64,000 bases of DNA from a virus. Lineage: Duplodnaviria > Caudoviricetes. Positions within the stretch are counted from its first letter, which is position 1. Every line of letters begins with the position of its first letter. Shown here in pieces: positions 1 through 64,000 of the stretch. The stretch lies in the IMG/VR virus record IMGVR_UViG_3300032285_001531. One strand, written 5' to 3'. The notes beneath the pieces were generated by a model, which saw nothing but the letters and a program-made list of their open reading frames with translations, had not been told where the DNA came from and searched no databases. The translations under genes and the position numbers were made by a program.

Positions 1-641
1 TTGTCTGGTTTTCTTCTATCTGTTTGATCCACATCTCCTGTAATTATAATCTTTGATCCTATGCCTATTCTGGTCATAATCATTTTCAGTTGGCTAGGTG
101 TGCAGTTTTGAGCCTCATCTAGTATCACGTAGCTATGTTTGAAATTTCTTCCTCGACAGAATGCTAGAGGTGCGATCTCCACTATTTGTTCTTCTAGCAT
201 GTGGGTAATTTCCTTGCCTGTATAATACTCACGCATAACATCAAAAAGAGGACGAGTCCATGGTTCCATTTTAGCGTTAATATCGCCTGGTAAAAATCCA
301 TGTTTTTCGTCATCCACTCCTACTGCAGGTCTGGTTAAAATGATCCTCTCTACGTCACCGTTTTTAAGTGCTTTAATTGCTGCTTGCATAGCTAAGAAGG
401 TTTTACCTGTTCCCGCTGGACCAGCTGCTATTACTATATCAGTATTAGGATTTAGTAGTTCGAGGATGTATTTTTCTTGGTTTATTGATTTTGGAACTAA
501 CTGTATGTGTCTGATTAGTTTAGGTTTTGTTCCGTCAAATTGAATCGTTTTGGATTCGTTCATATAATATGTTTGTGTATCTTTTTTTGAATTAATTAAT
601 TTTGAATCTTTTCTCAATGCTCCGGTCTTTCTTTTGCTCAA
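1..641 (-). CDS. phoH: PhoH-like ATPase (partial, runs off left edge; TTG start)
   Basis: Manual minus-strand translation: Walker A GPAGTGKT, TRPAV, GFLPGD, RGRNF, ILDEAQN, ITGDVDQTD. TTG at 641 has AGGAG 7 nt upstream. Missed by the ORF track. Confidence 0.95.
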   Translation of the reverse strand, partial: MSKRKTGALRKDSKLINSKKDTQTYYMNESKTIQFDGTKPKLIRHIQLVPKSINQEKYILELLNPNTDIVIAAGPAGTGKTFLAMQAAIKALKNGDVERIILTRPAVGVDDEKHGFLPGDINAKMEPWTRPLFDVMREYYTGKEITHMLEEQIVEIAPLAFCRGRNFKHSYVILDEAQNCTPSQLKMIMTRIGIGSKIIITGDVDQTDRRKPD

Positions 642-683
642 GTTGCTTCTCCTAGATGTGGGTGAGTTCAATTCACTCTATGA

Positions 684-690
684 TATTTAC
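684..690 (-). promoter_or_regulatory. Late-promoter-like motif GTAAATA upstream of phoH
   Basis: Variant of the (G)ATAAATA motif, on the minus strand about 40 nt before the phoH start. Confidence 0.45.
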
Positions 691-794
691 CAAATGCAGG
701 ACCCCCTATTCTAGTAGACTTATTAAGTAATAAAAACTGATAAATATTAGGCTCCGCATGAGTTTTTAGAACTTCCACAATGTAGTTCAATAAT

Positions 795-802
795 GATAAA
801 TA
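795..802 (+). promoter_or_regulatory. Late-promoter-like GATAAATA (second copy at 739-746)
   Basis: Resembles the T4 late promoter TATAAATA; lies 7 nt before the ATG at 810. Confidence 0.65.
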
Positions 803-809
803 CTAAACT

Positions 810-1415
810 ATGAGTAAAAAGCCAGCCGACGATTTTTTTAACAGTGTAGATTATCCGGGAATCATTGACACCATTAAAGGGGTGTTTACAAGTGACGGAT
901 CCATCTCCACATTGATAGACTTTGAACGTGTACTTGACGAAGCAGATTTATATGCTTACAAAAACTGGGACCTAGGGGAACTAGTTGATGGTCCTGAGAT
1001 TGGAAAGTACAGCGTTACATGTACATTTATGTACCCGAATAAATTAATGCCTAATCCAAAGGGCGGTACTAGACTTACAAATGTAGGTTGCACGGTACAC
1101 TTCAAAAAGACTAAAATTAAAGTACCTATTGAAATTAAGGATCCTTCTGATTTTAAATCAGGAACACATTATCCTAAAATGGCTGAGCGTGAAGTTTGGT
1201 TGGTTCGCATTGCAATGCCTAAGCAGTTAATGAATGAGATTCGTGAAGGTTCAATTGATCTAGCTGACCAAACTATTGATCTACAAGATTTAGATGATGC
1301 ATACGAGCAGGATTTAGATAAAGAAGCAGAACAAGAGGATATGAGCGAAACAACAATGGGCGCAGCACCTGCTCCGGGTCCAATGCCAGGAGCAATGCCA
1401 GGAGCACCAGCATGA
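810..1415 (+). CDS. Conserved hypothetical phage protein with acidic, Pro/Gly-rich tail
   Basis: 201-aa ORF directly behind a late motif; overlaps the next gene (ATGA). Confidence 0.8.
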   Translation: MSKKPADDFFNSVDYPGIIDTIKGVFTSDGSISTLIDFERVLDEADLYAYKNWDLGELVDGPEIGKYSVTCTFMYPNKLMPNPKGGTRLTNVGCTVHFKKTKIKVPIEIKDPSDFKSGTHYPKMAEREVWLVRIAMPKQLMNEIREGSIDLADQTIDLQDLDDAYEQDLDKEAEQEDMSETTMGAAPAPGPMPGAMPGAPA

Positions 1416-1951
1416 ACACAATAGTCAATGAAAGCTTAGATTATCATGATTTTAAAAATCAGATTGAACCTGTTATAACAATTGACGAATACGAAGCAAA
1501 GACAGGATCTGATGATGAAATAGTAACTATTGCGTTTACTGTTAAAGGTAAATTAGCAAGCCAAGATTTAGCCAACTGGTTTGAGCGTGGGTATGATTAC
1601 GTATTAGACGCACAAATCAGTAAGGGAGAAGTTATACGAGGTAAGCATTTAGTTTTCGTTGAAATGGAAAGACGTTTTAAAGTTCCAGAAAGAATTATTG
1701 AGTTAATAGAAGATTTAGAAACATTATCTGATCTTCCATTAGATAAATGGACAATCATTATCAACGATCAGGAAATAGACGCAAATATAGATGTTCTTTC
1801 ATCACTCATTATTAAATCACCACATGAATACAGAAAGCAAAAAGATTCTGAATTAAATGAAATGCGTGAATTATCCGGTAGTGAACCAAATAAATTATTC
1901 AACGAACAAGACGCAGCAATCAAATCATTCAAAGCATTAGCAGGATTGTAA
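1412..1951 (+). CDS. Hypothetical protein
   Basis: 179-aa ORF translationally coupled to the upstream gene. Confidence 0.8.
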   Translation: MNTIVNESLDYHDFKNQIEPVITIDEYEAKTGSDDEIVTIAFTVKGKLASQDLANWFERGYDYVLDAQISKGEVIRGKHLVFVEMERRFKVPERIIELIEDLETLSDLPLDKWTIIINDQEIDANIDVLSSLIIKSPHEYRKQKDSELNEMRELSGSEPNKLFNEQDAAIKSFKALAGL

Positions 1952-1961
1952 AGGAGATTAA

Positions 1962-2495
1962 ATGGCAACATTATTAGCACGTAAGGCAAATGGAGAAACA
2001 CCGATAGCAACAAGTGATGATCATCATGACGCATTGGCTGCAGATCCATCAGTATCAGCATTCCCAACAGGTAGTGGATTCGGTAGCGGATTTGGGAATG
2101 CACCATTAGGTGGAAACACAATGAGTACAGCAACACCAAGTTTCGGAGGAGCAGCAATGCCAGCACAACAACCACAACAACAAATGAATTTAACACAAGC
2201 AGGCGATAATGCAGCACAAGGAGCTGATGTATTAGTAGCAAATGACAACACAGATTGGATCAATAAGAAATGGCGTCCAGTTATGGGTTGGGTATATATG
2301 ATGACATGTACATGTGACTTTGTTGTATTCCCGATCTTATGGTCAGTATTACAAGCATTAAGTCATGGACAAGTAACTAGTCAATGGCAACCATTAACAC
2401 TACAAGGTGCAGGTTTGTATCATGTAGCAATGGGTGCAGTTCTTGGTATCGCAGCATACGGCCGTACAAAAGAAAAAGTAGCCGGAGCAGCATAA
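1962..2495 (+). CDS. Putative holin (3TM/GTA-type holin-like C-terminal domain)
   Basis: C-terminal WINKKWRPVMGW...hydrophobic helices...LGIAAYGRTKEK pattern; AAGGAG SD. Confidence 0.7.
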   Translation: MATLLARKANGETPIATSDDHHDALAADPSVSAFPTGSGFGSGFGNAPLGGNTMSTATPSFGGAAMPAQQPQQQMNLTQAGDNAAQGADVLVANDNTDWINKKWRPVMGWVYMMTCTCDFVVFPILWSVLQALSHGQVTSQWQPLTLQGAGLYHVAMGAVLGIAAYGRTKEKVAGAA

Positions 2496-2505
2496 CCATA
2501 AATAA

Positions 2506-2534
2506 TTGATTATTGCAAGGAGGTATGTTATAAT
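2506..2534 (+). promoter_or_regulatory. Sigma70-type promoter (TTGATT-17 nt-TATAAT)
   Basis: -35 at 2506-2511, -10 at 2529-2534, exact 17-nt spacer; ATG follows at 2540. Confidence 0.75.
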
Positions 2535-2539
2535 CAACT

Positions 2540-3337
2540 ATGGACCATTATACTACATTAGGGGTTAGCAGAAATGCAAGCCCCGACGAAATCAAACAAG
2601 CGTATAGAAAATTAGCAAGTGTACATCACCCAGACAAAGGTGGTGACACTGCTAAGTTTCAAGAAATACAACAAGCCTATGAAACATTAGGTGATCCAAG
2701 TAAAAAAGCAGAATATGATAACCCTCATCAAAACTTTGGTGGATTTGGTGGCGGCTTTGGTGGTGGATTCCCACAAGGCTTTGGATTCAGTGGCGGCATC
2801 AATATTGATGACATTTTTGGTCAGATGTTTGGTCGTCAACAACACACTCATTTCCCAACATATAAGACTATATTGAATGTTACACTAGAACAAGTGTACA
2901 ACGGTGATGAACAAGTATTACAATTTCAAACTCATGTAGGGAATCAAGTAGCTAGAATCAATATCCCTAAAGGTGTTGAGAACGGGCAACAAATGCGCTA
3001 CGATAATCTTATTCCAAATGCAACATTAATCGTTGAGTTTAGAGTTTACCCACATGATAAATTTCAAAGACAAGGGCTAAATTTGCAATCTGAGGTTGGT
3101 ATATCAGTATTAGATTTAATCATAGGTACTACTATTGATTTTGAAACTATTTCAGGTAAGAAGTTTCAAGTAACAGTTAAACCTAAAACACAACCTAATA
3201 CTACACTAAGAATACCTCAACAAGGTATGATTCATGGGCATGTAACAGGAGACCAATTAATATTGTTAAAACCATTTATTCCTGCTACAATCAGTGATGA
3301 AATAATCAGTGCAATTATTCGCAATCAAAACAACTAA
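2540..3337 (+). CDS. dnaJ: DnaJ/CbpA-like co-chaperone (J domain, G/F-rich region, C-terminal domain, no zinc finger)
   Basis: DHYTTLGV...AYRKLASVHHPDKGG (HPD motif), G/F-rich linker, DnaJ_C-like IPKGV and LRIPQQGM. Confidence 0.92.
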   Translation: MDHYTTLGVSRNASPDEIKQAYRKLASVHHPDKGGDTAKFQEIQQAYETLGDPSKKAEYDNPHQNFGGFGGGFGGGFPQGFGFSGGINIDDIFGQMFGRQQHTHFPTYKTILNVTLEQVYNGDEQVLQFQTHVGNQVARINIPKGVENGQQMRYDNLIPNATLIVEFRVYPHDKFQRQGLNLQSEVGISVLDLIIGTTIDFETISGKKFQVTVKPKTQPNTTLRIPQQGMIHGHVTGDQLILLKPFIPATISDEIISAIIRNQNN

Positions 3338-3347
3338 GGATCAATAC

Positions 3348-5621
3348 ATGAATACATCAGTAGAAATAGAATCAATTATTGAACAGGCCATTGCATATGC
3401 AAAGGAACGTAGTCATCAATATTGCACGGTAGAACATTTATTGTTAGCATTAATAAATCATGTTCCATTTAAGAAATGTGTAGAACAATTCGGTGCGGAT
3501 TCTGAAAGTCTATCAAAAGAAGTGTCAAACTACTTAGATGGATTACGAGCTATCATGATGTCAGTGGATCAGGGAGAAGAAATTAACCCACGTAAAACAA
3601 ATAGTTTGGAACGTGTAATTAATCGTAGCGTGACACAAGTATTGTTTACTGGTCGCAAACAAGTTACCACTATTGACTTGTATCTCAGCATCCTAAGTGA
3701 GAATAATAGTCATGCACATTATTTTATGTTAAAATATGGCTTGAATAAGAATGAATTTGTTCCTTTCTGGCAGAAACATTATAAGGGTGCTGAGTTCAGT
3801 GGTAATCTAACAGATAGTCAAGCAGATGAAATTCTAGGTGAATACACTGTTAATCTAACATATATGGCTAAACAAGGTAAACTTGAGCCATTGATTGGTC
3901 GTAGTACTGAATTAAATGATATTATCAATGTACTTGCTAAGCGTTTCAAATCAAACGTATTAATGGTAGGTGACCCAGGTGTAGGTAAAACTGCAATTGC
4001 AGAAGGTCTTGCTACTATGATTGTAGACGGTAACATCCCTGAGTTTCTAGCAGGTCATGAACTGTATTCACTTGAAGTGGGTATGCTACTTGCAGGATCA
4101 AAGTATCGAGGTGACTTTGAAGAAAAGATTAAAAACATACTTGATGCATTGAATACTAAGAAGAAAGCCATCTTATTCATTGATGAGGCACATACAATGA
4201 AGGGTAGTGGTAATACTAACAGTGGTTCAATTGACTTTGCGAGCATGATTAAGCCTGCAATCACTAAAGGTACATTGAAAATTATTGCAAGTACAACTTG
4301 GGAAGATTATTACGAGAGTTTTGAGAAGGATCGTGCATTGATGCGTAGATTCTATCGTGTAGGTGTAGATGAACCAAATCACGATTCAACTATTCGTATC
4401 CTTAAGGGTCTAAGCACACGGTTAAATGACTTCCATAATGTAGTTATTACAGACGATGCTATCACTGCAGCAGTTGATAGTTCAGCACGTTACATTCACG
4501 ACCGTAAGAATCCAGATAAATCAATTGACTTATTGGATGCAGCATGTGCTAAACAACGTGTACTTGAAAACAAAGAAGCACAGATTACTAAAGAGTTAAT
4601 CTATGAACAAGTTGAACGTATGACGGGCGTTCCTGCAGATAAACTCAATGATGACTTTGGAGACCGTGTACAAAATCTTGAACAAAACATTAAAGACAAA
4701 TTATACGGTCAAGACGAAGCAGTTAATAATGTACTTGAACGTGTGTACGTAAGTTTTGCGGGTATAAGTAACGAGAATCGTCCAATGGGTTCATTCTTAT
4801 TCTTAGGACCAACAGGTACAGGTAAAACTGAACTTGCTAAACTACTCAGCAAAAACTTAGATATGCCGTTACTCAAATATGATATGAGTGAATATGGTGA
4901 GAAGCATAGTGTTGCTAAGTTAATTGGTGCTCCTCCTGGTTATGTAGGCTATGGTGAGGGTCAATTGGGCGGTGGTAAACTTATCAATGACTTATCTAAG
5001 AATCCATACTCTATACTATTGTTTGATGAAGTTGAGAAAGCACACCCTGAAGTATTTGACATTTTCTTGCAGTTATTAGATGAGGGTCGTATCACTGGTT
5101 CTAACAGCAAAGAAGTAAACGCTAAGAACTGTTTGATTATCATGACCAGTAACTTAGGTGCAAGCGATAGTGAGAAGAATAATATTGGCTTTGGCACACA
5201 AGAACGTACAGGTGATGACGAACGTGCGCTAAAAGAATTCTTCAAACCAGAGTTTAGAAATCGTATTGACATGATTTGTAAGTTTAACAAACTAGATAAC
5301 CTTGCTATTAAGAAGATTGTTATTAAGTTTACAGATGAACTTAAGAAAAGCATCAAAGCAGCACATGACATTACATTCAATCTAAGTGAACCAGTTGTTG
5401 ACTTCTTAGCTGAGCAAGGATATGACAAGAAGATGGGCGCACGTCCACTATCACGTAAGATTGATGAGTTGATTCGTGTACCGTTATCTAAGAAAATTGT
5501 GTTCGAAGGTGTGAAAAGTGCAAATGTTACCGCACATCTAGTAGATGATAAGATTGAATTTGTAGTATCACAGAAGATTGTTGCTAGAGTAGGGTATAAT
5601 GGAGTAATTACAGTTGAATAA
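3348..5621 (+). CDS. clpA: ClpA/ClpB-family AAA+ ATPase (Clp protease ATP-binding subunit)
   Basis: Clp-N domain (EHLLLAL), two Walker A motifs (GDPGVGKT, GPTGTGKT), Walker B motifs LFIDEAH and LLFDEVEKAH, GAPPGYVG, GARPL. Start moved to ATG 3348, which has an SD. Confidence 0.95.
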   Translation: MNTSVEIESIIEQAIAYAKERSHQYCTVEHLLLALINHVPFKKCVEQFGADSESLSKEVSNYLDGLRAIMMSVDQGEEINPRKTNSLERVINRSVTQVLFTGRKQVTTIDLYLSILSENNSHAHYFMLKYGLNKNEFVPFWQKHYKGAEFSGNLTDSQADEILGEYTVNLTYMAKQGKLEPLIGRSTELNDIINVLAKRFKSNVLMVGDPGVGKTAIAEGLATMIVDGNIPEFLAGHELYSLEVGMLLAGSKYRGDFEEKIKNILDALNTKKKAILFIDEAHTMKGSGNTNSGSIDFASMIKPAITKGTLKIIASTTWEDYYESFEKDRALMRRFYRVGVDEPNHDSTIRILKGLSTRLNDFHNVVITDDAITAAVDSSARYIHDRKNPDKSIDLLDAACAKQRVLENKEAQITKELIYEQVERMTGVPADKLNDDFGDRVQNLEQNIKDKLYGQDEAVNNVLERVYVSFAGISNENRPMGSFLFLGPTGTGKTELAKLLSKNLDMPLLKYDMSEYGEKHSVAKLIGAPPGYVGYGEGQLGGGKLINDLSKNPYSILLFDEVEKAHPEVFDIFLQLLDEGRITGSNSKEVNAKNCLIIMTSNLGASDSEKNNIGFGTQERTGDDERALKEFFKPEFRNRIDMICKFNKLDNLAIKKIVIKFTDELKKSIKAAHDITFNLSEPVVDFLAEQGYDKKMGARPLSRKIDELIRVPLSKKIVFEGVKSANVTAHLVDDKIEFVVSQKIVARVGYNGVITVE

Positions 5622-6270
5622 TTACAAACTAGAAATAGAGAATCGAAAGATTCTCTATTATAAAAAGTATCATTACAGAGCAAAGTTTAATCTACCAGGA
5701 GTACATCATGTTGGGATTGCAAGGAATTCACGTGAGTTGGAAAAGATTATAGCTAATCATCTTAAATGGTCTGAATATAAGTTACCTGATAATAGATTAG
5801 CATTAGAAAATCTTTTAGATTGGAAAATTAAAAATCAGGATAATATTTCTATTAGAACAGAATATAGAATGTGTTCTATTTTTAGTAATGATTTAACTTT
5901 ATTGCAAACACTAAGTGATGTAGTGGATGATGTATCGTATACTAAAGCAGAATTATACGGAGATCCAGGAATTATTGAACTACTAAAGCCCAAACATAAT
6001 TACAGAGTTTACTTTAAAAGCAAGCGTATTCAAGGAACCAAGTTTGTTAGTGAGTTAAATGAGTTTTTAGAATTACACAAAAACTCAGTATTTCCCTGTA
6101 GGGCACTAAACACTTGGGTAAAAGACTCTAATCAACCCGCTTGGAGATATAATTGGTTATCAGATAGTCATTACATAGAATATGATGATGAATCTACCAA
6201 AATATTACTGAACCTATTTTTAGATGGATATTTAGCCAAAACTTACAAAGTTAAAATGCGTGATTATTGA
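5614..6270 (+). CDS. Hypothetical protein
   Basis: 218-aa ORF overlapping the clpA stop. Confidence 0.75.
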   Translation: MNNYKLEIENRKILYYKKYHYRAKFNLPGVHHVGIARNSRELEKIIANHLKWSEYKLPDNRLALENLLDWKIKNQDNISIRTEYRMCSIFSNDLTLLQTLSDVVDDVSYTKAELYGDPGIIELLKPKHNYRVYFKSKRIQGTKFVSELNEFLELHKNSVFPCRALNTWVKDSNQPAWRYNWLSDSHYIEYDDESTKILLNLFLDGYLAKTYKVKMRDY

Positions 6271-6278
6271 GATAAATA
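6271..6278 (+). promoter_or_regulatory. Late-promoter-like GATAAATA
   Basis: Intergenic; heads the 6300-11576 gene run. Confidence 0.65.
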
Positions 6279-6299
6279 CTCTAATTAATGGAGTATATT

Positions 6300-6464
6300 A
6301 TGGCAAAAATACACGAGGAAGTCGTTGTAATCAAATTAAGCAAGTTGGTCAAAGAATCTAGTGATAATCCTAGTTTGGCCAGTGCTGAAACAGTAGCCGC
6401 ACTAGAACAAGTTGCCCAAGAATTAGTGGGTGATGGAGTCATTGTTGAGATAGAAAGAGCATAA
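6300..6464 (+). CDS. Small hypothetical protein (54 aa), below the ORF-track cutoff
   Basis: MAKIHEEVVVIKLSKLVKE...IVEIERA; GGAG SD; fills the intergenic gap. Confidence 0.75.
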   Translation: MAKIHEEVVVIKLSKLVKESSDNPSLASAETVAALEQVAQELVGDGVIVEIERA

Positions 6465-6469
6465 TATAA

Positions 6470-6808
6470 ATGTCTCAGGCTACCACTATTATTCTATTGC
6501 CACAAACCACATTCAGTGCAGGTCCTACTGTCCTCGGGGATAAACAACCTGCTGCTGCATACTATTTAGGTAACAGAAATCTACAAACACTTAGTTGGAG
6601 TTTGTCAAACTTTACGGGTGTAATAAGAATCCAAGCTACTTTAGCAGAAACCCCCTTGACAAATGATTGGTTTGAAGTGTATAATATAACTTTATCAACC
6701 ACAACACAGACTAGTTATTACAATCTGCCCGGAAACTTTGTTTGGATTCGTGCAGTTGTATATGACTTTACAGCCGGTGTTATTCAGAATATCAAAGTAA
6801 GTTACTAA
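6470..6808 (+). CDS. Hypothetical beta-rich protein, possibly virion-associated
   Basis: 112-aa ORF with a jelly-roll-like pattern (IQATL...WFEV...FVWIRAVV). Confidence 0.7.
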   Translation: MSQATTIILLPQTTFSAGPTVLGDKQPAAAYYLGNRNLQTLSWSLSNFTGVIRIQATLAETPLTNDWFEVYNITLSTTTQTSYYNLPGNFVWIRAVVYDFTAGVIQNIKVSY

Positions 6809-6809
6809 T

Positions 6810-9800
6810 ATGGGTGGTAATGCTACTATTAGGGGTCGTGAAGCACAAAGCTTGGACTTAAAAGTCACACAGCGCAGCTTTATGGTGCCTAAACTAAATG
6901 CATTACTTCATTCAATCAACACAGCATATCAAAAAGCAACTAAACAAACGCTTTGGGATCCTAAAGTATTAGAGAGTGGTCAATTCTTAAGTGGTAGTTC
7001 ATTACATTTTTTCAATGTTACTGGGATAGATGATAAAACATTTATAACTAAGAAACCTAAAATTGGTGACATTGACACAATGGTCGATAAGACTAAAGAA
7101 GTTCCTCTACAGCAATTCTTAACAACATATATTGACAGACCTTTGGGTCCTGCTGTATTCAGAGGATTTGATAAGGGCAATGAGCAGTATATTTCTTTAT
7201 GGGAATTACAGGATCCTCCTGTAACAATTCAAATTGACTTTGAATTAGTAGATTATCAAAATGGTTCACCTACGGACTGGGCTAAGTTTAGTCATAGTAG
7301 TTCATGGGAAGATTTACAGCATGGAGTTAAGGGCGTATTTCATAAGTTGTTAGTACAATCACTCGCAGCACTAAGCAAGCAAACCTTCTATCAACGTAAA
7401 ATGGTAGGACGTGGTAAAATGCGTAGTGAACAAGATATACCTGTGACTGACAATATGTATTCATTCGCAGTATCTTCTAAAGAAGGTGGAGGATTAAGAG
7501 CAAAGTATGAACCGGTTTTAGGTCCTAACGGTAGACCACTAGCTAAAGATGGAATGCCTGTTATGAGTGCTACTCCTACTACAGGTTATATCAAAGACAT
7601 AGGTCAAATATTCTCAACACTATTAGGTAAACGTTTATCAGCACAAACAGCAAAACAAGTATCAGCTAATTTCTGGTCATTTTCTGGCATTGTTGATGTA
7701 CTAGCAAAGATATTAAACCCAGAAGAAAAAGCGGCAGTAGTAGATTCATTTATAGTAAGAACAATAGGACCTGGCGCACAGGGATTATATAAGAATGATC
7801 CTAATCAGGATGTACAAGAAAAATTAGTTGCGTTGAACTACATTATGAAAAAACTTAATGTATCAAAGCCAAAAGAATTTGATGATATGTTAAAAACTTA
7901 TCGTAGTGCGTACAAGATGACTACTGAAAGTATAGAGTTAACTGAAGCTCCTGACTATAAGCGTAAAAGTATTCCTCATATATACAATCCAGGTACCACA
8001 GTTGAAATCAAAGATAAAGATTTTATTGAAATGTGCAAGGAAATTGCACAGAATGGTGGTACACTAAACAATTCAGTTGTTAACTTAAAAGTTGACGGAG
8101 CTGGTATTCGTTTCGGTAAAGATCAAAGTGGTAAGCCATTCTTTATGACTAGCAAAGTAAATGAACCTAAGTATATTGAGAACTACGGTGATTTTGCAAA
8201 TTACAATATAAGCCAAGGACAACCAGAAGAACGTGTAGCATTTGCTAAGAATTATGATAATGCGTTAAAGATTATATTATCTAGTAATCTTATGAATGCA
8301 ATTCCAGCAGATACAATTATTCAAGCTGAAATGCTATTCAATGACATGGCTCAAAAGTCAAAAGATGGCTATAAGTTTGTAAACATTAACTATGACCCTA
8401 AAAAGTTAGGGAAAGTAATGACACTTGCTCCGTTCACATTCAAACAATATAGCACAGGGGAAGTTTTACCTAATGCTGAAGAAATTCAACAGAATTTATT
8501 GAAGTTAAGCGATAATACAATTAAAGTTATTAGTAATACATTACAACAAAAAGGTATTAATGTCAGTAAAATTATCAACCCTGTCGTAGCTAATGCAGAT
8601 GAATTAAGAAGTGCATTATCAATACGTGGTGATAGTCCGCAAAAACAAAAAGCAAAAGAAGTTATTGCTCATGCTAAACAAACATTAAGCGAAGCTATTA
8701 GCAACAGTCCTATAAAAGGTAAAGACCAGTTAGGTCCTTATAACGAAGGGCTTGTTATTACATTACCTAGTGGCAGAACAGTTAAAGTAACTAGTCAAGC
8801 TATGAAAGATGTAATGGCAACTAGAAAAGCTCCAGCTGGTCCACGTAGTGGTAAAACAGCAATAGTAACTGCTGGTAGCTTTGTTGGTCACAAAGGGCAT
8901 GAACAATTAGTTGAACTAGTATTTGATAAAGCAGCAGCAATAGGAGCTGATCCATATGTATATATCAGCCCAACAGTAGGAGCAGACGATCCTATTCCAC
9001 CACAGATGAAGTTAATGACATGGCAAAAACTTTATCCTAATCATGTTAATAGCTTTCAAGTTTGGCAAGAAGGTGGAACACCAGTCAAAAAGATTGAAAA
9101 AGAATTAGTAACAAGAACTAATCCTCCACCATACGATAGAATTATTGTTATGGTTGGTGATGATAGATACGAAGGTTTTAAACAGTGGGTAGAACACTTG
9201 AGCAAGCGCATGAAGAATCCTCAGTACCCTGGATTTGAGCATGTAGAATTTCATGTTGAGAATACACCACGTGATACTGAATCAGGCGGTACTGGAGTAA
9301 GTTTCACAGACTGTCGTAAAGTATTAGAAAGTCCTAACTTATCCGAAGAACAGAAACTAGCATTTTGGTGCAGAGCATTTGATGTTGATAAGTTAGGTAT
9401 AAGTTGGATTAAACAATTAATGGATACAGCCAAAAAAGGTATGGGGATAAAACAAATGACTAAAAAAGAAAAACTAAAAGAGTTTATACAACGTGCGAGA
9501 CCAATGCTTAAAGAAGCAAGCGTTGAAAAGAAACTAGAGGTTCTTGGTTTCATTAAAGAATCACTGCAAGATGTTTCTGAAGCAGGTAGCCCAGCACAAC
9601 AAGCTGCTATTGCTATCAATATGAAAAAGCATCACAAGAAGCCTAAGCACATAGATGAAAGTCAAGTAACAAAAATTACTGATTATGATACCTGGAGTGA
9701 TACAGTTAAAGAACTAGGTTGTGAGATATATCCTCAAGTAGATAGAAATCTTTTAGTAGCACAGAGGTGGGATGGTGACATAATTGGTAAATTCCACTTA

Positions 9801-10574
9801 GATAAAGATTACGGCTTCATTAATCAGTCTGGTGAACTAGATGAAACTATTAGAAAAGTAGGTAGCCAATATCGTTTACTAAGTAAAAAAGGTAAGAACT
9901 TAGGTACATATCCAAGCAAAGCAGGTGCTGAAAAGCGTGAACGTCAAGTACAATACTTTAAACATGCTAACGAAGGTATGTCGGAAGGCCGTAATAACGA
10001 AGAACTTGCTAACGAAGTATATGCAGAGTTTGAAAGAATCTATCCTAATTTAGCACGTAAGGCACACGAACATACAGTACATGCTGCAATTATAGATGTG
10101 TTAAATTACGGTGATGGTGATATTAGTGCATTAGCACAAGATGTTGCTCGTGCAGTTAAACATGATATTCAACAAGATGTATCCGAAGGATTTAATAGTA
10201 AGCAAGAAGTTATTGCACATTTTGTTAAGCAAGGTAAGAGTGCAGCAAGTGGCGCAGCAGCATGGGAGCGTGGATGGAGAGGCCCTAAATCTAAACAAAA
10301 GGAATTAAAACCACCAGTCAAAAGTTATCATGACGATTTAGATGACAAGCGTTATGGTGAACAAGAAGTATCTGAAACTGAAGAACCATTTAATTTAGAA
10401 AATCGTCATACGATGGATTATGGTATGAGAAAATACATGGTTCATAAACTAGCTAAGACTACAGGCTATGGAGTTAGTGATCTAGAACTAGCTAGTGACG
10501 AAGAACTACGTGACTTGTTTCAGCAGACTTTTCCTGACAAACAACTAGACGAAGATTATTTGGACGAAAAATAA
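6810..10574 (+). CDS. Large multidomain protein: Pol-beta-type nucleotidyltransferase + ligase-like KxDG domain + HxGH cytidyltransferase-like domain + short C-terminal modules
   Basis: GSS...GDIDTMVD near 6993-7090; NLKVDGAGIRFG at 8082-8117; GSFVGHKGHE and IIVMVGDDR; C-terminal modules separated by QDVSE/EGMSE linkers. Confidence 0.75.
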   Translation: MGGNATIRGREAQSLDLKVTQRSFMVPKLNALLHSINTAYQKATKQTLWDPKVLESGQFLSGSSLHFFNVTGIDDKTFITKKPKIGDIDTMVDKTKEVPLQQFLTTYIDRPLGPAVFRGFDKGNEQYISLWELQDPPVTIQIDFELVDYQNGSPTDWAKFSHSSSWEDLQHGVKGVFHKLLVQSLAALSKQTFYQRKMVGRGKMRSEQDIPVTDNMYSFAVSSKEGGGLRAKYEPVLGPNGRPLAKDGMPVMSATPTTGYIKDIGQIFSTLLGKRLSAQTAKQVSANFWSFSGIVDVLAKILNPEEKAAVVDSFIVRTIGPGAQGLYKNDPNQDVQEKLVALNYIMKKLNVSKPKEFDDMLKTYRSAYKMTTESIELTEAPDYKRKSIPHIYNPGTTVEIKDKDFIEMCKEIAQNGGTLNNSVVNLKVDGAGIRFGKDQSGKPFFMTSKVNEPKYIENYGDFANYNISQGQPEERVAFAKNYDNALKIILSSNLMNAIPADTIIQAEMLFNDMAQKSKDGYKFVNINYDPKKLGKVMTLAPFTFKQYSTGEVLPNAEEIQQNLLKLSDNTIKVISNTLQQKGINVSKIINPVVANADELRSALSIRGDSPQKQKAKEVIAHAKQTLSEAISNSPIKGKDQLGPYNEGLVITLPSGRTVKVTSQAMKDVMATRKAPAGPRSGKTAIVTAGSFVGHKGHEQLVELVFDKAAAIGADPYVYISPTVGADDPIPPQMKLMTWQKLYPNHVNSFQVWQEGGTPVKKIEKELVTRTNPPPYDRIIVMVGDDRYEGFKQWVEHLSKRMKNPQYPGFEHVEFHVENTPRDTESGGTGVSFTDCRKVLESPNLSEEQKLAFWCRAFDVDKLGISWIKQLMDTAKKGMGIKQMTKKEKLKEFIQRARPMLKEASVEKKLEVLGFIKESLQDVSEAGSPAQQAAIAINMKKHHKKPKHIDESQVTKITDYDTWSDTVKELGCEIYPQVDRNLLVAQRWDGDIIGKFHLDKDYGFINQSGELDETIRKVGSQYRLLSKKGKNLGTYPSKAGAEKRERQVQYFKHANEGMSEGRNNEELANEVYAEFERIYPNLARKAHEHTVHAAIIDVLNYGDGDISALAQDVARAVKHDIQQDVSEGFNSKQEVIAHFVKQGKSAASGAAAWERGWRGPKSKQKELKPPVKSYHDDLDDKRYGEQEVSETEEPFNLENRHTMDYGMRKYMVHKLAKTTGYGVSDLELASDEELRDLFQQTFPDKQLDEDYLDEK

Positions 10575-10628
10575 TTTTTTGATGCCATCCTCATGATGTA
10601 AATAATAGTACATTTTCATGAGGATAAA

Positions 10629-11576
10629 ATGGCAAAGAAAAAACCAACAGAAGAAGCAACTATTCCTGTAGAGCAGGCAGTAGAAGCTATTGAAGCAATT
10701 CAAGAAATATCAGAAGAACAAGCCCAAGCGCAACAGGCTCAGCAACCTGGACAAAATCAGGTTCAAGTAAATGTTGACTTTCTAAAGACCACCCGTGTAC
10801 ACATAGCAATGCCATGCTATGGTGGTATGTTGACAGAAAGCACATTTATGAGTTTCATCAAGTGGGCTAATACTGCAAGACAATTAGGGATTGACTGGAC
10901 ATTGGAAACAATGGTAAATGAGTCACTAATCAGCCGCGCACGTAACACACTTACAGCAAAATTCTTAGACCAAAAAGAATCAACACATTTATTCTTTGTT
11001 GATGCAGACATTGGTTGGGAGCCATGGCACTTACTAGTATTGTTAAACCGTGACGTTGATGTTATCGGTGGATTATATCCAATGAAGACAATGCCAATCA
11101 AGTGGGTAGTTAATGGATTTGAGGGTGCCGAAGAAGGCCCAGACGGACTACAAGAAGTAAGCAAAGCAGGTACAGGATTCTTGTTAATGAAGAAGCATGT
11201 ATTTGAGAAGTTAAATGTTCACCCAGCAGTTAAGCAGTACAAGAATGATATCGGATTAGATCCAAAGTATGACCAATACTTAAAGACTTATTTTGATACT
11301 GCAGTGCGTCAAAATCGCTACTACAGCGAAGATTGGACTTTCTGCGAAAACTGGCGTGACCTAGGTGGTAAAGTATATGTTGACAAACGTGTTCTATTAC
11401 GTCACAGCGGTGCTTATGTATTCTGTATGGAAAATCAACAACATCTATTGAATACAATTGGACCTATGTACGTGCAAGAATTACAAGCACAACAAGCACA
11501 ACAGTCAGCAGTAAACGCAGCTCCTGTAGACGCAGGTGATGCTAAAACTGCTAAAAAATCTAAGAAAACAGCTTAA
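10629..11576 (+). CDS. GT-A fold glycosyltransferase-like protein
   Basis: IAMPCYGG, FFVDADIGW (DxD), AGTGFLLMKKHVFEKL and SEDWTFC are typical GT-A motifs. Confidence 0.8.
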   Translation: MAKKKPTEEATIPVEQAVEAIEAIQEISEEQAQAQQAQQPGQNQVQVNVDFLKTTRVHIAMPCYGGMLTESTFMSFIKWANTARQLGIDWTLETMVNESLISRARNTLTAKFLDQKESTHLFFVDADIGWEPWHLLVLLNRDVDVIGGLYPMKTMPIKWVVNGFEGAEEGPDGLQEVSKAGTGFLLMKKHVFEKLNVHPAVKQYKNDIGLDPKYDQYLKTYFDTAVRQNRYYSEDWTFCENWRDLGGKVYVDKRVLLRHSGAYVFCMENQQHLLNTIGPMYVQELQAQQAQQSAVNAAPVDAGDAKTAKKSKKTA

Positions 11577-11601
11577 ACTTCTTTGATTTTTCACGAAGCC
11601 G

Positions 11602-11636
11602 AGGGCTATTACAGGAGACTGTAGTAGCCCTTTTTT
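11602..11636 (+). terminator. Rho-independent terminator
   Basis: AGGGCTATTACAG-GAGA-CTGTAGTAGCCCT hairpin (13 bp, GNRA loop) followed by a T-run. Confidence 0.9.
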
Positions 11637-11644
11637 GATAAATA
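11637..11644 (+). promoter_or_regulatory. Late-promoter-like GATAAATA
   Basis: Immediately after the terminator and 5 nt before the ATG at 11650. Confidence 0.7.
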
Positions 11645-11649
11645 CACTT

Positions 11650-12516
11650 ATGAACCTTAAGGAATTAGCTAATTTTAAACTGCATGACGCAATATTTTTT
11701 CACGACCAATTGAATCCAGCGATTTTTGAGAGTGAGAAAATGCGTCCCTATGTACGTGACCAACTCATTTTAATAGCAGAAGATTTTATTGACCATTTAG
11801 GAATCAGTGATATTGACGTAACAGATGTTACATTATCAGGGTCAAATGCAGCATACACTTATACAATGCATAGCGATATAGATTTGCACATTTTAGTTGA
11901 TATGAGCAAACTCAATAACGATATGATATACCGTGAATTCTTTGATGCTAAAAAGACAATTTACAATGACTCACATGACATTACCATTAGTGGATATGAA
12001 GTAGAACTATATGTACAGGATACTAATGATCCTGTTGTTTCATTAGGTGAATATAGCGTACTACATGACAAGTGGATCCGTTTGCCAAAGAAAAGTCGTG
12101 CCAATCTAGATCAAAATGCCAGTCGCTTAAAGTTTGATAAATTATATCATTTAGCACATTTAGCATTGAAACATAATGACATGGATAAGATTGAGAATGT
12201 CATAAAAACAATTAAGAAATATCGTCAGAATGGCTTAGATATGCATGGCGAGTTTGGTCCTGAAAATTTAGCATTTAAAGCATTACGTAGTAAAGGTATA
12301 ATTGAACAATTATACAATAGATTAAATTCCTTGCATAGCGAGAAACTAAGTTTACCAGAAGCTAGTGGATACATTCCAAGCAAAAAAGAAAAGAATGATC
12401 CACGATTTAAAACTGCTCTTACTGTAGATATAACCCCAAACAGTATAAGAGACAATGCAAGAAAATTGGGAAGTAAAATAAGCAGAGCAGGTGTACCGCC
12501 TACTCTAAGACCATAA
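11650..12516 (+). CDS. Pol-beta superfamily nucleotidyltransferase
   Basis: LSGSNAAYTY..SDIDLHILVD and a third acidic residue in VELYVQD. Start moved to ATG 11650. Confidence 0.8.
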   Translation: MNLKELANFKLHDAIFFHDQLNPAIFESEKMRPYVRDQLILIAEDFIDHLGISDIDVTDVTLSGSNAAYTYTMHSDIDLHILVDMSKLNNDMIYREFFDAKKTIYNDSHDITISGYEVELYVQDTNDPVVSLGEYSVLHDKWIRLPKKSRANLDQNASRLKFDKLYHLAHLALKHNDMDKIENVIKTIKKYRQNGLDMHGEFGPENLAFKALRSKGIIEQLYNRLNSLHSEKLSLPEASGYIPSKKEKNDPRFKTALTVDITPNSIRDNARKLGSKISRAGVPPTLRP

Positions 12517-12535
12517 GTATAGGGAGAAATTTAAA

Positions 12536-13930
12536 ATGGCAAACGTAGTATCTAACGCATATGTATGGACTAGTACACCTACTATTGTAACCACTGCAGT
12601 AAATGCAGCAACAAGTACATCACCAAATGCAAACGTAACAATTGTTGCAGTAACTAATCAAGCTAACGGTCAACCGGGGCAGATTCAATTTTCTGGAATC
12701 GCACCGTCAGGATCATTTGGCTCAACAGGTGATTTAACCTATGATCAAATAGGAAAAGTACTTGCAGTCAATGGTAACGTATTAGCAGCCGGTAATGTTA
12801 ATTCACGAGGAAATATTTTTTCTTCAGGTGGTATTTCTGCTGCTGGAAATATTGTTTCTTTAGGAAATGCAACAGTTAATTCACTTACAGCAAATGCTAA
12901 TATTAATGCCGGTAATCTTAGTGTTACAGGTATATTCACTGCTAATGTGTTAAATGGTAATATCGTTTCACCAAATCAATCTAATATTACAAATGTAGGT
13001 ACATTAACTAAATTAAATGTAACTGGTAATATAGCTGCTAGTTCAAGATTAGATGTTACTGGACCTATTCAAACTTTAGCTAACGTTGCTGCAGTAGGGC
13101 AAAATTCTTGGATCACAGGAGCTTACGCTGGATTTACTGGAAATGTATTTGCTGGTAATGTTTATGCAAATGGCGGAATTACTGCAGTGGGTAATGTAGT
13201 AGCTGCTGGATTTATACAATCTGTTTCATTTAGTAGTACAGGTAATGTACAAGCAGGTAATCTAAGAGCGACAGGTGGATTAAGTGTTGCAGGTACTATT
13301 ACTGGTGTTAATGGTGTAGTATCCGGTGGAATTACTCAATCTTCAGGTAATATCATTACAAGTGCAAGTATTTCTGCTACAGGTGCTATTAACGCAGGTG
13401 GAAATATTTTTGCAGTGGGAACTATGTATGCACAAGGAAATATTACAAGTTTAGCAAATATTTCTGCTAGTGGTAATATTATATCAGGTGCAAATATATG
13501 TGCAGCAGGTAATGTATCTGCTTATGCTATGTTCTCTAGCAATCTACAAACAGGAAATGTTGTAGCTACCGGATTCATCACTAGTATAGGTAACCTAACA
13601 TCAGCTAATGTTAATACTACAGGTAATGTACAAGGCGGTAATTTAAGAACAACTGGGTTAATCAGTGCTACTGGCAATATCAATACTGCAGGTAATGTTA
13701 GTGCTACTAGCAACGTAATTGGTGCAAATGTATTGACTGGAGGAATAGTAAGCGCATCAGGAAATGTAATAGGTAATGTTGTTTATGGCAATCTACTTTC
13801 AATGACTTCACTAACAACTAAAACAGGAACAAGCCCAGGTACTGCAGGACAAATGGCTTGGGACGGAAGTTATATCTATGTATGTACAGCAACTAATGTT
13901 TGGAAACGTGCAACACTAAGTTCATTCTAA
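12536..13930 (+). CDS. Fibre/virion structural protein with GN-x-x-A repeats
   Basis: Highly repetitive G/N/A/V/T sequence; C-terminal GQMAWDGSYIYVCTATNVWKR cap. Confidence 0.8.
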   Translation: MANVVSNAYVWTSTPTIVTTAVNAATSTSPNANVTIVAVTNQANGQPGQIQFSGIAPSGSFGSTGDLTYDQIGKVLAVNGNVLAAGNVNSRGNIFSSGGISAAGNIVSLGNATVNSLTANANINAGNLSVTGIFTANVLNGNIVSPNQSNITNVGTLTKLNVTGNIAASSRLDVTGPIQTLANVAAVGQNSWITGAYAGFTGNVFAGNVYANGGITAVGNVVAAGFIQSVSFSSTGNVQAGNLRATGGLSVAGTITGVNGVVSGGITQSSGNIITSASISATGAINAGGNIFAVGTMYAQGNITSLANISASGNIISGANICAAGNVSAYAMFSSNLQTGNVVATGFITSIGNLTSANVNTTGNVQGGNLRTTGLISATGNINTAGNVSATSNVIGANVLTGGIVSASGNVIGNVVYGNLLSMTSLTTKTGTSPGTAGQMAWDGSYIYVCTATNVWKRATLSSF

Positions 13931-13954
13931 GAGAAAAAATATAGGAAATATTAA

Positions 13955-16900
13955 ATGGCAACACCAACTAATCCAAATTTGTTTGTAGATGAATCATCAG
14001 CAGCTCCATCGCCTAACGTAATATCGGTACAAACTAATACAAACGATACAAAAACGTTAATTGCTAACTACAATGATCCTGCCTTGTATGCTACTCCACT
14101 ACTACAAATTAGAAATGACGTAGGCGGTAGTAAAGGACAGATTCAATTCCATAACGGAACCACATTTGGTGGTAGTAGCAATTTAACATTTGACGCAAAT
14201 GTAGCGAATGTTTCTAAACTAAGTCTCCGCGGAGACATGTATATCTATGGCAATCTTGTAGCAAACATTAACACAAATTTAAATAATCTTAGAATCACAG
14301 GTGGATTAGGTAATCAAATATTAGCTACTGATGGTACTGGTAATTTACATTGGGTATCATATGATCCTAATATTGCAAGTGGTATATTTAATGGTAACAG
14401 TAATGTTATTGTGTATCCGAATGCAGATATAAGATTTAGTAGTAACAATGTTCCTAATGTAGTTATAGTTAATAGTTCGGGGATTAGATCAGCTAATCTT
14501 ACTGTTACTGGTAATAGTAACTTAGGTGCTAACAGTAACGTAAAACTTGCTGGTGGATTACCAGGACAATTTTTAAAGACAGATGGTTATGGTAATTTAA
14601 GTTGGGATCAACCTGCTGGCATCTATATGTCAGAAACAGCTCCTTTTGTAGGAGAAGGCAATGTATGGTTCAATACAGACGAAGGACGTGCTTATGTAAG
14701 TTATGATGGTACATGGGTAGACATGAGTCCTGCAATCATGCCTAATCCTGATCTATATGCTAACACAATTACATTCCCAGATGGCAGTGTACAAACTACT
14801 GCAAGTGGCGGAGGAGGCGGTGGTGGCAATAGTATTAGTAACGGCGGTTCTAATATAACTATACCTTCAGCTAACGGAAATATTCTAATAAATCCATACG
14901 GTACTGCAACATACGAACGTTGGAAATTTGATACTGATGGTAATATTACCACAACCAACGGTGTTGCAAAGATTATACACACTAATGACGGTGGTATTGG
15001 AATCAGATCGGCTGCAACTGCTAAACCAAGTTTAAGTTATGCAGGATCATTAATTGATGATCCAGATACAAGTAATATAGTAGTAGGGTCTAATATAGTA
15101 ATTACAACTGACACTGGTAATAAGATTTGGAATTTTGATTCATCTGGTGGTTTAACATTACCAGAAAACACATATATTATTGGAACAACTGATTATGGCA
15201 TAGAATCAGCAGTTAATGGTTATACCTCAGGAATATATTTTAATGGTAATCACGTTGGTGGTACTACTATCGTATATTCTACTAACGATGCTATGATTCG
15301 TTCTGACAATAACGGAACATTTAAAGATTGGACATTTGGTAAAAACGGCAACATAATATTCCCTGGTGGCACAACAACATTAGGTGAAGCCGTAGGAAGT
15401 GGATTCGCACTTAATACTACTAGTGACATCACTATATTAAAAGATGGTCTTAGTGGCTTTGAAGTCAGAGGTGCTAGTTCAAAAATATATAGTAATAACA
15501 CATCATGGAATTTTAATGACCAAACAGGTCTTACATTCCCAGATTCAACTGTTCAAACAACTGCATTCACTGGTGCTATTGCAGGTGCAAGTGTAACAGG
15601 ACAAGTAGGCAATTCAGTAAAAGCAGGAACAGTATATACAAATGCTCAACCAAACATTACTAGTTTAGGTACATTAACAAGTGTAAGTGTAAGCGGTAAT
15701 GTTAATACTAGCGCAAACGTTAATGCAGCATATTTTATAGGTAACGGCAGTTCATTAACTGGTATTGTTGCTACAGTAGCACAAACAGTTTCAGCAAGTT
15801 CTCAATCAAACATAACTTCAGTTGGCACATTAACTAACCTAGTAGTAGCAGGCAATGTCAATGTAGAAGGTACAACAGATACAGGTGGACCAACATCAGG
15901 TGCACTAAAAACAGCAGGTGGGTTGGGTGTTGCTAAGTCTGCGTCAATAGGTAATGACTTATTCGTAGGTCCAGGTGCAGCATTAACAGCGTTTACAAAT
16001 CCAACTATTATTGCAAAAGATACAGGTTCTGATTATATTCAAGCAGCACTAGTTAACGCAAGTGATACTGGCTCAAGTGACTGGGTAGCATATGGCGATA
16101 ATGGTACTGATAACGGTGGTTGGGTAGACATGGGCTTTACTAGTTCAGCATACAATGACGCTAATTTTACAGTAACAGGACCAAACGATGGCTATGTATT
16201 TGCACAAGCACAAAGTGCAAGTGGATTAGGTGGTAACTTAGTTCTTGCAACTGGTAGCCAAGGTACTACAAATGATATCATATTTGCAACTGGTGGATTC
16301 TTAACAGAAAATATATTTGGTAAAATAGTAGATGCAACACAAACACTAGATATTCCTGCAGGTAGTGCCAACATAGGCGGCAATCTACACATAGGCGGAA
16401 CTGCTAATATTGATGGTAATGCAAAATTTAGTAGTAATGTATTAATAACACATGATTTACAAGTTAATGGTAATATTAATTTCAACGGTGATGTAACACA
16501 GATTTCAGGTGTGTCTGGACAATTCTTTGGTGATGCAAACGGTATCGGTGCGTTATATGCTGGTGTTAGTACAGGATATTCTGTTGTAGCAAATCCAGTA
16601 ATACAAGCTGCTACTAATGTAAATGATTATACTCAAATTAACTTCCAAAACTTAAACGGTGGCAATACATCAAGTACAGAATACGCAGCGACAGCAGACA
16701 ATGGTAATGACAATATAAACTACATTGACTTTGGTATTGCAGGCGGAAGCTGGGACGGCACACAGACAAATAGCGTAGGCGATGCTGCTCATGCAGATGA
16801 TGGTTGGGTATATGTACAAGGTGGAACAGGTGGTGGTAACTTAATTTTAGGTGCAACATCTACTAACAAATCAGTTAAGATTTTAACAGGTGGTGCAGGT

Positions 16901-18415
16901 AATGCTAATATCAGAGCTAAATTTTATGACTCTGGTCTAAGTGTAGTTGGTAATGTTATTGCTGCTTATCTACGTGGTGATGGTAGCAACATTAGCAATG
17001 TTCCTGCTGCTAATGTTAGCGGTTTAGGTAATATATCTACTATTAACTTAAACGGTAGTTCTTCACAAGTATTATACGGTAATGGTGTATTTGCTGCAGC
17101 AGGTGGTAGTAGTTCATATGGTAATAGTAATGTAGCCACATATCTAGCAAGCTATGGTAGCAACACAATTACTACAACAGGTAATGTTAGTGTTGGTAAC
17201 ATCATTGCTACAAATATCGGTAATGCGGCTGCGATTAATTTAACAGGTAGCACAAGTAATGTGTTATATGGTAATGGAGTATTTGCACCGATTACATCAA
17301 GCTATGGTGATAGTAATGTTGCAACATTATTAGGTGCATTTGGTTCAAACAATGTTTCTACTACTGGTAATATTACTGCAAATAATATGACAGCAAGTGG
17401 TAATATTTCTCTTGCAGGTAATATCTATTCAGGACTTGGTGGAAGCAAAGGGTTTGTATTAGGAAATGTAAATTCAAGATTTATGGCAGTTGGAAGTAAC
17501 GCATACATTACTCTTGCTCAAAATATTATGTTGCAGCCGGATAACGCTGCATATGCAGGAGCAGGTGTTCAAGTTGGTGGAAGTGGATATTTATTAGCAC
17601 CTAACGGCAGTCGTGTTATTACATTAGGAAATGACGGGTCACTTTCTACAAATGGTGACATTAAGGGTTTTGGCAATGCCAATATATCCGGAAGTTTAAC
17701 CCGTAGTGGTAGCATCACAACATTAGCATGGGGTAGTAGTGGTATTGGTTTGAAACTGGCAAGTGCAACATACACTGATACTTCTACAGCAGCTGGAACA
17801 TTAGCGGCACAATATATTCACAGTATAGGTGCACCAACATATGCATTTAGTAATGCAGTTACACTTACAAATGCCGCAACACTATATGTTAACTCCCCAA
17901 CAGCAGGTGCAAATGCAACATTTACAAATTCATGGGCTATCTATACTAACGGTAATGTAGGAGTCTTAGGTAATTTAACAGTATCTGGTTCAGGTGCTAT
18001 TACTATGCCGAATCGTCCGGCATTCCGTGTTGTTGGTACTGGCGGGCAGATTGCTTCTGTTACAACGATAACCAGTGCAAACTGGACACAAGACTTTCAA
18101 CAAGGTACAGCACTTGATGGAACAACTGGTATCTTCACTGCTCCATTAGCTGGGTTATATCAAGTTAATTTAGTTGTTAGATGCTATACAAACTCGGGAC
18201 CTTCAGCACAAGTTATTTGTCGCAAAACTACTGCTATTGGTAGTGTTGTAACTACTGCAATCATGGTAGAGTGGGCTTCTAATACTACAATGAATCACAC
18301 CGGTGGTTCAACAATTATAAAATTAGCAGTTGGTGATACTCTTAAGGTTGACGTTGCTTTAGGTAGCATCAGTTTTGATCAAAATGATAACTGGTCAGTG
18401 GCATTTATAGGATAA
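13955..18415 (+). CDS. Long fibre protein with C-terminal C1q/TNF-like domain
   Basis: 1486 aa with fibre repeats; ends RPAFRV...FTAPLAGLYQVNL...GDTLKV...WSVAFIG (C1q-like). Confidence 0.8.
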   Translation: MATPTNPNLFVDESSAAPSPNVISVQTNTNDTKTLIANYNDPALYATPLLQIRNDVGGSKGQIQFHNGTTFGGSSNLTFDANVANVSKLSLRGDMYIYGNLVANINTNLNNLRITGGLGNQILATDGTGNLHWVSYDPNIASGIFNGNSNVIVYPNADIRFSSNNVPNVVIVNSSGIRSANLTVTGNSNLGANSNVKLAGGLPGQFLKTDGYGNLSWDQPAGIYMSETAPFVGEGNVWFNTDEGRAYVSYDGTWVDMSPAIMPNPDLYANTITFPDGSVQTTASGGGGGGGNSISNGGSNITIPSANGNILINPYGTATYERWKFDTDGNITTTNGVAKIIHTNDGGIGIRSAATAKPSLSYAGSLIDDPDTSNIVVGSNIVITTDTGNKIWNFDSSGGLTLPENTYIIGTTDYGIESAVNGYTSGIYFNGNHVGGTTIVYSTNDAMIRSDNNGTFKDWTFGKNGNIIFPGGTTTLGEAVGSGFALNTTSDITILKDGLSGFEVRGASSKIYSNNTSWNFNDQTGLTFPDSTVQTTAFTGAIAGASVTGQVGNSVKAGTVYTNAQPNITSLGTLTSVSVSGNVNTSANVNAAYFIGNGSSLTGIVATVAQTVSASSQSNITSVGTLTNLVVAGNVNVEGTTDTGGPTSGALKTAGGLGVAKSASIGNDLFVGPGAALTAFTNPTIIAKDTGSDYIQAALVNASDTGSSDWVAYGDNGTDNGGWVDMGFTSSAYNDANFTVTGPNDGYVFAQAQSASGLGGNLVLATGSQGTTNDIIFATGGFLTENIFGKIVDATQTLDIPAGSANIGGNLHIGGTANIDGNAKFSSNVLITHDLQVNGNINFNGDVTQISGVSGQFFGDANGIGALYAGVSTGYSVVANPVIQAATNVNDYTQINFQNLNGGNTSSTEYAATADNGNDNINYIDFGIAGGSWDGTQTNSVGDAAHADDGWVYVQGGTGGGNLILGATSTNKSVKILTGGAGNANIRAKFYDSGLSVVGNVIAAYLRGDGSNISNVPAANVSGLGNISTINLNGSSSQVLYGNGVFAAAGGSSSYGNSNVATYLASYGSNTITTTGNVSVGNIIATNIGNAAAINLTGSTSNVLYGNGVFAPITSSYGDSNVATLLGAFGSNNVSTTGNITANNMTASGNISLAGNIYSGLGGSKGFVLGNVNSRFMAVGSNAYITLAQNIMLQPDNAAYAGAGVQVGGSGYLLAPNGSRVITLGNDGSLSTNGDIKGFGNANISGSLTRSGSITTLAWGSSGIGLKLASATYTDTSTAAGTLAAQYIHSIGAPTYAFSNAVTLTNAATLYVNSPTAGANATFTNSWAIYTNGNVGVLGNLTVSGSGAITMPNRPAFRVVGTGGQIASVTTITSANWTQDFQQGTALDGTTGIFTAPLAGLYQVNLVVRCYTNSGPSAQVICRKTTAIGSVVTTAIMVEWASNTTMNHTGGSTIIKLAVGDTLKVDVALGSISFDQNDNWSVAFIG

Positions 18416-18420
18416 AAAAA

Positions 18421-18918
18421 ATGGCAATTAAGAAACATGATTTAGATAACTGGACTCCTGTAGATTCTTCAAATCCATTAAAGAGTTTAGCACATGAGAT
18501 TAACTTGAATTTAACTGATATTGATAATCGTATTAATGCACTGGGCGGTGTAGGTAAGGGTTATGCTGCAGCCTATGTAAATGCTGGTACTTTTGTCACA
18601 TTGGACAATCTTAAGTTTAGCGTGACAACTAGTGGTAATAGAGGTTTGTCATGTGCTACAGTAAGTGGTACAGTAACTCTTAGTATAGCTGCTACTTGGA
18701 TCTTAACTGGCAGTACTGGAGGTAATTCAACTACTTGGCCAGGCGCTACATATACCACAACTCCTCAAGGTCCGTGGTTTGAATATCATTTCCCAAATGC
18801 AGGAGATGGGTCAGTTTATTTGGCAAACGATTATACCAATGGTAAAGTTTATAGAATCACACTATTAATTGGCGCAAATTATAACAATAACTTTATCAGT
18901 ATTGAACGGCTGCTATAA
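18421..18918 (+). CDS. Putative virion/fibre-associated protein
   Basis: Short N-terminal coiled coil plus beta-rich domain; lies in the fibre cluster. Confidence 0.65.
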   Translation: MAIKKHDLDNWTPVDSSNPLKSLAHEINLNLTDIDNRINALGGVGKGYAAAYVNAGTFVTLDNLKFSVTTSGNRGLSCATVSGTVTLSIAATWILTGSTGGNSTTWPGATYTTTPQGPWFEYHFPNAGDGSVYLANDYTNGKVYRITLLIGANYNNNFISIERLL

Positions 18919-18926
18919 CAAAGTAA

Positions 18927-18934
18927 GATAAATA
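18927..18934 (+). promoter_or_regulatory. Late-promoter-like GATAAATA
   Basis: Intergenic, upstream of the AAGGA SD and ATG 18952. Confidence 0.65.
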
Positions 18935-18951
18935 TAGAATAAGGAACAAAA

Positions 18952-20169
18952 ATGGCATTAAACTTTCCGGATAGTCCGACAACAGGACAGATATTTGTAG
19001 GTGACAACACAGTTACCTATCTCTACACCGGTGATCGTTGGAGTTCTGCATTAGCGATGCATTTAGGTCTGACTACTTATGTCTACGAGGGCGGTTTTGC
19101 TAATCAAAGTTTCAATCCATTGTTAGATAATATAATTGACGGTGGAGATGCTACTGGTGCAGAATATCCGTTAGTAACTATAACTAATTTTAGTTTTAAT
19201 CAATATGCTACAGGAACAGTTAGTTATAACTGGACTGCTAGTGAACCGATCATAGAAGCAGGTATATTGATTGGTACACAGGGTCAAGTAAATTATGATG
19301 ATGCAGTGGATTATTGTGATGACCCATCTGCTAATGTTCAGAAATTTATATTAAGAACTCCGAACTCACAGTTTTCAGTAGAATGCGGAGATCCAGTAGA
19401 TACATCACCCACTTCCCCAGTAGCACAAGTTGTATATGGTTATCATTGGGCAGGACAAACAGTTGATATTTACAGTTATGTAAAAACTGAAAATGGTCCT
19501 TATTTAAGTAACAAAGAAACTACATATATTCAATATACTCCTTGCTTAGCTGAAGGCACATTAATAACATTAGCAGACGGTACAAGTAAAGTTATAGAAG
19601 ATATTAACTACAGTGATTTATTACGTGTATGGAACTTTGACTTAGGCGAGATGTCAGAAGCATTACCCCTATGGATTAAACAACCACAATATGCTGATGG
19701 TTACTACAAGATAAGTTTCAGCAATAACACAGAATTAAAAGTGGTAGGAGAGTATCCTAAGTCACATAGAATTTTTAACAAAGAAACAGGAATGTTTACA
19801 TATGCTTCAACAGAAGATACACCAGTTGGAACAACAACATTCACAGATTTAGAAAATAATGTTTATGTAGTAAGCAAAGAATTTGTAAAAGAACCTGTAA
19901 GATATTATAACATATTTTCACAGTATCACATGAATGTATTTGCTAATGGTATATTAACATCAACTGGTTTTAATAACTTATATCAGATAACAGATATGAG
20001 ATTTATAAAAGACGATAGAACATTACGTTCTATGGAAGAACTTGAAGGTATAGACACACGTTGGATCTATGGCTTGCGTCTAAGAGAAAATAATACTCCA
20101 GTAGAGGGTATTAAAAATCAAATTAAATTGCTTGAAACATTAGCACAAACTGAATTAGAAATGGTATAA
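18952..20169 (+). CDS. Virion protein with a Hint (hedgehog/intein-like) domain
   Basis: Fibre-type N-terminus ALNFPDSPTTGQ; Hint block A CLAEGTLITLADGTSKVIEDI and block F/G VRYYNI...FANGILTS. Confidence 0.8.
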   Translation: MALNFPDSPTTGQIFVGDNTVTYLYTGDRWSSALAMHLGLTTYVYEGGFANQSFNPLLDNIIDGGDATGAEYPLVTITNFSFNQYATGTVSYNWTASEPIIEAGILIGTQGQVNYDDAVDYCDDPSANVQKFILRTPNSQFSVECGDPVDTSPTSPVAQVVYGYHWAGQTVDIYSYVKTENGPYLSNKETTYIQYTPCLAEGTLITLADGTSKVIEDINYSDLLRVWNFDLGEMSEALPLWIKQPQYADGYYKISFSNNTELKVVGEYPKSHRIFNKETGMFTYASTEDTPVGTTTFTDLENNVYVVSKEFVKEPVRYYNIFSQYHMNVFANGILTSTGFNNLYQITDMRFIKDDRTLRSMEELEGIDTRWIYGLRLRENNTPVEGIKNQIKLLETLAQTELEMV

Positions 20170-20181
20170 CGGGAATAAACT

Positions 20182-23100
20182 ATGACAACAACAATCAAAA
20201 TTAGACGAGACACTGCAGCTAATTGGACAGCAACTAATCCAATATTAGCATCAGGAGAGCCTGGACTAGAAACAGATACTCTTGCCGTTAAGTACGGTGA
20301 CGGTGTTACAGCATGGAACGATTTATTATATGGTACAGTTGAAACTGCTATTACAGTAAGCGGCAATGCTCAAGCAAATATTACCAGTGTAGGTACATTA
20401 ACTAACTTAAGTGTTGCTGGTAATGTTAACACAGCAAATTTAACTGCTACAGGAAATGTTGCACTTACTGGAGCAAATGTAAGTTTAGGCTCAGTTGCTA
20501 ATTTACATATTGCTGGTGGAACTGCTAACTATGTTCTTAGCACAGATGGTGCAGGAAATTTAGCTTGGAAAGTTGATGCAACTAATAACATGGGCAACAT
20601 CGTAATTGACGGTGACAACATTGGTTCAAGCAATGACATAGTTAACATCACTGCAAGCAACTATGTAGAGATGAACAGTTGGGGAACCAACATGTGGGTT
20701 GAGCAGGGTGCAGCATATGTGAATACTCTTGATGGAGAATATCAATGGAGTTTTAATTCTGATGGCACAACATCTTTCCCTAATTACACTGTATTGTCTG
20801 ATCCATTTGGTCCTGGACAATTCTTCACAACACAACGTATACCTAATCTACAAAGCAATATAACTAACATTAATCCAGATGAAGATAATATTGTTATTGT
20901 AAGTAAAACAGATTTCCCTGATATCAATTTAGTAAATTCAGGATGGACTTTATATTATAATGGTTATGCATATCCAGTCAGTAGTGTAGTTGATGGAGAT
21001 CCTGTAGCAGATAATTTTTATATTATTCTAGGAGATAATCCAGCTTTTGGCCCAGCAGGAATTCCACAAGGTGCTTATGTACAAGTTGGATTAAAAGAAA
21101 ATCATACTTGGTGGTTTGACTTTGAAGGTACAACTGCTGTTCCTGGCAATATTAATATCAATACTATTAATACATTCAGTATTAATGGTGCTCCTGATCA
21201 TGGTGCAAGTTTAAATTCTGATAGTTTTGCACAACTATACTGGGTACCTAATATTCAAGATCAGGCGAATGTTGATCCTGATAATGGTGGGAATATTTAC
21301 AATTGGGGATATGTAGATCATAATGGTTTCTGGGTAGCAGGTGCAAACATTCAGAATGATACCTCTTATGTTTGGAACTTTACTAATACTGGCAATTTAC
21401 AAATGCCTGATACTACTAGACTAAATTCTGGTGGAATAGGTAGACCAAATAGTGCAGAGTTTGGCACTGAAATAGTAACAGGACCAGCAAATTATGTTTG
21501 GTGGGATAGATACAAAAAAGGTTCTGGCATTTATATTGCTGGCGAAGACCTTGCATTGTCAGTGTACTCAAATGCTAATGTTATAAATGCACACTCTATA
21601 TTATCAATTAACAATATTAGTTATCCTGATAAATCTATGTTCAGTTTCACTATTAATCAAGTTGATAGTGATGATTATAGTGTTAGTGTTGGTGCTGGAA
21701 ATGAAGATACAATCGTTAATGGACTATTAGGAACTGATACATTTAGCATAGGAATGACTAACGCAGGTTTTGTGTATATTAATGGCAATCCGATTCTTAA
21801 TAATGATCCATTCAGTAATGGTGACACAGTTGATATTGCAATAGACCGTACTAACAATAATTTAATATGGTTTAGAGTAAACAACGGTTCATGGAATTCT
21901 GACGGAGCTGCTAATCCATCAACAGGTGTAGGCGGTGCAGATATTTCTGGCATTATTGACACTCTATATCCTGCAGTTTCATTAGGTGGAATAGCTGTAG
22001 TAACAGCTAATAGAACAGCACCGCATGGTGTGCCAGCAGGTTATACATTTATACATCCTGTTCCTGCACAACAAGGAAATGTAGTAAAAAATTCACAAAT
22101 TTACATGGGTTCTGGTACAGGCGAAGGTCGTATCATAACAGATACTTTTGGAAATAGCCTTGCTTATTTTGGCACAGAAAATGTAGGATTACCAGGATTC
22201 GCTGGTATGGTATCAAGTGACCCAGATGTAACAAGTCAATATCAAATTGGCACAGATGATGGCGATAACATTATCATAGGTGCTACTACACAAGGTGGTG
22301 AATTAACTTCAAGTGATTATCGTGCAGCACTAGGTGTACTAAATGCTAACTTAACTATCAATGGTTTCTATAGCGATACATTTGGTGCAATAATGAGTGG
22401 TGGTGGGGCTAATAATAGTTCAACAATTTGGGCAGTAGAAGAAGGTATTGGCATTACTAACGTACTATATCCACGTGAAGATGCAGCAATTGATATTGGT
22501 ACATATGATAAGAGTTTTGATAGCATATATGTTAACAGCATCAAAACAAAAAATAATTTAAACATTAATACAGCCGATGATTATAGTTTTTGGTATTCAT
22601 TATATGGTGATTTAGGATTAAATGACATAGCAGTTGGATTTAATTCAGGTGCAGCATACGATCAGGACGGCAATTTATATGTAATGGGTATATATTTAAC
22701 TCAAAATGAATTTGATACATTAGCATTAAAATATAATCCAAATGGTGATTTAGTATGGCGCAAAGCTTGGATAGATACTAATAGCGATAACCCATGTGGC
22801 TCATGGAATAGAGAATTTTCTATTAATAATACTGGCATATATTGGATGGCAGTAACAGATAGAAATGATGTTTCATCATTATATGTTGGTTCGATGAATA
22901 CGGATGGTGTTATCACTACTGCAGCAACAAAGGTACAAAATGTTGTCGGTAACGACATGATTGCTATTGATACTAATGTATATGTTGTTGGTAGAGATGG
23001 CACAGGTACATATCCTATGATAATGAAGGTAGATACTACTACTAATGCAGTGATATGGTCAAAAGTATTAACAGATTACGAAGGTTCATTTGATTGTATA

Positions 23101-24822
23101 ATAATGGGCAATGATGGTAATTTATATACTAGTGGATTTATGATCATCGGTGGTGATGATTATCCAATAGTCAGTAAATTTCAAACAAATGGAACTTATG
23201 TAGTAACTAAAAATATAAATGACGGTGCTGCATCTGGACATGCACTGGCCCTAGCTGCTGATGGAAATGATATCTATGTAACATACACTTTACAATCTAT
23301 TGGTGGATACGTAGTAACCAAAATATCAACTAGTTCAAATTTAACAGCAAGTCCTATATGGGGAACTACAGTAGGTTTAGGATCAAATCTAACTGCATAT
23401 GACATATCAGTTGATGACAATGGTTATGTATACGTTACTGGTGCAATAAATAATGGACCTGGTGATTTTTATGCTGCAAAATTAGATGATATGGGTAAAG
23501 TAGTATGGCAAAGAAGAATAGGTGGAAACTCTAGTGATGGTCCTACTACAAATCCAAATAATGCGAGAATGGCAGGTATCTACAATGATAGACTTGCAAT
23601 AACTGGATATACACAAACAGATCCATATACAGGAGCTTATTCCCCTCCGCATAGTATTACATTCCAAATTCCAACAAATGGATCAACTACAGGAAACTTT
23701 GGTAATTTCTATATATACCCTGAGTATTATAGTATTGGATATAACTATAGTCAGACTTATCTTACTGTAGCAATTACAGGGTTGGTAACAACTTTACCAA
23801 CATACTCAAACAACAATGGATTCATACCAAGTACTATATTAAAGAATCCTAACTATGTTCCATATCGTAATGAAATTGCTCCTGGAGCATATAATGGATG
23901 GAAGTTTGACACAAGTAATAATTTAGTATTACCGCATGGTGGTAAAATTACTGGCAATAGTGATGGATCAATTGAAATATATCCTCCTGAACCAGTTGAC
24001 GGTAATTTAAATGGTGTATATCTATATGACGGCACTGGCAATAGTGCAATAGATATAAATCAGTATAATGTTCGTATCGGTGTTAATACAAATGAATGGA
24101 ATCATTACTGGGATTTCAGTGGTGATAACTACGGTATTTCTAAAATTAGATATCCTTATTTAGAAAATTATGATGTACAGAAATTTTCAAAAAGAATTAA
24201 TGCACTAACAACAGATACAATCTGGATAGCGCAAGATACTACTGTTACAGGTGCAAAACTCACAATAAATATGACTCATTCAACTGATGGAACAGACTAT
24301 GAAAGTTTTGACACAATGGTATGTGAAATAGCAGTTGCAGTGAAAAAAGTTGGTTATGGAAGTACTCGTGCAGTTGCATCAGTATATGGCATAACACATA
24401 CTTCTGATGAACCTCTTGGAACATTTGAAGCAGGTATAATACCTGGTGGTACATATAATAATGTTGCACCAAGCTCTACTTCTGGAAGTGGAATAAATGC
24501 ACAATTCAATATATCTACAAATGCTAATTATGGATACTATACTATCAATAATATTCCAAACGGTGGCACTGGATATGATCCAGGAGATATCATAATTATA
24601 TCAGGTGCAGATGTGGGCGGATTTGATGGGGAAAATAATATAACTATTATAGTAAACAGTACTACCGGAAGTGGAGTAATTAGTACTGCATATGTTAGTG
24701 ATGGATTTTCGTATGCTGGCAGAGTGTATGTAACATGCACAACATTAAGCACTGAATACTACTCTTACGTTAAAGTACAAGCGAGAGAATCAGGTTCTTC
24801 TAGTAATGAATACTATTGTTAA
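20182..24822 (+). CDS. Very long fibre/adhesin (Mtd-N-like N-terminus, SPRY/ConA-like domain, beta-propeller)
   Basis: IKIRRDTAANW..NPILASGEPGLETDT..KYGDG..AWNDL N-terminus; GDTVDIAIDR..IWFRVNNGSW; repeated D..GN.YV.G blades. Confidence 0.8.
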   Translation: MTTTIKIRRDTAANWTATNPILASGEPGLETDTLAVKYGDGVTAWNDLLYGTVETAITVSGNAQANITSVGTLTNLSVAGNVNTANLTATGNVALTGANVSLGSVANLHIAGGTANYVLSTDGAGNLAWKVDATNNMGNIVIDGDNIGSSNDIVNITASNYVEMNSWGTNMWVEQGAAYVNTLDGEYQWSFNSDGTTSFPNYTVLSDPFGPGQFFTTQRIPNLQSNITNINPDEDNIVIVSKTDFPDINLVNSGWTLYYNGYAYPVSSVVDGDPVADNFYIILGDNPAFGPAGIPQGAYVQVGLKENHTWWFDFEGTTAVPGNININTINTFSINGAPDHGASLNSDSFAQLYWVPNIQDQANVDPDNGGNIYNWGYVDHNGFWVAGANIQNDTSYVWNFTNTGNLQMPDTTRLNSGGIGRPNSAEFGTEIVTGPANYVWWDRYKKGSGIYIAGEDLALSVYSNANVINAHSILSINNISYPDKSMFSFTINQVDSDDYSVSVGAGNEDTIVNGLLGTDTFSIGMTNAGFVYINGNPILNNDPFSNGDTVDIAIDRTNNNLIWFRVNNGSWNSDGAANPSTGVGGADISGIIDTLYPAVSLGGIAVVTANRTAPHGVPAGYTFIHPVPAQQGNVVKNSQIYMGSGTGEGRIITDTFGNSLAYFGTENVGLPGFAGMVSSDPDVTSQYQIGTDDGDNIIIGATTQGGELTSSDYRAALGVLNANLTINGFYSDTFGAIMSGGGANNSSTIWAVEEGIGITNVLYPREDAAIDIGTYDKSFDSIYVNSIKTKNNLNINTADDYSFWYSLYGDLGLNDIAVGFNSGAAYDQDGNLYVMGIYLTQNEFDTLALKYNPNGDLVWRKAWIDTNSDNPCGSWNREFSINNTGIYWMAVTDRNDVSSLYVGSMNTDGVITTAATKVQNVVGNDMIAIDTNVYVVGRDGTGTYPMIMKVDTTTNAVIWSKVLTDYEGSFDCIIMGNDGNLYTSGFMIIGGDDYPIVSKFQTNGTYVVTKNINDGAASGHALALAADGNDIYVTYTLQSIGGYVVTKISTSSNLTASPIWGTTVGLGSNLTAYDISVDDNGYVYVTGAINNGPGDFYAAKLDDMGKVVWQRRIGGNSSDGPTTNPNNARMAGIYNDRLAITGYTQTDPYTGAYSPPHSITFQIPTNGSTTGNFGNFYIYPEYYSIGYNYSQTYLTVAITGLVTTLPTYSNNNGFIPSTILKNPNYVPYRNEIAPGAYNGWKFDTSNNLVLPHGGKITGNSDGSIEIYPPEPVDGNLNGVYLYDGTGNSAIDINQYNVRIGVNTNEWNHYWDFSGDNYGISKIRYPYLENYDVQKFSKRINALTTDTIWIAQDTTVTGAKLTINMTHSTDGTDYESFDTMVCEIAVAVKKVGYGSTRAVASVYGITHTSDEPLGTFEAGIIPGGTYNNVAPSSTSGSGINAQFNISTNANYGYYTINNIPNGGTGYDPGDIIIISGADVGGFDGENNITIIVNSTTGSGVISTAYVSDGFSYAGRVYVTCTTLSTEYYSYVKVQARESGSSSNEYYC

Positions 24823-24837
24823 TAACAAGGAATAAAA

Positions 24838-26370
24838 ATGGCAACTCAACAATTTAAAACACAAACAGGCATAACACTCCAAAATAATAATAATTATTTA
24901 GAAGATCAATGGGCAGGTCCAGAAGTACATTTTGTACATGATCCTATCCTATTAACAATTACTACGATTTCAGGTGGTACTTTATTTACAACATCAACTA
25001 ATCATGGATTAAGTGTAAACGATGTTGTTATTTCAAGTAACACAACTAATGGATTAGTAGTAGACAATACATATTTTGTAAAAACAACTCCTGATTTAAA
25101 CACATTTACATTAACTGACATTTATGGCGGCAGTGTATTAACAACGTTTGACAATGGAACTGAATTAACAATTGATATCACATGTGGCACACCAGATTAT
25201 ATTGATAATTTAGTATCAATATATCGTGGTTCTCACCGTGGTATATATAATCCAATACTTGATACTCAATGGGATGATAACTTTACTCCATCTAATACAG
25301 CATGGAATGCTGATGGATGGGGTGATTTACATGATGTGACATCTAGAACTTATGTTACATATTATCAAGTAAACGGTGAAGGTGGCTTAGGTCATAATGC
25401 TGTTGGTACTGAGTTTATCATGCATGATACAGAAAATGACAAATACTATACCGTAAAATTCTTGGCATGGCAAGTAGGTGCATATGGCGGTGCATTCTCA
25501 TATGTTCGCAGAGAAATTAACACTGATGTTTTCTTTGTTCACACAGATAACGGAAGTGAAGTGGATTATATATACACAGATGGTGGTAATTCATCAAACA
25601 ATGTAGCAATTACTCGTGATAGTAGTAATGGTATATATAACCCTGATGTTGAAGGGTCATATAATGGTGACGTTAGTCCAGGCAATACACTTTGGAATAC
25701 TGAAGGTTGGGATGATTTAACTAATATTGAATCAAGACAATATTTAACTTGGTTCAGTGCAGTAAAAGGTGAAGCAGGTAGAGTAATAACAGGACTTCAA
25801 TTTGTTATGAAAGCTATTATACATCACGATGGAGGTGATGACACATATGAATATTATACTGTAGATTTTCATAACTGGACTAATAATGGCAATGGCGGTG
25901 GATTCAGTTATACACGTAAAAAGATTAATACAAAAAATCCACCAGCTGTATTTAAATTTAGCGATGGTAGTATACAAACAACTGCAGTAACCCCGCAACG
26001 TTTAGGTGTTATACCACTATCATATTCAAATGATGATAATGATTATTGGATTAACGAGCGTGACATTGGTCAACACGTGTTGTTGAATAGTAATTGTAGT
26101 GTTTATATTCCAGATGCTGAAGCTGTAAATATTCCAGTAGGTTCAGTTATTACACTTATAAACATGAGTGGTACTGAAATCAGCGTATACAAAGACAATA
26201 ACAACGAAGATGGAAGAATTTATTGGGGCGGTGGCAACGACAGCAGTGGTGGTGGTTGGGGATTAAATTCACAAGGCATTTTCACCCTATTAAAATTACG
26301 AACATACTATGATAGTGGTCCATATACAGATTGGATGATATCAGGACCTAATTTAGATAATTATTGTTAA
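24838..26370 (+). CDS. Virion-associated protein with an internal tandem duplication
   Basis: Two copies of GIYNP...W..GW.DL....R.Y...YYTV.F..W...GG.FSY.R. Confidence 0.75.
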   Translation: MATQQFKTQTGITLQNNNNYLEDQWAGPEVHFVHDPILLTITTISGGTLFTTSTNHGLSVNDVVISSNTTNGLVVDNTYFVKTTPDLNTFTLTDIYGGSVLTTFDNGTELTIDITCGTPDYIDNLVSIYRGSHRGIYNPILDTQWDDNFTPSNTAWNADGWGDLHDVTSRTYVTYYQVNGEGGLGHNAVGTEFIMHDTENDKYYTVKFLAWQVGAYGGAFSYVRREINTDVFFVHTDNGSEVDYIYTDGGNSSNNVAITRDSSNGIYNPDVEGSYNGDVSPGNTLWNTEGWDDLTNIESRQYLTWFSAVKGEAGRVITGLQFVMKAIIHHDGGDDTYEYYTVDFHNWTNNGNGGGFSYTRKKINTKNPPAVFKFSDGSIQTTAVTPQRLGVIPLSYSNDDNDYWINERDIGQHVLLNSNCSVYIPDAEAVNIPVGSVITLINMSGTEISVYKDNNNEDGRIYWGGGNDSSGGGWGLNSQGIFTLLKLRTYYDSGPYTDWMISGPNLDNYC

Positions 26371-26371
26371 T

Positions 26372-28486
26372 ATGACTATAGCACAAATAATAGTAGCATC
26401 TGCTTCAGCATCTACTGGCCCACAACACAGTGAAAATGGTGTGTATATATGGGACGGCAGAGACTATAATGGCTCAAATTTTATTTCTAGTAGCAGTACT
26501 GGATATCCATTAACAGTTGTAGGTGGATACACCGGCAATCCAACTGTAGGTAATGGAAGTTGGGGAGGCTCAGTAAACAGCTATTGGATGAATTATGATA
26601 ATAATGGCTCTACTAATAATTACGGATTTCAAACTGCTAACTTAAATCAATATGGTAATTGGAAAATTAATCATTTAAATGATCCAAGTTTTACATTTCA
26701 GATATGGTTTTATCCAACTACATTGGGTACTTCACTAGTAGGTATGAATGAGAATGGTGCAGGTCCATTCCTCAATAACATGCTAGAAATAAACACTGAT
26801 GGGCATTTATATGCTCAGTTATGGGAAAATGGACAATCAGGAAGTCCATTAATAAGTACAACGGCCGCAATACAGAATACCTGGAATCATGCTTTCCTAC
26901 AATATAATGCATCAGGTCAAACTCTTACATTAAGCGTAAACAATGATACTCCGGCGGTATTGACAAGTTTCACACCTGTAGTATTACCTACTAATAATAA
27001 CATGGCATTTTTACTTGGACAAAATACTGGTAATAAAATGACTACTAATGGTGATTTGTCATTTAGAGGACGCATAGCATATGTAAAGGTATCAAATACT
27101 TTTGTTAGTTCCGATTTCATTGATCAACGTAGTTGGTTCTACAACGCATTCACTCCACCTGTATATGGTAATGGATCAGTAGGTGGTAGTATGTACTTTA
27201 ACGGTACTAGTTCTTATCTTCAAGTTCCTATTACAAGTACCGGATTACGATTTGCTCCAGGAACATCAGATTACACTATTGAGTGGTGGCAATTTATGAA
27301 TGCTGCAGGTAGCTATCCATATGTGTTCAGCATATCTAATCCAGATACAGGCGCAATGCAGTTGTCTGCATTTATACAAAGTGGTAATTTATATATTAGC
27401 GACACAGATCATACAAATGTTTCTTTTGGTACTATTCCTGTTACAACTCAATGGACACATGTTGCAATTGTTAGAAAAAATAATTACATGAGTGTTTATG
27501 TAAACGGTATATCAATCAATGATCCTGCAATATATAACTGGCCAACTAATATCGCTAATCTTGGTCCAAGCGGAGCTAAATTTACAATTGGTGCACAAGC
27601 AGATCAGGGTGGAGTAATGAGAAGTGGTACTTATTTTTCAGGACTTATAACTAACTTTAATTTTATTAATGGACTAGCAAAATACACATCCGGTTTTGTT
27701 CCTAGTACACTACCATTCACAGTTGAAGCTGGTGTTGTAACTAAGATGTTGTTGTTAGCTACTACTGAAGCAAATGTAATTTATGACACAGCAGCATCAC
27801 ATAACGTATTAAGTAATAATAGTGTATTATGGAGTAATGCAAGTCCTTATGTTGTGCCATATCTATGGTTGGATGCAGGAAATAATACTAGTTGGACAGG
27901 CGACGGTACATGGCATGATTTAGGATACGGTGGGCATGATGCTACATTCCCTAACAGCGTGACGTATAGTGCAAGCAACGGTGGTATTTTACAATTTGCA
28001 AGTGCAAGCAACCAATATGCAGAATTGCCAGATTTAGGTACAATGACTAGGTTTACTATTAATATTTGGACTAAGTTAACTTCTGCTCCACCAGGTACAT
28101 TTCCGTGTTTCTTCACTGAAAAATTTTCTAATGGTGTCATAAATTACGTGCTAGGATTCCCTACAAATCCTGCAGAAATAGCAGGTGGTTTCTTTAATGG
28201 AGGATGGCAGACTGCAGGAGCAACACCGCCAATAACTGGTCAGTGGTTTAACTTTACTGTTACATATGACGGTAGTGTTATTAGATTCTATGCGAGTGGT
28301 GGTTTAAATTCATATACAAACTTCAGTGGGACACCAGCAGGTAATGGAACTGGTTCTTATATTGGTCATAGATGGGACCAGCTGGAAACAATTGACGGAG
28401 CAATACCGGTAGTACAACTTTATAACTATGCACTAAGTGCAGCAGAAGTTTCAGCATTATACAACAAGTTTAGTCCAAGATATTAA
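26372..28486 (+). CDS. LamG/concanavalin-A-like lectin repeat protein (virion surface)
   Basis: Three LamG-like units (FTFQIWFYP, YTIEWW, FTINIW; WTHVAIVR; YNYALSAAEVSALYN). Confidence 0.85.
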   Translation: MTIAQIIVASASASTGPQHSENGVYIWDGRDYNGSNFISSSSTGYPLTVVGGYTGNPTVGNGSWGGSVNSYWMNYDNNGSTNNYGFQTANLNQYGNWKINHLNDPSFTFQIWFYPTTLGTSLVGMNENGAGPFLNNMLEINTDGHLYAQLWENGQSGSPLISTTAAIQNTWNHAFLQYNASGQTLTLSVNNDTPAVLTSFTPVVLPTNNNMAFLLGQNTGNKMTTNGDLSFRGRIAYVKVSNTFVSSDFIDQRSWFYNAFTPPVYGNGSVGGSMYFNGTSSYLQVPITSTGLRFAPGTSDYTIEWWQFMNAAGSYPYVFSISNPDTGAMQLSAFIQSGNLYISDTDHTNVSFGTIPVTTQWTHVAIVRKNNYMSVYVNGISINDPAIYNWPTNIANLGPSGAKFTIGAQADQGGVMRSGTYFSGLITNFNFINGLAKYTSGFVPSTLPFTVEAGVVTKMLLLATTEANVIYDTAASHNVLSNNSVLWSNASPYVVPYLWLDAGNNTSWTGDGTWHDLGYGGHDATFPNSVTYSASNGGILQFASASNQYAELPDLGTMTRFTINIWTKLTSAPPGTFPCFFTEKFSNGVINYVLGFPTNPAEIAGGFFNGGWQTAGATPPITGQWFNFTVTYDGSVIRFYASGGLNSYTNFSGTPAGNGTGSYIGHRWDQLETIDGAIPVVQLYNYALSAAEVSALYNKFSPRY

Positions 28487-28487
28487 T

Positions 28488-29255
28488 ATGCCAAAAACAC
28501 TAGTTACAGATCAATCAAAATATAATTGGAAGCGTGACGCAGTAGATAATAGAGATCATCTATTTGCATTATCTGCTGCATCTTTGCCAGCAAGTATTGA
28601 TTTACGTGCAGGCTGCAGTCCTATTGAAGATCAAGGTCAACTAGGTAGTTGTACTGGTAATGCAATAGCAGGCCTTATTGAATACATAGACAGAAAAAAT
28701 CATAAGAATTTAGATGTGAGTCGTTTGTTCATCTATTATCAAGAACGATTAATGGAAGGTACTGTTTGGTATGATAGCGGTGCTTATATACGTGACGGCA
28801 TCAAAGCAGTATATCAATACGGTGCTCCATTAGAAAGTCTATGGCCATATGATGCAAGAAAACTAACAGTTCGCCCTAGTTATAATGCATATACTGATGC
28901 AGCAAAACGTAAAGTTAAAGCATACCAACGTTGTGCAAACTTTGCAGCAGTTAAAACAGCACTGGCAGCAGGTAATCCAGTTGTAGTCGGCTTTGATGTA
29001 TATGAAAGTTTTGAATCAGATGCAGTAGCAGCAACTGGAGTTATGCCTTATCCAAACGTAAACACTGAACAACTATTAGGTGGACACGCAGTAACAATCG
29101 TGGGTTATAATGATCAGCATAGTTGGTTTATTGTACGTAATAGTTGGGGTACAAGTTGGGGAGATCATGGATATTTCTATATGCCATATCAAGTCATACA
29201 AGACACTAACATGAGTTCAGATTTTTGGACAATAACTTCTGTAACGAACCCTTAA
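28488..29255 (+). CDS. Papain-family (C1A) cysteine peptidase
   Basis: DQGQLGSCTGNA (catalytic Cys), GGHAVTIVGY (His), RNSWGTSWG (Asn). Start moved to ATG 28488. Confidence 0.93.
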   Translation: MPKTLVTDQSKYNWKRDAVDNRDHLFALSAASLPASIDLRAGCSPIEDQGQLGSCTGNAIAGLIEYIDRKNHKNLDVSRLFIYYQERLMEGTVWYDSGAYIRDGIKAVYQYGAPLESLWPYDARKLTVRPSYNAYTDAAKRKVKAYQRCANFAAVKTALAAGNPVVVGFDVYESFESDAVAATGVMPYPNVNTEQLLGGHAVTIVGYNDQHSWFIVRNSWGTSWGDHGYFYMPYQVIQDTNMSSDFWTITSVTNP

Positions 29256-29265
29256 ATTCACATTA

Positions 29266-29295
29266 AATACTCTCTTATAAAGGGAGTATTTTTTT
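29266..29295 (+). terminator. Hairpin with T-tract (terminator or SD-sequestering stem)
   Basis: AATACTCTC-TTATAAA-GGGAGTATT stem followed by Ts; the stem contains the GGGAG SD of the next (TTG-start) gene. Confidence 0.6.
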
Positions 29296-30070
29296 GGACA
29301 AATGGCCTGAACACAGTAAGAATTGGGGTAAGATAGGACCTCCCCTAAAACCCACGCCTGAAGTTATAAACAAATATGTAGAACTTGTGCCTAACGGTCG
29401 TGTTATGATGTTAGGTGTTACTCCTGAAATATACAATGCATTTGATAATATATTAGCAGTGGATCACAATCCAACTATGATAACTAATGTGTGGCTGGGT
29501 GATACCGATACTAAAAAAGTCATAGTTGATGATTGGATTACATACGAAACAACAGAGAAGTTTGATGGGATAGTAGGTGATGTAGCAGTGACATTAATGG
29601 GTGACAAACAAACTATAACTGACTTCAATAACAAAACATTCAACTGGTTAAACAGTAATGGTGTTATGGCTCAGCGTATATTTCACAGTACGATTACTGA
29701 ACTACCCTATGAATATCTAGTATTATTAACTACTAGTAAAGCCCCAATCAATTGGCATGCATACAAATGGTTGTTACATATCTATCTAGCAGTGTCTACT
29801 AAATCACAAAGAATACGTCAAAGTGATGTACGAGATTTATTCAATAAGATATGTCCTGATAGAAACATGCTAAGTCAAATCACAGAATGGGATATAGATG
29901 CAATCAATACCATTGACTTTTATGAAAATGCAACACAAGAAGTAACTGTATTATCTAAAGATGATTGGTTAGATACTATTCCTAAAAATGCTATCGATGT
30001 AGAATTCGTATATACTGAAGGATATGATATCTGCAATTTATTTCCTATATTAAAATATCGTCATGTTTGA
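29294..30070 (+). CDS. Class I SAM-methyltransferase-like protein
   Basis: RVMMLGVTPE, VDHNPTMI and DDW...FDGIVGD follow the Rossmann MTase pattern; TTG start. Confidence 0.5.
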   Translation: MDKWPEHSKNWGKIGPPLKPTPEVINKYVELVPNGRVMMLGVTPEIYNAFDNILAVDHNPTMITNVWLGDTDTKKVIVDDWITYETTEKFDGIVGDVAVTLMGDKQTITDFNNKTFNWLNSNGVMAQRIFHSTITELPYEYLVLLTTSKAPINWHAYKWLLHIYLAVSTKSQRIRQSDVRDLFNKICPDRNMLSQITEWDIDAINTIDFYENATQEVTVLSKDDWLDTIPKNAIDVEFVYTEGYDICNLFPILKYRHV

Positions 30071-31307
30071 GCAACTTTTAACAAGATTAGAAAAAACTCA
30101 ATGGTTGAGTGAACAAGAATTGCAGCAGATGCAATATAATGCACTGAATTCAATAGTAAAACATCATAGAGAACAAAGTCCGTGGTACAAAAAACTTACT
30201 GAGAATGCTGAATCAGTTCCTATTATCAATAAGCATGATATACAACAAGCAGGTCATGAGTTTTTTGCACAAAAAGTATCACAGGATAACTTACCAGCTA
30301 ACACAGTTAAAACTTCAGGTAGCACAGGTGAGCCACTAGAAGTAAGAGTAGGTATTGTCACTGGTAATTTTCACAGTGCATTTTCAGTAAGAAACTTAAT
30401 ATGGAACTTTAAAGAAGAAAACTTAAAATCATCTATCATTAAAGCAAACATAGACAAGTATCAAGAAATGCCTGATTGGGGAAGTCCTTATAATCTTATA
30501 TTAAAGACTGGACCAGTTCAAGGTATCTCTATTAGAACAGACATACCAGAACAGAATAGAATACTCACAGAATTTCAACCTAATATACTATTAACATTCC
30601 CTAATAATCTACGTGCATTATGTGAACTATGGCGTGAAACTGGAGTGCCACTGAAAGACTTGAAGTACATACGAACAATGGGCGAGACTTGTACTGCTAG
30701 TATTAAGAAACTAGTTAAAGAAGTAACTGGATTAAAAGTAATAGATGTTTATAGCAGTCAGGAGTTAGGTGCAATAGCATTAACCTGTCCTGATTCAGAC
30801 TTATATCATACTATGGATGAGAATCTTATCGTAGAAATACTAGACGAGAATGATAAACCATGTGCTGTAGGACAAGAAGGTAGAGTTGTAGTCACTGACT
30901 TACACAATCAACTAAGTCCTATGATACGTTATGATGTAGGTGACTTTGCAGTGCGTGGACCTAAGTGCAGTTGTGGTAGAGGTCTACAAACTATTCATTC
31001 AGTATTAGGTAGACGTAGAAATCTGTTAGTACATCCAGACGGTCGTAGACATTGGCCGTTAATTGGATTTCATGACTTTGGCACTATCGCTAAAGTACGT
31101 AGATTTCAAATGGTTCAGCATAATTTAGAAAATATAGAACTACTGTTGGCTACAGAAATTAAGTTGACAGACGAACAGAAAGATAAATTTATAGAACTAT
31201 TACAAAAGTATACAGGACACGAATTTAAGATTACAGTTACCAATGTGATCGGAGATTTATCTGTACCGGCAAACGGAAAATTTGAGGACTTTATAAGCAA
31301 ATTATGA
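30063..31307 (+). CDS. Phenylacetate-CoA ligase (PaaK)/F390 synthetase-like adenylate-forming enzyme
   Basis: KTSGSTGEP loop, DVYSSQELG, IRYDVGD, CSCGRGL, VLGRR. Confidence 0.88.
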   Translation: MFEQLLTRLEKTQWLSEQELQQMQYNALNSIVKHHREQSPWYKKLTENAESVPIINKHDIQQAGHEFFAQKVSQDNLPANTVKTSGSTGEPLEVRVGIVTGNFHSAFSVRNLIWNFKEENLKSSIIKANIDKYQEMPDWGSPYNLILKTGPVQGISIRTDIPEQNRILTEFQPNILLTFPNNLRALCELWRETGVPLKDLKYIRTMGETCTASIKKLVKEVTGLKVIDVYSSQELGAIALTCPDSDLYHTMDENLIVEILDENDKPCAVGQEGRVVVTDLHNQLSPMIRYDVGDFAVRGPKCSCGRGLQTIHSVLGRRRNLLVHPDGRRHWPLIGFHDFGTIAKVRRFQMVQHNLENIELLLATEIKLTDEQKDKFIELLQKYTGHEFKITVTNVIGDLSVPANGKFEDFISKL

Positions 31308-31984
31308 TAACACATAGACCAGCAAACACTAGAAAACATATGAATCCTGGATGGATTGAAACATATCGTACATTCAGCAACAATTCATACTGGGATCCAA
31401 ATTATGTTAACTATTCATTACTTGAAGTTATAAACGATGATAGAGTACAGCCTAGAAACTGTGTACCTATTCATCAGCATATGGATATGGAAATCTTAGG
31501 ATATGTTATAGAGGGCGAATGCTATCACAATGACAGTCTATATAATATATTAAACGTAAAAGCAGGTGGCATACAGCGTATGAGTGCTGGACGTGGTATT
31601 TGGCACGTTGAGGGCAACATGGGAGATGTGCCTAATCATTACTTACAGATTTGGTTGCGCCCGAATAAGATGGGAGTACCCCCGAACTATGGCATGATCC
31701 AGTTCAGCAGGGAGCAAAAACTAAACAACTTCTTATGCGTAGCTAGTCAAACGGGTCCTATGATCATCCATAGTGATGCTATTGTACGGGCAGGGATCTT
31801 CACAGAGGATTACACTCAACCACTAAATTCAGAGAAAAAGTATTATCTATATATTATCAATGGATCTGCGACTATAAATGGGAAAGAATCCATTATGGGA
31901 GACGGTTATAGCTTTGAAAATGAAGTTATATTAACCATATCTGATGCTAACGACAGCGAAATGTTGCTTTTTGAATTACCTTAA
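31304..31984 (+). CDS. Pirin-family (YhhW-like) cupin protein
   Basis: INDDRV, H.H.DMEI..YV..G...H.DS, QRMSAGRGI.H.E, LQIW. Confidence 0.92.
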   Translation: MITHRPANTRKHMNPGWIETYRTFSNNSYWDPNYVNYSLLEVINDDRVQPRNCVPIHQHMDMEILGYVIEGECYHNDSLYNILNVKAGGIQRMSAGRGIWHVEGNMGDVPNHYLQIWLRPNKMGVPPNYGMIQFSREQKLNNFLCVASQTGPMIIHSDAIVRAGIFTEDYTQPLNSEKKYYLYIINGSATINGKESIMGDGYSFENEVILTISDANDSEMLLFELP

Positions 31985-31998
31985 GACATTCCAAAAAC

Positions 31999-32006
31999 GA
32001 TAAATA
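31999..32006 (+). promoter_or_regulatory. Late-promoter-like GATAAATA
   Basis: Intergenic; heads the 32030-35308 run. Confidence 0.65.
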
Positions 32007-32029
32007 CTTAATATATTTGGAATTATATC

Positions 32030-33109
32030 ATGAAAATAAACTCATTACTAGAATCTACAACATCAGGATCAGTAGCATCAGTCTCTACTCCTGTTGGAAA
32101 AATGCAAAAACGTGGAGGGTCTATGTTTAAGGGAAAAACTACTAACAAACCCTTTTACGAAGAAAAGAAGGACTGCGGCTGCCCTGCTGAATGCACATGC
32201 AGAAAAGTAGATGAAGCATTTGATACTACTAATCCAAAAGAATATCTCATTACTGTTCATCATCAAACACAAGATGGAGAGAGTGGTAAAGCTGAATATA
32301 AAATTACTAAGGCAAATGATGCCCGTCATGCTAAAAATATAGCAATGCTTAGGCATAGAAATGCGTTAGAAGTTAAAGGTATTAAATCCAAATCAATGCA
32401 TTGTAGTAGTCAAGATGTTAAAAATGTAGACGAAGGTGCAATGCCCCAATCAGTAATCAGAGCCAAAGAGAATATTCGTATGGCCAGCGATGAAGAAAAC
32501 AAGAAACGTTTTGCTGGTAAAACTAAAGAAGAATTAGCAAGCATGGCACGTAGACATGGTTATAAAGATAAAAATCCTTATGCTAAATTTCATGACGGTA
32601 AAACAGGAATCAATGAAGGTTCAATTAGTAACGCATTAGTTGCAGTAGAGGAAGCTAGACTAAGCGAAGAAGATTTAATTTTAATGCCAGGACAAGGTGT
32701 TAGATTCAAAAAAGAATTAATGCCAAAGAAAACAGACCATGAAATTGAAATGGCACGTGGTCAATTATATCAATCAGCAAAAAATGCAAAAGACATCTGT
32801 GGCATGCTAAAAGGTATCAGCGAAATACAAGGCATTGACGCATGGGTACAATCAAAAATTACCACAGCAGCAGACTACCTAGAAACAGTACGTGCATATT
32901 TAGAATCTAAGTATGAAATGCAACATGAAATTGATGAGGCTACCCCACGTGAAAAATTTAACAAGGGTTTGAAAAAAGCAGGATACGATCCACATAAAGG
33001 TGCAGATCGTTTGTTGGCATTACTTGCTAAACAAGCAGAAGAACGCAAGAAGTTTGAAAAAGAACTGCCTTTTGTTTATGGTGATAAAGACAAGGATGAA
33101 CAGAAATGA
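32030..33109 (+). CDS. Modular hypothetical protein, probable head-internal protein
   Basis: N-terminal MKINSLLE; short modules delimited by xxE motifs; helical DHEIEMARGQL...WVQSKIT.AADYL module. Confidence 0.7.
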   Translation: MKINSLLESTTSGSVASVSTPVGKMQKRGGSMFKGKTTNKPFYEEKKDCGCPAECTCRKVDEAFDTTNPKEYLITVHHQTQDGESGKAEYKITKANDARHAKNIAMLRHRNALEVKGIKSKSMHCSSQDVKNVDEGAMPQSVIRAKENIRMASDEENKKRFAGKTKEELASMARRHGYKDKNPYAKFHDGKTGINEGSISNALVAVEEARLSEEDLILMPGQGVRFKKELMPKKTDHEIEMARGQLYQSAKNAKDICGMLKGISEIQGIDAWVQSKITTAADYLETVRAYLESKYEMQHEIDEATPREKFNKGLKKAGYDPHKGADRLLALLAKQAEERKKFEKELPFVYGDKDKDEQK

Positions 33110-34371
33110 GAGCATTTGAATTTTTAATTGAGAACGAAGAAGCTGCATCAAATTTACCAGGTGCAGTTAATGGAGTTAAGATTATGACACCGCAACAATT
33201 TGTTGGTGACGAAGAAGAAGTGGATGAAGCTACTAAACTACCTGCACCACAAAAACAATTTGGTGGGCAAGAGTTTCAGGACTACATGCAACGTATTGTA
33301 GGTACGCCTGATATTGATAAAAAAACTGGTCAACCTAAAGTAGATAAAAAGGGCAAAGAAAAGTATGTGTCTGGTAAATTAAAAACAGACAAGTTTAAAA
33401 TGCCATATATCCATCGTAGCAGTGTTGTTGAATACTATGATGAAAAAGGTAAGAAATTCAATGAAGATGCAGTTATTAATGCATTGAAAGTGCGCAAAGA
33501 TTCATTGTTGAAACAAAATGAAAAAATGAAGCACAGTAATGGTGCATTAGAGCAGTTCTTCAATGTAGGCTTTGCAGCACTAACAGGTATCGCAGTAGAT
33601 GAAAGCACTGATAAGTTAATCATTGTTAATACTTGTCCAGGTGCCGGTGCATGTAAAGTAGATTGCTTTGCTATGAAGGGCGGTAAGATTCAATTTAAAG
33701 GTGGTTGGTTAAGTGATGGTCGTATTCTAACAGAATTACTAAATGACCCGCAGGGTTTCAGTAGTAGACTATCAAATGAGATTGCTAAAGAAGAAGCATT
33801 AGGTAAAAAAGGTGGCTATAGTGTTACAGTGCGTTGGCATGACGCAGGTGATTTCTTTAGTCCTGAATATTTGGACCTAGCATTAGATATTGCAAAGCGT
33901 TTCCCTAATGTTAAATTCTATGCTTATACTAAAATGGCTGGTGCAGCACTAGCAAATAAGCCAAGTAACTTTATCATCAACTGGTCAGAAGGCGCACATA
34001 CTTCACAAGAGAAACAAATCAAATCACAAGATCCACAGTTGACGCAGACTAAGAACAGTCGTATTGTTCCTGAGAAACTATTTTGGGACTTACTAAAGAA
34101 AGACGAGAAAGGCAACCTAGACAAAGAGGGTGCTAATGCTAAAGGTGAAGGTGGTCGTTGGGTAACAAGCGGACCAGAAGCAACACAAGAACTAAAACAA
34201 CGTTTAGCACAAGCATATGGTCTAAGTGCAAACAGTATTCTGTCATATGATGAGTACATCTCTAAAGGCAAAAACTCTCCTATGAAGTGGAACGTTATAG
34301 TTGCACCTGGTGAGGGTGATCTTAGCGCAAATGATCCAAACGTATTAAGTACATTATTATTGAGGCACTAA
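33106..34371 (+). CDS. GP88-like (radical-SAM-like) phage protein
   Basis: TCPGAGACKVDCFA (CX5CX3C), VRWHDAGDFFS, FYAYTK; N-terminal MRAFEFLIE. Confidence 0.75.
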   Translation: MRAFEFLIENEEAASNLPGAVNGVKIMTPQQFVGDEEEVDEATKLPAPQKQFGGQEFQDYMQRIVGTPDIDKKTGQPKVDKKGKEKYVSGKLKTDKFKMPYIHRSSVVEYYDEKGKKFNEDAVINALKVRKDSLLKQNEKMKHSNGALEQFFNVGFAALTGIAVDESTDKLIIVNTCPGAGACKVDCFAMKGGKIQFKGGWLSDGRILTELLNDPQGFSSRLSNEIAKEEALGKKGGYSVTVRWHDAGDFFSPEYLDLALDIAKRFPNVKFYAYTKMAGAALANKPSNFIINWSEGAHTSQEKQIKSQDPQLTQTKNSRIVPEKLFWDLLKKDEKGNLDKEGANAKGEGGRWVTSGPEATQELKQRLAQAYGLSANSILSYDEYISKGKNSPMKWNVIVAPGEGDLSANDPNVLSTLLLRH

Positions 34372-34372
34372 A

Positions 34373-34816
34373 ATGTTAGCAGATAGTTTAAAAGTAGTAT
34401 TAGCAAGTAGTTTCACTTTTTATTTAAAAGCACACAACTTTCATTGGAACGTTGAAGGTTCCAATTTCTCAGAATATCATAAATTTTTGGATGAGTTGCA
34501 AGCTGAAGTGTTTGAGAATGCGATTGACCGTAGCGCAGAATTTATTCGTGTACTTGACCATTATGCTCCAGGTAGCTTGACACGTTTTCATGAATTAAGT
34601 ATAATTGAAGATCAGGTAAAAGTACCACGTGCTGAGTTAATGATTGCTGAATTATACGAAGATAATGCCAAAATCATTGAGATGTTAAAGCAAGTGTTTA
34701 CAATAGCAGAAGAAGCTAACGAAGAAGGCATTGCCAATTTCATAGCAGAACGTATTGATGCACATGGTAAACATTCATGGATGCTACGTAGTTTTCTCAA
34801 AACAAATAGAGAATAA
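34373..34816 (+). CDS. dps: Dps/ferritin-like DNA protection protein
   Basis: FYLKAHNFHWNVEG..F...H, DRSAEFIR, K..WML.S. Confidence 0.93.
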   Translation: MLADSLKVVLASSFTFYLKAHNFHWNVEGSNFSEYHKFLDELQAEVFENAIDRSAEFIRVLDHYAPGSLTRFHELSIIEDQVKVPRAELMIAELYEDNAKIIEMLKQVFTIAEEANEEGIANFIAERIDAHGKHSWMLRSFLKTNRE

Positions 34817-34875
34817 TGGATCCAAACAACACACCAGACAATGATTTACCTGTAATACCTTATGGGGAACATTAA
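34816..34875 (+). CDS. Putative 19-aa microprotein MDPNNTPDNDLPVIPYGEH
   Basis: TAATG overlaps with both neighbouring genes. Confidence 0.55.
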   Translation: MDPNNTPDNDLPVIPYGEH

Positions 34876-35093
34876 TGGAAGAAATCACATCAGATAACAT
34901 CGATCAAATGAGGGAGAAGTTTAAGCCTAAGAAAAAGGCTAACATTATTCCAGAAGAATTGATGAGCAAATCTGCAAGTTATGATGACAAACTACTCTTA
35001 GCTAAACTTCTTTCCGAAAAAGAAAGTAAACGAGTAATCTTAGTTATAAAACAAATGCTTAAAGCAGATAGTAGTAAATCAGGGATCAAATAA
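34875..35093 (+). CDS. Hypothetical protein
   Basis: 72-aa ORF, coupled on both sides. Confidence 0.7.
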   Translation: MEEITSDNIDQMREKFKPKKKANIIPEELMSKSASYDDKLLLAKLLSEKESKRVILVIKQMLKADSSKSGIK

Positions 35094-35308
35094 TGGTTGC
35101 CGAAATGTTGATGTATGGCTTTGTTAGTGCCTTTGGATGGTGGGGAGCAAATCATTATATTATTGAACCACACCTTGAATCTAAACCTGTATTAATGGAA
35201 AAAGAAAAGCAAGAACAGAAATGCACTGACTGGGAAGAAAAAAAGAATCCAGACGGAACGATTAATAGATTTAGAACCTGCGAATCGTTATCAAAGACTT
35301 CACCTTAG
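35093..35308 (+). CDS. Small hypothetical membrane-anchored protein
   Basis: Hydrophobic N-terminus; C-terminal Cys pair. Confidence 0.7.
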   Translation: MVAEMLMYGFVSAFGWWGANHYIIEPHLESKPVLMEKEKQEQKCTDWEEKKNPDGTINRFRTCESLSKTSP

Positions 35309-35370
35309 GACCGTGAGGGCGCGGCTGCTGCGTTATCCAGAGGAGTCGTGCCCCGAGGGTAAAAGTGAGC
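35299..35370 (+). ncRNA. Candidate structured RNA in the desaturase leader
   Basis: GC-rich multi-stem element in an AT-rich genome; no family assigned. Confidence 0.45.
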
Positions 35371-35380
35371 CTAACTAATT

Positions 35381-36085
35381 ATGACAATACTACTTTATAC
35401 ACTAATCACTACACACATTACAATTCTATGTGTCACACTATTTTTACATCGTGGACAAGCACATAAAGGATTTGTATTTCATCCTACATTAAGTCACTTC
35501 ATGCGTTTTTGGCTATGGCTTACAACTGGGATGATTACAAAAGAATGGGTAGCAGTACATAGAAAACATCATCAACTTACTGACATACAAGGTGATCCAC
35601 ATAGCCCACATGTATATGGTATACAGAAAGTAATGATTGAAGGTGCATTATTATATCATGAAGCAGCAAAAGACGAGAACATGGTAAAGCATTATGGAGT
35701 AGGAACTCCTGATGACTGGGTAGAACAAAACGTATATACTAAACATAGTAAGTTAGGAATCAGTTTACTATTAGTATTAGACATGCTATTCTTTGGGTAT
35801 TGGGGAGTAGTAGTTTGGGGAATACAAATGATATGGATACCCTTCTGGGCTGCAGGAGTTATTAATGGCTTAGGACATTGGTATGGATATCGCAATACTG
35901 ACACTAAAGACTTCTCTACAAACATCACAAAAATAGGTATTGTTGTGGGTGGAGAAGAACTACACAACAATCATCACGCTGAACCCGCAAATCCAAAATT
36001 CAGCAGAAAATCCAATGAATTTGATATCGGTTGGCTATATTTTCGCATATTTTCTCTTTTAGGTCTTGCTACGCTACGAGACTAA
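35381..36085 (+). CDS. Delta-9-type membrane fatty-acid desaturase
   Basis: His boxes HRGQAH, HRKHH and HNNHH; DPHSP; FDIGW. Confidence 0.93.
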   Translation: MTILLYTLITTHITILCVTLFLHRGQAHKGFVFHPTLSHFMRFWLWLTTGMITKEWVAVHRKHHQLTDIQGDPHSPHVYGIQKVMIEGALLYHEAAKDENMVKHYGVGTPDDWVEQNVYTKHSKLGISLLLVLDMLFFGYWGVVVWGIQMIWIPFWAAGVINGLGHWYGYRNTDTKDFSTNITKIGIVVGGEELHNNHHAEPANPKFSRKSNEFDIGWLYFRIFSLLGLATLRD

Positions 36086-36088
36086 AAC

Positions 36089-36096
36089 GATAAATA
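36089..36096 (+). promoter_or_regulatory. Late-promoter-like GATAAATA
   Basis: 5 nt before ATG 36102; heads the 36102-42689 run. Confidence 0.7.
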
Positions 36097-36101
36097 TATG
36101 A

Positions 36102-36986
36102 ATGAGAATTACCGATTTTAAAATACACGATACCGAAAAACTAGACCATATACTAGTAAAACTCTGCCAAATGGTTATTAATGGCCAAAAGCAGGATAGT
36201 GACTATTTTGGTATGGTTGCTGCTTGTGTCCTAGACACCCATAATGAAGAAGTCTGTGCCCTAAACTATGTAGTAAAAGACGGCAAACATGTACATGCAG
36301 AACGAGCAGCAATAGACAAATATCACAAACAATATGGTGATATTCCAGCTGGTAGCATTATCATTACAACTTGCAGTCCATGCAGTGAAATGATGACTGA
36401 GCGTTACGGAGATTCTTGTACTAACTTAATAGAAGAAGTTGGTGTACATAAAGTATATTGCGGATACGAAGATCCTACACAAGATAGCAGTGAAAATTAT
36501 GTTCATAAAACATTCCATGTAAAACAAACCCGCAATGAAAAGATTATAGAACTATGCAAATCGTTTGCGGACACTTTCTTAGAAAAAGAAAAGATTGCTG
36601 AAACTAAACATATTATGGAAGAAATTAGAAAAGTCAATGCAGATGAGTTAACTCCAAAGTTTGTTGCATGGGCTAGTAAAATACTAAAATTAGAAACTAC
36701 ACCAGAAATAGAATTAAGCTACGATACAGAAGAAGCGCAAGACGGACATCATACTGGTCGTCATACTGAAGGTGATAACAAAGTTTGGGTATATGCTAAG
36801 AACAGAAACTTAGTTGACATATATCGTACAATATTCCATGAATTAGTTCACGTAAGACAAGGTGAATTAAACATGATTAAGCCCGGTGATAGTTATCCCG
36901 GCAGTCCAATAGAACAACAAGCTGATGTACTTGCAGGTAAGTATATCAAAGTATTTGGAGCAGAACATCCGGAGATTTTTCAATGA
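36102..36986 (+). CDS. Zn-dependent deaminase domain fused to a zincin (HExxH) domain
   Basis: HAERAAI, TCSPC...C and VYCGYEDP; C-terminal IFHELVHVRQ...E.QAD. Confidence 0.8.
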   Translation: MRITDFKIHDTEKLDHILVKLCQMVINGQKQDSDYFGMVAACVLDTHNEEVCALNYVVKDGKHVHAERAAIDKYHKQYGDIPAGSIIITTCSPCSEMMTERYGDSCTNLIEEVGVHKVYCGYEDPTQDSSENYVHKTFHVKQTRNEKIIELCKSFADTFLEKEKIAETKHIMEEIRKVNADELTPKFVAWASKILKLETTPEIELSYDTEEAQDGHHTGRHTEGDNKVWVYAKNRNLVDIYRTIFHELVHVRQGELNMIKPGDSYPGSPIEQQADVLAGKYIKVFGAEHPEIFQ

Positions 36987-39061
36987 AGATTAAAAACGTT
37001 ATAAGCGAAGATTTACCCCCACCAGAAAATGCACGTAAGACACAGATTGCTGGCACATTACCTACATACAAGAAGGCAGCTGCCATGCTTGATAAGACAG
37101 GTGTAAAGGGCAAGGCATTAGACTTTGGTGCAGGATTAGGTTTAGGCACAGGTGAGTTAGGAAAAGATGCAGAAAGCTATGAGCCTTATCCAGGCGAAAA
37201 GTTCAAGCCACACTTTGTCGATGTAACACAGATACCAGATAATGCATATCATAAGATTGTAAACTTAAATGTATTGAATGTTGTTCCAAATGCAGGTGAT
37301 CAAAGAATACGTGATGCCATTGTTAAGAACATTGGTCGTGTACTAGCACCAGGTGGTGTAGCAATTATTACTACACGTGGTAAAGATGTATTAACTATCA
37401 AAGGTACTCCTGGCGAAGAGCCAATGAGCATGATTAGTAAGATAGGTACATATCAAAAAGGCTTCTCGCAAACTGAACTAAAACAATATGTTCAAAGTGT
37501 ATTAGGTGACGGCTTTGATGTATCTAGTGTTAAGTTAGGCCCAGCTGGTGTAATGATTAAGAAACATGACCAGTATAACGAAGAATGGAGTGCCAAATAC
37601 AAGCGTAGTATTAATTGTAGTCATCCAAAAGGATTTAGTCAAAAAGCACATTGTGCTGGTAAGAAGAAGCACAATGAAAGTGTTGAGATGGAAATGGTAT
37701 GTGAAGATTGCGGCATGTGCCAAACACACGGAGATAATACAAAAGATAAATTAGATGAGTTGAAATGCTGGTCTGGATATCATAGAGTTGCCGGTACCAA
37801 AGCAGGCTTTCCGGGTAGTTGTGCAAAAAATAAAACTAACGAGGAACAAGATATGTCAGAAGGTCGTGAACAATGTCCTGAATGCGGTGGTGCAATGTAT
37901 TCAGAAGAAATGATTAATGAAAAGAAAGATGCTTGCTACTATAAAGTAAAAAGCCGTTACAAAGTATGGCCAAGTGCCTATGCTAGTGGTGCATTAGTTA
38001 AGTGCCGTAAAAAGGGTGCAAGTAATTGGGGTAATAGTACTAATGAAGATATCGTTTCAGAATATGTAGACCAATTAGATGAGAATTTACATCAGTGGTT
38101 TAAAGAAAAATGGGTACGATTTGGTCCAGATGGTAAGATACGTGGTGATTGTGCTAGAGGTGATGACAGTGAGGGTAAGCCAAAATGTTTACCACAGAGT
38201 AAAGCACACAATTTAGGTAAAAAAGGTCGTGCAAGTGCAGCATCAAGAAAGCGCAGAGAAGATCCTAATCCAGAGCGTACTGGTCCAGCAATCAATGTTA
38301 ACACTAAGAAAAAATCAAATGAAGGTATGGCAGAAGCAACCGGAGACAAGCCATTTGATAATATGATGAAGGGCATTGTTAAAGGTACTACAAAACAAGC
38401 TACTGCTGATCGTAAAGAAAAAGAAAAACAAAGTCAAGAAAGAGCAAGAGCCGCATTTGGAAATATGTTTGGCGGTGGTAATCCTGCAGACAAACTAAGT
38501 ATCAGAAAAAAAACTGACGAAGGCAACGATTTTAACAGAATGATGAATAAGATTAGTTCTTCAGAATCATTGCACACTAGAGAAGCATTAGAACTAATGT
38601 CTGAACTTATGCATCAAGCAGGTGCATCATACAAAGAAGCACTACAGCAAGCAAGTTTAAGTTTTGAAATTGAACCTTCTAAATTACATAAGTTATATCA
38701 GCAAGAAATCACTAGTCTAGAAGAAGGTGAGACATGGGCAAAGCATAACAACCCACGTGCTGGTGGCATGAGTAAGAAATCAGTAAACAGTTATCGCCGT
38801 AGCCATCCTGGCAGTAAAATACAAACAGCAGTTACTACTAAGCCAAGTAAGTTAAAGAAAGGTAGTAAAGCAGCTAAACGCCGTAAGAGTTTCTGCGCTA
38901 GAATGCGTGGCATGAAGAAACATCGTACTGGTGCAAAGACAGCGAGAGATCCAAATAGCAACATCAATAAGTCATTACGTAGATGGCATTGCGAAAGCAT
39001 TGAACAAATGCAAGAGTTGGTAATGTTAGCCGAACAGTTTATTGCAAAACATAAAAAATGA
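36983..39061 (+). CDS. Class I SAM methyltransferase fused to a chain of short basic Cys/His modules
   Basis: ALDFGAGLG, VNLNVLNVVP and TYQKGF; then the modules INCSHPKGFSQKAHC, KKDACYYKVKSRYKVWPSAYAS, WFKEKWV...KPKCLP and RRKSFCARM. Confidence 0.8.
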   Translation: MKIKNVISEDLPPPENARKTQIAGTLPTYKKAAAMLDKTGVKGKALDFGAGLGLGTGELGKDAESYEPYPGEKFKPHFVDVTQIPDNAYHKIVNLNVLNVVPNAGDQRIRDAIVKNIGRVLAPGGVAIITTRGKDVLTIKGTPGEEPMSMISKIGTYQKGFSQTELKQYVQSVLGDGFDVSSVKLGPAGVMIKKHDQYNEEWSAKYKRSINCSHPKGFSQKAHCAGKKKHNESVEMEMVCEDCGMCQTHGDNTKDKLDELKCWSGYHRVAGTKAGFPGSCAKNKTNEEQDMSEGREQCPECGGAMYSEEMINEKKDACYYKVKSRYKVWPSAYASGALVKCRKKGASNWGNSTNEDIVSEYVDQLDENLHQWFKEKWVRFGPDGKIRGDCARGDDSEGKPKCLPQSKAHNLGKKGRASAASRKRREDPNPERTGPAINVNTKKKSNEGMAEATGDKPFDNMMKGIVKGTTKQATADRKEKEKQSQERARAAFGNMFGGGNPADKLSIRKKTDEGNDFNRMMNKISSSESLHTREALELMSELMHQAGASYKEALQQASLSFEIEPSKLHKLYQQEITSLEEGETWAKHNNPRAGGMSKKSVNSYRRSHPGSKIQTAVTTKPSKLKKGSKAAKRRKSFCARMRGMKKHRTGAKTARDPNSNINKSLRRWHCESIEQMQELVMLAEQFIAKHKK

Positions 39062-39969
39062 GAGCAATAGAGTTTTTAGTAGAGTATGATCGTGCTAAGA
39101 CGATGATGAACTTAGGTAATATCCTACATCAAAAAATGTTGAAGGATCGTACTGTACAACGTATATTCGGTGATGACCCTGTAGAGATAATCGATCCGGC
39201 TGTGATAATTGAATTTGCATTAGATAGATTTCAAGAGGCAGATCCTAGTCCTAACAAACAATATGTTCAATGGATAGCAAGAACCTATGCTAAAGATCCT
39301 AACTTCAAATTTGAAGATGTATTAAGTACTGTTCATCCATACTTAGAAAAGTTTTATAAACTAATCAAACGTAAAAAGATTCCTAGTCCACAAAACGATA
39401 TAAACAAGTATTCTGATTTTAAAGTTTTTATGGGAGTACTGGATCAATTTCCTGATCCAGACGGTGAAGCAATACAAAAAGATAAAGGTCATGCTTTCAC
39501 ACTATACGAAGATGATAAGTGGAGAGTTATAGTACCACAAGATGAACCAGCAGCATGTTATTATGGTCAAGGCTCACGTTGGTGTACTAGTGCAACCAAA
39601 GCTAGAAACATGTTTAGCTATTATAATAATATATCTCCATTGCTTATTGCGATTCCAAAAGATCCATTTCATCCAGGTGAGAAGTATCAATTACACTTTG
39701 GTATATCAATTGATGATTACCCAATGAAAAGTGATAGTGATATAGAAGATTATATTAATCAAAATGATGACATGTCTGATTCAGGACTTGATGAAGTACT
39801 TGAGTATGGTCAAATAATGGATGAGCATGATGATCCAATGTCATTCTATGATATGACACGTAGATTGGGTGGTAGTTGGGATGGAATTATTGACGCATAC
39901 ATTGCTAAATTCCCAGATCGTAAATGGCAATTACTTATGAATTTAGAACAAGTTGAAGGTCGTGATTAA
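39058..39969 (+). CDS. PcfJ-like (WCT-motif) protein
   Basis: AACYYGQGSRWCTSA motif with a downstream KYQLHF; N-terminal MRAIEFLVE. Confidence 0.65.
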   Translation: MRAIEFLVEYDRAKTMMNLGNILHQKMLKDRTVQRIFGDDPVEIIDPAVIIEFALDRFQEADPSPNKQYVQWIARTYAKDPNFKFEDVLSTVHPYLEKFYKLIKRKKIPSPQNDINKYSDFKVFMGVLDQFPDPDGEAIQKDKGHAFTLYEDDKWRVIVPQDEPAACYYGQGSRWCTSATKARNMFSYYNNISPLLIAIPKDPFHPGEKYQLHFGISIDDYPMKSDSDIEDYINQNDDMSDSGLDEVLEYGQIMDEHDDPMSFYDMTRRLGGSWDGIIDAYIAKFPDRKWQLLMNLEQVEGRD

Positions 39970-42689
39970 TGAGAGCAACTGAGTTCATCACAGAAGCATT
40001 TGATAAGCCCTATGCATATAACTGGCAGCGTGGTGATCATGGTGATTACGATATACTAGTTAAATTACCAGACGGTTCACCACTAAACATTTCATTCAAT
40101 CACGAAGGTGATGACGTATGGCATGTTGCATTTGATCGTGGGCATAGTCAAGAAATCACTGGTGAAGGTGATGCACAAAGAATATTTGCCACAGTATTAC
40201 ACAGCATTAAACAATTCATTGGTAAACAACATCCAGAGAAGTTATATTTCTCTGCAAGCAAACAAGTTGAACCAGGGCAACGCAGCGAGAGCAGAGCGAA
40301 TTTATATAGTAGAATGATCAAGCGTTATGCTAGTTCTATGGGATATGACTCTGTTACTGATGACTTTGGTAGAGATAGTGTAACGTATATACTAAACAAA
40401 AAGCAAGGTGTGACAGAAGATACCGAAAACAGCATGTCTACTGAAGATATGATTGCTTATCTAAGACAACACCATGATAGTAATCTTCATCAGGACTACA
40501 TAAATCACTTAAACACATTCAGTAAGTTTGTACTACGAGATATTCCAGTGAACACAATTAAAACAGAGTTACCTGGCCTAGATAAAGCAAAAGTAGAACA
40601 ATATAAAAAAATGGATTTCAGCAAGGCACCTCCTATTGTAATGGGAAATGGTCATATCTTAGATGGTTATCACAGAACAACAGTAGCAAAAGCATTAGGT
40701 ATTCCTACTATCAAAGGTTATGTTGGTATTAAACATCAAGGTGTGGCGGAAGGCTCGGAAAACAATGGAATTAGTTTCAAGGTACAAAAAGGTAAAAACA
40801 AATTTGCAACTACTTTAAGTGTTGGTGTCAACCCAGTAGGAGTATACCAATATGATGCTGATACAGGTCGTAGTGTGGCCGAGGTTTATCCAGAATTCAA
40901 AGGCAAAGGATTAGGTAAATTATTAGTTTTACATGCTATCTATACCGCGGCCAAATTGGGATTAGATTTCCAAGAAGATGAATCAAGAACTTCAGAGTAT
41001 GATAATGTATTAGATAGTTTGAGTAGCAACGGTTATATTGTAGATGACGATGGTTATTGGTATGTTACCGGCGAAGGTGAACAATATCTACAACAAGCAT
41101 TAAAGCAAGATGTGGCGGAAGGCTCATTAAACGAAATTTACAAAATGCCGCCTACTAAAGATAGTAGTCAAGGAATGGCAATTTGGGCTTACAATGATGC
41201 AGTAGAAAAAAAGTCGCCTGTGTTTTATAGAGATAACAATGTAATAATTTTCAAATTCAATGAATATTTACTGCGATATATCATATTGCAAGATGGAAAC
41301 CCTGTGTTATATATCGGGTTAAGTAGATTCCTTGATGGATATAAATCCGGTACTGTTGCTACTGAAATAGAAGGGCGCGGCAAGGGTCTGGCACAAAAAG
41401 CATATTTGAATGCCAGTGATATTTTAGGTGTACCAATATATAGTGATACCACACAAACTGATGCAAGTAGGTTGGGTATATGGGATAAACTGATTCAACA
41501 ATATCCAGATAGAATTGTTGGGTACGATCAAAAAACTAACAAGGATTTACCTTTGTCAATGTCTGATAAAGGACCAATAGTGAATCAAAACCAACCAATA
41601 TATGTTAACAATAAAGATACTAATAAACCAATAGCACCAAATCAACGATATAGAACAAGAATTTTAAAACTACTACCTATCAAGCAAGGTGTGGCAGAAG
41701 GCAGAGAAAATTATAATGGTATAAATTTGTTACTTCAGCGAGATGATGATGAAGTTTTTGTTAAAGCCTCAGCAGGTGGTAGAGAATTAGGTCATGTATT
41801 GTTTGTAGATGAAGGTGACTACTTAATGCCACAAGACCTAGAAGTTGATGAACGTTTTCAAGGTCAAGGTATTGCTCAAACAATGTATGACTATGTTAAA
41901 AGCAAAGGATATAAGATACGCCGTAGTGGTCAGCAAACTGCTGCAGGTGCAGGCTTCTGGGACAAACATCGCCCTGAACAGAATGTTTGGGAAGGTACAG
42001 CAGACGATATTAACAAAATGTTTAACAACATGTATGATCCGTTGACAACAAATTTACAACGTGTAGCATTGATGGCTATGCAGGGTAGACAAGATGAAGC
42101 GGGAATGCAGTTGAATCGTGTAATCAAAGATGCAAGTCCAGAAGCACAAAAGAAAATTATTGATGCTGTAAACAATATCAAACCAGTAACAATCAATGGC
42201 AAAGTAGCAGACAGTTCAACATTAGATAAAAGTCATACACATCAAGACTGGATCTTAAACACATTTATTCCTTGGGTAAAGAAAACTATTGGTCATCAAG
42301 ATGTTACTGAAGATGCAACACCTACAATGGGTATCAATGTAAGAAGTGACGGTGATATTGACTATGCTAGTTTAATCATTGATGGCAAGAAAAAATATGA
42401 ATCTCGTCAGACTGATAGTCTTAGACCATATGTTGGTAAAACAGTTGCAATTGTTAGAACTGGTAAAGGTCCTGCAGTTGCAATTGGTCAAGTAACAGTA
42501 GGTGACCCAATTGTAGTAGATGCAGAAAAGTTTGACAAAATGCGCAAACAACATTTAGTACCACAAGGCAGCAAGTTTGATATAGGTATCGATGCTACCA
42601 AATATCTATATCCAATGATTAATCCAGTTCGTTGGGATAATGAAAAACTAGTAAAACAAAAAGGTATTGTTGCTAGAAAGATTGATTAA
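39969..42689 (+). CDS. Modular polyprotein: GNAT-like domains, ParB/Srx-like domain, ASCH domain
   Basis: PPIVM....LDGYHR; V.PEFKGKGLG, E.RGKGLAQ and VDERFQGQGIAQ.MY (GNAT motif A); YASLIIDGKKKYESR (ASCH). Confidence 0.8.
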   Translation: MRATEFITEAFDKPYAYNWQRGDHGDYDILVKLPDGSPLNISFNHEGDDVWHVAFDRGHSQEITGEGDAQRIFATVLHSIKQFIGKQHPEKLYFSASKQVEPGQRSESRANLYSRMIKRYASSMGYDSVTDDFGRDSVTYILNKKQGVTEDTENSMSTEDMIAYLRQHHDSNLHQDYINHLNTFSKFVLRDIPVNTIKTELPGLDKAKVEQYKKMDFSKAPPIVMGNGHILDGYHRTTVAKALGIPTIKGYVGIKHQGVAEGSENNGISFKVQKGKNKFATTLSVGVNPVGVYQYDADTGRSVAEVYPEFKGKGLGKLLVLHAIYTAAKLGLDFQEDESRTSEYDNVLDSLSSNGYIVDDDGYWYVTGEGEQYLQQALKQDVAEGSLNEIYKMPPTKDSSQGMAIWAYNDAVEKKSPVFYRDNNVIIFKFNEYLLRYIILQDGNPVLYIGLSRFLDGYKSGTVATEIEGRGKGLAQKAYLNASDILGVPIYSDTTQTDASRLGIWDKLIQQYPDRIVGYDQKTNKDLPLSMSDKGPIVNQNQPIYVNNKDTNKPIAPNQRYRTRILKLLPIKQGVAEGRENYNGINLLLQRDDDEVFVKASAGGRELGHVLFVDEGDYLMPQDLEVDERFQGQGIAQTMYDYVKSKGYKIRRSGQQTAAGAGFWDKHRPEQNVWEGTADDINKMFNNMYDPLTTNLQRVALMAMQGRQDEAGMQLNRVIKDASPEAQKKIIDAVNNIKPVTINGKVADSSTLDKSHTHQDWILNTFIPWVKKTIGHQDVTEDATPTMGINVRSDGDIDYASLIIDGKKKYESRQTDSLRPYVGKTVAIVRTGKGPAVAIGQVTVGDPIVVDAEKFDKMRKQHLVPQGSKFDIGIDATKYLYPMINPVRWDNEKLVKQKGIVARKID
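40404..42314 (+). repeat. Dispersed 15-18 nt linker repeat encoding Q-[GD]-V-[AT]-E-[GD]
   Basis: Copies at 40404, 40737, 41106, 41685 and 42297, plus degenerate QNVWEG at 41979. Three copies match CAAGRTGTGGCRGAAGGC. Confidence 0.9.
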
Positions 42690-42701
42690 TCTCCAATTTA
42701 G

Positions 42702-42730
42702 TTGTATTCTTAACACATTTCTGCTATAAT
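42702..42730 (+). promoter_or_regulatory. Sigma70-type promoter TTGTAT-17 nt-TATAAT (TG-extended -10)
   Basis: Exact 17-nt spacer; TGC before the -10; ATG at 42737. Confidence 0.8.
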
Positions 42731-42736
42731 AATCTT

Positions 42737-43348
42737 ATGAACAAGATTGGCAATTTTGAATCCATTGGTTGTGATTGTGAGTTTGGATTGGTTCAACGAA
42801 CCTTGAATTACGAACCTATGACTTTATTAAGATGGTCTAGTATAAATTTACACAGTTTAGTTAGAATGATTGACGATGATTTTAAAGATTTAAAAAATAT
42901 TGATACATATGATATTGATAGAAATGACGATTTAGAATACATGGTTACTAATACAAGTTATCATCTTTGGTCACATACTGACACACGACATGACACTTCC
43001 AAATCTGAATTAATAGAATCATCCTTCAAACGAATAAATTATTTGCAACGTCAATTTGTAAAGGAAGCAAAAAATAATAAAAAAATATATGTTCACAAAT
43101 CTAAAAGTATTACTACTGAAGAAATGCAATTATTATATAATGCAATGAAATCATTAGGTGCTGATAGAATTTTATTTGTACTAAAAGACATTGACCTAAA
43201 AAATACGTTTGTTGAATCAGAATTTGGTTTGATTGCTTACATATCTGATTTTTATCCAAACACAAAGTTTGATGAATGGGAATCTATTCTTGATTATGCA
43301 CTTGAGTACTTTAATGAAAATAACATATCCCATAATAAATCAGTCTAA
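42737..43348 (+). CDS. DUF1796-like putative papain-like peptidase/hypothetical protein
   Basis: N-terminal FESIGCDCEFG and RRI..L-like SFKRINYL pattern. Confidence 0.5.
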   Translation: MNKIGNFESIGCDCEFGLVQRTLNYEPMTLLRWSSINLHSLVRMIDDDFKDLKNIDTYDIDRNDDLEYMVTNTSYHLWSHTDTRHDTSKSELIESSFKRINYLQRQFVKEAKNNKKIYVHKSKSITTEEMQLLYNAMKSLGADRILFVLKDIDLKNTFVESEFGLIAYISDFYPNTKFDEWESILDYALEYFNENNISHNKSV

Positions 43349-44462
43349 CGAATTTAGAAAAACAGTTATAGAACAACTTTACTATTTGTCCGAACATATT
43401 AATTCTTTACAAATTGAAAATGATATGTTAATAATTAGTATAGATGATCCTTTATGTGTTGATGAAGCTGAAATTATAACATCGGTAAAAAGAATAATAG
43501 AAACTACGGAAAAAAGTTTTAGAGCCTTTAAAGAAACAATTTCATATGAATCGGAAAACAAATCTACTTACAACTTAGATCCTAATATATGGTTAATTGA
43601 AAACGGTGATTTATTAACACATAGTAATGGAACATATGTTTATACTGGTACTTTAGCAAAAGTTATTACTGGATTAGATAATTTCTTACAAAAATTATGT
43701 ATTAAGTTTGGAGCAGTTGAATATATATTTCCAACTACTATGCCGTTTGACTCATTAAACAACTCAGGATACATAAAATCTTTCCCACAACATGTAGGAT
43801 TTATTTCATATGGTCAAAAAGGATACGATGGTTTTACAAAATTAGTAACTGCTTTAGATGATAATCAAGTTGAAAAATACTTAGGAGACGTTAAATTAAT
43901 ACTAGCACCTACTGTTTGCCATCATTTATTTCAAACTATTAAACTTTCTAAATCTACTAAGAAATTGATTGTTACCGGAAGTTCAAAATGTCATAGAAAT
44001 GAAGATAAAACTGCATATGGAATTGAAAGATTAAACAGTTTCAACATGCGTGAAATAATTTTTATTGATGAACCCGATATAGTATCAAATAAACTAACAG
44101 AGTTTTCAAATATATTAAATGATATTTTTACTAAATGGAATATTTATTTTATAAAAATGAATGCTACTGACCCGTTCTTTGCAGGGGAAATGTCAAATAA
44201 AAAAATATATCAATCTATGCTAGATTTAAAAAACGAGTACAAATTTCATTTACCTTATAGTAATAAATGGCTTGCTACAACTTCTATAAATTATCATAGA
44301 GATAATATACTATATGGATTTGATATTAATACTGATAAGTTGCATTCAGGTTGTATAGCATTTGGATTAGAAAGAATTGCATTAAGTTTATTCTCTCAGT
44401 TTGGTACTAATACTAAAGAATGGCCTACAAATTTAACAGAAGATTTGGGGATTAACCTATGA
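43314..44462 (+). CDS. Amino acid:[carrier protein] ligase (class II SerRS-like)
   Basis: GYIKSFPQH, LAPTVCHH (Zn ligand Cys), CHRNE (motif 2), FNMREIIF, ATDPFF, HSGCIAFGLER (motif 3). Start moved to ATG 43314. Confidence 0.85.
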   Translation: MKITYPIINQSNEFRKTVIEQLYYLSEHINSLQIENDMLIISIDDPLCVDEAEIITSVKRIIETTEKSFRAFKETISYESENKSTYNLDPNIWLIENGDLLTHSNGTYVYTGTLAKVITGLDNFLQKLCIKFGAVEYIFPTTMPFDSLNNSGYIKSFPQHVGFISYGQKGYDGFTKLVTALDDNQVEKYLGDVKLILAPTVCHHLFQTIKLSKSTKKLIVTGSSKCHRNEDKTAYGIERLNSFNMREIIFIDEPDIVSNKLTEFSNILNDIFTKWNIYFIKMNATDPFFAGEMSNKKIYQSMLDLKNEYKFHLPYSNKWLATTSINYHRDNILYGFDINTDKLHSGCIAFGLERIALSLFSQFGTNTKEWPTNLTEDLGINL

Positions 44463-44710
44463 TAGAAGATATTGTAAAATCAGTAATAGAAAAATATGCA
44501 AAAAAACCTATTACCAAAACAGAAAATTTTATTGAAGAAACTGATATTGATTCTTTATCATTAATAAACGTGTTAATGGATTTAGAAGAAGAACTTAACA
44601 TTGAATTTGATTTATCTGTTATGGTCATAGAAGATGTCAGTACCCTAGAAGATATGGTAAATTACGTTACAAAATTAAAGAATCAAGCGTTGCAAATCAG
44701 CAAAAATTAA
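44459..44710 (+). CDS. Acyl/aminoacyl carrier protein
   Basis: DIDSLSLINVLMDLEEELNIEF (phosphopantetheine Ser in DSL); small and acidic. Confidence 0.88.
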   Translation: MIEDIVKSVIEKYAKKPITKTENFIEETDIDSLSLINVLMDLEEELNIEFDLSVMVIEDVSTLEDMVNYVTKLKNQALQISKN

Positions 44711-44718
44711 TATATAAT
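44690..44718 (+). promoter_or_regulatory. Sigma70-type promoter TTGCAA-17 nt-TATAAT
   Basis: Exact 17-nt spacer, upstream of the dsDNA-binding protein/DNA polymerase operon. Confidence 0.7.
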
Positions 44719-44741
44719 TAACTCTTTTATAAGGAAATAAC

Positions 44742-45011
44742 ATGGATACTATTGAATCAAGAACCTTTACCCTCGATCAAAAGACAAAGCTTACCCAAAT
44801 TATCAATGAAGGTATGGCAGTAATGCAAGAGATTGATGACTTGAATGGTGGCTTATCAGACACTATTAAAGCAGTAGCAGAAGAAATGGAAATCAAACCT
44901 AGCGTATTAAAGAAAGCTATTCGTGTAGCACACAAAATGGAATTAGGTAAAACTCAACAAGAGCAAGAATTACTAGAAAACATTCTCACAACTGTAGGAA
45001 AAACTCTTTAA
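44742..45011 (+). CDS. T4 DsbA/GapR-like double-stranded DNA-binding protein
   Basis: Helical pattern I.EG..V..EI.DL...L.DTIKAVAEE.EIKP..L.KAI..AHK. Confidence 0.65.
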   Translation: MDTIESRTFTLDQKTKLTQIINEGMAVMQEIDDLNGGLSDTIKAVAEEMEIKPSVLKKAIRVAHKMELGKTQQEQELLENILTTVGKTL

Positions 45012-47710
45012 TGTATGTAGACGCAATTCACGACAGGGATAATGATAAAATCCATGTCGTAGAACGTACACCTGACGGCAAACGCAGATATCAAGAATAT
45101 CCTGCGAACTATGTGTTATATTACAGTGATCCTAAAGGCAAGTATCGTAGCCTCTATGGTGATTCAGTAAGCAGATTCAGTACACGTAAGCGTGGTGAAT
45201 TTGAAAAGGAACGTAGAATACAATCAAACAAACAATTGTTTGAGAGTGATATTAATGTGGTGTTTAGATGTCTAAGTGACAACTATCTTAATGTTGATGC
45301 TCCTAAACTACATACTTGTTTCTTTGACATTGAGGTTGACTTTGATCCTGACAAAGGATTCAGTCCAACTACAGATCCATTCAATCCAGTAACAGCAATC
45401 TCATTATACTTAGATTGGCAAGACTTACTGGTCACACTATGTATTGCACCAAAGCATATGAGTGATGAAACTGCATGGGAAATAACAAAGAAGTTTGAAA
45501 ACTGTTTGTTATTTAAAACCGAAACAGAAATGTTCGAAACCTTTTTTCAACTTATTGAAGATGCAGATGTAATGACTGGTTGGAACTCAGAGGGATATGA
45601 TATACCTTACATGGTTAATCGTGTCACTAGAGTAATGAGTAAAGATGATACACGTAGATTTTGTCTATTAGGTCAACTACCTAAGCCTAGAACATATGAA
45701 CGTTTTGGTAAAGAAGAACAAACATACGACTTGATTGGTCGTATTCATATGGACTATTTGCAATTGTATAAGAAGTATAACTACGAATCACGACATAGCT
45801 ATAAACTAGATGCAATTGGTGAGATGGAAGTTGGTGAGAACAAAACTCAATACGAAGGTACCCTTGATCAATTATACAATAAAGACTGGGAAAAGTTCTT
45901 GGAGTATAACAGACAAGATACGATGTTGTTAGTTAAGATTCACAATAAATTAAAATTCTTAGACCTAGCAAATGCACTAGCACATGAAAATACTGTGCTG
46001 TTGCCAACTGTTATGGGTTCAGTTGCAATGATTGAACAGGCTATTTTTAATGAAGCACATGAACGTGGATTAGTTGTACCTGACAAAAATAGAAAGGAAC
46101 ACAATGATGAACAACAAGCAGCAGGTGCCTATGTTGCTACGCCGAAAAGAGGCATGCACGAATATGTTGGTGCCGTCGATATCAACTCGCTCTATCCCTC
46201 GGTTATTAGGGCCCTCAACATGGCGCCAGAAACAATTGTCGGTCAAGTTAGACAAACCCTAACTAATCAATACATGCGAGATAAAGGTCTACGTCTTGCA
46301 ATGGAAAAGAAAAGATATAAAGAAGGTGATGATGAAGTTACCGGTAGTGTACTATGGGAGGGATTATTTAGTGCGTTAGAGTATACCGCAGTAATGAATC
46401 AAGAACGTGGCACTATATTAACTATTGATTTTGAAGATGGTCGTAGTGAAGAACATAGTGCTGCTGAAATATGGAAGATGATATTTGATAGCAATAGACC
46501 ATGGATGCTTAGTGCTAACGGTACAATCTTTACATACGAACAAGAAGGAGTTATTCCTGGTCTATTATCACGTTGGTACAGTGATCGTAAAGACATGCAA
46601 AAGAAACTCAGAGAATCAACTACTGATGAAGATAAAGAGTACTGGGATAAACGACAATTGGTTCGTAAGATTTTACTTAACTCTGCATACGGTGCATTGT
46701 TGAATGAACATTGTCGTTTCTATGATAAGCGTATTGGTCAAAGTGTTACATTAAGTGGTCGTCAAATTGTTAAACACATGATGAGCCAAATCAATGAATG
46801 TATCGCAGGTGACTATAACCATGAAGGTGAAGCAATTGTTTATGGTGATACTGACTCATGTTATTTCTCAGCATACAGTGTATTGAAACCTGAAATAGAT
46901 AAAGGTGAAGTACAATGGGATAAAGATATGTGTATTCAATTGTATGACAATATCGCAGACCAAGCTAATGAAAGTTTTCCTGCATTTATGGAGAAAGCAT
47001 TTCATGCTCCTCGTAAGAATGGTGCAATCATTAAAGCAGGTCGTGAACTGATTGGTGATCGTAGTATCTTTATTACAAAGAAGCGTTATGCTATTAATAT
47101 CTATGACAAAGAGGGTAAGCGTAAAGATACAAACGGTAGTACTGGGCAAATTAAAGCTATGGGTTTAGATTTGAAACGTGCTGACACGCCTAAATATGTA
47201 CAAGAGTTTTTGATGAGTGTATTGCAATGTGTACTAGATGGTGGCACACGTGATACCGTAATTGATATGATTAAAACATTTAAATTGCAATTGGCTCAAC
47301 AAGAACCTTGGACTAAAGGTAGCCCTAAATCAGTGAATAAGTTAACTATGTATGGTGACAAAGAAAAGGCAGCAGGTAAAACTAACATGCCTGGTCACGT
47401 AAGAGCAGCGTTAAACTATAACTATTTGCGTAATGCTAATAGTGACAACTATAGTCAAAAGATTGTAGATGGTATGAAAATTGTAGTATGTAAACTTAAA
47501 CCTAATCCATTAGGATATACAAGTATTGCATACCCAACTGACGAACTTAGATTACCTAAATGGTTCTGTGAGTTACCATTTGACGATTATGAAATGGAAA
47601 AAACACTAGTTGATGAAAAGATTGATAACTTGTTAGGAGTTATGAATTGGGACTTAAGAATAAGCACTGACGTTAATTCTACGTTTGATGACTTCTTTTC
47701 GTTCGGGTAA
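45011..47710 (+). CDS. polB: Family B DNA polymerase with 3'-5' exonuclease
   Basis: FFDIEVD, GWNSEGYD, YNRQD, DINSLYPS, KILLNSAYG, YGDTDS, KKRYA. Confidence 0.97.
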   Translation: MYVDAIHDRDNDKIHVVERTPDGKRRYQEYPANYVLYYSDPKGKYRSLYGDSVSRFSTRKRGEFEKERRIQSNKQLFESDINVVFRCLSDNYLNVDAPKLHTCFFDIEVDFDPDKGFSPTTDPFNPVTAISLYLDWQDLLVTLCIAPKHMSDETAWEITKKFENCLLFKTETEMFETFFQLIEDADVMTGWNSEGYDIPYMVNRVTRVMSKDDTRRFCLLGQLPKPRTYERFGKEEQTYDLIGRIHMDYLQLYKKYNYESRHSYKLDAIGEMEVGENKTQYEGTLDQLYNKDWEKFLEYNRQDTMLLVKIHNKLKFLDLANALAHENTVLLPTVMGSVAMIEQAIFNEAHERGLVVPDKNRKEHNDEQQAAGAYVATPKRGMHEYVGAVDINSLYPSVIRALNMAPETIVGQVRQTLTNQYMRDKGLRLAMEKKRYKEGDDEVTGSVLWEGLFSALEYTAVMNQERGTILTIDFEDGRSEEHSAAEIWKMIFDSNRPWMLSANGTIFTYEQEGVIPGLLSRWYSDRKDMQKKLRESTTDEDKEYWDKRQLVRKILLNSAYGALLNEHCRFYDKRIGQSVTLSGRQIVKHMMSQINECIAGDYNHEGEAIVYGDTDSCYFSAYSVLKPEIDKGEVQWDKDMCIQLYDNIADQANESFPAFMEKAFHAPRKNGAIIKAGRELIGDRSIFITKKRYAINIYDKEGKRKDTNGSTGQIKAMGLDLKRADTPKYVQEFLMSVLQCVLDGGTRDTVIDMIKTFKLQLAQQEPWTKGSPKSVNKLTMYGDKEKAAGKTNMPGHVRAALNYNYLRNANSDNYSQKIVDGMKIVVCKLKPNPLGYTSIAYPTDELRLPKWFCELPFDDYEMEKTLVDEKIDNLLGVMNWDLRISTDVNSTFDDFFSFG

Positions 47711-47717
47711 ACTAGTT

Positions 47718-47746
47718 TTGTTTTTCGCAATAAAATCCGTTATAAT
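47718..47746 (+). promoter_or_regulatory. Sigma70-type promoter TTGTTT-17 nt-TATAAT
   Basis: 17-nt spacer, intergenic, upstream of the clamp gene. Confidence 0.6.
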
Positions 47747-47787
47747 AGATGCAATACATTCCTAAATAAATCATAAGGAGAAATTTA

Positions 47788-48513
47788 ATGAAGGACAATT
47801 TACAAGATTTGATATCACATATACATGGTCTAAGTGATATTGACATTATTAAAATTATGGGTACTGATACTGAAACAAACTTTGCAGCAGTATCACAAGA
47901 TCAAAATGGTAGAATCGTTATTGAAGGTGGCTTTAAGAATACTGATGCAGAATTCATTGGCACATTCGGTCTACCAAATCTAAACAAACTCAAAACTATT
48001 TTAGGTTTTGATGACTATGACGATGGTTCAAAGATTCACACTAAGCGTGACAATGATGTTGCTAAAGCAATTCATTTTGAAAACAAGACAGGTGATTTCA
48101 TTAACGAATATCGTTTAATGTCAGAAGCTATTGTTAAAGAAAAAGTAAGTAATGTTATTTTCAAAGGTGCAACTTGGAACGTAGAATTCAATCCTACAGT
48201 AGATAACATTGGTAGATTGAAGCGTCAAGCACAAGCTAATAGCGAAGAAACTATTTTCAAACTTAAGATTGAAAACGGTGATGTAAAGATTTACTTTGGT
48301 GATCCAGCAACACATAATGGTAACTTTGTATTTCATTCTAAAGTATCTGGTACTATTAGCAATGTATTACAATTCCCAGTAAGTCTTGTTATTCAAGTAT
48401 TGAACATGGCAGGTGACAAAACAATGCGTGTTAGTGAAAAAGGTATCTTAGAAATCACTATTGACAGTGGCATTGCAACTTATCGTTACTTGATTCCTGC
48501 TCAATCAAAATGA
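47788..48513 (+). CDS. Sliding clamp (gp45/PCNA-like)
   Basis: Size, position after the polymerase, FGLPNL.KL..IL motif and terminal Y.Y.IPA motif. Confidence 0.75.
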   Translation: MKDNLQDLISHIHGLSDIDIIKIMGTDTETNFAAVSQDQNGRIVIEGGFKNTDAEFIGTFGLPNLNKLKTILGFDDYDDGSKIHTKRDNDVAKAIHFENKTGDFINEYRLMSEAIVKEKVSNVIFKGATWNVEFNPTVDNIGRLKRQAQANSEETIFKLKIENGDVKIYFGDPATHNGNFVFHSKVSGTISNVLQFPVSLVIQVLNMAGDKTMRVSEKGILEITIDSGIATYRYLIPAQSK

Positions 48514-48899
48514 TAAAAGGCATTATGCAATCAGGTAAGTATTTGCATGTATCAGGGGGATATCCTTCTGCACCAAATATTAATTCTACGCAAAATAGAC
48601 AAACATCTAATTCACCATCTTCAGGTGACGTTCGTTATAACGCAACTGTAGCGGGATTAGAGATATATGATGGTTATAATTGGGTGTCATGGAATCCTTC
48701 ATATGCCAGTGTTGGGTTATCGCCTGAAGCAGAAGAACTACTTGACTGGGCCAAAGAAAAGCGCAACAAAGAACTTGAAGTAGAAAAACTAGCAAAAGTT
48801 AATCCAGCAGTTCATGATTTACTTGAGCAGATTAAAGAAAAGCAAGATCAACTTGAAATGGTAACAACATTACTAAAATCACCAGAGACAACATCTTAA
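48510..48899 (+). CDS. Hypothetical protein
   Basis: 129-aa ORF; GDVRYN...LEIYDG..W motif plus a helical C-terminus. Confidence 0.7.
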   Translation: MIKGIMQSGKYLHVSGGYPSAPNINSTQNRQTSNSPSSGDVRYNATVAGLEIYDGYNWVSWNPSYASVGLSPEAEELLDWAKEKRNKELEVEKLAKVNPAVHDLLEQIKEKQDQLEMVTTLLKSPETTS

Positions 48900-50473
48900 T
48901 GGAAAAAGACGATTTAACAAGTAAACAAAATCCTGATTGGGCATTGTTTTTACCTGCACTTAGTACATTCTATATTACTGGGTTAGGTAAACAGCGTAAA
49001 GGTGAAGAGTACTTTCCACCTGAACGTATACCAAAAGGTATTCCTGACTTAGAAGGATTGAATTTTCTTAATAGTCAAAAGGCATTATTCCCATACAAGT
49101 GGGCATTGTATTCTGCAGGTCATTCTGAATTAGATCCTAAGAAACAGGGCAATAGTGAAAGCATTGTACACGAACGTGAAAAAGGTACATTCATGTTAGG
49201 TGATTCAGGTGGATTTCAAATCTTAAAAGGTCAATGGCCTGCTGATTGGAAAGATCCTAATTGTCCTAAAGCAAAAAAGAAACGTGAACAGGTACTTGCA
49301 TGGATGGAAACATACATGGACTATGGCATGGTACTTGATATACCTTCACAATCATTGACTACATATCATTTACAAGATCCGAAAACACTTAAGAAAGATG
49401 AAAAGGGTAATATTATACCTGGCTCAGGTGTTTCACTGCATGGTATTAAAACTATTGAAGATGCTATTAAAGCTACACATATCAATAACAAATATTTTAT
49501 TGAGAATCGTATTGGTAAATGTAAGTTCTTAAATGTATTACAAGGTCGTAATCATACTCAAGCTGCTGAATGGTATAATGAGATGAAAGACTATTGTGAT
49601 CCTAAAAAGTATCCTGATAATCATTTTAATGGTTGGGCTATGGGAGGTCAAACTAAGATTGACATTAGCCTTTTTCTTAAATCATTAGTTAATATCATAC
49701 ATGATGACTTGTTACAAGAAGGTGTACATGATTGGATACACTGTTTAGGCACTAGTATATTAGAATGGGCATTGATATTCAGTGATGTACAACGAGCATT
49801 ACGCAAACATGCTAATCCAAAAGTAACTATTAGTTTTGACTGTGCAAGCCCATTCTTTAGTGCTGCTAAAGGCTTAGCATACTTTAACAATAATTTTGAA
49901 CACAATAAGAAGTGGTCTTATCAAATGGAAAAGACTGCTGAGAAAAAAGCATATGCTACTGATACCCGCAAATATAGAGATGGTGTATTAGCTGATGGCA
50001 TACATGAGATATTTGCCGACAGTCCTGTGACTGCAAATATGACAATGCAAGACTTATGTTATCGTGGTCAAGGCTTTCTTGGTCAACATGGTAAAGAAAC
50101 TAAAACAAGCTGGGATACATTAAGCTATACGTTATTGCAAGGTCATAATGTATATCAACATATGGTTGCTGTGCAAGAAGCTAATCGCAAATATGATACT
50201 AATATTATCCCAAGCATGTTGATACATGAAAAACATGAGCGTATACTGTTCAGTAACGTAGTAGAAGAAATCTTTAGTTTAAAAGATAGGCAAAAAAGTT
50301 TAGATAAAATTGAAGAATATAATTGGTTTTGGAATCAGTTTAAGAGTGGTAGTCAAGGTATGAGTGGTAGAAAAACTACTAATTCAGATACTATATATGG
50401 TGAATTTTTTACAGTAGCAGACGCACCACAAGTTATTGAAGTTCCTGAAGAAGAACCGGAAGATTTTAGATAA
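48899..50473 (+). CDS. dpdA: DpdA, TGT-family 7-deazaguanine DNA transglycosylase
   Basis: MLGDSGGFQ, VLDIP, NVLQG, GWAMGG, IHCLG and SFDCASP (TGT barrel motifs); next to folE/queD/queE. Confidence 0.85.
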   Translation: MEKDDLTSKQNPDWALFLPALSTFYITGLGKQRKGEEYFPPERIPKGIPDLEGLNFLNSQKALFPYKWALYSAGHSELDPKKQGNSESIVHEREKGTFMLGDSGGFQILKGQWPADWKDPNCPKAKKKREQVLAWMETYMDYGMVLDIPSQSLTTYHLQDPKTLKKDEKGNIIPGSGVSLHGIKTIEDAIKATHINNKYFIENRIGKCKFLNVLQGRNHTQAAEWYNEMKDYCDPKKYPDNHFNGWAMGGQTKIDISLFLKSLVNIIHDDLLQEGVHDWIHCLGTSILEWALIFSDVQRALRKHANPKVTISFDCASPFFSAAKGLAYFNNNFEHNKKWSYQMEKTAEKKAYATDTRKYRDGVLADGIHEIFADSPVTANMTMQDLCYRGQGFLGQHGKETKTSWDTLSYTLLQGHNVYQHMVAVQEANRKYDTNIIPSMLIHEKHERILFSNVVEEIFSLKDRQKSLDKIEEYNWFWNQFKSGSQGMSGRKTTNSDTIYGEFFTVADAPQVIEVPEEEPEDFR

Positions 50474-50484
50474 CAGAGGATATT

Positions 50485-50691
50485 ATGTACGAAGGTAAAA
50501 TCAAACAGTTAGAAGAAGCACATAAAGTGTTGAACAAACAAATAGATGATATGGAACGTAATCACCCACATGTTGAGGTAGATAAACTATCTGAAATGAA
50601 GAAGCGTAAATTAATGTTACGTGATGAGATAAGTCGCCTAAATAAATTACAATGGGAACATGACCACGACAGTGTGGACTTAGGAGAATAA
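50485..50691 (+). CDS. DUF465/YdcH-like small coiled-coil protein
   Basis: L.E.H..L.KQI........LKK.KL.LRDEI pattern. Confidence 0.7.
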   Translation: MYEGKIKQLEEAHKVLNKQIDDMERNHPHVEVDKLSEMKKRKLMLRDEISRLNKLQWEHDHDSVDLGE

Positions 50692-50692
50692 T

Positions 50693-51145
50693 ATGGATCA
50701 AAGAGAAATGGCATTAGCTGAAACTAGAATTAGAATCAAACAAACTGCTAAACGTATGATATTTGTTACCTTTCAAAAAGAAGGTATTCATAGATATCCT
50801 GCAGCAGCAACAGATCCTAACTTATGTACAGCAGGTGAATATGACGTATCGTTTCTTGCTAATCCACATCGTCATATATTTCATTTCAATGTTAATATTG
50901 AAGTGTTTCACAATGACCGTGATATAGAATTTATTCAATTCAAGCGTTGGCTAGAAGGTCTTTATAGCAAAGACATACTTGAATTGGATTTTAAAAGCTG
51001 CGAAATGATTAGCGATGACTTATATGAACAAATCGCTAGTCGTTACCCAGATCGTGACATTGAAATCACTGTAAGCGAAGATGGTGAGAACGGTGCAACG
51101 ATACATTATAGTACTACTAAACCACATTTATCAATAACACTTTAA
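50693..51145 (+). CDS. dpdL: QueD-paralog T-fold protein, DpdL-like (CDG decarboxylase)
   Basis: LANPHRHIF matches LxxxHRHxF (50855-50881); DRDIEFI and SCEMISDDL are T-fold motifs. Confidence 0.7.
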   Translation: MDQREMALAETRIRIKQTAKRMIFVTFQKEGIHRYPAAATDPNLCTAGEYDVSFLANPHRHIFHFNVNIEVFHNDRDIEFIQFKRWLEGLYSKDILELDFKSCEMISDDLYEQIASRYPDRDIEITVSEDGENGATIHYSTTKPHLSITL

Positions 51146-51154
51146 GGAAACAAA

Positions 51155-51358
51155 ATGGCAAAACTAGAAATCAAACCTAATCATAAAGTTCGTGCAATCT
51201 TTGACGATTTAGAAAAGTATCGCAACTTCTGCGTTGACTTTGGTTACAAGTTTGATGAGGCGCATTTGTATGATATGCGTGTATTCTCATACCGTCAACA
51301 TGCTAAACAATTAGCAGGTAAGAATCCAAAGGATCAATGGGCAGAGGATATGAGATAA
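51155..51358 (+). CDS. Hypothetical protein
   Basis: 67-aa ORF with an AAGGA SD. Confidence 0.75.
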   Translation: MAKLEIKPNHKVRAIFDDLEKYRNFCVDFGYKFDEAHLYDMRVFSYRQHAKQLAGKNPKDQWAEDMR

Positions 51359-51750
51359 TGGCTGTCTATACTATATCAACTAAAGAAAAGAAAAGCGTTG
51401 AAGAACGTGAGATTTGGGTTAAAGATGATTTAACTATCATTCGTATTAATGGCTTTCGTTGGGGTTCATATACAATTGAATTAGATGACGATGAAGAACT
51501 AGATATAGACCCAAACAATCCAGATGGCATAGACATGAACTGTTGCGGTTACGATGCAGAACTAGTTAGTATGGATGATGGTTGGTACGGTGATGTAGAG
51601 TATCCAGAAAGCATGAGTGATGAAGAACGTGAACGTATGGATGAAATATGGGACGAAGATTATTATGAAGGTTGGGAAGGTGAAGGTTGGATGCAAACTG
51701 ACACTGAAGCAATGTTCTATGGTCCATTAGAAATAACTAAGGAAGATTAA
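51358..51750 (+). CDS. Acidic hypothetical protein
   Basis: TAATG coupling at both ends; start moved to 51358. Confidence 0.75.
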   Translation: MAVYTISTKEKKSVEEREIWVKDDLTIIRINGFRWGSYTIELDDDEELDIDPNNPDGIDMNCCGYDAELVSMDDGWYGDVEYPESMSDEERERMDEIWDEDYYEGWEGEGWMQTDTEAMFYGPLEITKED

Positions 51751-52943
51751 TGCAAACATTATATTACATGGGTTTAGAACCCTATAAGGCAAGATATACT
51801 CTACAGTTACAAGAGTGGAATCGTGCTGTATTTGAACGTAGGGGAATAAACTATGTAATAGTTCCTGGTGAAACACTAAGTAATGACAAAGCCATTGTAA
51901 CGGGTCAAGTGTTAGATGCACATGGTCGCAGTTACTTTGGCATGAGTCAAATGATGAATCTAGTTAAATTAATGAAAGCAGGAGAAATTAATCATGCAGA
52001 TGTTATATACTTTGAGGACATGTTTCAACCCGGCATTGAGAGCCTACCTTATATTATTGATCAAATCCCTCATACTATGCGTCCTCGTATTGCTGTTCGT
52101 TGCCTTGCACAAACTATTGACCCCGATGATTTCGTTCATGTATGGGGTATGCAAGACTGGATGGGTCACTATGAAAAGATGGTTGATTCGTTCGTAGATA
52201 TTACACTTGCTACTAATGAAGAAATGGTAGCACATATGAAAATAGCAGGATGGAAGTCAAAGATTTATAATATCAGTGGCTTAGCATTCGGTAAAGATGA
52301 AGTACGTAATAGAATAGAAGGTGAACTAAAGCCATTCAATGAACGAACATATCGTGTTGGTTTTGCCGCACGTTGGGATCAGGAGAAACAACCTGACTTC
52401 TATATGGACTTGATTGAAGAATACAATCGTATACAAAGTATGGCATATAATGATTTTCCTAAAGTAGAGTTTTGCGTATTCAGTGGTAGTAAATTAAAAA
52501 GTAATAATAGTAGTTACATGGAACGCACAAAGAAATTGCAACAAGAAGGTAAGCTTGTTATATATGAGGATTTAGAAAAGAATGATTACTATAATTTGCT
52601 TAATGATACTCGTGTCTTGTTTAATTGTGCCCTACAAGATTGGGTTTCCAACACAGTCAGTGAAGCAGATACTCTTGGCTGTAACGTTTTATACCCTGCT
52701 TATAGGTCTTTCCCTGAAACTTTTGCTAATGACAGTGACAGGCTTTACATTCCTTGGTCAATGAATGATGCACTTGACAAGTTATTAAAACTATTAAAGC
52801 ATCCACATAAAGATATCGGTAAAATCAGTGACTATAATGATAAGACAATTGACAGAATTTGTGATATAATAACTGGTCAGGGCGAAAGATACTTGCGTAT
52901 GGATACTGACTATCGTAAGCATGTTAGCGAGACAAAATATTAA
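51750..52943 (+). CDS. GT-B fold glycosyltransferase (possibly DNA-modifying)
   Basis: YFEDMFQPG, FAARWDQEKQPDF, FNCALQD and EA..LGC..L.P..RSFPE (GT-B donor-binding region). Confidence 0.8.
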   Translation: MQTLYYMGLEPYKARYTLQLQEWNRAVFERRGINYVIVPGETLSNDKAIVTGQVLDAHGRSYFGMSQMMNLVKLMKAGEINHADVIYFEDMFQPGIESLPYIIDQIPHTMRPRIAVRCLAQTIDPDDFVHVWGMQDWMGHYEKMVDSFVDITLATNEEMVAHMKIAGWKSKIYNISGLAFGKDEVRNRIEGELKPFNERTYRVGFAARWDQEKQPDFYMDLIEEYNRIQSMAYNDFPKVEFCVFSGSKLKSNNSSYMERTKKLQQEGKLVIYEDLEKNDYYNLLNDTRVLFNCALQDWVSNTVSEADTLGCNVLYPAYRSFPETFANDSDRLYIPWSMNDALDKLLKLLKHPHKDIGKISDYNDKTIDRICDIITGQGERYLRMDTDYRKHVSETKY

Positions 52944-53161
52944 TGACTGCTATATTTACATATCTTTTTATAGGTGGAGTGTTAGGATTTCTAATAGGAT
53001 TGAACAAGCACCAAACACCTACTGGTCTTATTAACTATAATATTTTAAAAAACGAACGAGATGAATCTGAGAGAAAACTTTTGTATTACAAAAAGGTAAT
53101 CAAAGACCTAGTAGAAGATAATCGTAAGCTAGTAAAAGAATTAGAAGAACATAATAAATGA
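52943..53161 (+). CDS. Small membrane-anchored coiled-coil protein
   Basis: N-terminal TM helix; coupled to both neighbours. Confidence 0.7.
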   Translation: MTAIFTYLFIGGVLGFLIGLNKHQTPTGLINYNILKNERDESERKLLYYKKVIKDLVEDNRKLVKELEEHNK

Positions 53162-54141
53162 AAACAGTTGTAATTACCGGTTCAAATGGTTTTATAGGAA
53201 GTCATACTGCAAAAGTGTTTCGCAAAGCAGGTTACTATGTTGTGGGTATAGATAACAAATATACTATACCTGCAAATAAAGATTACTGTAATGAAGTTAG
53301 AATAGGTGATTATGACACTGTAGGCGCCTTTGCTATTCAGTATCATCAAGCTAATGCCATTGTGCATTGTGCTGCCAATTCACTTGTGGGACCAAGTATA
53401 AGTAATCCCTACAGTTATTATAACAATAATGTAGCAAAATTAAATCAATTTTTAAACACTTTACATGACATATATAATTGGCACGGTAGTATTATTTTTT
53501 CAAGTAGTGCTGCAGTGTATGGAACTAACTCTGATGAATCAATAAAAGAGAATGCCAACAAAGATCCAATAAGCCCATATGGTCGTAGTAAGTTAATGGG
53601 CGAACACATAATTAACGATTATTGTATTGCACATGGATATAAAGCAATTGCATTGCGTTATTTCAATGCAACTGGATGTGACATTGATGGTGAATTAGGT
53701 TGTATTAAGGATGATACTCATTTAGTTCCACGTGTTTCTACTGCAGCCTTGAATGAAAAATCATTAATCATTAATGGTAACGATTTCAACACTCCTGACG
53801 GTACATGCATACGTGATTACTTGCATGTAACTGACATTGCTAATGCACATTTAGCTGCTGTAGAGTTAAGTATGGGTTACAGTGAAGGTGAATTTGAAGT
53901 ATTCAATTTGGGTACTGGCACAGGATATAGTAACTTAGAAATTGCCAATGCATTCGTAGAGCATAATAAGATACCTTTAACTTGGGCATTTGGTCCTAGA
54001 CAAATAGGTGATCCTGATAAGCTAGTTGCAGATCCAATTAATTTTATACATGAAACTGGCTGGATGCCAGAACATAGTGATTTAGAAACAATAGTAACCA
54101 CAACTTTTGACTTCATGAAAAAAATGTATTACAATAATTGA
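53158..54141 (+). CDS. galE: UDP-glucose 4-epimerase
   Basis: TGSNGFIGSH, FSSSAAVYG, YGRSK, LRYFNA.G, DGTCIRDYLHV.D, R..GDP..LVAD. Confidence 0.93.
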   Translation: MKTVVITGSNGFIGSHTAKVFRKAGYYVVGIDNKYTIPANKDYCNEVRIGDYDTVGAFAIQYHQANAIVHCAANSLVGPSISNPYSYYNNNVAKLNQFLNTLHDIYNWHGSIIFSSSAAVYGTNSDESIKENANKDPISPYGRSKLMGEHIINDYCIAHGYKAIALRYFNATGCDIDGELGCIKDDTHLVPRVSTAALNEKSLIINGNDFNTPDGTCIRDYLHVTDIANAHLAAVELSMGYSEGEFEVFNLGTGTGYSNLEIANAFVEHNKIPLTWAFGPRQIGDPDKLVADPINFIHETGWMPEHSDLETIVTTTFDFMKKMYYNN

Positions 54142-54142
54142 A

Positions 54143-54149
54143 ATAAATA
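54143..54149 (+). promoter_or_regulatory. Late-promoter-like ATAAATA upstream of folE
   Basis: Intergenic motif followed by a ~55-nt leader. Confidence 0.45.
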
Positions 54150-54210
54150 GTTATGTAACACAAAGGTTACAAATAGTCAACAAAAAACCATCACAACGGA
54201 GGGTTATCAA

Positions 54211-54894
54211 ATGAGTTTTAATAAGACAAAAACAGATCCTATTTTAGGACAACAAGTACACGAACATTTAGTAAAAATGGGAGTTGAAACTCCAATGAAT
54301 GCTAATAATCGGGACCGTAAAGAAAAGATTGAATTAATTGAGAGCTATTTCGAAGGCATAATGATGGCTTTGGGTTTAGACTTACAAGATGATAGTCTTA
54401 ACGAAACACCTAAGCGTGTTGCTAAGATGTATGTTAACGAAATCTTTTGGGGATTAGATTATGATGCATTCCCTAAATGTACTACAGTAGACAACAAGAT
54501 GAATTACAACGAAATGGTAGTAGAACGCAATGTATCAGTGCAAAGTAACTGTGAACATCACTTTGTTATCATTGACGGTCTTGCTACAGTTGCGTATGTG
54601 CCTAATCAAAAAGTATTAGGACTAAGCAAAATCAATCGTATTGTAGAATACTTTAGTAAGCGTCCACAGATACAAGAACGACTAACAGAGCAAATCTTTC
54701 ACACACTATGCTATATCCTTGAAACAGACGATGTTGCAGTTCTTATAAATGCTAGACATTATTGTGTGCGTAGCAGGGGAGTCGAAGATGCCGGAAGTTC
54801 TACCGTTACTAGTAGATTAGGCGGTGGTTTCAAAACTGATCCTGCTGCAAGAGCAGAATTTATGAGGATGGTTTCTTTAAGCGACCTAAATTAA
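54211..54894 (+). CDS. folE: GTP cyclohydrolase I
   Basis: ETPKRVAKMY, CEHHF, GLSKINRIV, RPQIQERLT, H.CV..RG. Confidence 0.97.
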   Translation: MSFNKTKTDPILGQQVHEHLVKMGVETPMNANNRDRKEKIELIESYFEGIMMALGLDLQDDSLNETPKRVAKMYVNEIFWGLDYDAFPKCTTVDNKMNYNEMVVERNVSVQSNCEHHFVIIDGLATVAYVPNQKVLGLSKINRIVEYFSKRPQIQERLTEQIFHTLCYILETDDVAVLINARHYCVRSRGVEDAGSSTVTSRLGGGFKTDPAARAEFMRMVSLSDLN

Positions 54895-54952
54895 GAGAAT
54901 TTGTTGCAGGATCATCAGGAAATAGATGTTGTAAAAACTAGAGGATTAGAAG

Positions 54953-55426
54953 ATGATATTCAATCACATTAAGAAACTTAAAGCAGAAGGTAAGAAGATA
55001 GGTATAACATTTTCTACCTTCGACTTGTTACATGCAGGTCATATTGCTATGCTAAGTGAAGCAAAGAATCATTGTGATTATCTTATTGCTGGCTTACAAA
55101 CTGATCCAACAATAGATAGACCTGATACTAAGAATAAACCTGTGCAAAGTATTGTAGAACGACAAATTCAATTGTCAGCATGTCGTTATGTTGATGAAGT
55201 GGTTGTGTATCAAACTGAACAAGACTTAATTGACTTATTATTGATTCTACCAATAGATGTTAGAATACTAGGTGTAGAGTATGAGAACAAAGACTTTACC
55301 GGTAAGAAAGAATGCTGGGATCGTGACATTGAATTAGTATTCAATGGGCGTGATCATAGTTTCAGTTCTAGTAGTCTGCGTAAACGTGTTGCTAATGCAC
55401 AAATAGTTAATAAATTAAACAAATAA
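54953..55426 (+). CDS. Cytidylyltransferase (TagD-like, HxGH)
   Basis: TFDLLHAGH, GLQTDP, KPVQS..ER, SSSSLR. Confidence 0.88.
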   Translation: MIFNHIKKLKAEGKKIGITFSTFDLLHAGHIAMLSEAKNHCDYLIAGLQTDPTIDRPDTKNKPVQSIVERQIQLSACRYVDEVVVYQTEQDLIDLLLILPIDVRILGVEYENKDFTGKKECWDRDIELVFNGRDHSFSSSSLRKRVANAQIVNKLNK

Positions 55427-55430
55427 AAAT

Positions 55431-55476
55431 AGCGGTCTAGGCAATCACCCCGCTCTACAAATTCTGCTGCCTATGA
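55431..55476 (+). ncRNA. preQ1-I-like pseudoknot/riboswitch candidate in the queD leader
   Basis: P1 AGCGG/CCGCT, loop TCTAGGCAATCACC, A-rich linker, P2 TAGGCA/TGCCTA. Confidence 0.55.
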
Positions 55477-55494
55477 TAATGTAGGAAAATAGTT

Positions 55495-56025
55495 ATGACA
55501 ATCGTTAGTAAAGACAATGTTTGGGGAATGCCGACTAAACAATACAAATACACTAGTACCAAAGAATACCACGATGCATTTCCATGTGCATATCGTCAAT
55601 GGAGAGCAGACAGCCATTGTAACTTGATTCATGGTTATAGTTTTAGTATGAAGTTTTACTTTGGTACTGACAGTTTAGATGTACGTAATTGGGCTGCTGA
55701 CTATGGTGGATTAAAAGAACTAAAAGGTATACTGGAAGATCAGTTTGACCATACGTTACTTGTAGCACAAGATGATCCAGAGTTAGAAACATTCAAATTA
55801 TTACAAGAAAAGAAACTTGCTAAATTGACAATTCTTCCAAAATTAGGATGTGAAGGTTTAGCCGATATGCTTTACAAGTACGTGAATGGAGTGTATATTT
55901 CTGATATGTGGGGAGAGGGTGAAGCTGAACGTCTTTGGTGTTATCGTGTAGAAGTACGTGAAACTCAAAGTAACATGGCTTTTAGAGAAGGTCATAGACA
56001 TTGGAATGAGGACTTGTTTAAATGA
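55495..56025 (+). CDS. queD: 6-carboxy-5,6,7,8-tetrahydropterin synthase
   Basis: CNLIHGY, DYGGLK.LK..LEDQFDH.LL, GCEGLA, VEVRET..N.A. Confidence 0.9.
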   Translation: MTIVSKDNVWGMPTKQYKYTSTKEYHDAFPCAYRQWRADSHCNLIHGYSFSMKFYFGTDSLDVRNWAADYGGLKELKGILEDQFDHTLLVAQDDPELETFKLLQEKKLAKLTILPKLGCEGLADMLYKYVNGVYISDMWGEGEAERLWCYRVEVRETQSNMAFREGHRHWNEDLFK

Positions 56026-56579
56026 AAACATTAGTTAGTTATGCCGAGGTTGAACTACATTGTTTAACTATAGCAAAACAAATGAGCAAAGACAAATGGA
56101 TACCTGATTATATTGTAGGTATAACACGTGGTGGACTTTTACCTGCTGTCTTGCTAAGTAACTGGTTTGACTGTAAAATGTACACATTAGATGTAAGACT
56201 GCGTGATGGTAAAGGTGATGGATGCGAAAGCAATCTATGGATGCCCGAAGATGCAATCGGGTATGTACCAGAAGATCAACGTGGTGAAAGTGGCACACGA
56301 GTAGATCCGGCACATCGTAAGAATATATTAATCGTTGATGATATTAATGATACTGGTGCTACTATCAATTGGATTATGCAAGATTGGAAGAAAAGTTGTT
56401 TACCTAACAATAGTGCATGGGATACAGTATGGGGAAACAATGTAAAAGTTGCTACACTATTTGATCGTGGACTATCAAGCAATAGTGAAATGCCGCATCA
56501 GTATACAGGTGTATTAGTTACACAAGACAATGATCCGGGTTGGGTTGTATTTCCCTGGGAAAGCTGGTGTGGAGAATAA
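56022..56579 (+). CDS. Type I phosphoribosyltransferase (xanthine/guanine PRT-like)
   Basis: IVGITRGGL.PA, PRPP-binding ILIVDDINDTGAT, WVVFPWE. Confidence 0.92.
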   Translation: MKTLVSYAEVELHCLTIAKQMSKDKWIPDYIVGITRGGLLPAVLLSNWFDCKMYTLDVRLRDGKGDGCESNLWMPEDAIGYVPEDQRGESGTRVDPAHRKNILIVDDINDTGATINWIMQDWKKSCLPNNSAWDTVWGNNVKVATLFDRGLSSNSEMPHQYTGVLVTQDNDPGWVVFPWESWCGE

Positions 56580-56590
56580 TAGGAGAATAT

Positions 56591-56794
56591 ATGAAAGAAC
56601 TTACAATTATAGAAAAAACTAATTTTAAATTAAAACTAAAACAATGGAAATGTGAAACACCTAACGAATTAAATTCTATTGAATTTGTACAAGAACAAAT
56701 CAATGATGAGGGTGATGTAACTACAACGTCAACATATAACTTTTTTATGACTGATGCTGAACTTAAAAAATTGGCTGAGAGTTTATCACAATGA
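56591..56794 (+). CDS. Hypothetical protein
   Basis: AGGAG SD; start moved to ATG 56591. Confidence 0.75.
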   Translation: MKELTIIEKTNFKLKLKQWKCETPNELNSIEFVQEQINDEGDVTTTSTYNFFMTDAELKKLAESLSQ

Positions 56795-57660
56795 GTAAAT
56801 TAAAGATTGCTGAGTTGTTCTACAGCATTCAAGGGGAAGGAAGGTACATGGGTGTACCTTCTGTCTTTTTAAGAACATTCGGATGTAACTTCAAATGTCA
56901 AGGATTTGGTATGCCTAAGGGTGAACTAAGTCATGAGGCAGATGAAGTCGCACGTACACACAATGAAATAGAAACTTTCTTCAACTACAAAGACTTACCT
57001 TTAGTTAAGACAGGATGTGATAGTTATGCTAGCTGGCATCCAAGTTTCAAAGACTTAAGTCCTATGCTTACAACTGATGCTATTGTAGAACGTATTATGG
57101 AAATGCTTCCATATAATGAATGGCGTGAAGAACATCTAGTTATTACTGGTGGTGAACCACTACTAGGATGGCAGAAGTCATATATTGATTTACTTCAACA
57201 TCCTAAGATGCAGTCATTAAAAGAAATTACATTTGAAACAAATGGCACTCAACCGTTATCGCAAGAGTTACAAGACTATTTGCGTTGGAAGCCTGATAGT
57301 TGGACACATCATAAAGGTTATTTTGCATTAACATTTAGTGTAAGTCCTAAACTAACTAGCAGTGGTGAAAAACACGAAGATGCAATCAAGCCTGAAATCG
57401 TAGTTGACTATGAACGTTTCGGTTATACATATCTTAAGTTTGTTGTTGCTACAGAAGAAGATGCACAAGAGGCATTAGAAGTGACTAAGATGTATAGAGA
57501 AGCAGGATTCGTTGGACCTGTATACTTAATGCCAGTGGGTGGTGTTGAGAGTGTATATTCATTAAACAATCGTAGAGTAGCAGACCTTGCTATGAAACAT
57601 GGTTTACGTTATAGTGATAGACTACAAGTGCCTCTCTTTAAGAATGAGTGGGGAACATGA
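56791..57660 (+). CDS. queE: 7-carboxy-7-deazaguanine synthase (radical SAM)
   Basis: ELFYSIQGEG, FLRTFGCNFKC...CDS, VITGGEPL, ETNGT, SVSPK, R.SDRLQ. Confidence 0.93.
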   Translation: MSKLKIAELFYSIQGEGRYMGVPSVFLRTFGCNFKCQGFGMPKGELSHEADEVARTHNEIETFFNYKDLPLVKTGCDSYASWHPSFKDLSPMLTTDAIVERIMEMLPYNEWREEHLVITGGEPLLGWQKSYIDLLQHPKMQSLKEITFETNGTQPLSQELQDYLRWKPDSWTHHKGYFALTFSVSPKLTSSGEKHEDAIKPEIVVDYERFGYTYLKFVVATEEDAQEALEVTKMYREAGFVGPVYLMPVGGVESVYSLNNRRVADLAMKHGLRYSDRLQVPLFKNEWGT

Positions 57661-57887
57661 TGGGATATTCTTATGAAGGACAAAAGTATGTAGTCTATGA
57701 TTACATACTAATTTGGAATTTACAATTTTGTTGGTTCCCAAAAAAATGTCATAGGTCAAATAAATTAATTTGGCTTAAACATGCATATAAAGGTATTCAT
57801 AAATTAACTGGTCCTGGTTATAACATTGACGTAGAAGTATGGCATCATCCATACGAACATATGAGATTTATTTTAGAGGCAGTATGA
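57657..57887 (+). CDS. Hypothetical protein
   Basis: Coupled by ATGA overlaps at both ends. Confidence 0.65.
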   Translation: MMGYSYEGQKYVVYDYILIWNLQFCWFPKKCHRSNKLIWLKHAYKGIHKLTGPGYNIDVEVWHHPYEHMRFILEAV

Positions 57888-59233
57888 GAACGTATGATAA
57901 ACGTATAGCATTTTTAGTTAGTTATCAAACATTGATTCCTCATGGGGGCATAGGACAATTCACTAAAAGTTTTATTGAGTTGATGGATAGCCACAATATC
58001 AAAGTAGATATCATAACTGACAAGAAACCACAAGACAGTGAATTCATTAAATCAATCAATACTAATATAATCTATCCAGATGAGTCATTACCATATACCG
58101 ATCATAGTGCTATCTTTATGTACGGTGATAGTTATTGCTTTGAACGTATGGCAAACTTTCGTAATTCAATTATCAAAGCATTGACAAATAATCTATATGA
58201 TGCAATGATATGTAATACTTATGAAACTGTACAAGTTGCAAGTACTATGGGTCTAGAAGATGTTATTCAAATCATTGCCTATACACACTTAGAAAGTCAA
58301 ATATTCAAAGATACTAAGAATCCTTTCTTACACAGTGTTAATGACATGATGCGTAAGCAATTAGAACTTAATGGATTATATGTGGGTACTCAAAGTAAAT
58401 TTAATCAATTGAATATTAGTGACACTGCATATCATCTTCCTATTCCAATCACAGAACAAGAGTTGTTAAAAGAATATCATAAACCTAGAGAAGGTGTATT
58501 GTTTATCGGTCGGTGGGAAGAAGGAAAGAATCCTGAACTATACTTAGATTTAATTGAGCAAACTAAATTACCTGCAAAAGTAATGACTAGTGCAAATGGT
58601 GCTAAAAAGTTTGAAGAACGACTGAAGAAGATCGGTGTCAAGTATGATATTCGTGTAGGTATCTTAGGCCCAGAGAAAGTTGATTTTATCACTGGTAGTC
58701 GTGTTGCATTTAATCCTAGCACAGTTGAAAGCTATGGTATGGCTTTTCATGAACAGCATATTCAATTGCCTACGTTTGTATTAGAGAATCAGCGTTGGAC
58801 AAAAAACTTTAATAGTAGTTACTTTTTGACAACTAATAAGAAAAACATGGCTAAGGATGTATTAGACATGTATAATCATAGTACTGATGCAAGTTTATGG
58901 TATGAGACTGGATCTTTGAAACATGCACAACAAATTGAAGCAGATATATTTCATAAATGGAATGAGTGTTTTAACAGTTTCACCCCAAAGCAAAGTAATA
59001 GCAATACAGCAAAAATATTGACTTATGATACCGTTGTTTATGCTGATTATATTAAAGATTTGGATAGAAATATGGTGTGTATTGATGACATACGAAGTGT
59101 GTTGACAAACAAGAAGAAGTATGCTACTATCTTGTATACTGATAACCACACAATATTATCAAAAGATAAAGATTATGTGCCAGTTATTAAAGATGAAACA
59201 GATTCATTCACTGATTTATTTGAATTTATATAA
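57884..59233 (+). CDS. GT-B (GT4-like) glycosyltransferase
   Basis: HGGIGQF, LFIGRWEEGKNP, FNPSTVESYGMAF.E. Start moved to 57884. Confidence 0.85.
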   Translation: MRTYDKRIAFLVSYQTLIPHGGIGQFTKSFIELMDSHNIKVDIITDKKPQDSEFIKSINTNIIYPDESLPYTDHSAIFMYGDSYCFERMANFRNSIIKALTNNLYDAMICNTYETVQVASTMGLEDVIQIIAYTHLESQIFKDTKNPFLHSVNDMMRKQLELNGLYVGTQSKFNQLNISDTAYHLPIPITEQELLKEYHKPREGVLFIGRWEEGKNPELYLDLIEQTKLPAKVMTSANGAKKFEERLKKIGVKYDIRVGILGPEKVDFITGSRVAFNPSTVESYGMAFHEQHIQLPTFVLENQRWTKNFNSSYFLTTNKKNMAKDVLDMYNHSTDASLWYETGSLKHAQQIEADIFHKWNECFNSFTPKQSNSNTAKILTYDTVVYADYIKDLDRNMVCIDDIRSVLTNKKKYATILYTDNHTILSKDKDYVPVIKDETDSFTDLFEFI

Positions 59234-59421
59234 TGATAACTATACCACATGACAAAATAAATGTAGTACATCATTATTTGAATACAGAAGTATCAAAGCG
59301 CCAATATTATTTTCACTCTGAGTTTGGAAATCATGATTGGAAAATTGAACGAAGTAATACTGATTGGGTATTACATGCCGATGTTAAACATGAAACATAT
59401 ATTGCATTAAGGTTTTTATGA
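59233..59421 (+). CDS. Hypothetical protein
   Basis: 62-aa coupled ORF. Confidence 0.65.
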   Translation: MITIPHDKINVVHHYLNTEVSKRQYYFHSEFGNHDWKIERSNTDWVLHADVKHETYIALRFL

Positions 59422-60476
59422 CATTTAATCAAAACGTAAAACGTATCGGCTTTGCTTGTAAATGGGCAGAGATCAACAAGAAGGGCGAAATTGCTAGTAC
59501 TGAAGGCTTAAACACCGGCGGTACTACTATGGCATGGGCAAATCGTCAAAGCCGTCGTGTTGCTGAAGAAAAAGTAATTGAGGTTGCTAAACGCAACATT
59601 ATGAACACTCATGCACTAATCAAAAAGGTAGCTACATTACCTAACGAATTGCGTATGTTACGTCTTACTAGTGACATGCTAAGTTTCTACACACATCCTG
59701 ATTGGCACGACTTCTGGCAATCTACTGATGTACAAAATAGTCTAGCACATTGGTTTGCACCATTAGGTGAGACTGCACGTGCTAATGATGTTCGTATTAG
59801 TTTTCACCCTGATCAATTTGTAGTTTTAGCAAGTGATCGTCCTGAGGTAGTAAATAAATCTATAGAGGAGTTTGAATATCATGTCTCAATGGCCAATTGG
59901 ATGGGCTTCGGCAAACAATTTCAAGACTGTAAAATCAACGTACACATATCGGGTAGAGCCGGTACCGAAGGTCTACGGAGTGCCTACAAACGACTCAGCC
60001 CCGAAGCAAGAAATTGCATCACAATCGAAAATGAAGAAATAAGTTATGGACTCAACGACTGTCTTACTATCTCTGACATCTGTCCTATTGTTATGGATAT
60101 TCATCACCATTGGATTAAAAGTAATGGTGAATACATCGACCCTAAAGATCCTCGGATCAAAATGGTGGTGGAAAGTTGGCGAGGTGTTAGGCCTGTCATG
60201 CATTTCAGCACTAGCCGTGAAGATATTCTTGTTGGTCACTCTCCCGATATTAGGCCTGATCTTGAAACTCTTCTCCTAGCAGGACATAAAAAACAATTTT
60301 TACGTGCGCACAGCGACTACTATTGGAACAACGAGGTTAACCAATGGGCATTGTCATTCAATGACCAATTCGATATAATGTGCGAGAGTAAAGCTAAGAA
60401 TCTAGCTAGTTTTAAATTATACGAAGGAAGTAAAAATGTTAAAGAAACTAAAGAACTTATTCTCGAAGAAGCCTAA
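59418..60476 (+). CDS. uvsE: UV-damage endonuclease
   Basis: RIGFACK, LRLTSD, SFHPDQF, IENEE, DIHHHW, HSDY, MCESKAK. Confidence 0.93.
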   Translation: MTFNQNVKRIGFACKWAEINKKGEIASTEGLNTGGTTMAWANRQSRRVAEEKVIEVAKRNIMNTHALIKKVATLPNELRMLRLTSDMLSFYTHPDWHDFWQSTDVQNSLAHWFAPLGETARANDVRISFHPDQFVVLASDRPEVVNKSIEEFEYHVSMANWMGFGKQFQDCKINVHISGRAGTEGLRSAYKRLSPEARNCITIENEEISYGLNDCLTISDICPIVMDIHHHWIKSNGEYIDPKDPRIKMVVESWRGVRPVMHFSTSREDILVGHSPDIRPDLETLLLAGHKKQFLRAHSDYYWNNEVNQWALSFNDQFDIMCESKAKNLASFKLYEGSKNVKETKELILEEA

Positions 60477-60843
60477 GAAAGAAGTAAAAGAAGTAGTAAT
60501 TAAGGCTCCTAAGAAAAAAGAACTAACACCTAAAGAAGAAGCTACATCTAAAGGTGAACCATATATTGCTATCTTAAAAGTAGAAATTGATGATAACAAT
60601 ATGAATAACGGTGCGTTTGATTTAGATTGGAATGATAAGTTTGTCATCAATCTAATACGTGCCGGATATAAACAACGTGATGATGATACTGATACTATTA
60701 TTGTTGAGCGTTGGTTTCAAAATGTATGTCGTAACATAGCGTTAGAGTTGTATGAGCAGGGACAAGCGGACCCAGATAAACGTGAACCACGTTATGGGCT
60801 TAATAAACGAGATTTAGGTAACAATAGAACAGAAGTTTCCTAA
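60436..60843 (+). CDS. Conserved hypothetical phage protein
   Basis: 135-aa ORF; FDLDWNDKF...L..AGY and IVERWF motifs. Confidence 0.75.
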   Translation: MLKKLKNLFSKKPKKEVKEVVIKAPKKKELTPKEEATSKGEPYIAILKVEIDDNNMNNGAFDLDWNDKFVINLIRAGYKQRDDDTDTIIVERWFQNVCRNIALELYEQGQADPDKREPRYGLNKRDLGNNRTEVS

Positions 60844-60869
60844 ATAAAAAATAATAGTAGGAGTATGTA

Positions 60870-62087
60870 ATGGCAAAGTTTTCTTTCAACTATTCAACTG
60901 CAGAAGTTAAAGAACGACCTGTAAACGAGTTGGATAAAAAGCCAGGCGACTATGATATTATCTCATTGGAAGATGAGATACTTTCAGTTATGTCAAAAGT
61001 TAAATTTGATTCTAATAATCTTAACTTGAATAAACCACAGCATGTTAGTGAAATGCCTGATTTTATGAAGTTAAAAGTTAGATTATTAAAAGTTGCTAGA
61101 GCAATACAACGTCCATACATGATGAACCACGCACTTAATATTTCATATGGATGGGATTCACGTAGACCATTATTTCCTGTTGTAGTTTATAATCCTTTAA
61201 CAGACGAATATTGGATTATTGAGGGTAATCATACTAGTATTGCTCAAGGTTATCGTGCGGCTACAGGTTCTTTCCCTGACTTCAATTCTGAAGAATGGCT
61301 CAATTTTGAAATTAAATGTCAAGTTGTTACATTAAACCCTGATAAAAACGGCAACGTAGATATGAGTTTTTGCCGCGATCATTTTACAGGCACCAACGGT
61401 GATGATAGAGAACCGTTAGATGAGTTTGATTTTTACAAAAACTATGTATTAAAGGTGCGTCAAGATTATGCAGGTGATCTGCAAAAATGTGACGATGATA
61501 ATGCAAAAAAATATTACAACTTACAAGTAACTGCAGAATCATGGGACTTAACTCCGGTTCATCCCAGAAGCGGTAGAAACACAATGCTTCCCGGTGCAAT
61601 TACTCATATCAAAGCTTTTACGAAATTAAAGATTGATGATATAAATTTTATAGGTAAAAATCACAAAGAGTTTTGGGACAATGAAGTTGTTGATGCAATT
61701 GAATTAGATCCACTTGCTACTTTGCGAAAACTTATTGACAAAAATAAATCTGATCCAGATGAATTTCATAGTAAACAACATAAAAAATTCATGTACGAGA
61801 TGGCTGCAGTAATGCAAAAATTTGGTACTACACCTTCAGGCTTCAAAGATTTTGCGGTTGACGTATGGAAAGAGTATTATCAGAGAACAGCACTACTTGT
61901 AGAAAAGAAAATTCCAGCACCCCCTAAGGATTTTTCATTGATCTTATGGTTAAGATTACACAAAAAAGTGGGCGGTAAATACAATTGTATTCCTAACAGC
62001 GTGTACACACGTTTTATAGAAAATGATGTAGATGTTATTGAATGCTTACCAAAAGCTAAAAAGAAATTTTTTAAAGATTTTGCATAA
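60870..62087 (+). CDS. Hypothetical protein with a ParB/Srx-like N-terminal motif
   Basis: PVVVYNP....YWIIEGNHT resembles the ParB-like [IL]xDG.HR motif. Confidence 0.55.
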   Translation: MAKFSFNYSTAEVKERPVNELDKKPGDYDIISLEDEILSVMSKVKFDSNNLNLNKPQHVSEMPDFMKLKVRLLKVARAIQRPYMMNHALNISYGWDSRRPLFPVVVYNPLTDEYWIIEGNHTSIAQGYRAATGSFPDFNSEEWLNFEIKCQVVTLNPDKNGNVDMSFCRDHFTGTNGDDREPLDEFDFYKNYVLKVRQDYAGDLQKCDDDNAKKYYNLQVTAESWDLTPVHPRSGRNTMLPGAITHIKAFTKLKIDDINFIGKNHKEFWDNEVVDAIELDPLATLRKLIDKNKSDPDEFHSKQHKKFMYEMAAVMQKFGTTPSGFKDFAVDVWKEYYQRTALLVEKKIPAPPKDFSLILWLRLHKKVGGKYNCIPNSVYTRFIENDVDVIECLPKAKKKFFKDFA

Positions 62088-62089
62088 TC

Positions 62090-62509
62090 ATGTACAATTA
62101 TTCATATCTTGCATTGATACACGGTAAATGGAAACAAGGTGTTTGTGAAGTTGTAAAAGACAGATTTAAAGGTTATAACAAAGGCAACTTTAGTTTTTAT
62201 CCTTGTTTACTACATGTCATAGAAGAGGGACATGAGGAGCAGGTTAGTATATTAGAAACTAAAACGTTAGCCATTCTGTATGATTACCTTGAAAATCCTG
62301 AATTTTACACTAAACCAACAGAATATGTTGATCCTAAGTTTGAACATATAGATGAAAACTATATTAAAAATGTTATAGAGAAAATAATAAAGGAAAATAA
62401 TCTTAATTTTAGAAAAGTCAAAGAGGAGTTTCTCAAAGAATCAATTAAAGATCCTGACTTCTTAGAAAAAATAAGAATGTTTCCTGAAAAATATCTTGAA
62501 GGCTGTTGA
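62090..62509 (+). CDS. Hypothetical protein (possible degenerate GIY-YIG/T5orf172-like)
   Basis: Y.YLA...KWKQGV......RF..YN pattern; weak. Confidence 0.55.
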   Translation: MYNYSYLALIHGKWKQGVCEVVKDRFKGYNKGNFSFYPCLLHVIEEGHEEQVSILETKTLAILYDYLENPEFYTKPTEYVDPKFEHIDENYIKNVIEKIIKENNLNFRKVKEEFLKESIKDPDFLEKIRMFPEKYLEGC

Positions 62510-62511
62510 AC

Positions 62512-62540
62512 TTGACAGTGAATAGTAATTCTGTTATATT
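62512..62540 (+). promoter_or_regulatory. Sigma70-type promoter TTGACA-17 nt-TATATT (TG-extended)
   Basis: Perfect -35, 17-nt spacer; ATG at 62547. Confidence 0.85.
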
Positions 62541-62546
62541 ATACTT

Positions 62547-63551
62547 ATGAAAAAATACGCACTCATAGACACAGCTAACACATTCTTCCGTGCCCGTCAT
62601 GTGGCTAGTCGCAATACTGACACATGGGGTAAAATCGGCATGGCTCTACATTTATCACTTGCAAGTGTTAATCAAATTGCAAGAAAGTTTGGAGTAGACC
62701 ATGTAGTATTCTGCTTAGAGGGCCGTTCATGGCGTAAGGATTATTACGAGCCATACAAAAAAAATCGTATTGTTGATGCACAAGCACAAACAGATTCCGA
62801 ACGTGAAGAAAATGAAATGTTCTGGGATACATACGAAAAGTTCACAACTTATCTTATTGAAAAGACAAATGTAAGTGTAATCAGACATCCAGAAGCTGAG
62901 GCTGATGATGTTATCGCACGATTCATTCATTTACATCCTGATGATGAACACTTTATCATATCTAGTGACACTGACTATATTCAATTAATTGCACCTAATG
63001 TTAAGCAATACAATGGTGTTACTAATCAATTAATCACATTAGAAGGTTACTTTGACGATAGAGATAGACCTATCGTAGATAAGAAAACAAAAGAAACAAA
63101 GTTATTAGGTGACCCTGAGTTTGTTTTATTTGAAAAATGTATGCGTGGTGATGCAACTGATAATGTATTCAGTGCATATCCAGGTGTACGTACTAAAGGT
63201 TCTAAGAATAAAGTTGGTCTTACAGAAGCGTTTGAGGATCGTACTAAACAAGGCTTCAACTGGAATAACTTAATGTTGCAGAAGTGGGCCGATCATAACG
63301 GTGTAGAACATCGTGTTAGAGATGATTATGAACGTAATCGCACATTGATTGATCTTAAGGCACAACCACAAGAAATCAAAGATAAAGTTGATGAAGCTAT
63401 TATTACAGGAGTGCGTACTAATTCAACTCCTCAAGTAGGTATTCACTTTATGAAATTTTGTGGTAAGTATGAACTTACTAAAATTAGTGAACAAGCAGAA
63501 GCATACGCAAAATGGTTAAACAGTCCTTATACTGGATCATTAGTTAAATAA
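62547..63551 (+). CDS. rnh: T4 RNase H-like 5'-3' exonuclease (FEN family)
   Basis: LIDTAN.FFRA, SWRKD.Y..YK.NR, EADDVI, ISSDTDY.QL, GD.TDNV. Confidence 0.92.
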   Translation: MKKYALIDTANTFFRARHVASRNTDTWGKIGMALHLSLASVNQIARKFGVDHVVFCLEGRSWRKDYYEPYKKNRIVDAQAQTDSEREENEMFWDTYEKFTTYLIEKTNVSVIRHPEAEADDVIARFIHLHPDDEHFIISSDTDYIQLIAPNVKQYNGVTNQLITLEGYFDDRDRPIVDKKTKETKLLGDPEFVLFEKCMRGDATDNVFSAYPGVRTKGSKNKVGLTEAFEDRTKQGFNWNNLMLQKWADHNGVEHRVRDDYERNRTLIDLKAQPQEIKDKVDEAIITGVRTNSTPQVGIHFMKFCGKYELTKISEQAEAYAKWLNSPYTGSLVK

Positions 63552-63589
63552 GACATCATTTGGGAACGGAAAAATGACTAAATATTTTA

Positions 63590-63805
63590 ATGCTATATAT
63601 CTCAAATTCGGGGCTTACTACAATGTACATAGTAACTAATGACGAAGGTCAAATACTATTATACACCTCAGACTCAAGAATGGCAAATTACGTAAATGCT
63701 AGAAGTAAGGGAATTGATTCTGAATTTCGTTTACGTGTTGGCGGTGATCCGGGAACTAAAACATCTAAATCTATTTGGCATCACGTTAGACAATTCTATA
63801 AATGA
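63590..63805 (+). CDS. Hypothetical protein
   Basis: 71-aa ORF starting 5 nt after a CTAAATA motif (63578-63584). Confidence 0.6.
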   Translation: MLYISNSGLTTMYIVTNDEGQILLYTSDSRMANYVNARSKGIDSEFRLRVGGDPGTKTSKSIWHHVRQFYK

Positions 63806-63999
63806 CAGTTGCAGTAAATATACATAATCTAGAAAGCACCGAGGAAGTAGAAAAGTTAATAACCTATGCGGTAAAAAACTGTAAGGGCTTTAGGGGTGCT
63901 GCGTATAAAGATGAATTTGGTTTAGACTGTCCACTAGGAGTACAATTTTTTTTTGACACCGAAGAGGATGCAATCATTTTTAACTTGAAGGATATATGA
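63802..63999 (+). CDS. Hypothetical protein
   Basis: 65-aa ORF coupled by an ATGA overlap. Confidence 0.65.
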   Translation: MTVAVNIHNLESTEEVEKLITYAVKNCKGFRGAAYKDEFGLDCPLGVQFFFDTEEDAIIFNLKDI

Positions 64000-64000
64000 T

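Follow-up and report, generated by a model that had tools for sequence, protein, structure and literature searches.

Our analysis suggests that an uncultured T4-like jumbo phage of ~350 kb carries a minimal aminoacyl-carrier pathway of three components, gained by horizontal transfer, which would operate in the host cytoplasm during infection; we place the probability of this reading, taken whole, at roughly 0.5. The pathway would be encoded by three co-oriented, overlapping genes at 42737-44710 on the plus strand of the window, by which we mean the entire 64,000-nucleotide stretch of DNA that was analyzed. The genes, referred to here as g1, ligase, and ACP, make up the cassette that an earlier note on this DNA had claimed, and all three open reading frames are present. 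Their features are as follows.

42702..42730, + strand: TTGTAT-17-TATAAT (TTGTAT 42702-42707, TATAAT 42725-42730), putative promoter-like site read from the sequence
42737-43348, + strand: g1, 203 aa, single domain
within 42737..43348, + strand: conserved residues of g1, invariant in the family alignment (G11, C14, E15, G17, Q20, H80, W181)
43314-44462, + strand: ligase, 382 aa
43908..43925, + strand: PTVCHH motif, ligase residues 199-204
44459-44710, + strand: ACP (carrier protein), 83 aa
44552..44554, + strand: TCT codon of Ser32 (in DIDSL), predicted phosphopantetheine attachment site from sequence and alignment
44690..44718, + strand: TTGCAA-17-TATAAT, resident promoter-like element belonging to the dsbA-like/polymerase module

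The g1 and ligase genes have 35 nt in common, and the ligase and ACP genes share the 4 nt ATGA, in which the start of the latter overlaps the stop of the former; these overlaps support an operon structure. The longest ligase frame opens at a TTG at 43233; because homologue alignments begin at the ATG at 43314, we took this as the start. Late/structural and accessory genes lie upstream and a dsbA-like/DNA polymerase/clamp module downstream, which agrees with the position between the late cluster and the replication operon originally given for the cassette. Alignment of the junction with relatives lacking the cassette showed that the TTGCAA-17-TATAAT element at 44690..44718 is kept in them and that the final ~8 codons of the ACP gene extend into the resident dsbA promoter region. 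The predicted right-hand insertion junction is thus at ~44685-44690, marked by the resident dsbA promoter-like element.

The composition of the cassette, 25-28% GC versus 36% for the phage, confirms an AT-richness that had previously been only an impression. At 0.276, 0.267, and 0.254, the GC contents of g1, ligase, and ACP are the lowest three among the 53 open reading frames of the window (z scores of -3.0 to -3.8, the remaining frames having a mean of 0.358, a standard deviation of 0.028, and a minimum of 0.288), and the shift is found mainly at codon position 1. One close relative, L124, also has the cassette. All 80 related phage loci lack it, as does a 335 kb relative that is 95% complete. 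This pattern of presence and absence supports a lineage-specific insertion, gained horizontally by one sub-lineage. The earlier note had called the acquisition recent. Absence in relatives and low GC uphold the horizontal gain, but its recency must be qualified: dS versus L124 is 0.21-0.22 in all three genes, the same as in the flanking genes, and the acquisition is therefore older than the split from L124.

A foreign composition, a location in a variable region, and absence from nearly all relatives would also suit passenger DNA that does nothing for the phage. Against this, all three reading frames are intact in both the source phage and L124 at a dS of ~0.22, dN/dS versus L124 is 0.19-0.23 in each of the three genes, and every catalytic residue is kept. 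The cassette is maintained by purifying selection, and we regard the passenger explanation as very improbable.

The sigma70 promoter that the earlier note placed before g1 was not statistically supported: the -35 element TTGTAT matches the consensus at only 3/6 positions, the site is missing from the list of the promoter scanner, and this AT-rich stretch holds no excess of promoter-like sites over shuffled sequence (28 found, 25.3 expected). The g1 ATG lies 6 nt past the -10 element and has no Shine-Dalgarno sequence, and the mRNA would therefore be leaderless if this promoter were used. The TTGTAT-17-TATAAT site is kept in L124, as is all nearby sequence.

The ligase is SerRS-like, as had been supposed, with the putatively zinc-binding PTVCHH motif. 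It matched the NCBIfam model for amino acid--[ACP] ligases (NF005479) at 1.8e-38 and 132 bits, far below the curated equivalog cutoff of 357, and is a member of a separate subfamily of ~380-400 aa. The profile of its family matched PDB entry 3mey (Bll0957) with an E value of 1.4e-82, and its AF2 model (pLDDT 91) matched 4h2s_B, a glycine:[carrier protein] ligase, with a target-normalized TM score of 0.88 and an rmsd of 2.6 Å. A ~95-aa N-terminal ferredoxin-like domain (beta-alpha-beta-beta-alpha) precedes a class II aaRS core with invariant motif 2 and motif 3 arginines, and residues C202, R228, E230, E247, C347, and R354 are invariant in the family alignment. C202, E247, and C347 align with 3mey chain positions 151, 196, and 299, which would correspond to the zinc ligands reported for Bll0957, Cys131/Glu176/Cys279, if the chain bears a 20-residue tag. 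All three members of this Cys-Glu-Cys zinc site, a feature inherited from methanogen-type SerRS, are found in invariant columns.

Matches to the methanogen-type SerRS model NF002120 (7.7e-33) and to PDB entry 3w3s, together with a weak Atlas lead from the N-terminal ~95 aa to the methanogen SerRS domain tRNA_bind_4 (score, 0.77), raise the alternative of a truncated seryl-tRNA synthetase that charges host or phage tRNA, the small downstream frame not being its substrate. We give this alternative very little credence. The N-terminal domain is shorter than the complete N-terminal domain of SerRS (~165 aa), so that at most a fragment of the tRNA-binding domain fits; the top sequence and fold matches are tRNA-independent ligases; an ACP-type carrier gene adjoins the ligase here and at many of the homologous loci (40+ examined); and the 64 kb window contains no tRNA gene. 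Sequence and structural models thus support the prediction, made also in the earlier note, that the module aminoacylates a carrier protein and not tRNA.

The identity of the carrier itself was also borne out, with a score of 34.8 bits against the Pfam PP-binding model PF00550 (cutoff, 20.8) and the serine of the DSL motif in place. D31 and S32 are invariant in 16/16 aligned carrier proteins, the motif reading DIDSL in the phage versus GWDSF in bacterial carriers beside g1 relatives, a difference that weighs against the reading favored below. The search for a phosphopantetheinyl transferase (PPTase) and for acceptor transferases that the earlier note had suggested was negative: the window gave no match to a local AcpS/Sfp HMM; PPTase PF01648 was absent from five related phage records, one of them 95% complete; and HMMs of bacterial partner proteins found neither MBOAT, DltD, nor other known acceptor transferases in the 64 kb window.

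In the model that we favor, a PPTase would first convert the 83-aa carrier to its holo form at Ser32, a step strongly suggested by homology; the PPTase is probably that of the host, since neither the window nor the relatives yielded one. Homology argues just as strongly that the zinc-dependent ligase would then use ATP to activate a small amino acid, which it would pass to the pantetheine thiol. The product would be an aminoacyl-S-carrier protein, made with no involvement of tRNA, and by analogy with characterized relatives the candidate amino acids are glycine, alanine, or serine.

The protein likely to act on this product, g1, belongs to a large uncharacterized family (1998 HMMER matches at E<=1e-3) that is distantly DUF1796/DUF1919-like. 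The label "DUF1796-like" of the earlier note holds at the superfamily level, but g1 had no Pfam match at E<=0.1, the DUF1796 and DUF1919 models not being reached, and ten g1 relatives had no DUF1796 or DUF1919 match at E<=0.001. In the ESM Atlas, g1 resembles clusters with DUF1796/DUF1919 in features (0.94) and in structure (TM, 0.71-0.86). Its AF2 model (pLDDT 93) shows a Rossmann/flavodoxin-like fold in which the beta1-alpha1 loop is glycine rich, and searches return flavodoxin/CheY-like alpha/beta folds. The sole specific PDB match was 2g6t (VIA Z, 8.9; Foldseek E, 7e-4), which we take to be a DUF1919 protein. A papain-like peptidase, the identity that the DUF1796 label would imply, was considered and rejected when fold searches gave no papain-like match.

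An indication of the role of g1 comes from its genomic neighbors. In bacteria, loci of the g1 family combine carriers with three non-homologous loaders (DltA-like enzymes, FkbH, and the SerRS-like ligase), an association that is new here. On contigs L007 and L008, where identity is only 48-49%, g1 again precedes the ligase. Bacterial g1 relatives adjoin a carrier and a DltA-like adenylation enzyme at four loci (L125, a three-gene g1-CP-A operon, and the similar L126, L137, and L139), and others adjoin a carrier and an FkbH-domain loader (TIGR01686, 281 bits; 12-13 loci). We counted 18 carrier-like frames in 564 kb of g1 loci and 0 in the control sequence, which comprised 206 kb from bacteria and 999 kb from phages. 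A carrier, a loader, or both were present in 25/79 unselected metagenome loci of the family; 13 of the 19 loci flanked on each side by at least 3 kb had neither, and the link is therefore an enrichment and no rule. The g1 family was not found in four bacterial genomes that bear the ligase, so g1 and the ligase are not obligate partners. Overall, the carrier and loader links in bacteria indicate that g1 is no bystander and is likely the predicted transferase.

Linkage with three unrelated loaders would suit any carrier-directed activity, and the co-occurrence of g1 with carriers is equally compatible with a holo-synthase analogue or a thioesterase. In such a scheme g1 would act on the carrier itself, as a non-canonical holo-carrier synthase, as a proofreading or releasing thioesterase, or as a modifier of the tethered amino acid, and both the failure to find a PPTase in the window or in the 95%-complete relative and the Rossmann/flavodoxin-like fold with its glycine-rich loop would be in keeping with it. 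We nevertheless consider these roles unlikely. Bacterial members of the family usually bear TPR repeats, one member carries a fused GT61 domain, and another lies between GT2, GT47, and GT2 genes; one genome has up to 7 g1 paralogues, only some of them close to a carrier. Such TPR and glycosyltransferase fusions and multiple paralogues are more in keeping with transferases that have diversified by acceptor than with a housekeeping carrier enzyme, the genome with up to 7 paralogues also has a canonical AcpS, and a lone thioesterase within a three-gene operon would produce a futile cycle. Returning to g1 as the transferase, gene linkage makes a moderate case that it would move the aminoacyl group from the carrier to an acceptor, and the putative catalysis may proceed via the invariant Cys14 with Glu15 and His80.

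The acceptor transferase could alternatively be supplied by the host. The bacterial ligases nearest to that of the phage (P0004, P0005, and the 33-row clade with 100/99 support) lie in polysaccharide loci, where their neighbors are a carrier, an MBOAT protein, a conserved partner of ~330-390 aa, and often also a sulfotransferase; a single bacterial ligase locus, L002, has a recognizable DltD. (The c36/c46 partner family was tried as DltD and rejected, with an hhalign probability of <1%.) By this route, the ligase and carrier would supply aminoacyl-S-carrier to an MBOAT/DltD-like (Dlt-type) system of the host for a surface glycopolymer, and g1 would be an unrelated accessory. We think this improbable, if somewhat less so than a carrier-directed role for g1. 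The g1 gene shares 35 nt with the ligase gene, and their adjacency persists at 48% identity in L007/L008; the g1 family is independently tied to carriers and loaders; and the specificity usual for carrier-enzyme pairs also weighs against a borrowed transferase. HMM searches of the 64 kb window for the c36/c46 family, sulfotransferase, FkbH, and DltA-like enzymes found none.

If g1 is the transferase, its target, for which the earlier note had offered the host envelope, virion glycans, or DNA, can be discussed only speculatively. An acceptor that is reachable from the cytoplasm might be expected, because g1 is soluble and the window is without a membrane MBOAT partner. A sugar or lipid-linked glycan precursor would be the likelier acceptor, because glycosyltransferases occur as fusions with, or flanking neighbors of, g1 family members, and the polysaccharide loci with MBOAT that hold the nearest bacterial ligases are a further lead to glycans; the TPR repeats usual in bacterial members would suggest a protein instead. 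Speculatively again, the phage might benefit from a remodeled host surface polymer, or from a modified phage or host protein, during infection. In its broadest form, our proposal is that the g1 family comprises unrecognized carrier-dependent (amino)acyl transferases, the missing downstream enzyme for aaRS-like ligases, which also serve DltA-like and FkbH loaders, and that the phage captured the smallest working version, three soluble proteins that would attach the amino acid to a glycan precursor, of the host or the virion, or to a protein during infection. We offer this generalization tentatively, at somewhat less than even odds.

A verified cassette was not found among other IMG/VR and GenBank phages. 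The ligase had no relative in IMG/VR as a single protein or as a profile, and megablast of the cassette region against GenBank phages gave no match. Members of the g1 family were present on 9 IMG/VR contigs, which are uniformly high in GC and none of which (0/9) has the ligase. The sole tblastn match, to the ligase and carrier, was MT835751.1, an "UNVERIFIED Bacteriophage sp." scaffold that looks bacterial, having transposases and ABC transporters around these genes, and it was not counted as a phage case. PHROGs gave no match for g1 or the ligase, and PADLOC returned nothing meaningful for the cassette.

The closest characterized systems are the amino acid:[carrier protein] ligases of Bradyrhizobium and Agrobacterium, namely, Bll0957 (with its carrier), Bll6282, and Atu2573 (PDB 3MEY and 4H2S; Mocibob et al. 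2010, 2013, as cited by the review PMC9437257). The phage ligase shares with Bll0957-type enzymes a methanogen-SerRS-derived class II core, a Cys/Glu/Cys zinc site, the motif 2 and 3 arginines, and an adjacent carrier gene, but it is ~26% identical to them, has the extra ~95-aa N-terminal ferredoxin-like domain, is phage borne, and has a g1-family partner. The proposed pathway also resembles teichoic acid D-alanylation by DltABCD, in which an ATP-dependent loader charges a small carrier with an amino acid that is destined for a glycopolymer. In bacteria the likeness extends to relatives of the ligase that occur with a DltB-type MBOAT and, at one locus, DltD, and to relatives of g1 beside DltA-like enzymes and DltC-like carriers. 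Unlike DltABCD, however, the phage cassette has a class II aaRS homologue as its loader in place of an ANL adenylation enzyme. No MBOAT or DltD was found in the 64 kb window, and the proposed transferase, g1, is soluble and unrelated to both.

A third comparison is with AlmEFG of Vibrio cholerae, which modifies lipid A with glycine and in which AlmE is an adenylation enzyme and AlmG an LpxL-type acyltransferase. This system is likewise a three-gene unit of loader, carrier, and transferase, the transferase facing the cytoplasm and the glycine going to an envelope glycolipid, but AlmE and AlmG are not homologous to the phage ligase or g1. For g1 itself, the nearest fold and language-model neighbors are DUF1796 (PF08795), DUF1919 (PF08942), and 2g6t, an uncharacterized protein of Clostridium acetobutylicum; DUF1919 is found in exopolysaccharide and capsule loci and in GT2 fusions. 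Glyceryl-carrier loaders of the FkbH type and stand-alone carrier proteins are known from polysaccharide or polyketide loci; FkbH-domain proteins together with carriers recur beside g1 relatives, but no FkbH was found in the phage window. Carrier-protein modules have been reported in jumbo phages (PMC13573597), and carriers are known as phage accessory genes; an aaRS-like loader is not part of the description of those modules.

The aaRS-like ligases were first described in 2010, and according to a 2022 review (PMC9437257) the purpose of the amino acids that they place on carriers remains unknown. A phage cassette of three genes, all-soluble and under selection, is the simplest natural setting yet in which to ask what becomes of the loaded amino acid, and the link between g1 and three unrelated loaders points to a definite candidate for the transferase that has been missing. 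The link also gives a testable role to some two thousand uncharacterized proteins of the g1 family. If the proposal is true, the cassette would represent a new phage accessory function, by which a target in the cell or the virus is aminoacylated independently of both tRNA and NRPS.

The cassette lies where the earlier note had placed it and comprises three ORFs, all in the same orientation:

42737-43348, + strand: g1, 203 aa (ORF call)
43314-44462, + strand: ligase, 382 aa (ORF call)
44459-44710, + strand: carrier protein, 83 aa (ORF call)

We place the ligase start at 43314 because the gene call of the protein collection begins there and homologues align from residue 1. The g1 and ligase genes share 35 nt, and the ligase stop codon overlaps the carrier start (ATGA), an arrangement that points to a single transcript with coupled translation. 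A sigma70 promoter had been proposed upstream. The motif exists (TTGTAT-17-TATAAT, read from the sequence at 42702-42730), but its -35 element is poor, the promoter scanner did not list it, and promoter-like sites here number 28 versus 25.3 in shuffled sequence, which is no enrichment; the proposal is therefore not upheld. The g1 ATG falls 6 nt past the -10 element, with no Shine-Dalgarno sequence, a spacing that would suit a leaderless mRNA without being proof of one.

The ligase matches the NCBIfam model for amino acid--[acyl-carrier-protein] ligase (NF005479) at 1.8e-38 and that for methanogen-type SerRS at 7.7e-33. A profile of 41 ligase homologues aligned with the crystallised Bradyrhizobium enzyme Bll0957 (3mey) at an E value of 1.4e-82 over profile positions 78-388, versus 1.9e-50 and 1.4e-33 for methanogen-type SerRS structures. 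The AlphaFold model (pLDDT 91) superposed best on 4h2s_B, a glycine:[carrier protein] ligase in complex with its carrier (target-normalised TM 0.88, rmsd 2.6 A, 26% identity). In the alignment, R228 and E230 of motif 2, R354 of motif 3, C202, E247, and C347 are invariant across the family, and HMMER aligns the last three with 3mey chain positions 151, 196, and 299. Allowing for a 20-residue tag, we take these positions to be Cys131, Glu176, and Cys279, the zinc ligands of Bll0957; the same residues were reportedly identified as such by Mocibob et al. in 2010. The NF005479 score was 132 bits versus a cut-off of 357, and by its sequence the phage ligase is no equivalog of the enzymes so far characterised but a member of a separate subfamily of ~380-400 aa, which has an additional N-terminal domain of ~95 aa with beta-alpha-beta-beta-alpha topology. 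The alternative that the ligase charges tRNA could draw on the SerRS matches and on a weak lead in the ESM Atlas from the N-terminal part to the SerRS tRNA-binding domain; against it stand the stronger matches to carrier protein ligases, and no tRNA genes were found in the 64-kb window. The carrier scored 34.8 bits against PF00550 (cut-off, 20.8), and its sequence ETDIDSLSLINVLMDLEEEL is a classic helix-2 motif. When the phage protein is aligned with 15 carriers of related loci, only the columns of Asp31 and Ser32 are invariant.

We surveyed the context of the ligase in forty-odd loci. In Pseudomonadota and related metagenome contigs it occurs with a carrier of ~80 aa, a DltB-type MBOAT, a conserved partner of 330-390 aa, and often a sulfotransferase-family protein, surrounded by glycosyltransferases and ABC exporters. 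The partner is a recognisable DltD in one locus only and elsewhere belongs to a sequence-unrelated family. Around the ligase match at L003, L009-L018, and L020-L022, the module consists of MBOAT, ligase, c36/c46 partner, carrier, and sulfotransferase-family protein; the proteins of these two partner clusters are related to each other and unrelated to DltD, and the module sits within polysaccharide loci of marine Alpha- and Gammaproteobacteria. In actinomycetes, the ligase instead adjoins an acyl-CoA dehydrogenase and a KAS III-like enzyme, in loci (L025-L043, around 10001-11200) that look like secondary-metabolite clusters. A maximum-likelihood tree, in which the phage branch is both long and biased in composition, placed the phage ligase as sister to the bacterial homologue P0004 (99/88), whose locus holds a carrier and an MBOAT, and nested both in the Pseudomonadota-type clade (100/99). 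This kinship would suit a scheme in which the phage ligase and carrier supply an MBOAT system of the host, with g1 as a bystander. The 64-kb window holds no homologue of the bacterial partner proteins, and the linkage of g1 to carriers speaks against its being a bystander.

No match to g1 was found in Pfam, NCBIfam, or PHROGs. An exhaustive HMMER scan recovered 1998 relatives at E<=1e-3, mostly C-terminal domains of longer TPR-repeat proteins of Pseudomonadota; G11, C14, E15, G17, Q20, L30, H80, and W181 are invariant in the family alignment. The model (pLDDT 93) has a three-layer alpha/beta fold with C14 in the glycine-rich loop that joins strand 1 to helix 1. Its only specific structural relatives, both uncharacterised, are HI_1244 and the Clostridium protein 2g6t (VIA Z 8.9; Foldseek E 7e-4), which we take to be the DUF1919 protein CA_C2185; other fold matches were generic flavodoxin/CheY-like. 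The ESM Atlas places g1 beside DUF1796 and DUF1919 clusters. The earlier description of g1 as DUF1796-like thus holds at the superfamily level and fails as Pfam membership. For g1, the fold searches gave no backing to the "papain-like peptidase" label of DUF1796.

Three lines of sequence evidence say that g1 is part of a carrier pathway: gene overlap with equal divergence, a second pairing with the ligase, and the neighbours of its bacterial relatives. Against L124, a close phage relative, dS is 0.21-0.22 in g1, ligase, and carrier and 0.23-0.24 in the flanking dsbA-like and polymerase genes, and dN/dS of the three cassette genes is 0.19-0.23. As judged from these values, the cassette genes travelled together under purifying selection, which argues against the cassette being cargo without function, a view that its rarity among related phages might otherwise invite. 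The only other g1-ligase pair known is on two short metagenome contigs, L007 and L008 (GC 21%), where a g1 homologue (49% identity), extended at its N-terminus, precedes a ligase homologue (48%) with a gap of 9 nt between them. These are whole contigs of 1.7-1.9 kb from a possible donor lineage. One of the two belongs to a study series, with record names beginning KRAE22-1, that also yielded a copy of the phage contig.

In bacteria, genes for carriers and for three unrelated kinds of carrier loader lie next to members of the g1 family. The L125 operon has three genes, for TPR-g1, a carrier of 87 aa, and a stand-alone amino-acid adenylation enzyme (TIGR01733, 340 bits, above cut-off; DltA subfamily, 2e-79). 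L126 has the order GT2-GT47-GT2, then g1, a DltA-like enzyme, and a carrier, and L137 and L139 are arranged similarly. In 12-13 further loci, g1 proteins and a carrier accompany an FkbH-domain protein (TIGR01686, 281 bits versus a cut-off of 147); FkbH enzymes attach a glyceryl unit to carrier proteins. A carrier with GWDSF as its attachment motif is present with the FkbH-domain protein at L142, L154, L158, L162, L179, L184, L191, L209, and L217, and at L184 a GT61 glycosyltransferase domain is fused to the g1 domain. A carrier and/or loader was present in 25/79 metagenome loci picked solely by the g1 domain and in 6/19 having at least 3 kb on each side. One carrier HMM found 18 carrier-like ORFs in 564 kb of g1 loci and no such ORF in either bacterial control DNA (206 kb) or related-phage DNA (999 kb). 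From these counts, which come from contigs of unequal length and carry no correction for phylogeny, the association of g1 with carriers is strong, not universal. One alphaproteobacterial genome has seven g1 paralogues, just two of them near a carrier, and the g1 family is missing from four ligase-bearing genomes.

The window belongs to an uncultured T4-like jumbo phage. Its family B DNA polymerase (45011-47710) has no match above 49% identity among GenBank phages, the best being Sinorhizobium phage Phosso and Agrobacterium phage Atu_ph07. Proteins of the window were also found on a 349,679-bp contig, and our gene searches of this phage span 64 of ~350 kb. We compared 80 IMG/VR loci with polymerases 61-91% identical and one at 47%. 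The dsbA-like gene upstream of the polymerase is kept in all but one, which has a short upstream flank, and loci long enough to reach the downstream clamp-like gene all have it. None of these loci holds g1, ligase, or carrier, and a 335-kb relative (95% complete) has no ligase, PP-binding domain, g1 family member, or PPTase. The cassette was present, at the same site, in L124 alone; the flanks on this 2.6-kb contig share 94-100% protein identity with those of the phage. A promoter-like TTGCAA-17-TATAAT element before the dsbA-like gene is conserved in cassette-free relatives and here overlaps the final ~8 carrier codons, which places the right-hand junction at ~44685-44690 and makes the carrier C-terminal tail and stop codon resident phage DNA. 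In the form TTGCA-N17-TATA(T)AAT, this element and the ribosome-binding site of the dsbA-like gene (together 44690-44741) are conserved in L045, L048, L050, L079, and L113 despite differing upstream genes, and the variable region stops exactly there. Immediately upstream of the cassette, a 906-aa multi-domain protein (GNAT, ASCH, DUF6934-like; 39969-42689) varies in presence and modules across related phages, which match it in fragments only.

The cassette was said to be more AT-rich than its flanks, and the composition bears this out: g1 (0.276), ligase (0.267), and carrier (0.254) have the three lowest GC values of 53 window ORFs, at z -3.0 to -3.8 from the remainder (mean 0.358, sd 0.028, minimum 0.288). 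The shift is greatest at first codon positions and therefore reflects foreign amino-acid composition beyond silent-site drift alone. At 25-28%, cassette GC lies between the 36% of the phage and the 21% of L007/L008, a position that could be explained by import from a very AT-rich donor and partial amelioration since.

By strong homology to solved and characterised enzymes outside this subfamily, the carrier would first be made holo, and the ligase would then use ATP to attach a small amino acid to the thiol of the pantetheine. Gene linkage and the invariant Cys, Glu, and His suggest that g1 would remove the aminoacyl group from the carrier and hand it on. The linkage could equally suit a g1 whose substrate is the carrier: it might be a thioesterase, stand in for a holo-synthase, or modify the amino acid while it is tethered; the family's fusions to TPR repeats and to a glycosyltransferase fit transfer to an acceptor better. 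For such a transferase, the acceptor is expected to be accessible from the cytoplasm, because g1, read by eye, has no hydrophobic segment and no membrane partner is encoded nearby. We favour a sugar or lipid-linked glycan, by analogy with the glycosyltransferase fusions and neighbours, the occurrence of DUF1919 in polysaccharide loci, and the bacterial ligase contexts; a protein acceptor, suggested by the TPR repeats of bacterial g1 members, is in play. DNA, also named earlier as a target, has no backing except 7-deazaguanine pathway genes 10 kb downstream. These form a preQ0-type run at 54211-57660 (GTP cyclohydrolase I, cytidylyltransferase-like protein, QueD-type PTPS, phosphoribosyltransferase, and radical-SAM protein), whose sequences suggest deazaguanine modification of phage DNA or tRNA.

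Elsewhere in the window, a papain-family peptidase (C1/C39_2), a 414-aa protein, and a pirin lie beside tail-fibre-like genes (28437-31984). Similarity of the 414-aa protein to AMP-binding and CapK_C is weak (4.7e-5, below cut-off); this protein is a candidate second acyl-activating enzyme of the phage. Upstream of the cassette, a ferritin, a 234-aa membrane-type fatty-acid desaturase family protein, and a dCMP deaminase in a row (34373-36986) look like accessory metabolic genes, and 59418-60476 encodes a UvdE-type UV damage endonuclease (PF03851, 1.1e-40).

In the literature, we found no paper on DUF1796 function and none tying DUF1796 to carriers, and no jumbo-phage carrier module described there has an aminoacyl-tRNA synthetase-like loader. 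The ligase and carrier both belong to a kind already known. What appears to be new, within the libraries searched, is their occurrence in a phage, the three-gene form with a g1-family protein, and the broader link of the g1 family to enzymes that load carriers.

Follow-up and report, generated by a model that had tools for sequence, protein, structure and literature searches.

The leader of the queD gene in the phage DNA analysed here (a stretch of 64,000 nucleotides, referred to as the window) is in our judgement probably a cis-regulatory RNA that combines the aptamer and the expression platform of a translational riboswitch which is specific to phages and has not been described before. Comparison of related leaders revealed a common structure, its conservation, an exclusive link to queD and a design in which two helices, P2 and P3, are predicted to exclude each other; a small molecule is the presumed effector, and any identity assigned to it below is presumptive as well. 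The element unites the traits generally seen in riboswitches, namely a covarying aptamer, invariant loops, a position in the sense 5′ leader of a gene of one pathway, and varied expression platforms.

Architecture of the queD leader

The leader occupies the 68-base gap between the stop codon of the upstream gene (55424–55426), located 4 nt before helix P1, and the ATG of queD. It is composed of the following parts.

55431–55435, + strand: 5′ strand of helix P1, AGCGG, pairs with 55450–55454
55436–55437, + strand: start of loop L1, U-C; the family pattern is N-C-U
55438–55443, + strand: 5′ strand of helix P2, UAGGCA; the family core GGCA lies at 55440–55443
55444–55449, + strand: loop L2, AUCACC; the family consensus is UCAUC and the last C (55449) is invariant
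55450–55454, + strand: 3′ strand of P1, CCGCU
55455–55467, + strand: conserved 13-nt linker L3, CUACAAAUUCUGC as RNA and CTACAAATTCTGC in DNA letters
55468–55473, + strand: 3′ strand of P2, UGCCUA, common to P2 and P3
55470–55485, + strand: hairpin P3, CCUAU (55470–55474), loop GAUAAU (55475–55480), GUAGG (55481–55485)
55483–55486, + strand: Shine-Dalgarno (SD) sequence AGGA, 8 nt 5′ of the queD ATG
55495–56025, + strand: queD, the putatively regulated gene, 176 aa, 6-carboxytetrahydropterin synthase-like, Pfam PTPS and PHROG 2389

The strands of P1 enclose a 14-nt loop, TCTAGGCAATCACC, and the U at 55438, equivalent to the U at L1 position 3 of the family, is able to lengthen P2 in the window. 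A preliminary description of this DNA had drawn the stem AGCGG/CCGCT with its loop, a 13-nt linker and the pairing of TGCCTA with TAGGCA of the loop, and each of these elements was located exactly where it had been placed. The alternative pairing of CCTAT (55470–55474) with GTAGG (55481–55485), proposed at the same time, is likewise present and hides the AGG of the SD sequence AGGA; its CCUA is shared between P3 and P2.

The P2 duplex of the window was calculated at −8.7 kcal/mol, a value without pseudoknot loop penalty, and P3 at −4.3 kcal/mol (RNAfold); therefore the two states may be close in energy, pseudoknot energies being approximate. The nested minimum free energy of the window leader was −11.8 kcal/mol as compared to −13.4 ± 2.7 kcal/mol for shuffled sequences (z = 0.60). 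Taken alone, the window sequence folds no better than chance, and significance arises only by comparison with relatives. Single-sequence folding, which is uninformative for a pseudoknot, was dropped as evidence. A covariance model built from relatives gave one match in the window, at 55428–55476, with 56.1 bits and E = 1.7e-16.

Covariation and conserved loops

The structure was analysed in a MAFFT alignment of 115 distinct aptamers and a consensus derived from 188 unique aptamers, with a P1-only covariance model trained on 117 unique aptamers, and in two motif-blind sets of loci chosen by their QueD protein and aligned by a model without P2. In the MAFFT alignment P1 was paired in 100% of cases, and three of its five pairs showed double changes and never a one-sided change. 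The 188 unique aptamers contained ten P1 pair combinations around the consensus AGCGG/CCGCU, in which the two uppermost G-C pairs do not vary.

The core of P2 was 81% paired in the MAFFT alignment and all four of its pairs covaried; the covariation score was 0.395, whereas column shuffles gave 0.11 and sliding the partners by 1–3 columns gave 0.07 at most. In the two motif-blind sets P2 was paired to 90.5% and 94.5%, again with four of four pairs covarying, and the scores reached 0.61 and 0.62 versus 0.16; kinship among the sequences inflates such shuffle-based statistics, a concern which the slid-partner controls and the motif-blind sets lessen and do not remove. An alignment-free test yielded a mean of −5.04 kcal/mol for cognate loop/tail duplexes versus −3.97 kcal/mol for non-cognate ones, and in 2000 permutations no value as low as the cognate mean arose. 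Across the 188 unique aptamers P2 is GC-rich and 4–7 bp long, with variants such as GGCA/UGCC, GGCG/CGCC, GGUA/UACC, AACG/CGUU, AUGC/GCAU, GACGC/GUGUC and ACGUCAU/AUGUCGU. G-U pairs outnumbered A-C mismatches in P2 by 82 to 24, and therefore the RNA should be the one read from the + strand, i.e. the queD strand. A check for covariation among phage queD leaders, suggested in the preliminary description, thus found it in P1 as well as in P2, and the H-type pseudoknot proposed there proved to be real, holding across more than 300 loci with both helices covarying.

The unpaired parts of the aptamer are conserved to an unusual degree, with about 17 unpaired bases fixed across the family. In the 188 unique aptamers L1 has the form N-C-U followed by 0–9 nt, C at position 2 and U at position 3 being present in 100% and position 1 being occupied by U (40%), C (32%) or A (26%). 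The last base of L2, directly 5′ of the 3′ strand of P1, was C in 188/188. L3 measured exactly 13 nt in 188/188, with the consensus WUANAAAYUCUGC, in which A3, A5, A7, U9, C10 and C13 were found in 100% and U11 and G12 in 97%; the 3′ strand of P2 follows directly after the CUGC of L3 in all relatives. Pairing of this CUGC with the 5′ strand of P1 or with the loop GCA was considered and dropped, as CUGC is fixed while its would-be partners vary.

Position 4 of L3 covaries with base pair 3 of P1 (mutual information 0.65; in the window 55458 with 55433/55452), a signal that shared ancestry could inflate. Aptamers with C-G at this base pair carried C or U at L3 position 4 in 141 of 147 cases, and those with A-U or U-A carried A in 41 of 41. 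This coupling suggests that L3 runs along P1 in a fixed register, and it suggests loop-helix triples as in the SAM-II, guanidine-III and preQ1-II riboswitches; the pair and the loop base may form a base triple which sets the register of L3, or their coupling may be a lineage effect.

A short aptamer variant was observed in queD clade 2 (loci L231, L247, L249, L265, L280, L271 and L273). It has a 10-nt L3 (CUAAUUCUGC-like) and a P1 of 4 bp (AAGG/CCUU) and scored only 15–21 bits with the model; its P2 strands are still complementary (GGCG/CGCC, AGCG/CGCU).

Association with queD and distribution

The open reading frame behind the leader matched Pfam PTPS with E = 9.3e-15 and PHROG 2389 (QueD-like) with E = 5e-37, and the order of its neighbourhood in the window is folE, nucleotidyltransferase, leader, queD, phosphoribosyltransferase, queE. 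Searches of IMG/VR with the first two QueD queries each provided at least about 600 candidate stretches and the third provided 315; the clade-1 query yielded at least 596 QueD relatives, from which the best 80 loci were taken by protein alone. The leader was visibly conserved in these best 80 of at least 596 loci, and the motif preceded queD in 79 of the 79 that had upstream sequence, a motif-blind result for clade 1. Among IMG/VR loci of the other clades, also chosen by QueD protein, it preceded queD in 74 of 80 (clade 2) and 71 of 80 (clade 3). The three QueD clades are only 35–45% identical to one another.

A degenerate pattern of 22–23 nt from the region of the P1 3′ strand and L3 retrieved at least 119 further IMG/VR loci. 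The next open reading frame encoded QueD in 114 of the 119 pattern loci listed, some of these proteins being only 35–60% identical to that of the window; four of the 119 had one inserted gene between motif and queD, so that in 118 of the 119 queD came first or second after the motif. The remaining pattern loci were one that ends before any open reading frame and another in which no motif was present on re-examination. The inserted genes encode a SAM-dependent methyltransferase (L020:2130–2960), a cupin (L120:6409–6750, − strand) and two proteins without Pfam match (L130:4432–5163 and L157:4955–5803); they would be under the same control as queD. The covariance model found one motif copy per locus, and no second copy before other pathway genes in the window and about 1.4 Mb of flanking sequence.

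The 15 clade-2 and clade-3 loci without model match comprised two with the short-L3 variant below threshold, one at a contig end and the rest without motif. In the aptamer-less relatives L369 (330–400), L267 and L269 a plain TTGACA-N17-TAnnnT promoter stands in place of the aptamer, and L369 has kept the 3′ half of a type-B platform (see below) despite the loss of the aptamer. These three loci are natural constitutive controls. L367 (280–400) has two tandem queD paralogues, in which the C-terminal end of a clade-1 QueD is directly followed by the beginning of a clade-3 QueD.

Neither megablast nor blastn found close relatives in GenBank phages, and blastn gave no match of the element in 50,697 GenBank phage records. 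In six cultured phages with QueD proteins of about 44–54% identity, queD abuts the upstream gene without leader space and the model found no match. A pattern search of 185,579 GTDB species genomes gave 15 matches, as compared to about nine expected by chance, and only one of these, L212 (110–163, − strand, CAZXGO010000106.1), was the full motif; the other pattern matches had no P1. L212 is an 8-kb contig binned with the metagenome-assembled genome of an uncultured member of the Chitinophagales, and it may be a phage fragment binned there by mistake or else point to the host lineage. Three gut Lachnospiraceae contigs (L213, L214 and L205) share the 23-nt pattern UUCAUCCCNNUNUANAAAUUCUGC without a P1 partner, and these matches probably reflect conserved coding sequence instead of the motif. 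A full-text literature search found no paper that connects a riboswitch with queD or 7-deazaguanine genes of phages.

The constant link to a single gene can also be read in terms of a protein. According to this reading, which we regard as rather unlikely, a protein of the phage or the host binds the pseudoknot as an operator of translation, for example in an autoregulation by QueD or through a RegA- or gp32-like regulator, and by stabilising or disrupting P2 it would determine how accessible the ribosome site is. RNA operators are known from T4-type phages, one of them a pseudoknot in the gene 32 leader, which provides a precedent; under autoregulation queD should be the one gene that invariably accompanies the motif, as was found, and the long, invariant, single-stranded L3 could serve as recognition site. 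The queD leader resembles the gene 32 pseudoknot and the RegA operators as an mRNA leader structure of a phage which concerns the translation of one gene. Those elements are operated by proteins and are repressive, however, whereas the design of the queD leader predicts activation. Furthermore, the unpaired bases do not vary among three clades whose QueD proteins have diverged to 35–45% identity, and no RNA-binding domain was seen in QueD (Pfam detected PTPS only). A small covarying pseudoknot with fixed loops and swappable platforms before a single metabolic gene is the usual signature of a riboswitch, the reading which we prefer.

Expression platforms and predicted direction of control

The same aptamer is followed by three platform designs. 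In type A, represented by 80 unique leaders including that of the window, the last CC of P2 opens a hairpin CCUAUG...CAUAGG, the 3′ strand of which is part of the SD sequence (UAGGAG). P3 of type A hardly varies, and therefore its support by covariation is thin. In the 31 type-B leaders the partner of the P2 3′ strand together with AUC is GAUGGC, which comprises the start codon itself; this helix of seven pairs was 96% paired and showed CG-to-UA and UG/CG/UA exchanges. In the six leaders of type C the helix is AUGUCU/AGACAU, its second strand lying at the 3′ edge of the SD sequence.

As the 3′ strand of P2 also belongs to the helix masking the SD sequence or the AUG, formation of the pseudoknot should free the ribosome site. 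An ON switch had been put forward in the preliminary description; the competition between P2 and the SD-masking helix on which this idea was based recurred in three platform designs and more than 300 loci, and the sign of the switch is a deduction from the pairing. The mechanism which we propose starts from an aptamer (55431–55473) in the form of an H-type pseudoknot with a 5-bp P1, a P2 of 4–6 bp and the fixed L3 of 13 nt, whose roughly 17 invariant unpaired bases would make up the binding pocket. As long as nothing keeps the pseudoknot closed, P3 would form and hide the ribosome site, with the AUG as partner in some relatives; stabilisation of P2 by a ligand or another factor would leave the site free and permit translation of queD. 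The Vibrio add adenine riboswitch offers a parallel, since there also a strand of the aptamer competes with a helix masking the SD sequence and AUG and the bound state opens the site; add is built as a three-way junction, whereas the present element is a pseudoknot in a phage. ON switches on biosynthetic genes are unusual.

The calculated stabilities also bear on an element that functions without any ligand, as a stabiliser of the mRNA 5′ end, an RNA thermometer, a folding device for a fixed level of expression or a recoding signal for the upstream stop codon. With −8.7 kcal/mol for its duplex and a GC-rich composition, P2 could be stable enough to form unaided, and SD-masking hairpins as weak as P3 (−4 to −8 kcal/mol) can act as thermometers. 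We nevertheless consider this group of explanations quite improbable, because the invariant unpaired bases and the fixed length of L3 would be left unexplained. A recoding function draws on the start of P1 only 4 nt after the upstream stop in the window; in the relatives this distance lies anywhere between −2 and about 190 nt, different genes precede the leader, promoter-like sites often intervene, and the motif travels with queD and not with the upstream gene. A readthrough or frameshift pseudoknot for the upstream gene was excluded on account of this variable spacing and the variable upstream genes.

Transcription and promoter-like sequences

Roughly 45% of the distinct loci have a sigma70-like promoter or the sequence ATAAATA that ends 2–35 nt 5′ of P1, and TTGACA-17-TATAAT stands just before P1 in L048, L060, L080 and L123. 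The aptamer would therefore be the 5′ end of the mRNA where such a site is used. ATAAATA is enriched 5′ of P1 (42 of 114 distinct upstream flanks); its interpretation as a T4-type late promoter was kept as a lead only, since it often overlaps the upstream stop codon. No sigma70-like site (TTGACA/TATAAT-like hexamers spaced by 16–18 nt) was found on the + strand across the element in the window. As no clear promoter was seen in the window 5′ of P1 either, queD may share a transcript with the upstream gene there. A sigma70-like TTGTCA-17-TATCAT with 10/12 matches spans the queD start on the − strand (55501–55473), and one such minus-strand site in the queD-start region compares with 1.4 expected by chance. 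A GC-rich hairpin followed by a U run, as expected for an intrinsic terminator, was absent from 55250–55600, and P1 was rejected as a terminator as it has no U tract.

A near-consensus sigma70-like site is embedded in 71 of the 80 type-A leaders and in none of the 31 type-B leaders. Its −35 element consists of the first six bases of L3 (TTTACA or TATACA), the 17-nt spacer contains the 3′ strand of P2 and the P3 loop provides TGnTATAAT; the site of L033 (2960–2988), TTTACA-17-TATAAT with TG, showed 11/12 matches. The embedded promoter may be an extra feature giving a short, aptamer-less and unregulated queD mRNA. As much of L3 and the P3 loop of type A read as a strong sigma70-like promoter, part of the conservation may be at the level of DNA.

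Carried to its end, this consideration leads to a promoter, with −35 in L3 and −10 in the P3 loop, combined with an inverted-repeat operator and no functional RNA at all. The frequency of the embedded site in type-A relatives (71/80, with 11/12 matches in L033) and the palindrome CCTATG...CATAGG around the −10 element are in its favour. The window, however, has no such site on the + strand, and the 31 type-B leaders have none either, yet their L3 is equally conserved. Moreover, a promoter cannot explain the covariation between the strands of P1 or between the P1 loop and the spacer, nor the bias of G-U over A-C. Covariation of P1 and P2 largely refutes this explanation, which we regard as extremely improbable.

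Relation to preQ1 and other known riboswitches

Type I–III preQ1-I riboswitches (RF00522) are represented, for example, by B. subtilis queC, T. tengcongensis and E. coli yhhQ, and the formation of their P2 sequesters the SD sequence or forms a terminator, which makes them OFF switches. At the Rfam gathering scores no family was detected in the whole 64-kb window, including RF01054 (preQ1-II) and RF02680 (preQ1-III), and RF00522, with a gathering score of 39 bits, gave no match for the window or L017 even at E ≤ 10. Permissive Rfam scans of three leaders returned only chance matches and a weak PreQ1 match. The shortest variant, L042, reached 14.6 bits with RF00522 (E = 0.53), one of only two sub-threshold Rfam matches; the sole sub-threshold preQ1-II match, also in L042, obtained 18.1 of 47 bits and aligns unstructured flanks only. 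None of 38 large motif-bearing viral records exceeded the RF00522 threshold, the best score anywhere in a record being 19.7 bits. The preliminary description had called the element preQ1-I-like and named the comparison by Infernal with the Rfam preQ1 models as a check. The layout as an H-type pseudoknot stood up, and membership in an Rfam preQ1 class did not: no class was reached, with at most 14.6 of the 39 bits for RF00522 on the leaders.

Members of preQ1-I have a 5-bp P1 of the AGNGG/CCNCU type, an A-rich start of L3 and a P2 formed with the 3′ tail (PMC10639078, PMC10622847). Their L1 is very short (about 2 nt), and a conserved U in it recognises the edge of the ligand (PMC10639078, PMC10622847), and the cytosine at the end of L2 forms a Watson-Crick pair with the ligand (PMC10622847). 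They are found before genes of the que pathway (PMC10639078). The queD element agrees with them in the H-type pseudoknot, the 5-bp P1 of the same type, a P2 made of the P1 loop and the 3′ tail, the conserved C at the junction of L2 and P1 (C55449 in the window), the A-rich start of L3 and the proximity to a gene of the 7-deazaguanine pathway. In contrast to the preQ1-I L1 of 2–3 nt with its fixed U, L1 of the element consists of N-C-U plus 0–9 nt with a variable first base. Its L3 is fixed at 13 nt, with conserved A only at positions 3 and 5–7 followed by UCUGC, and its P2 comprises 4–7 GC-rich pairs with the SD sequence outside. P2 of the element would free the ribosome site instead of hiding it, so that the regulatory sign is reversed, and the element was found only in uncultured phages.

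These similarities would also fit a true and very divergent preQ1-I subtype which binds preQ1 or preQ0 in the classical pocket. The common type of P1, the invariant C, the A-rich L3 start, the P2 from the 3′ tail, the que-pathway gene downstream and the weak RF00522 match of L042 agree with such a relationship. It is unlikely in view of RF00522 scores of 0 to 14.6 versus 39 bits on the leaders and 0/38 records over threshold, of an L1 that is longer and lacks a conserved U as first base, of a 13-nt L3 with additional UCUGC, and of an SD sequence outside P2 with ON instead of OFF logic; furthermore, phages without full-length QueC probably make neither preQ0 nor preQ1. On our best reading of the sequences, the element resembles preQ1-I and should not be filed as a member.

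The SAM-II, guanidine-III and preQ1-II riboswitches are comparable to the element in being compact and in having loops that line helical grooves. In contrast to them, the element has no Rfam match at the gathering score and a different gene context.

Pathway context and candidate ligands

The cluster at 48899–59233 of the window contains folE, queD and queE together with phosphoribosyltransferase, nucleotidyltransferase, epimerase and glycosyltransferase-like genes; its ORFs of 524 and 150 aa had no Pfam or NCBIfam match. A full-length QueC (Pfam) was not found in the 38 large motif-bearing phage records, nine of which are at least 90% complete (222–360 kb), and four partial matches were obtained. 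Therefore, preQ0 and preQ1 are probably not made by these phages. Pfam TGT gave no match in five records, a result that cannot indicate absence of DpdA, which is too divergent for this profile.

The invariant C suggests a guanine-faced ligand. Candidates would be guanine-faced heterocycles of the pathway, either 7-deazaguanines (CDG, 7-deazaguanine, preQ0) or the pterins H2NTP and CPH4. CDG, 7-deazaguanine or their nucleotides fit better than preQ0 or preQ1, because full-length QueC is lacking and queD is followed by a phosphoribosyltransferase gene. The surmise in the preliminary description that preQ1 itself may not be the ligand agrees with this, on circumstantial grounds. The substrate and product of QueD, both pterins with the same hydrogen-bonding face, may fit as well. 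A precursor or a shortage signal would be a more suitable trigger for an ON switch than an end product.

Implications for phage DNA modification

To our knowledge, all validated riboswitch classes are found in cellular genomes, and the copies in phages were borrowed from hosts. We tentatively suggest, with somewhat more doubt than conviction, that the queD leader represents a virus-only class in jumbo freshwater phages, which senses a guanine-faced intermediate of DNA hypermodification (CDG, 7-deazaguanine or H2NTP/CPH4, and not preQ1) and switches queD ON, so that DNA modification would be controlled in a feed-forward manner while the phage infects its host. The ligand would then report a limiting intermediate of the pathway in phages without QueC. 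With about 70 nt including its platform the element is short, and several hundred natural variants as well as natural aptamer-less controls are at hand. For structural and synthetic biology it would provide a new small aptamer fold, or a far-diverged relative of preQ1-I with reversed logic. For the phages themselves it would mean that they meter their anti-restriction DNA chemistry, in which guanine is replaced by 7-deazaguanines in phage DNA, with metabolite sensors of their own.
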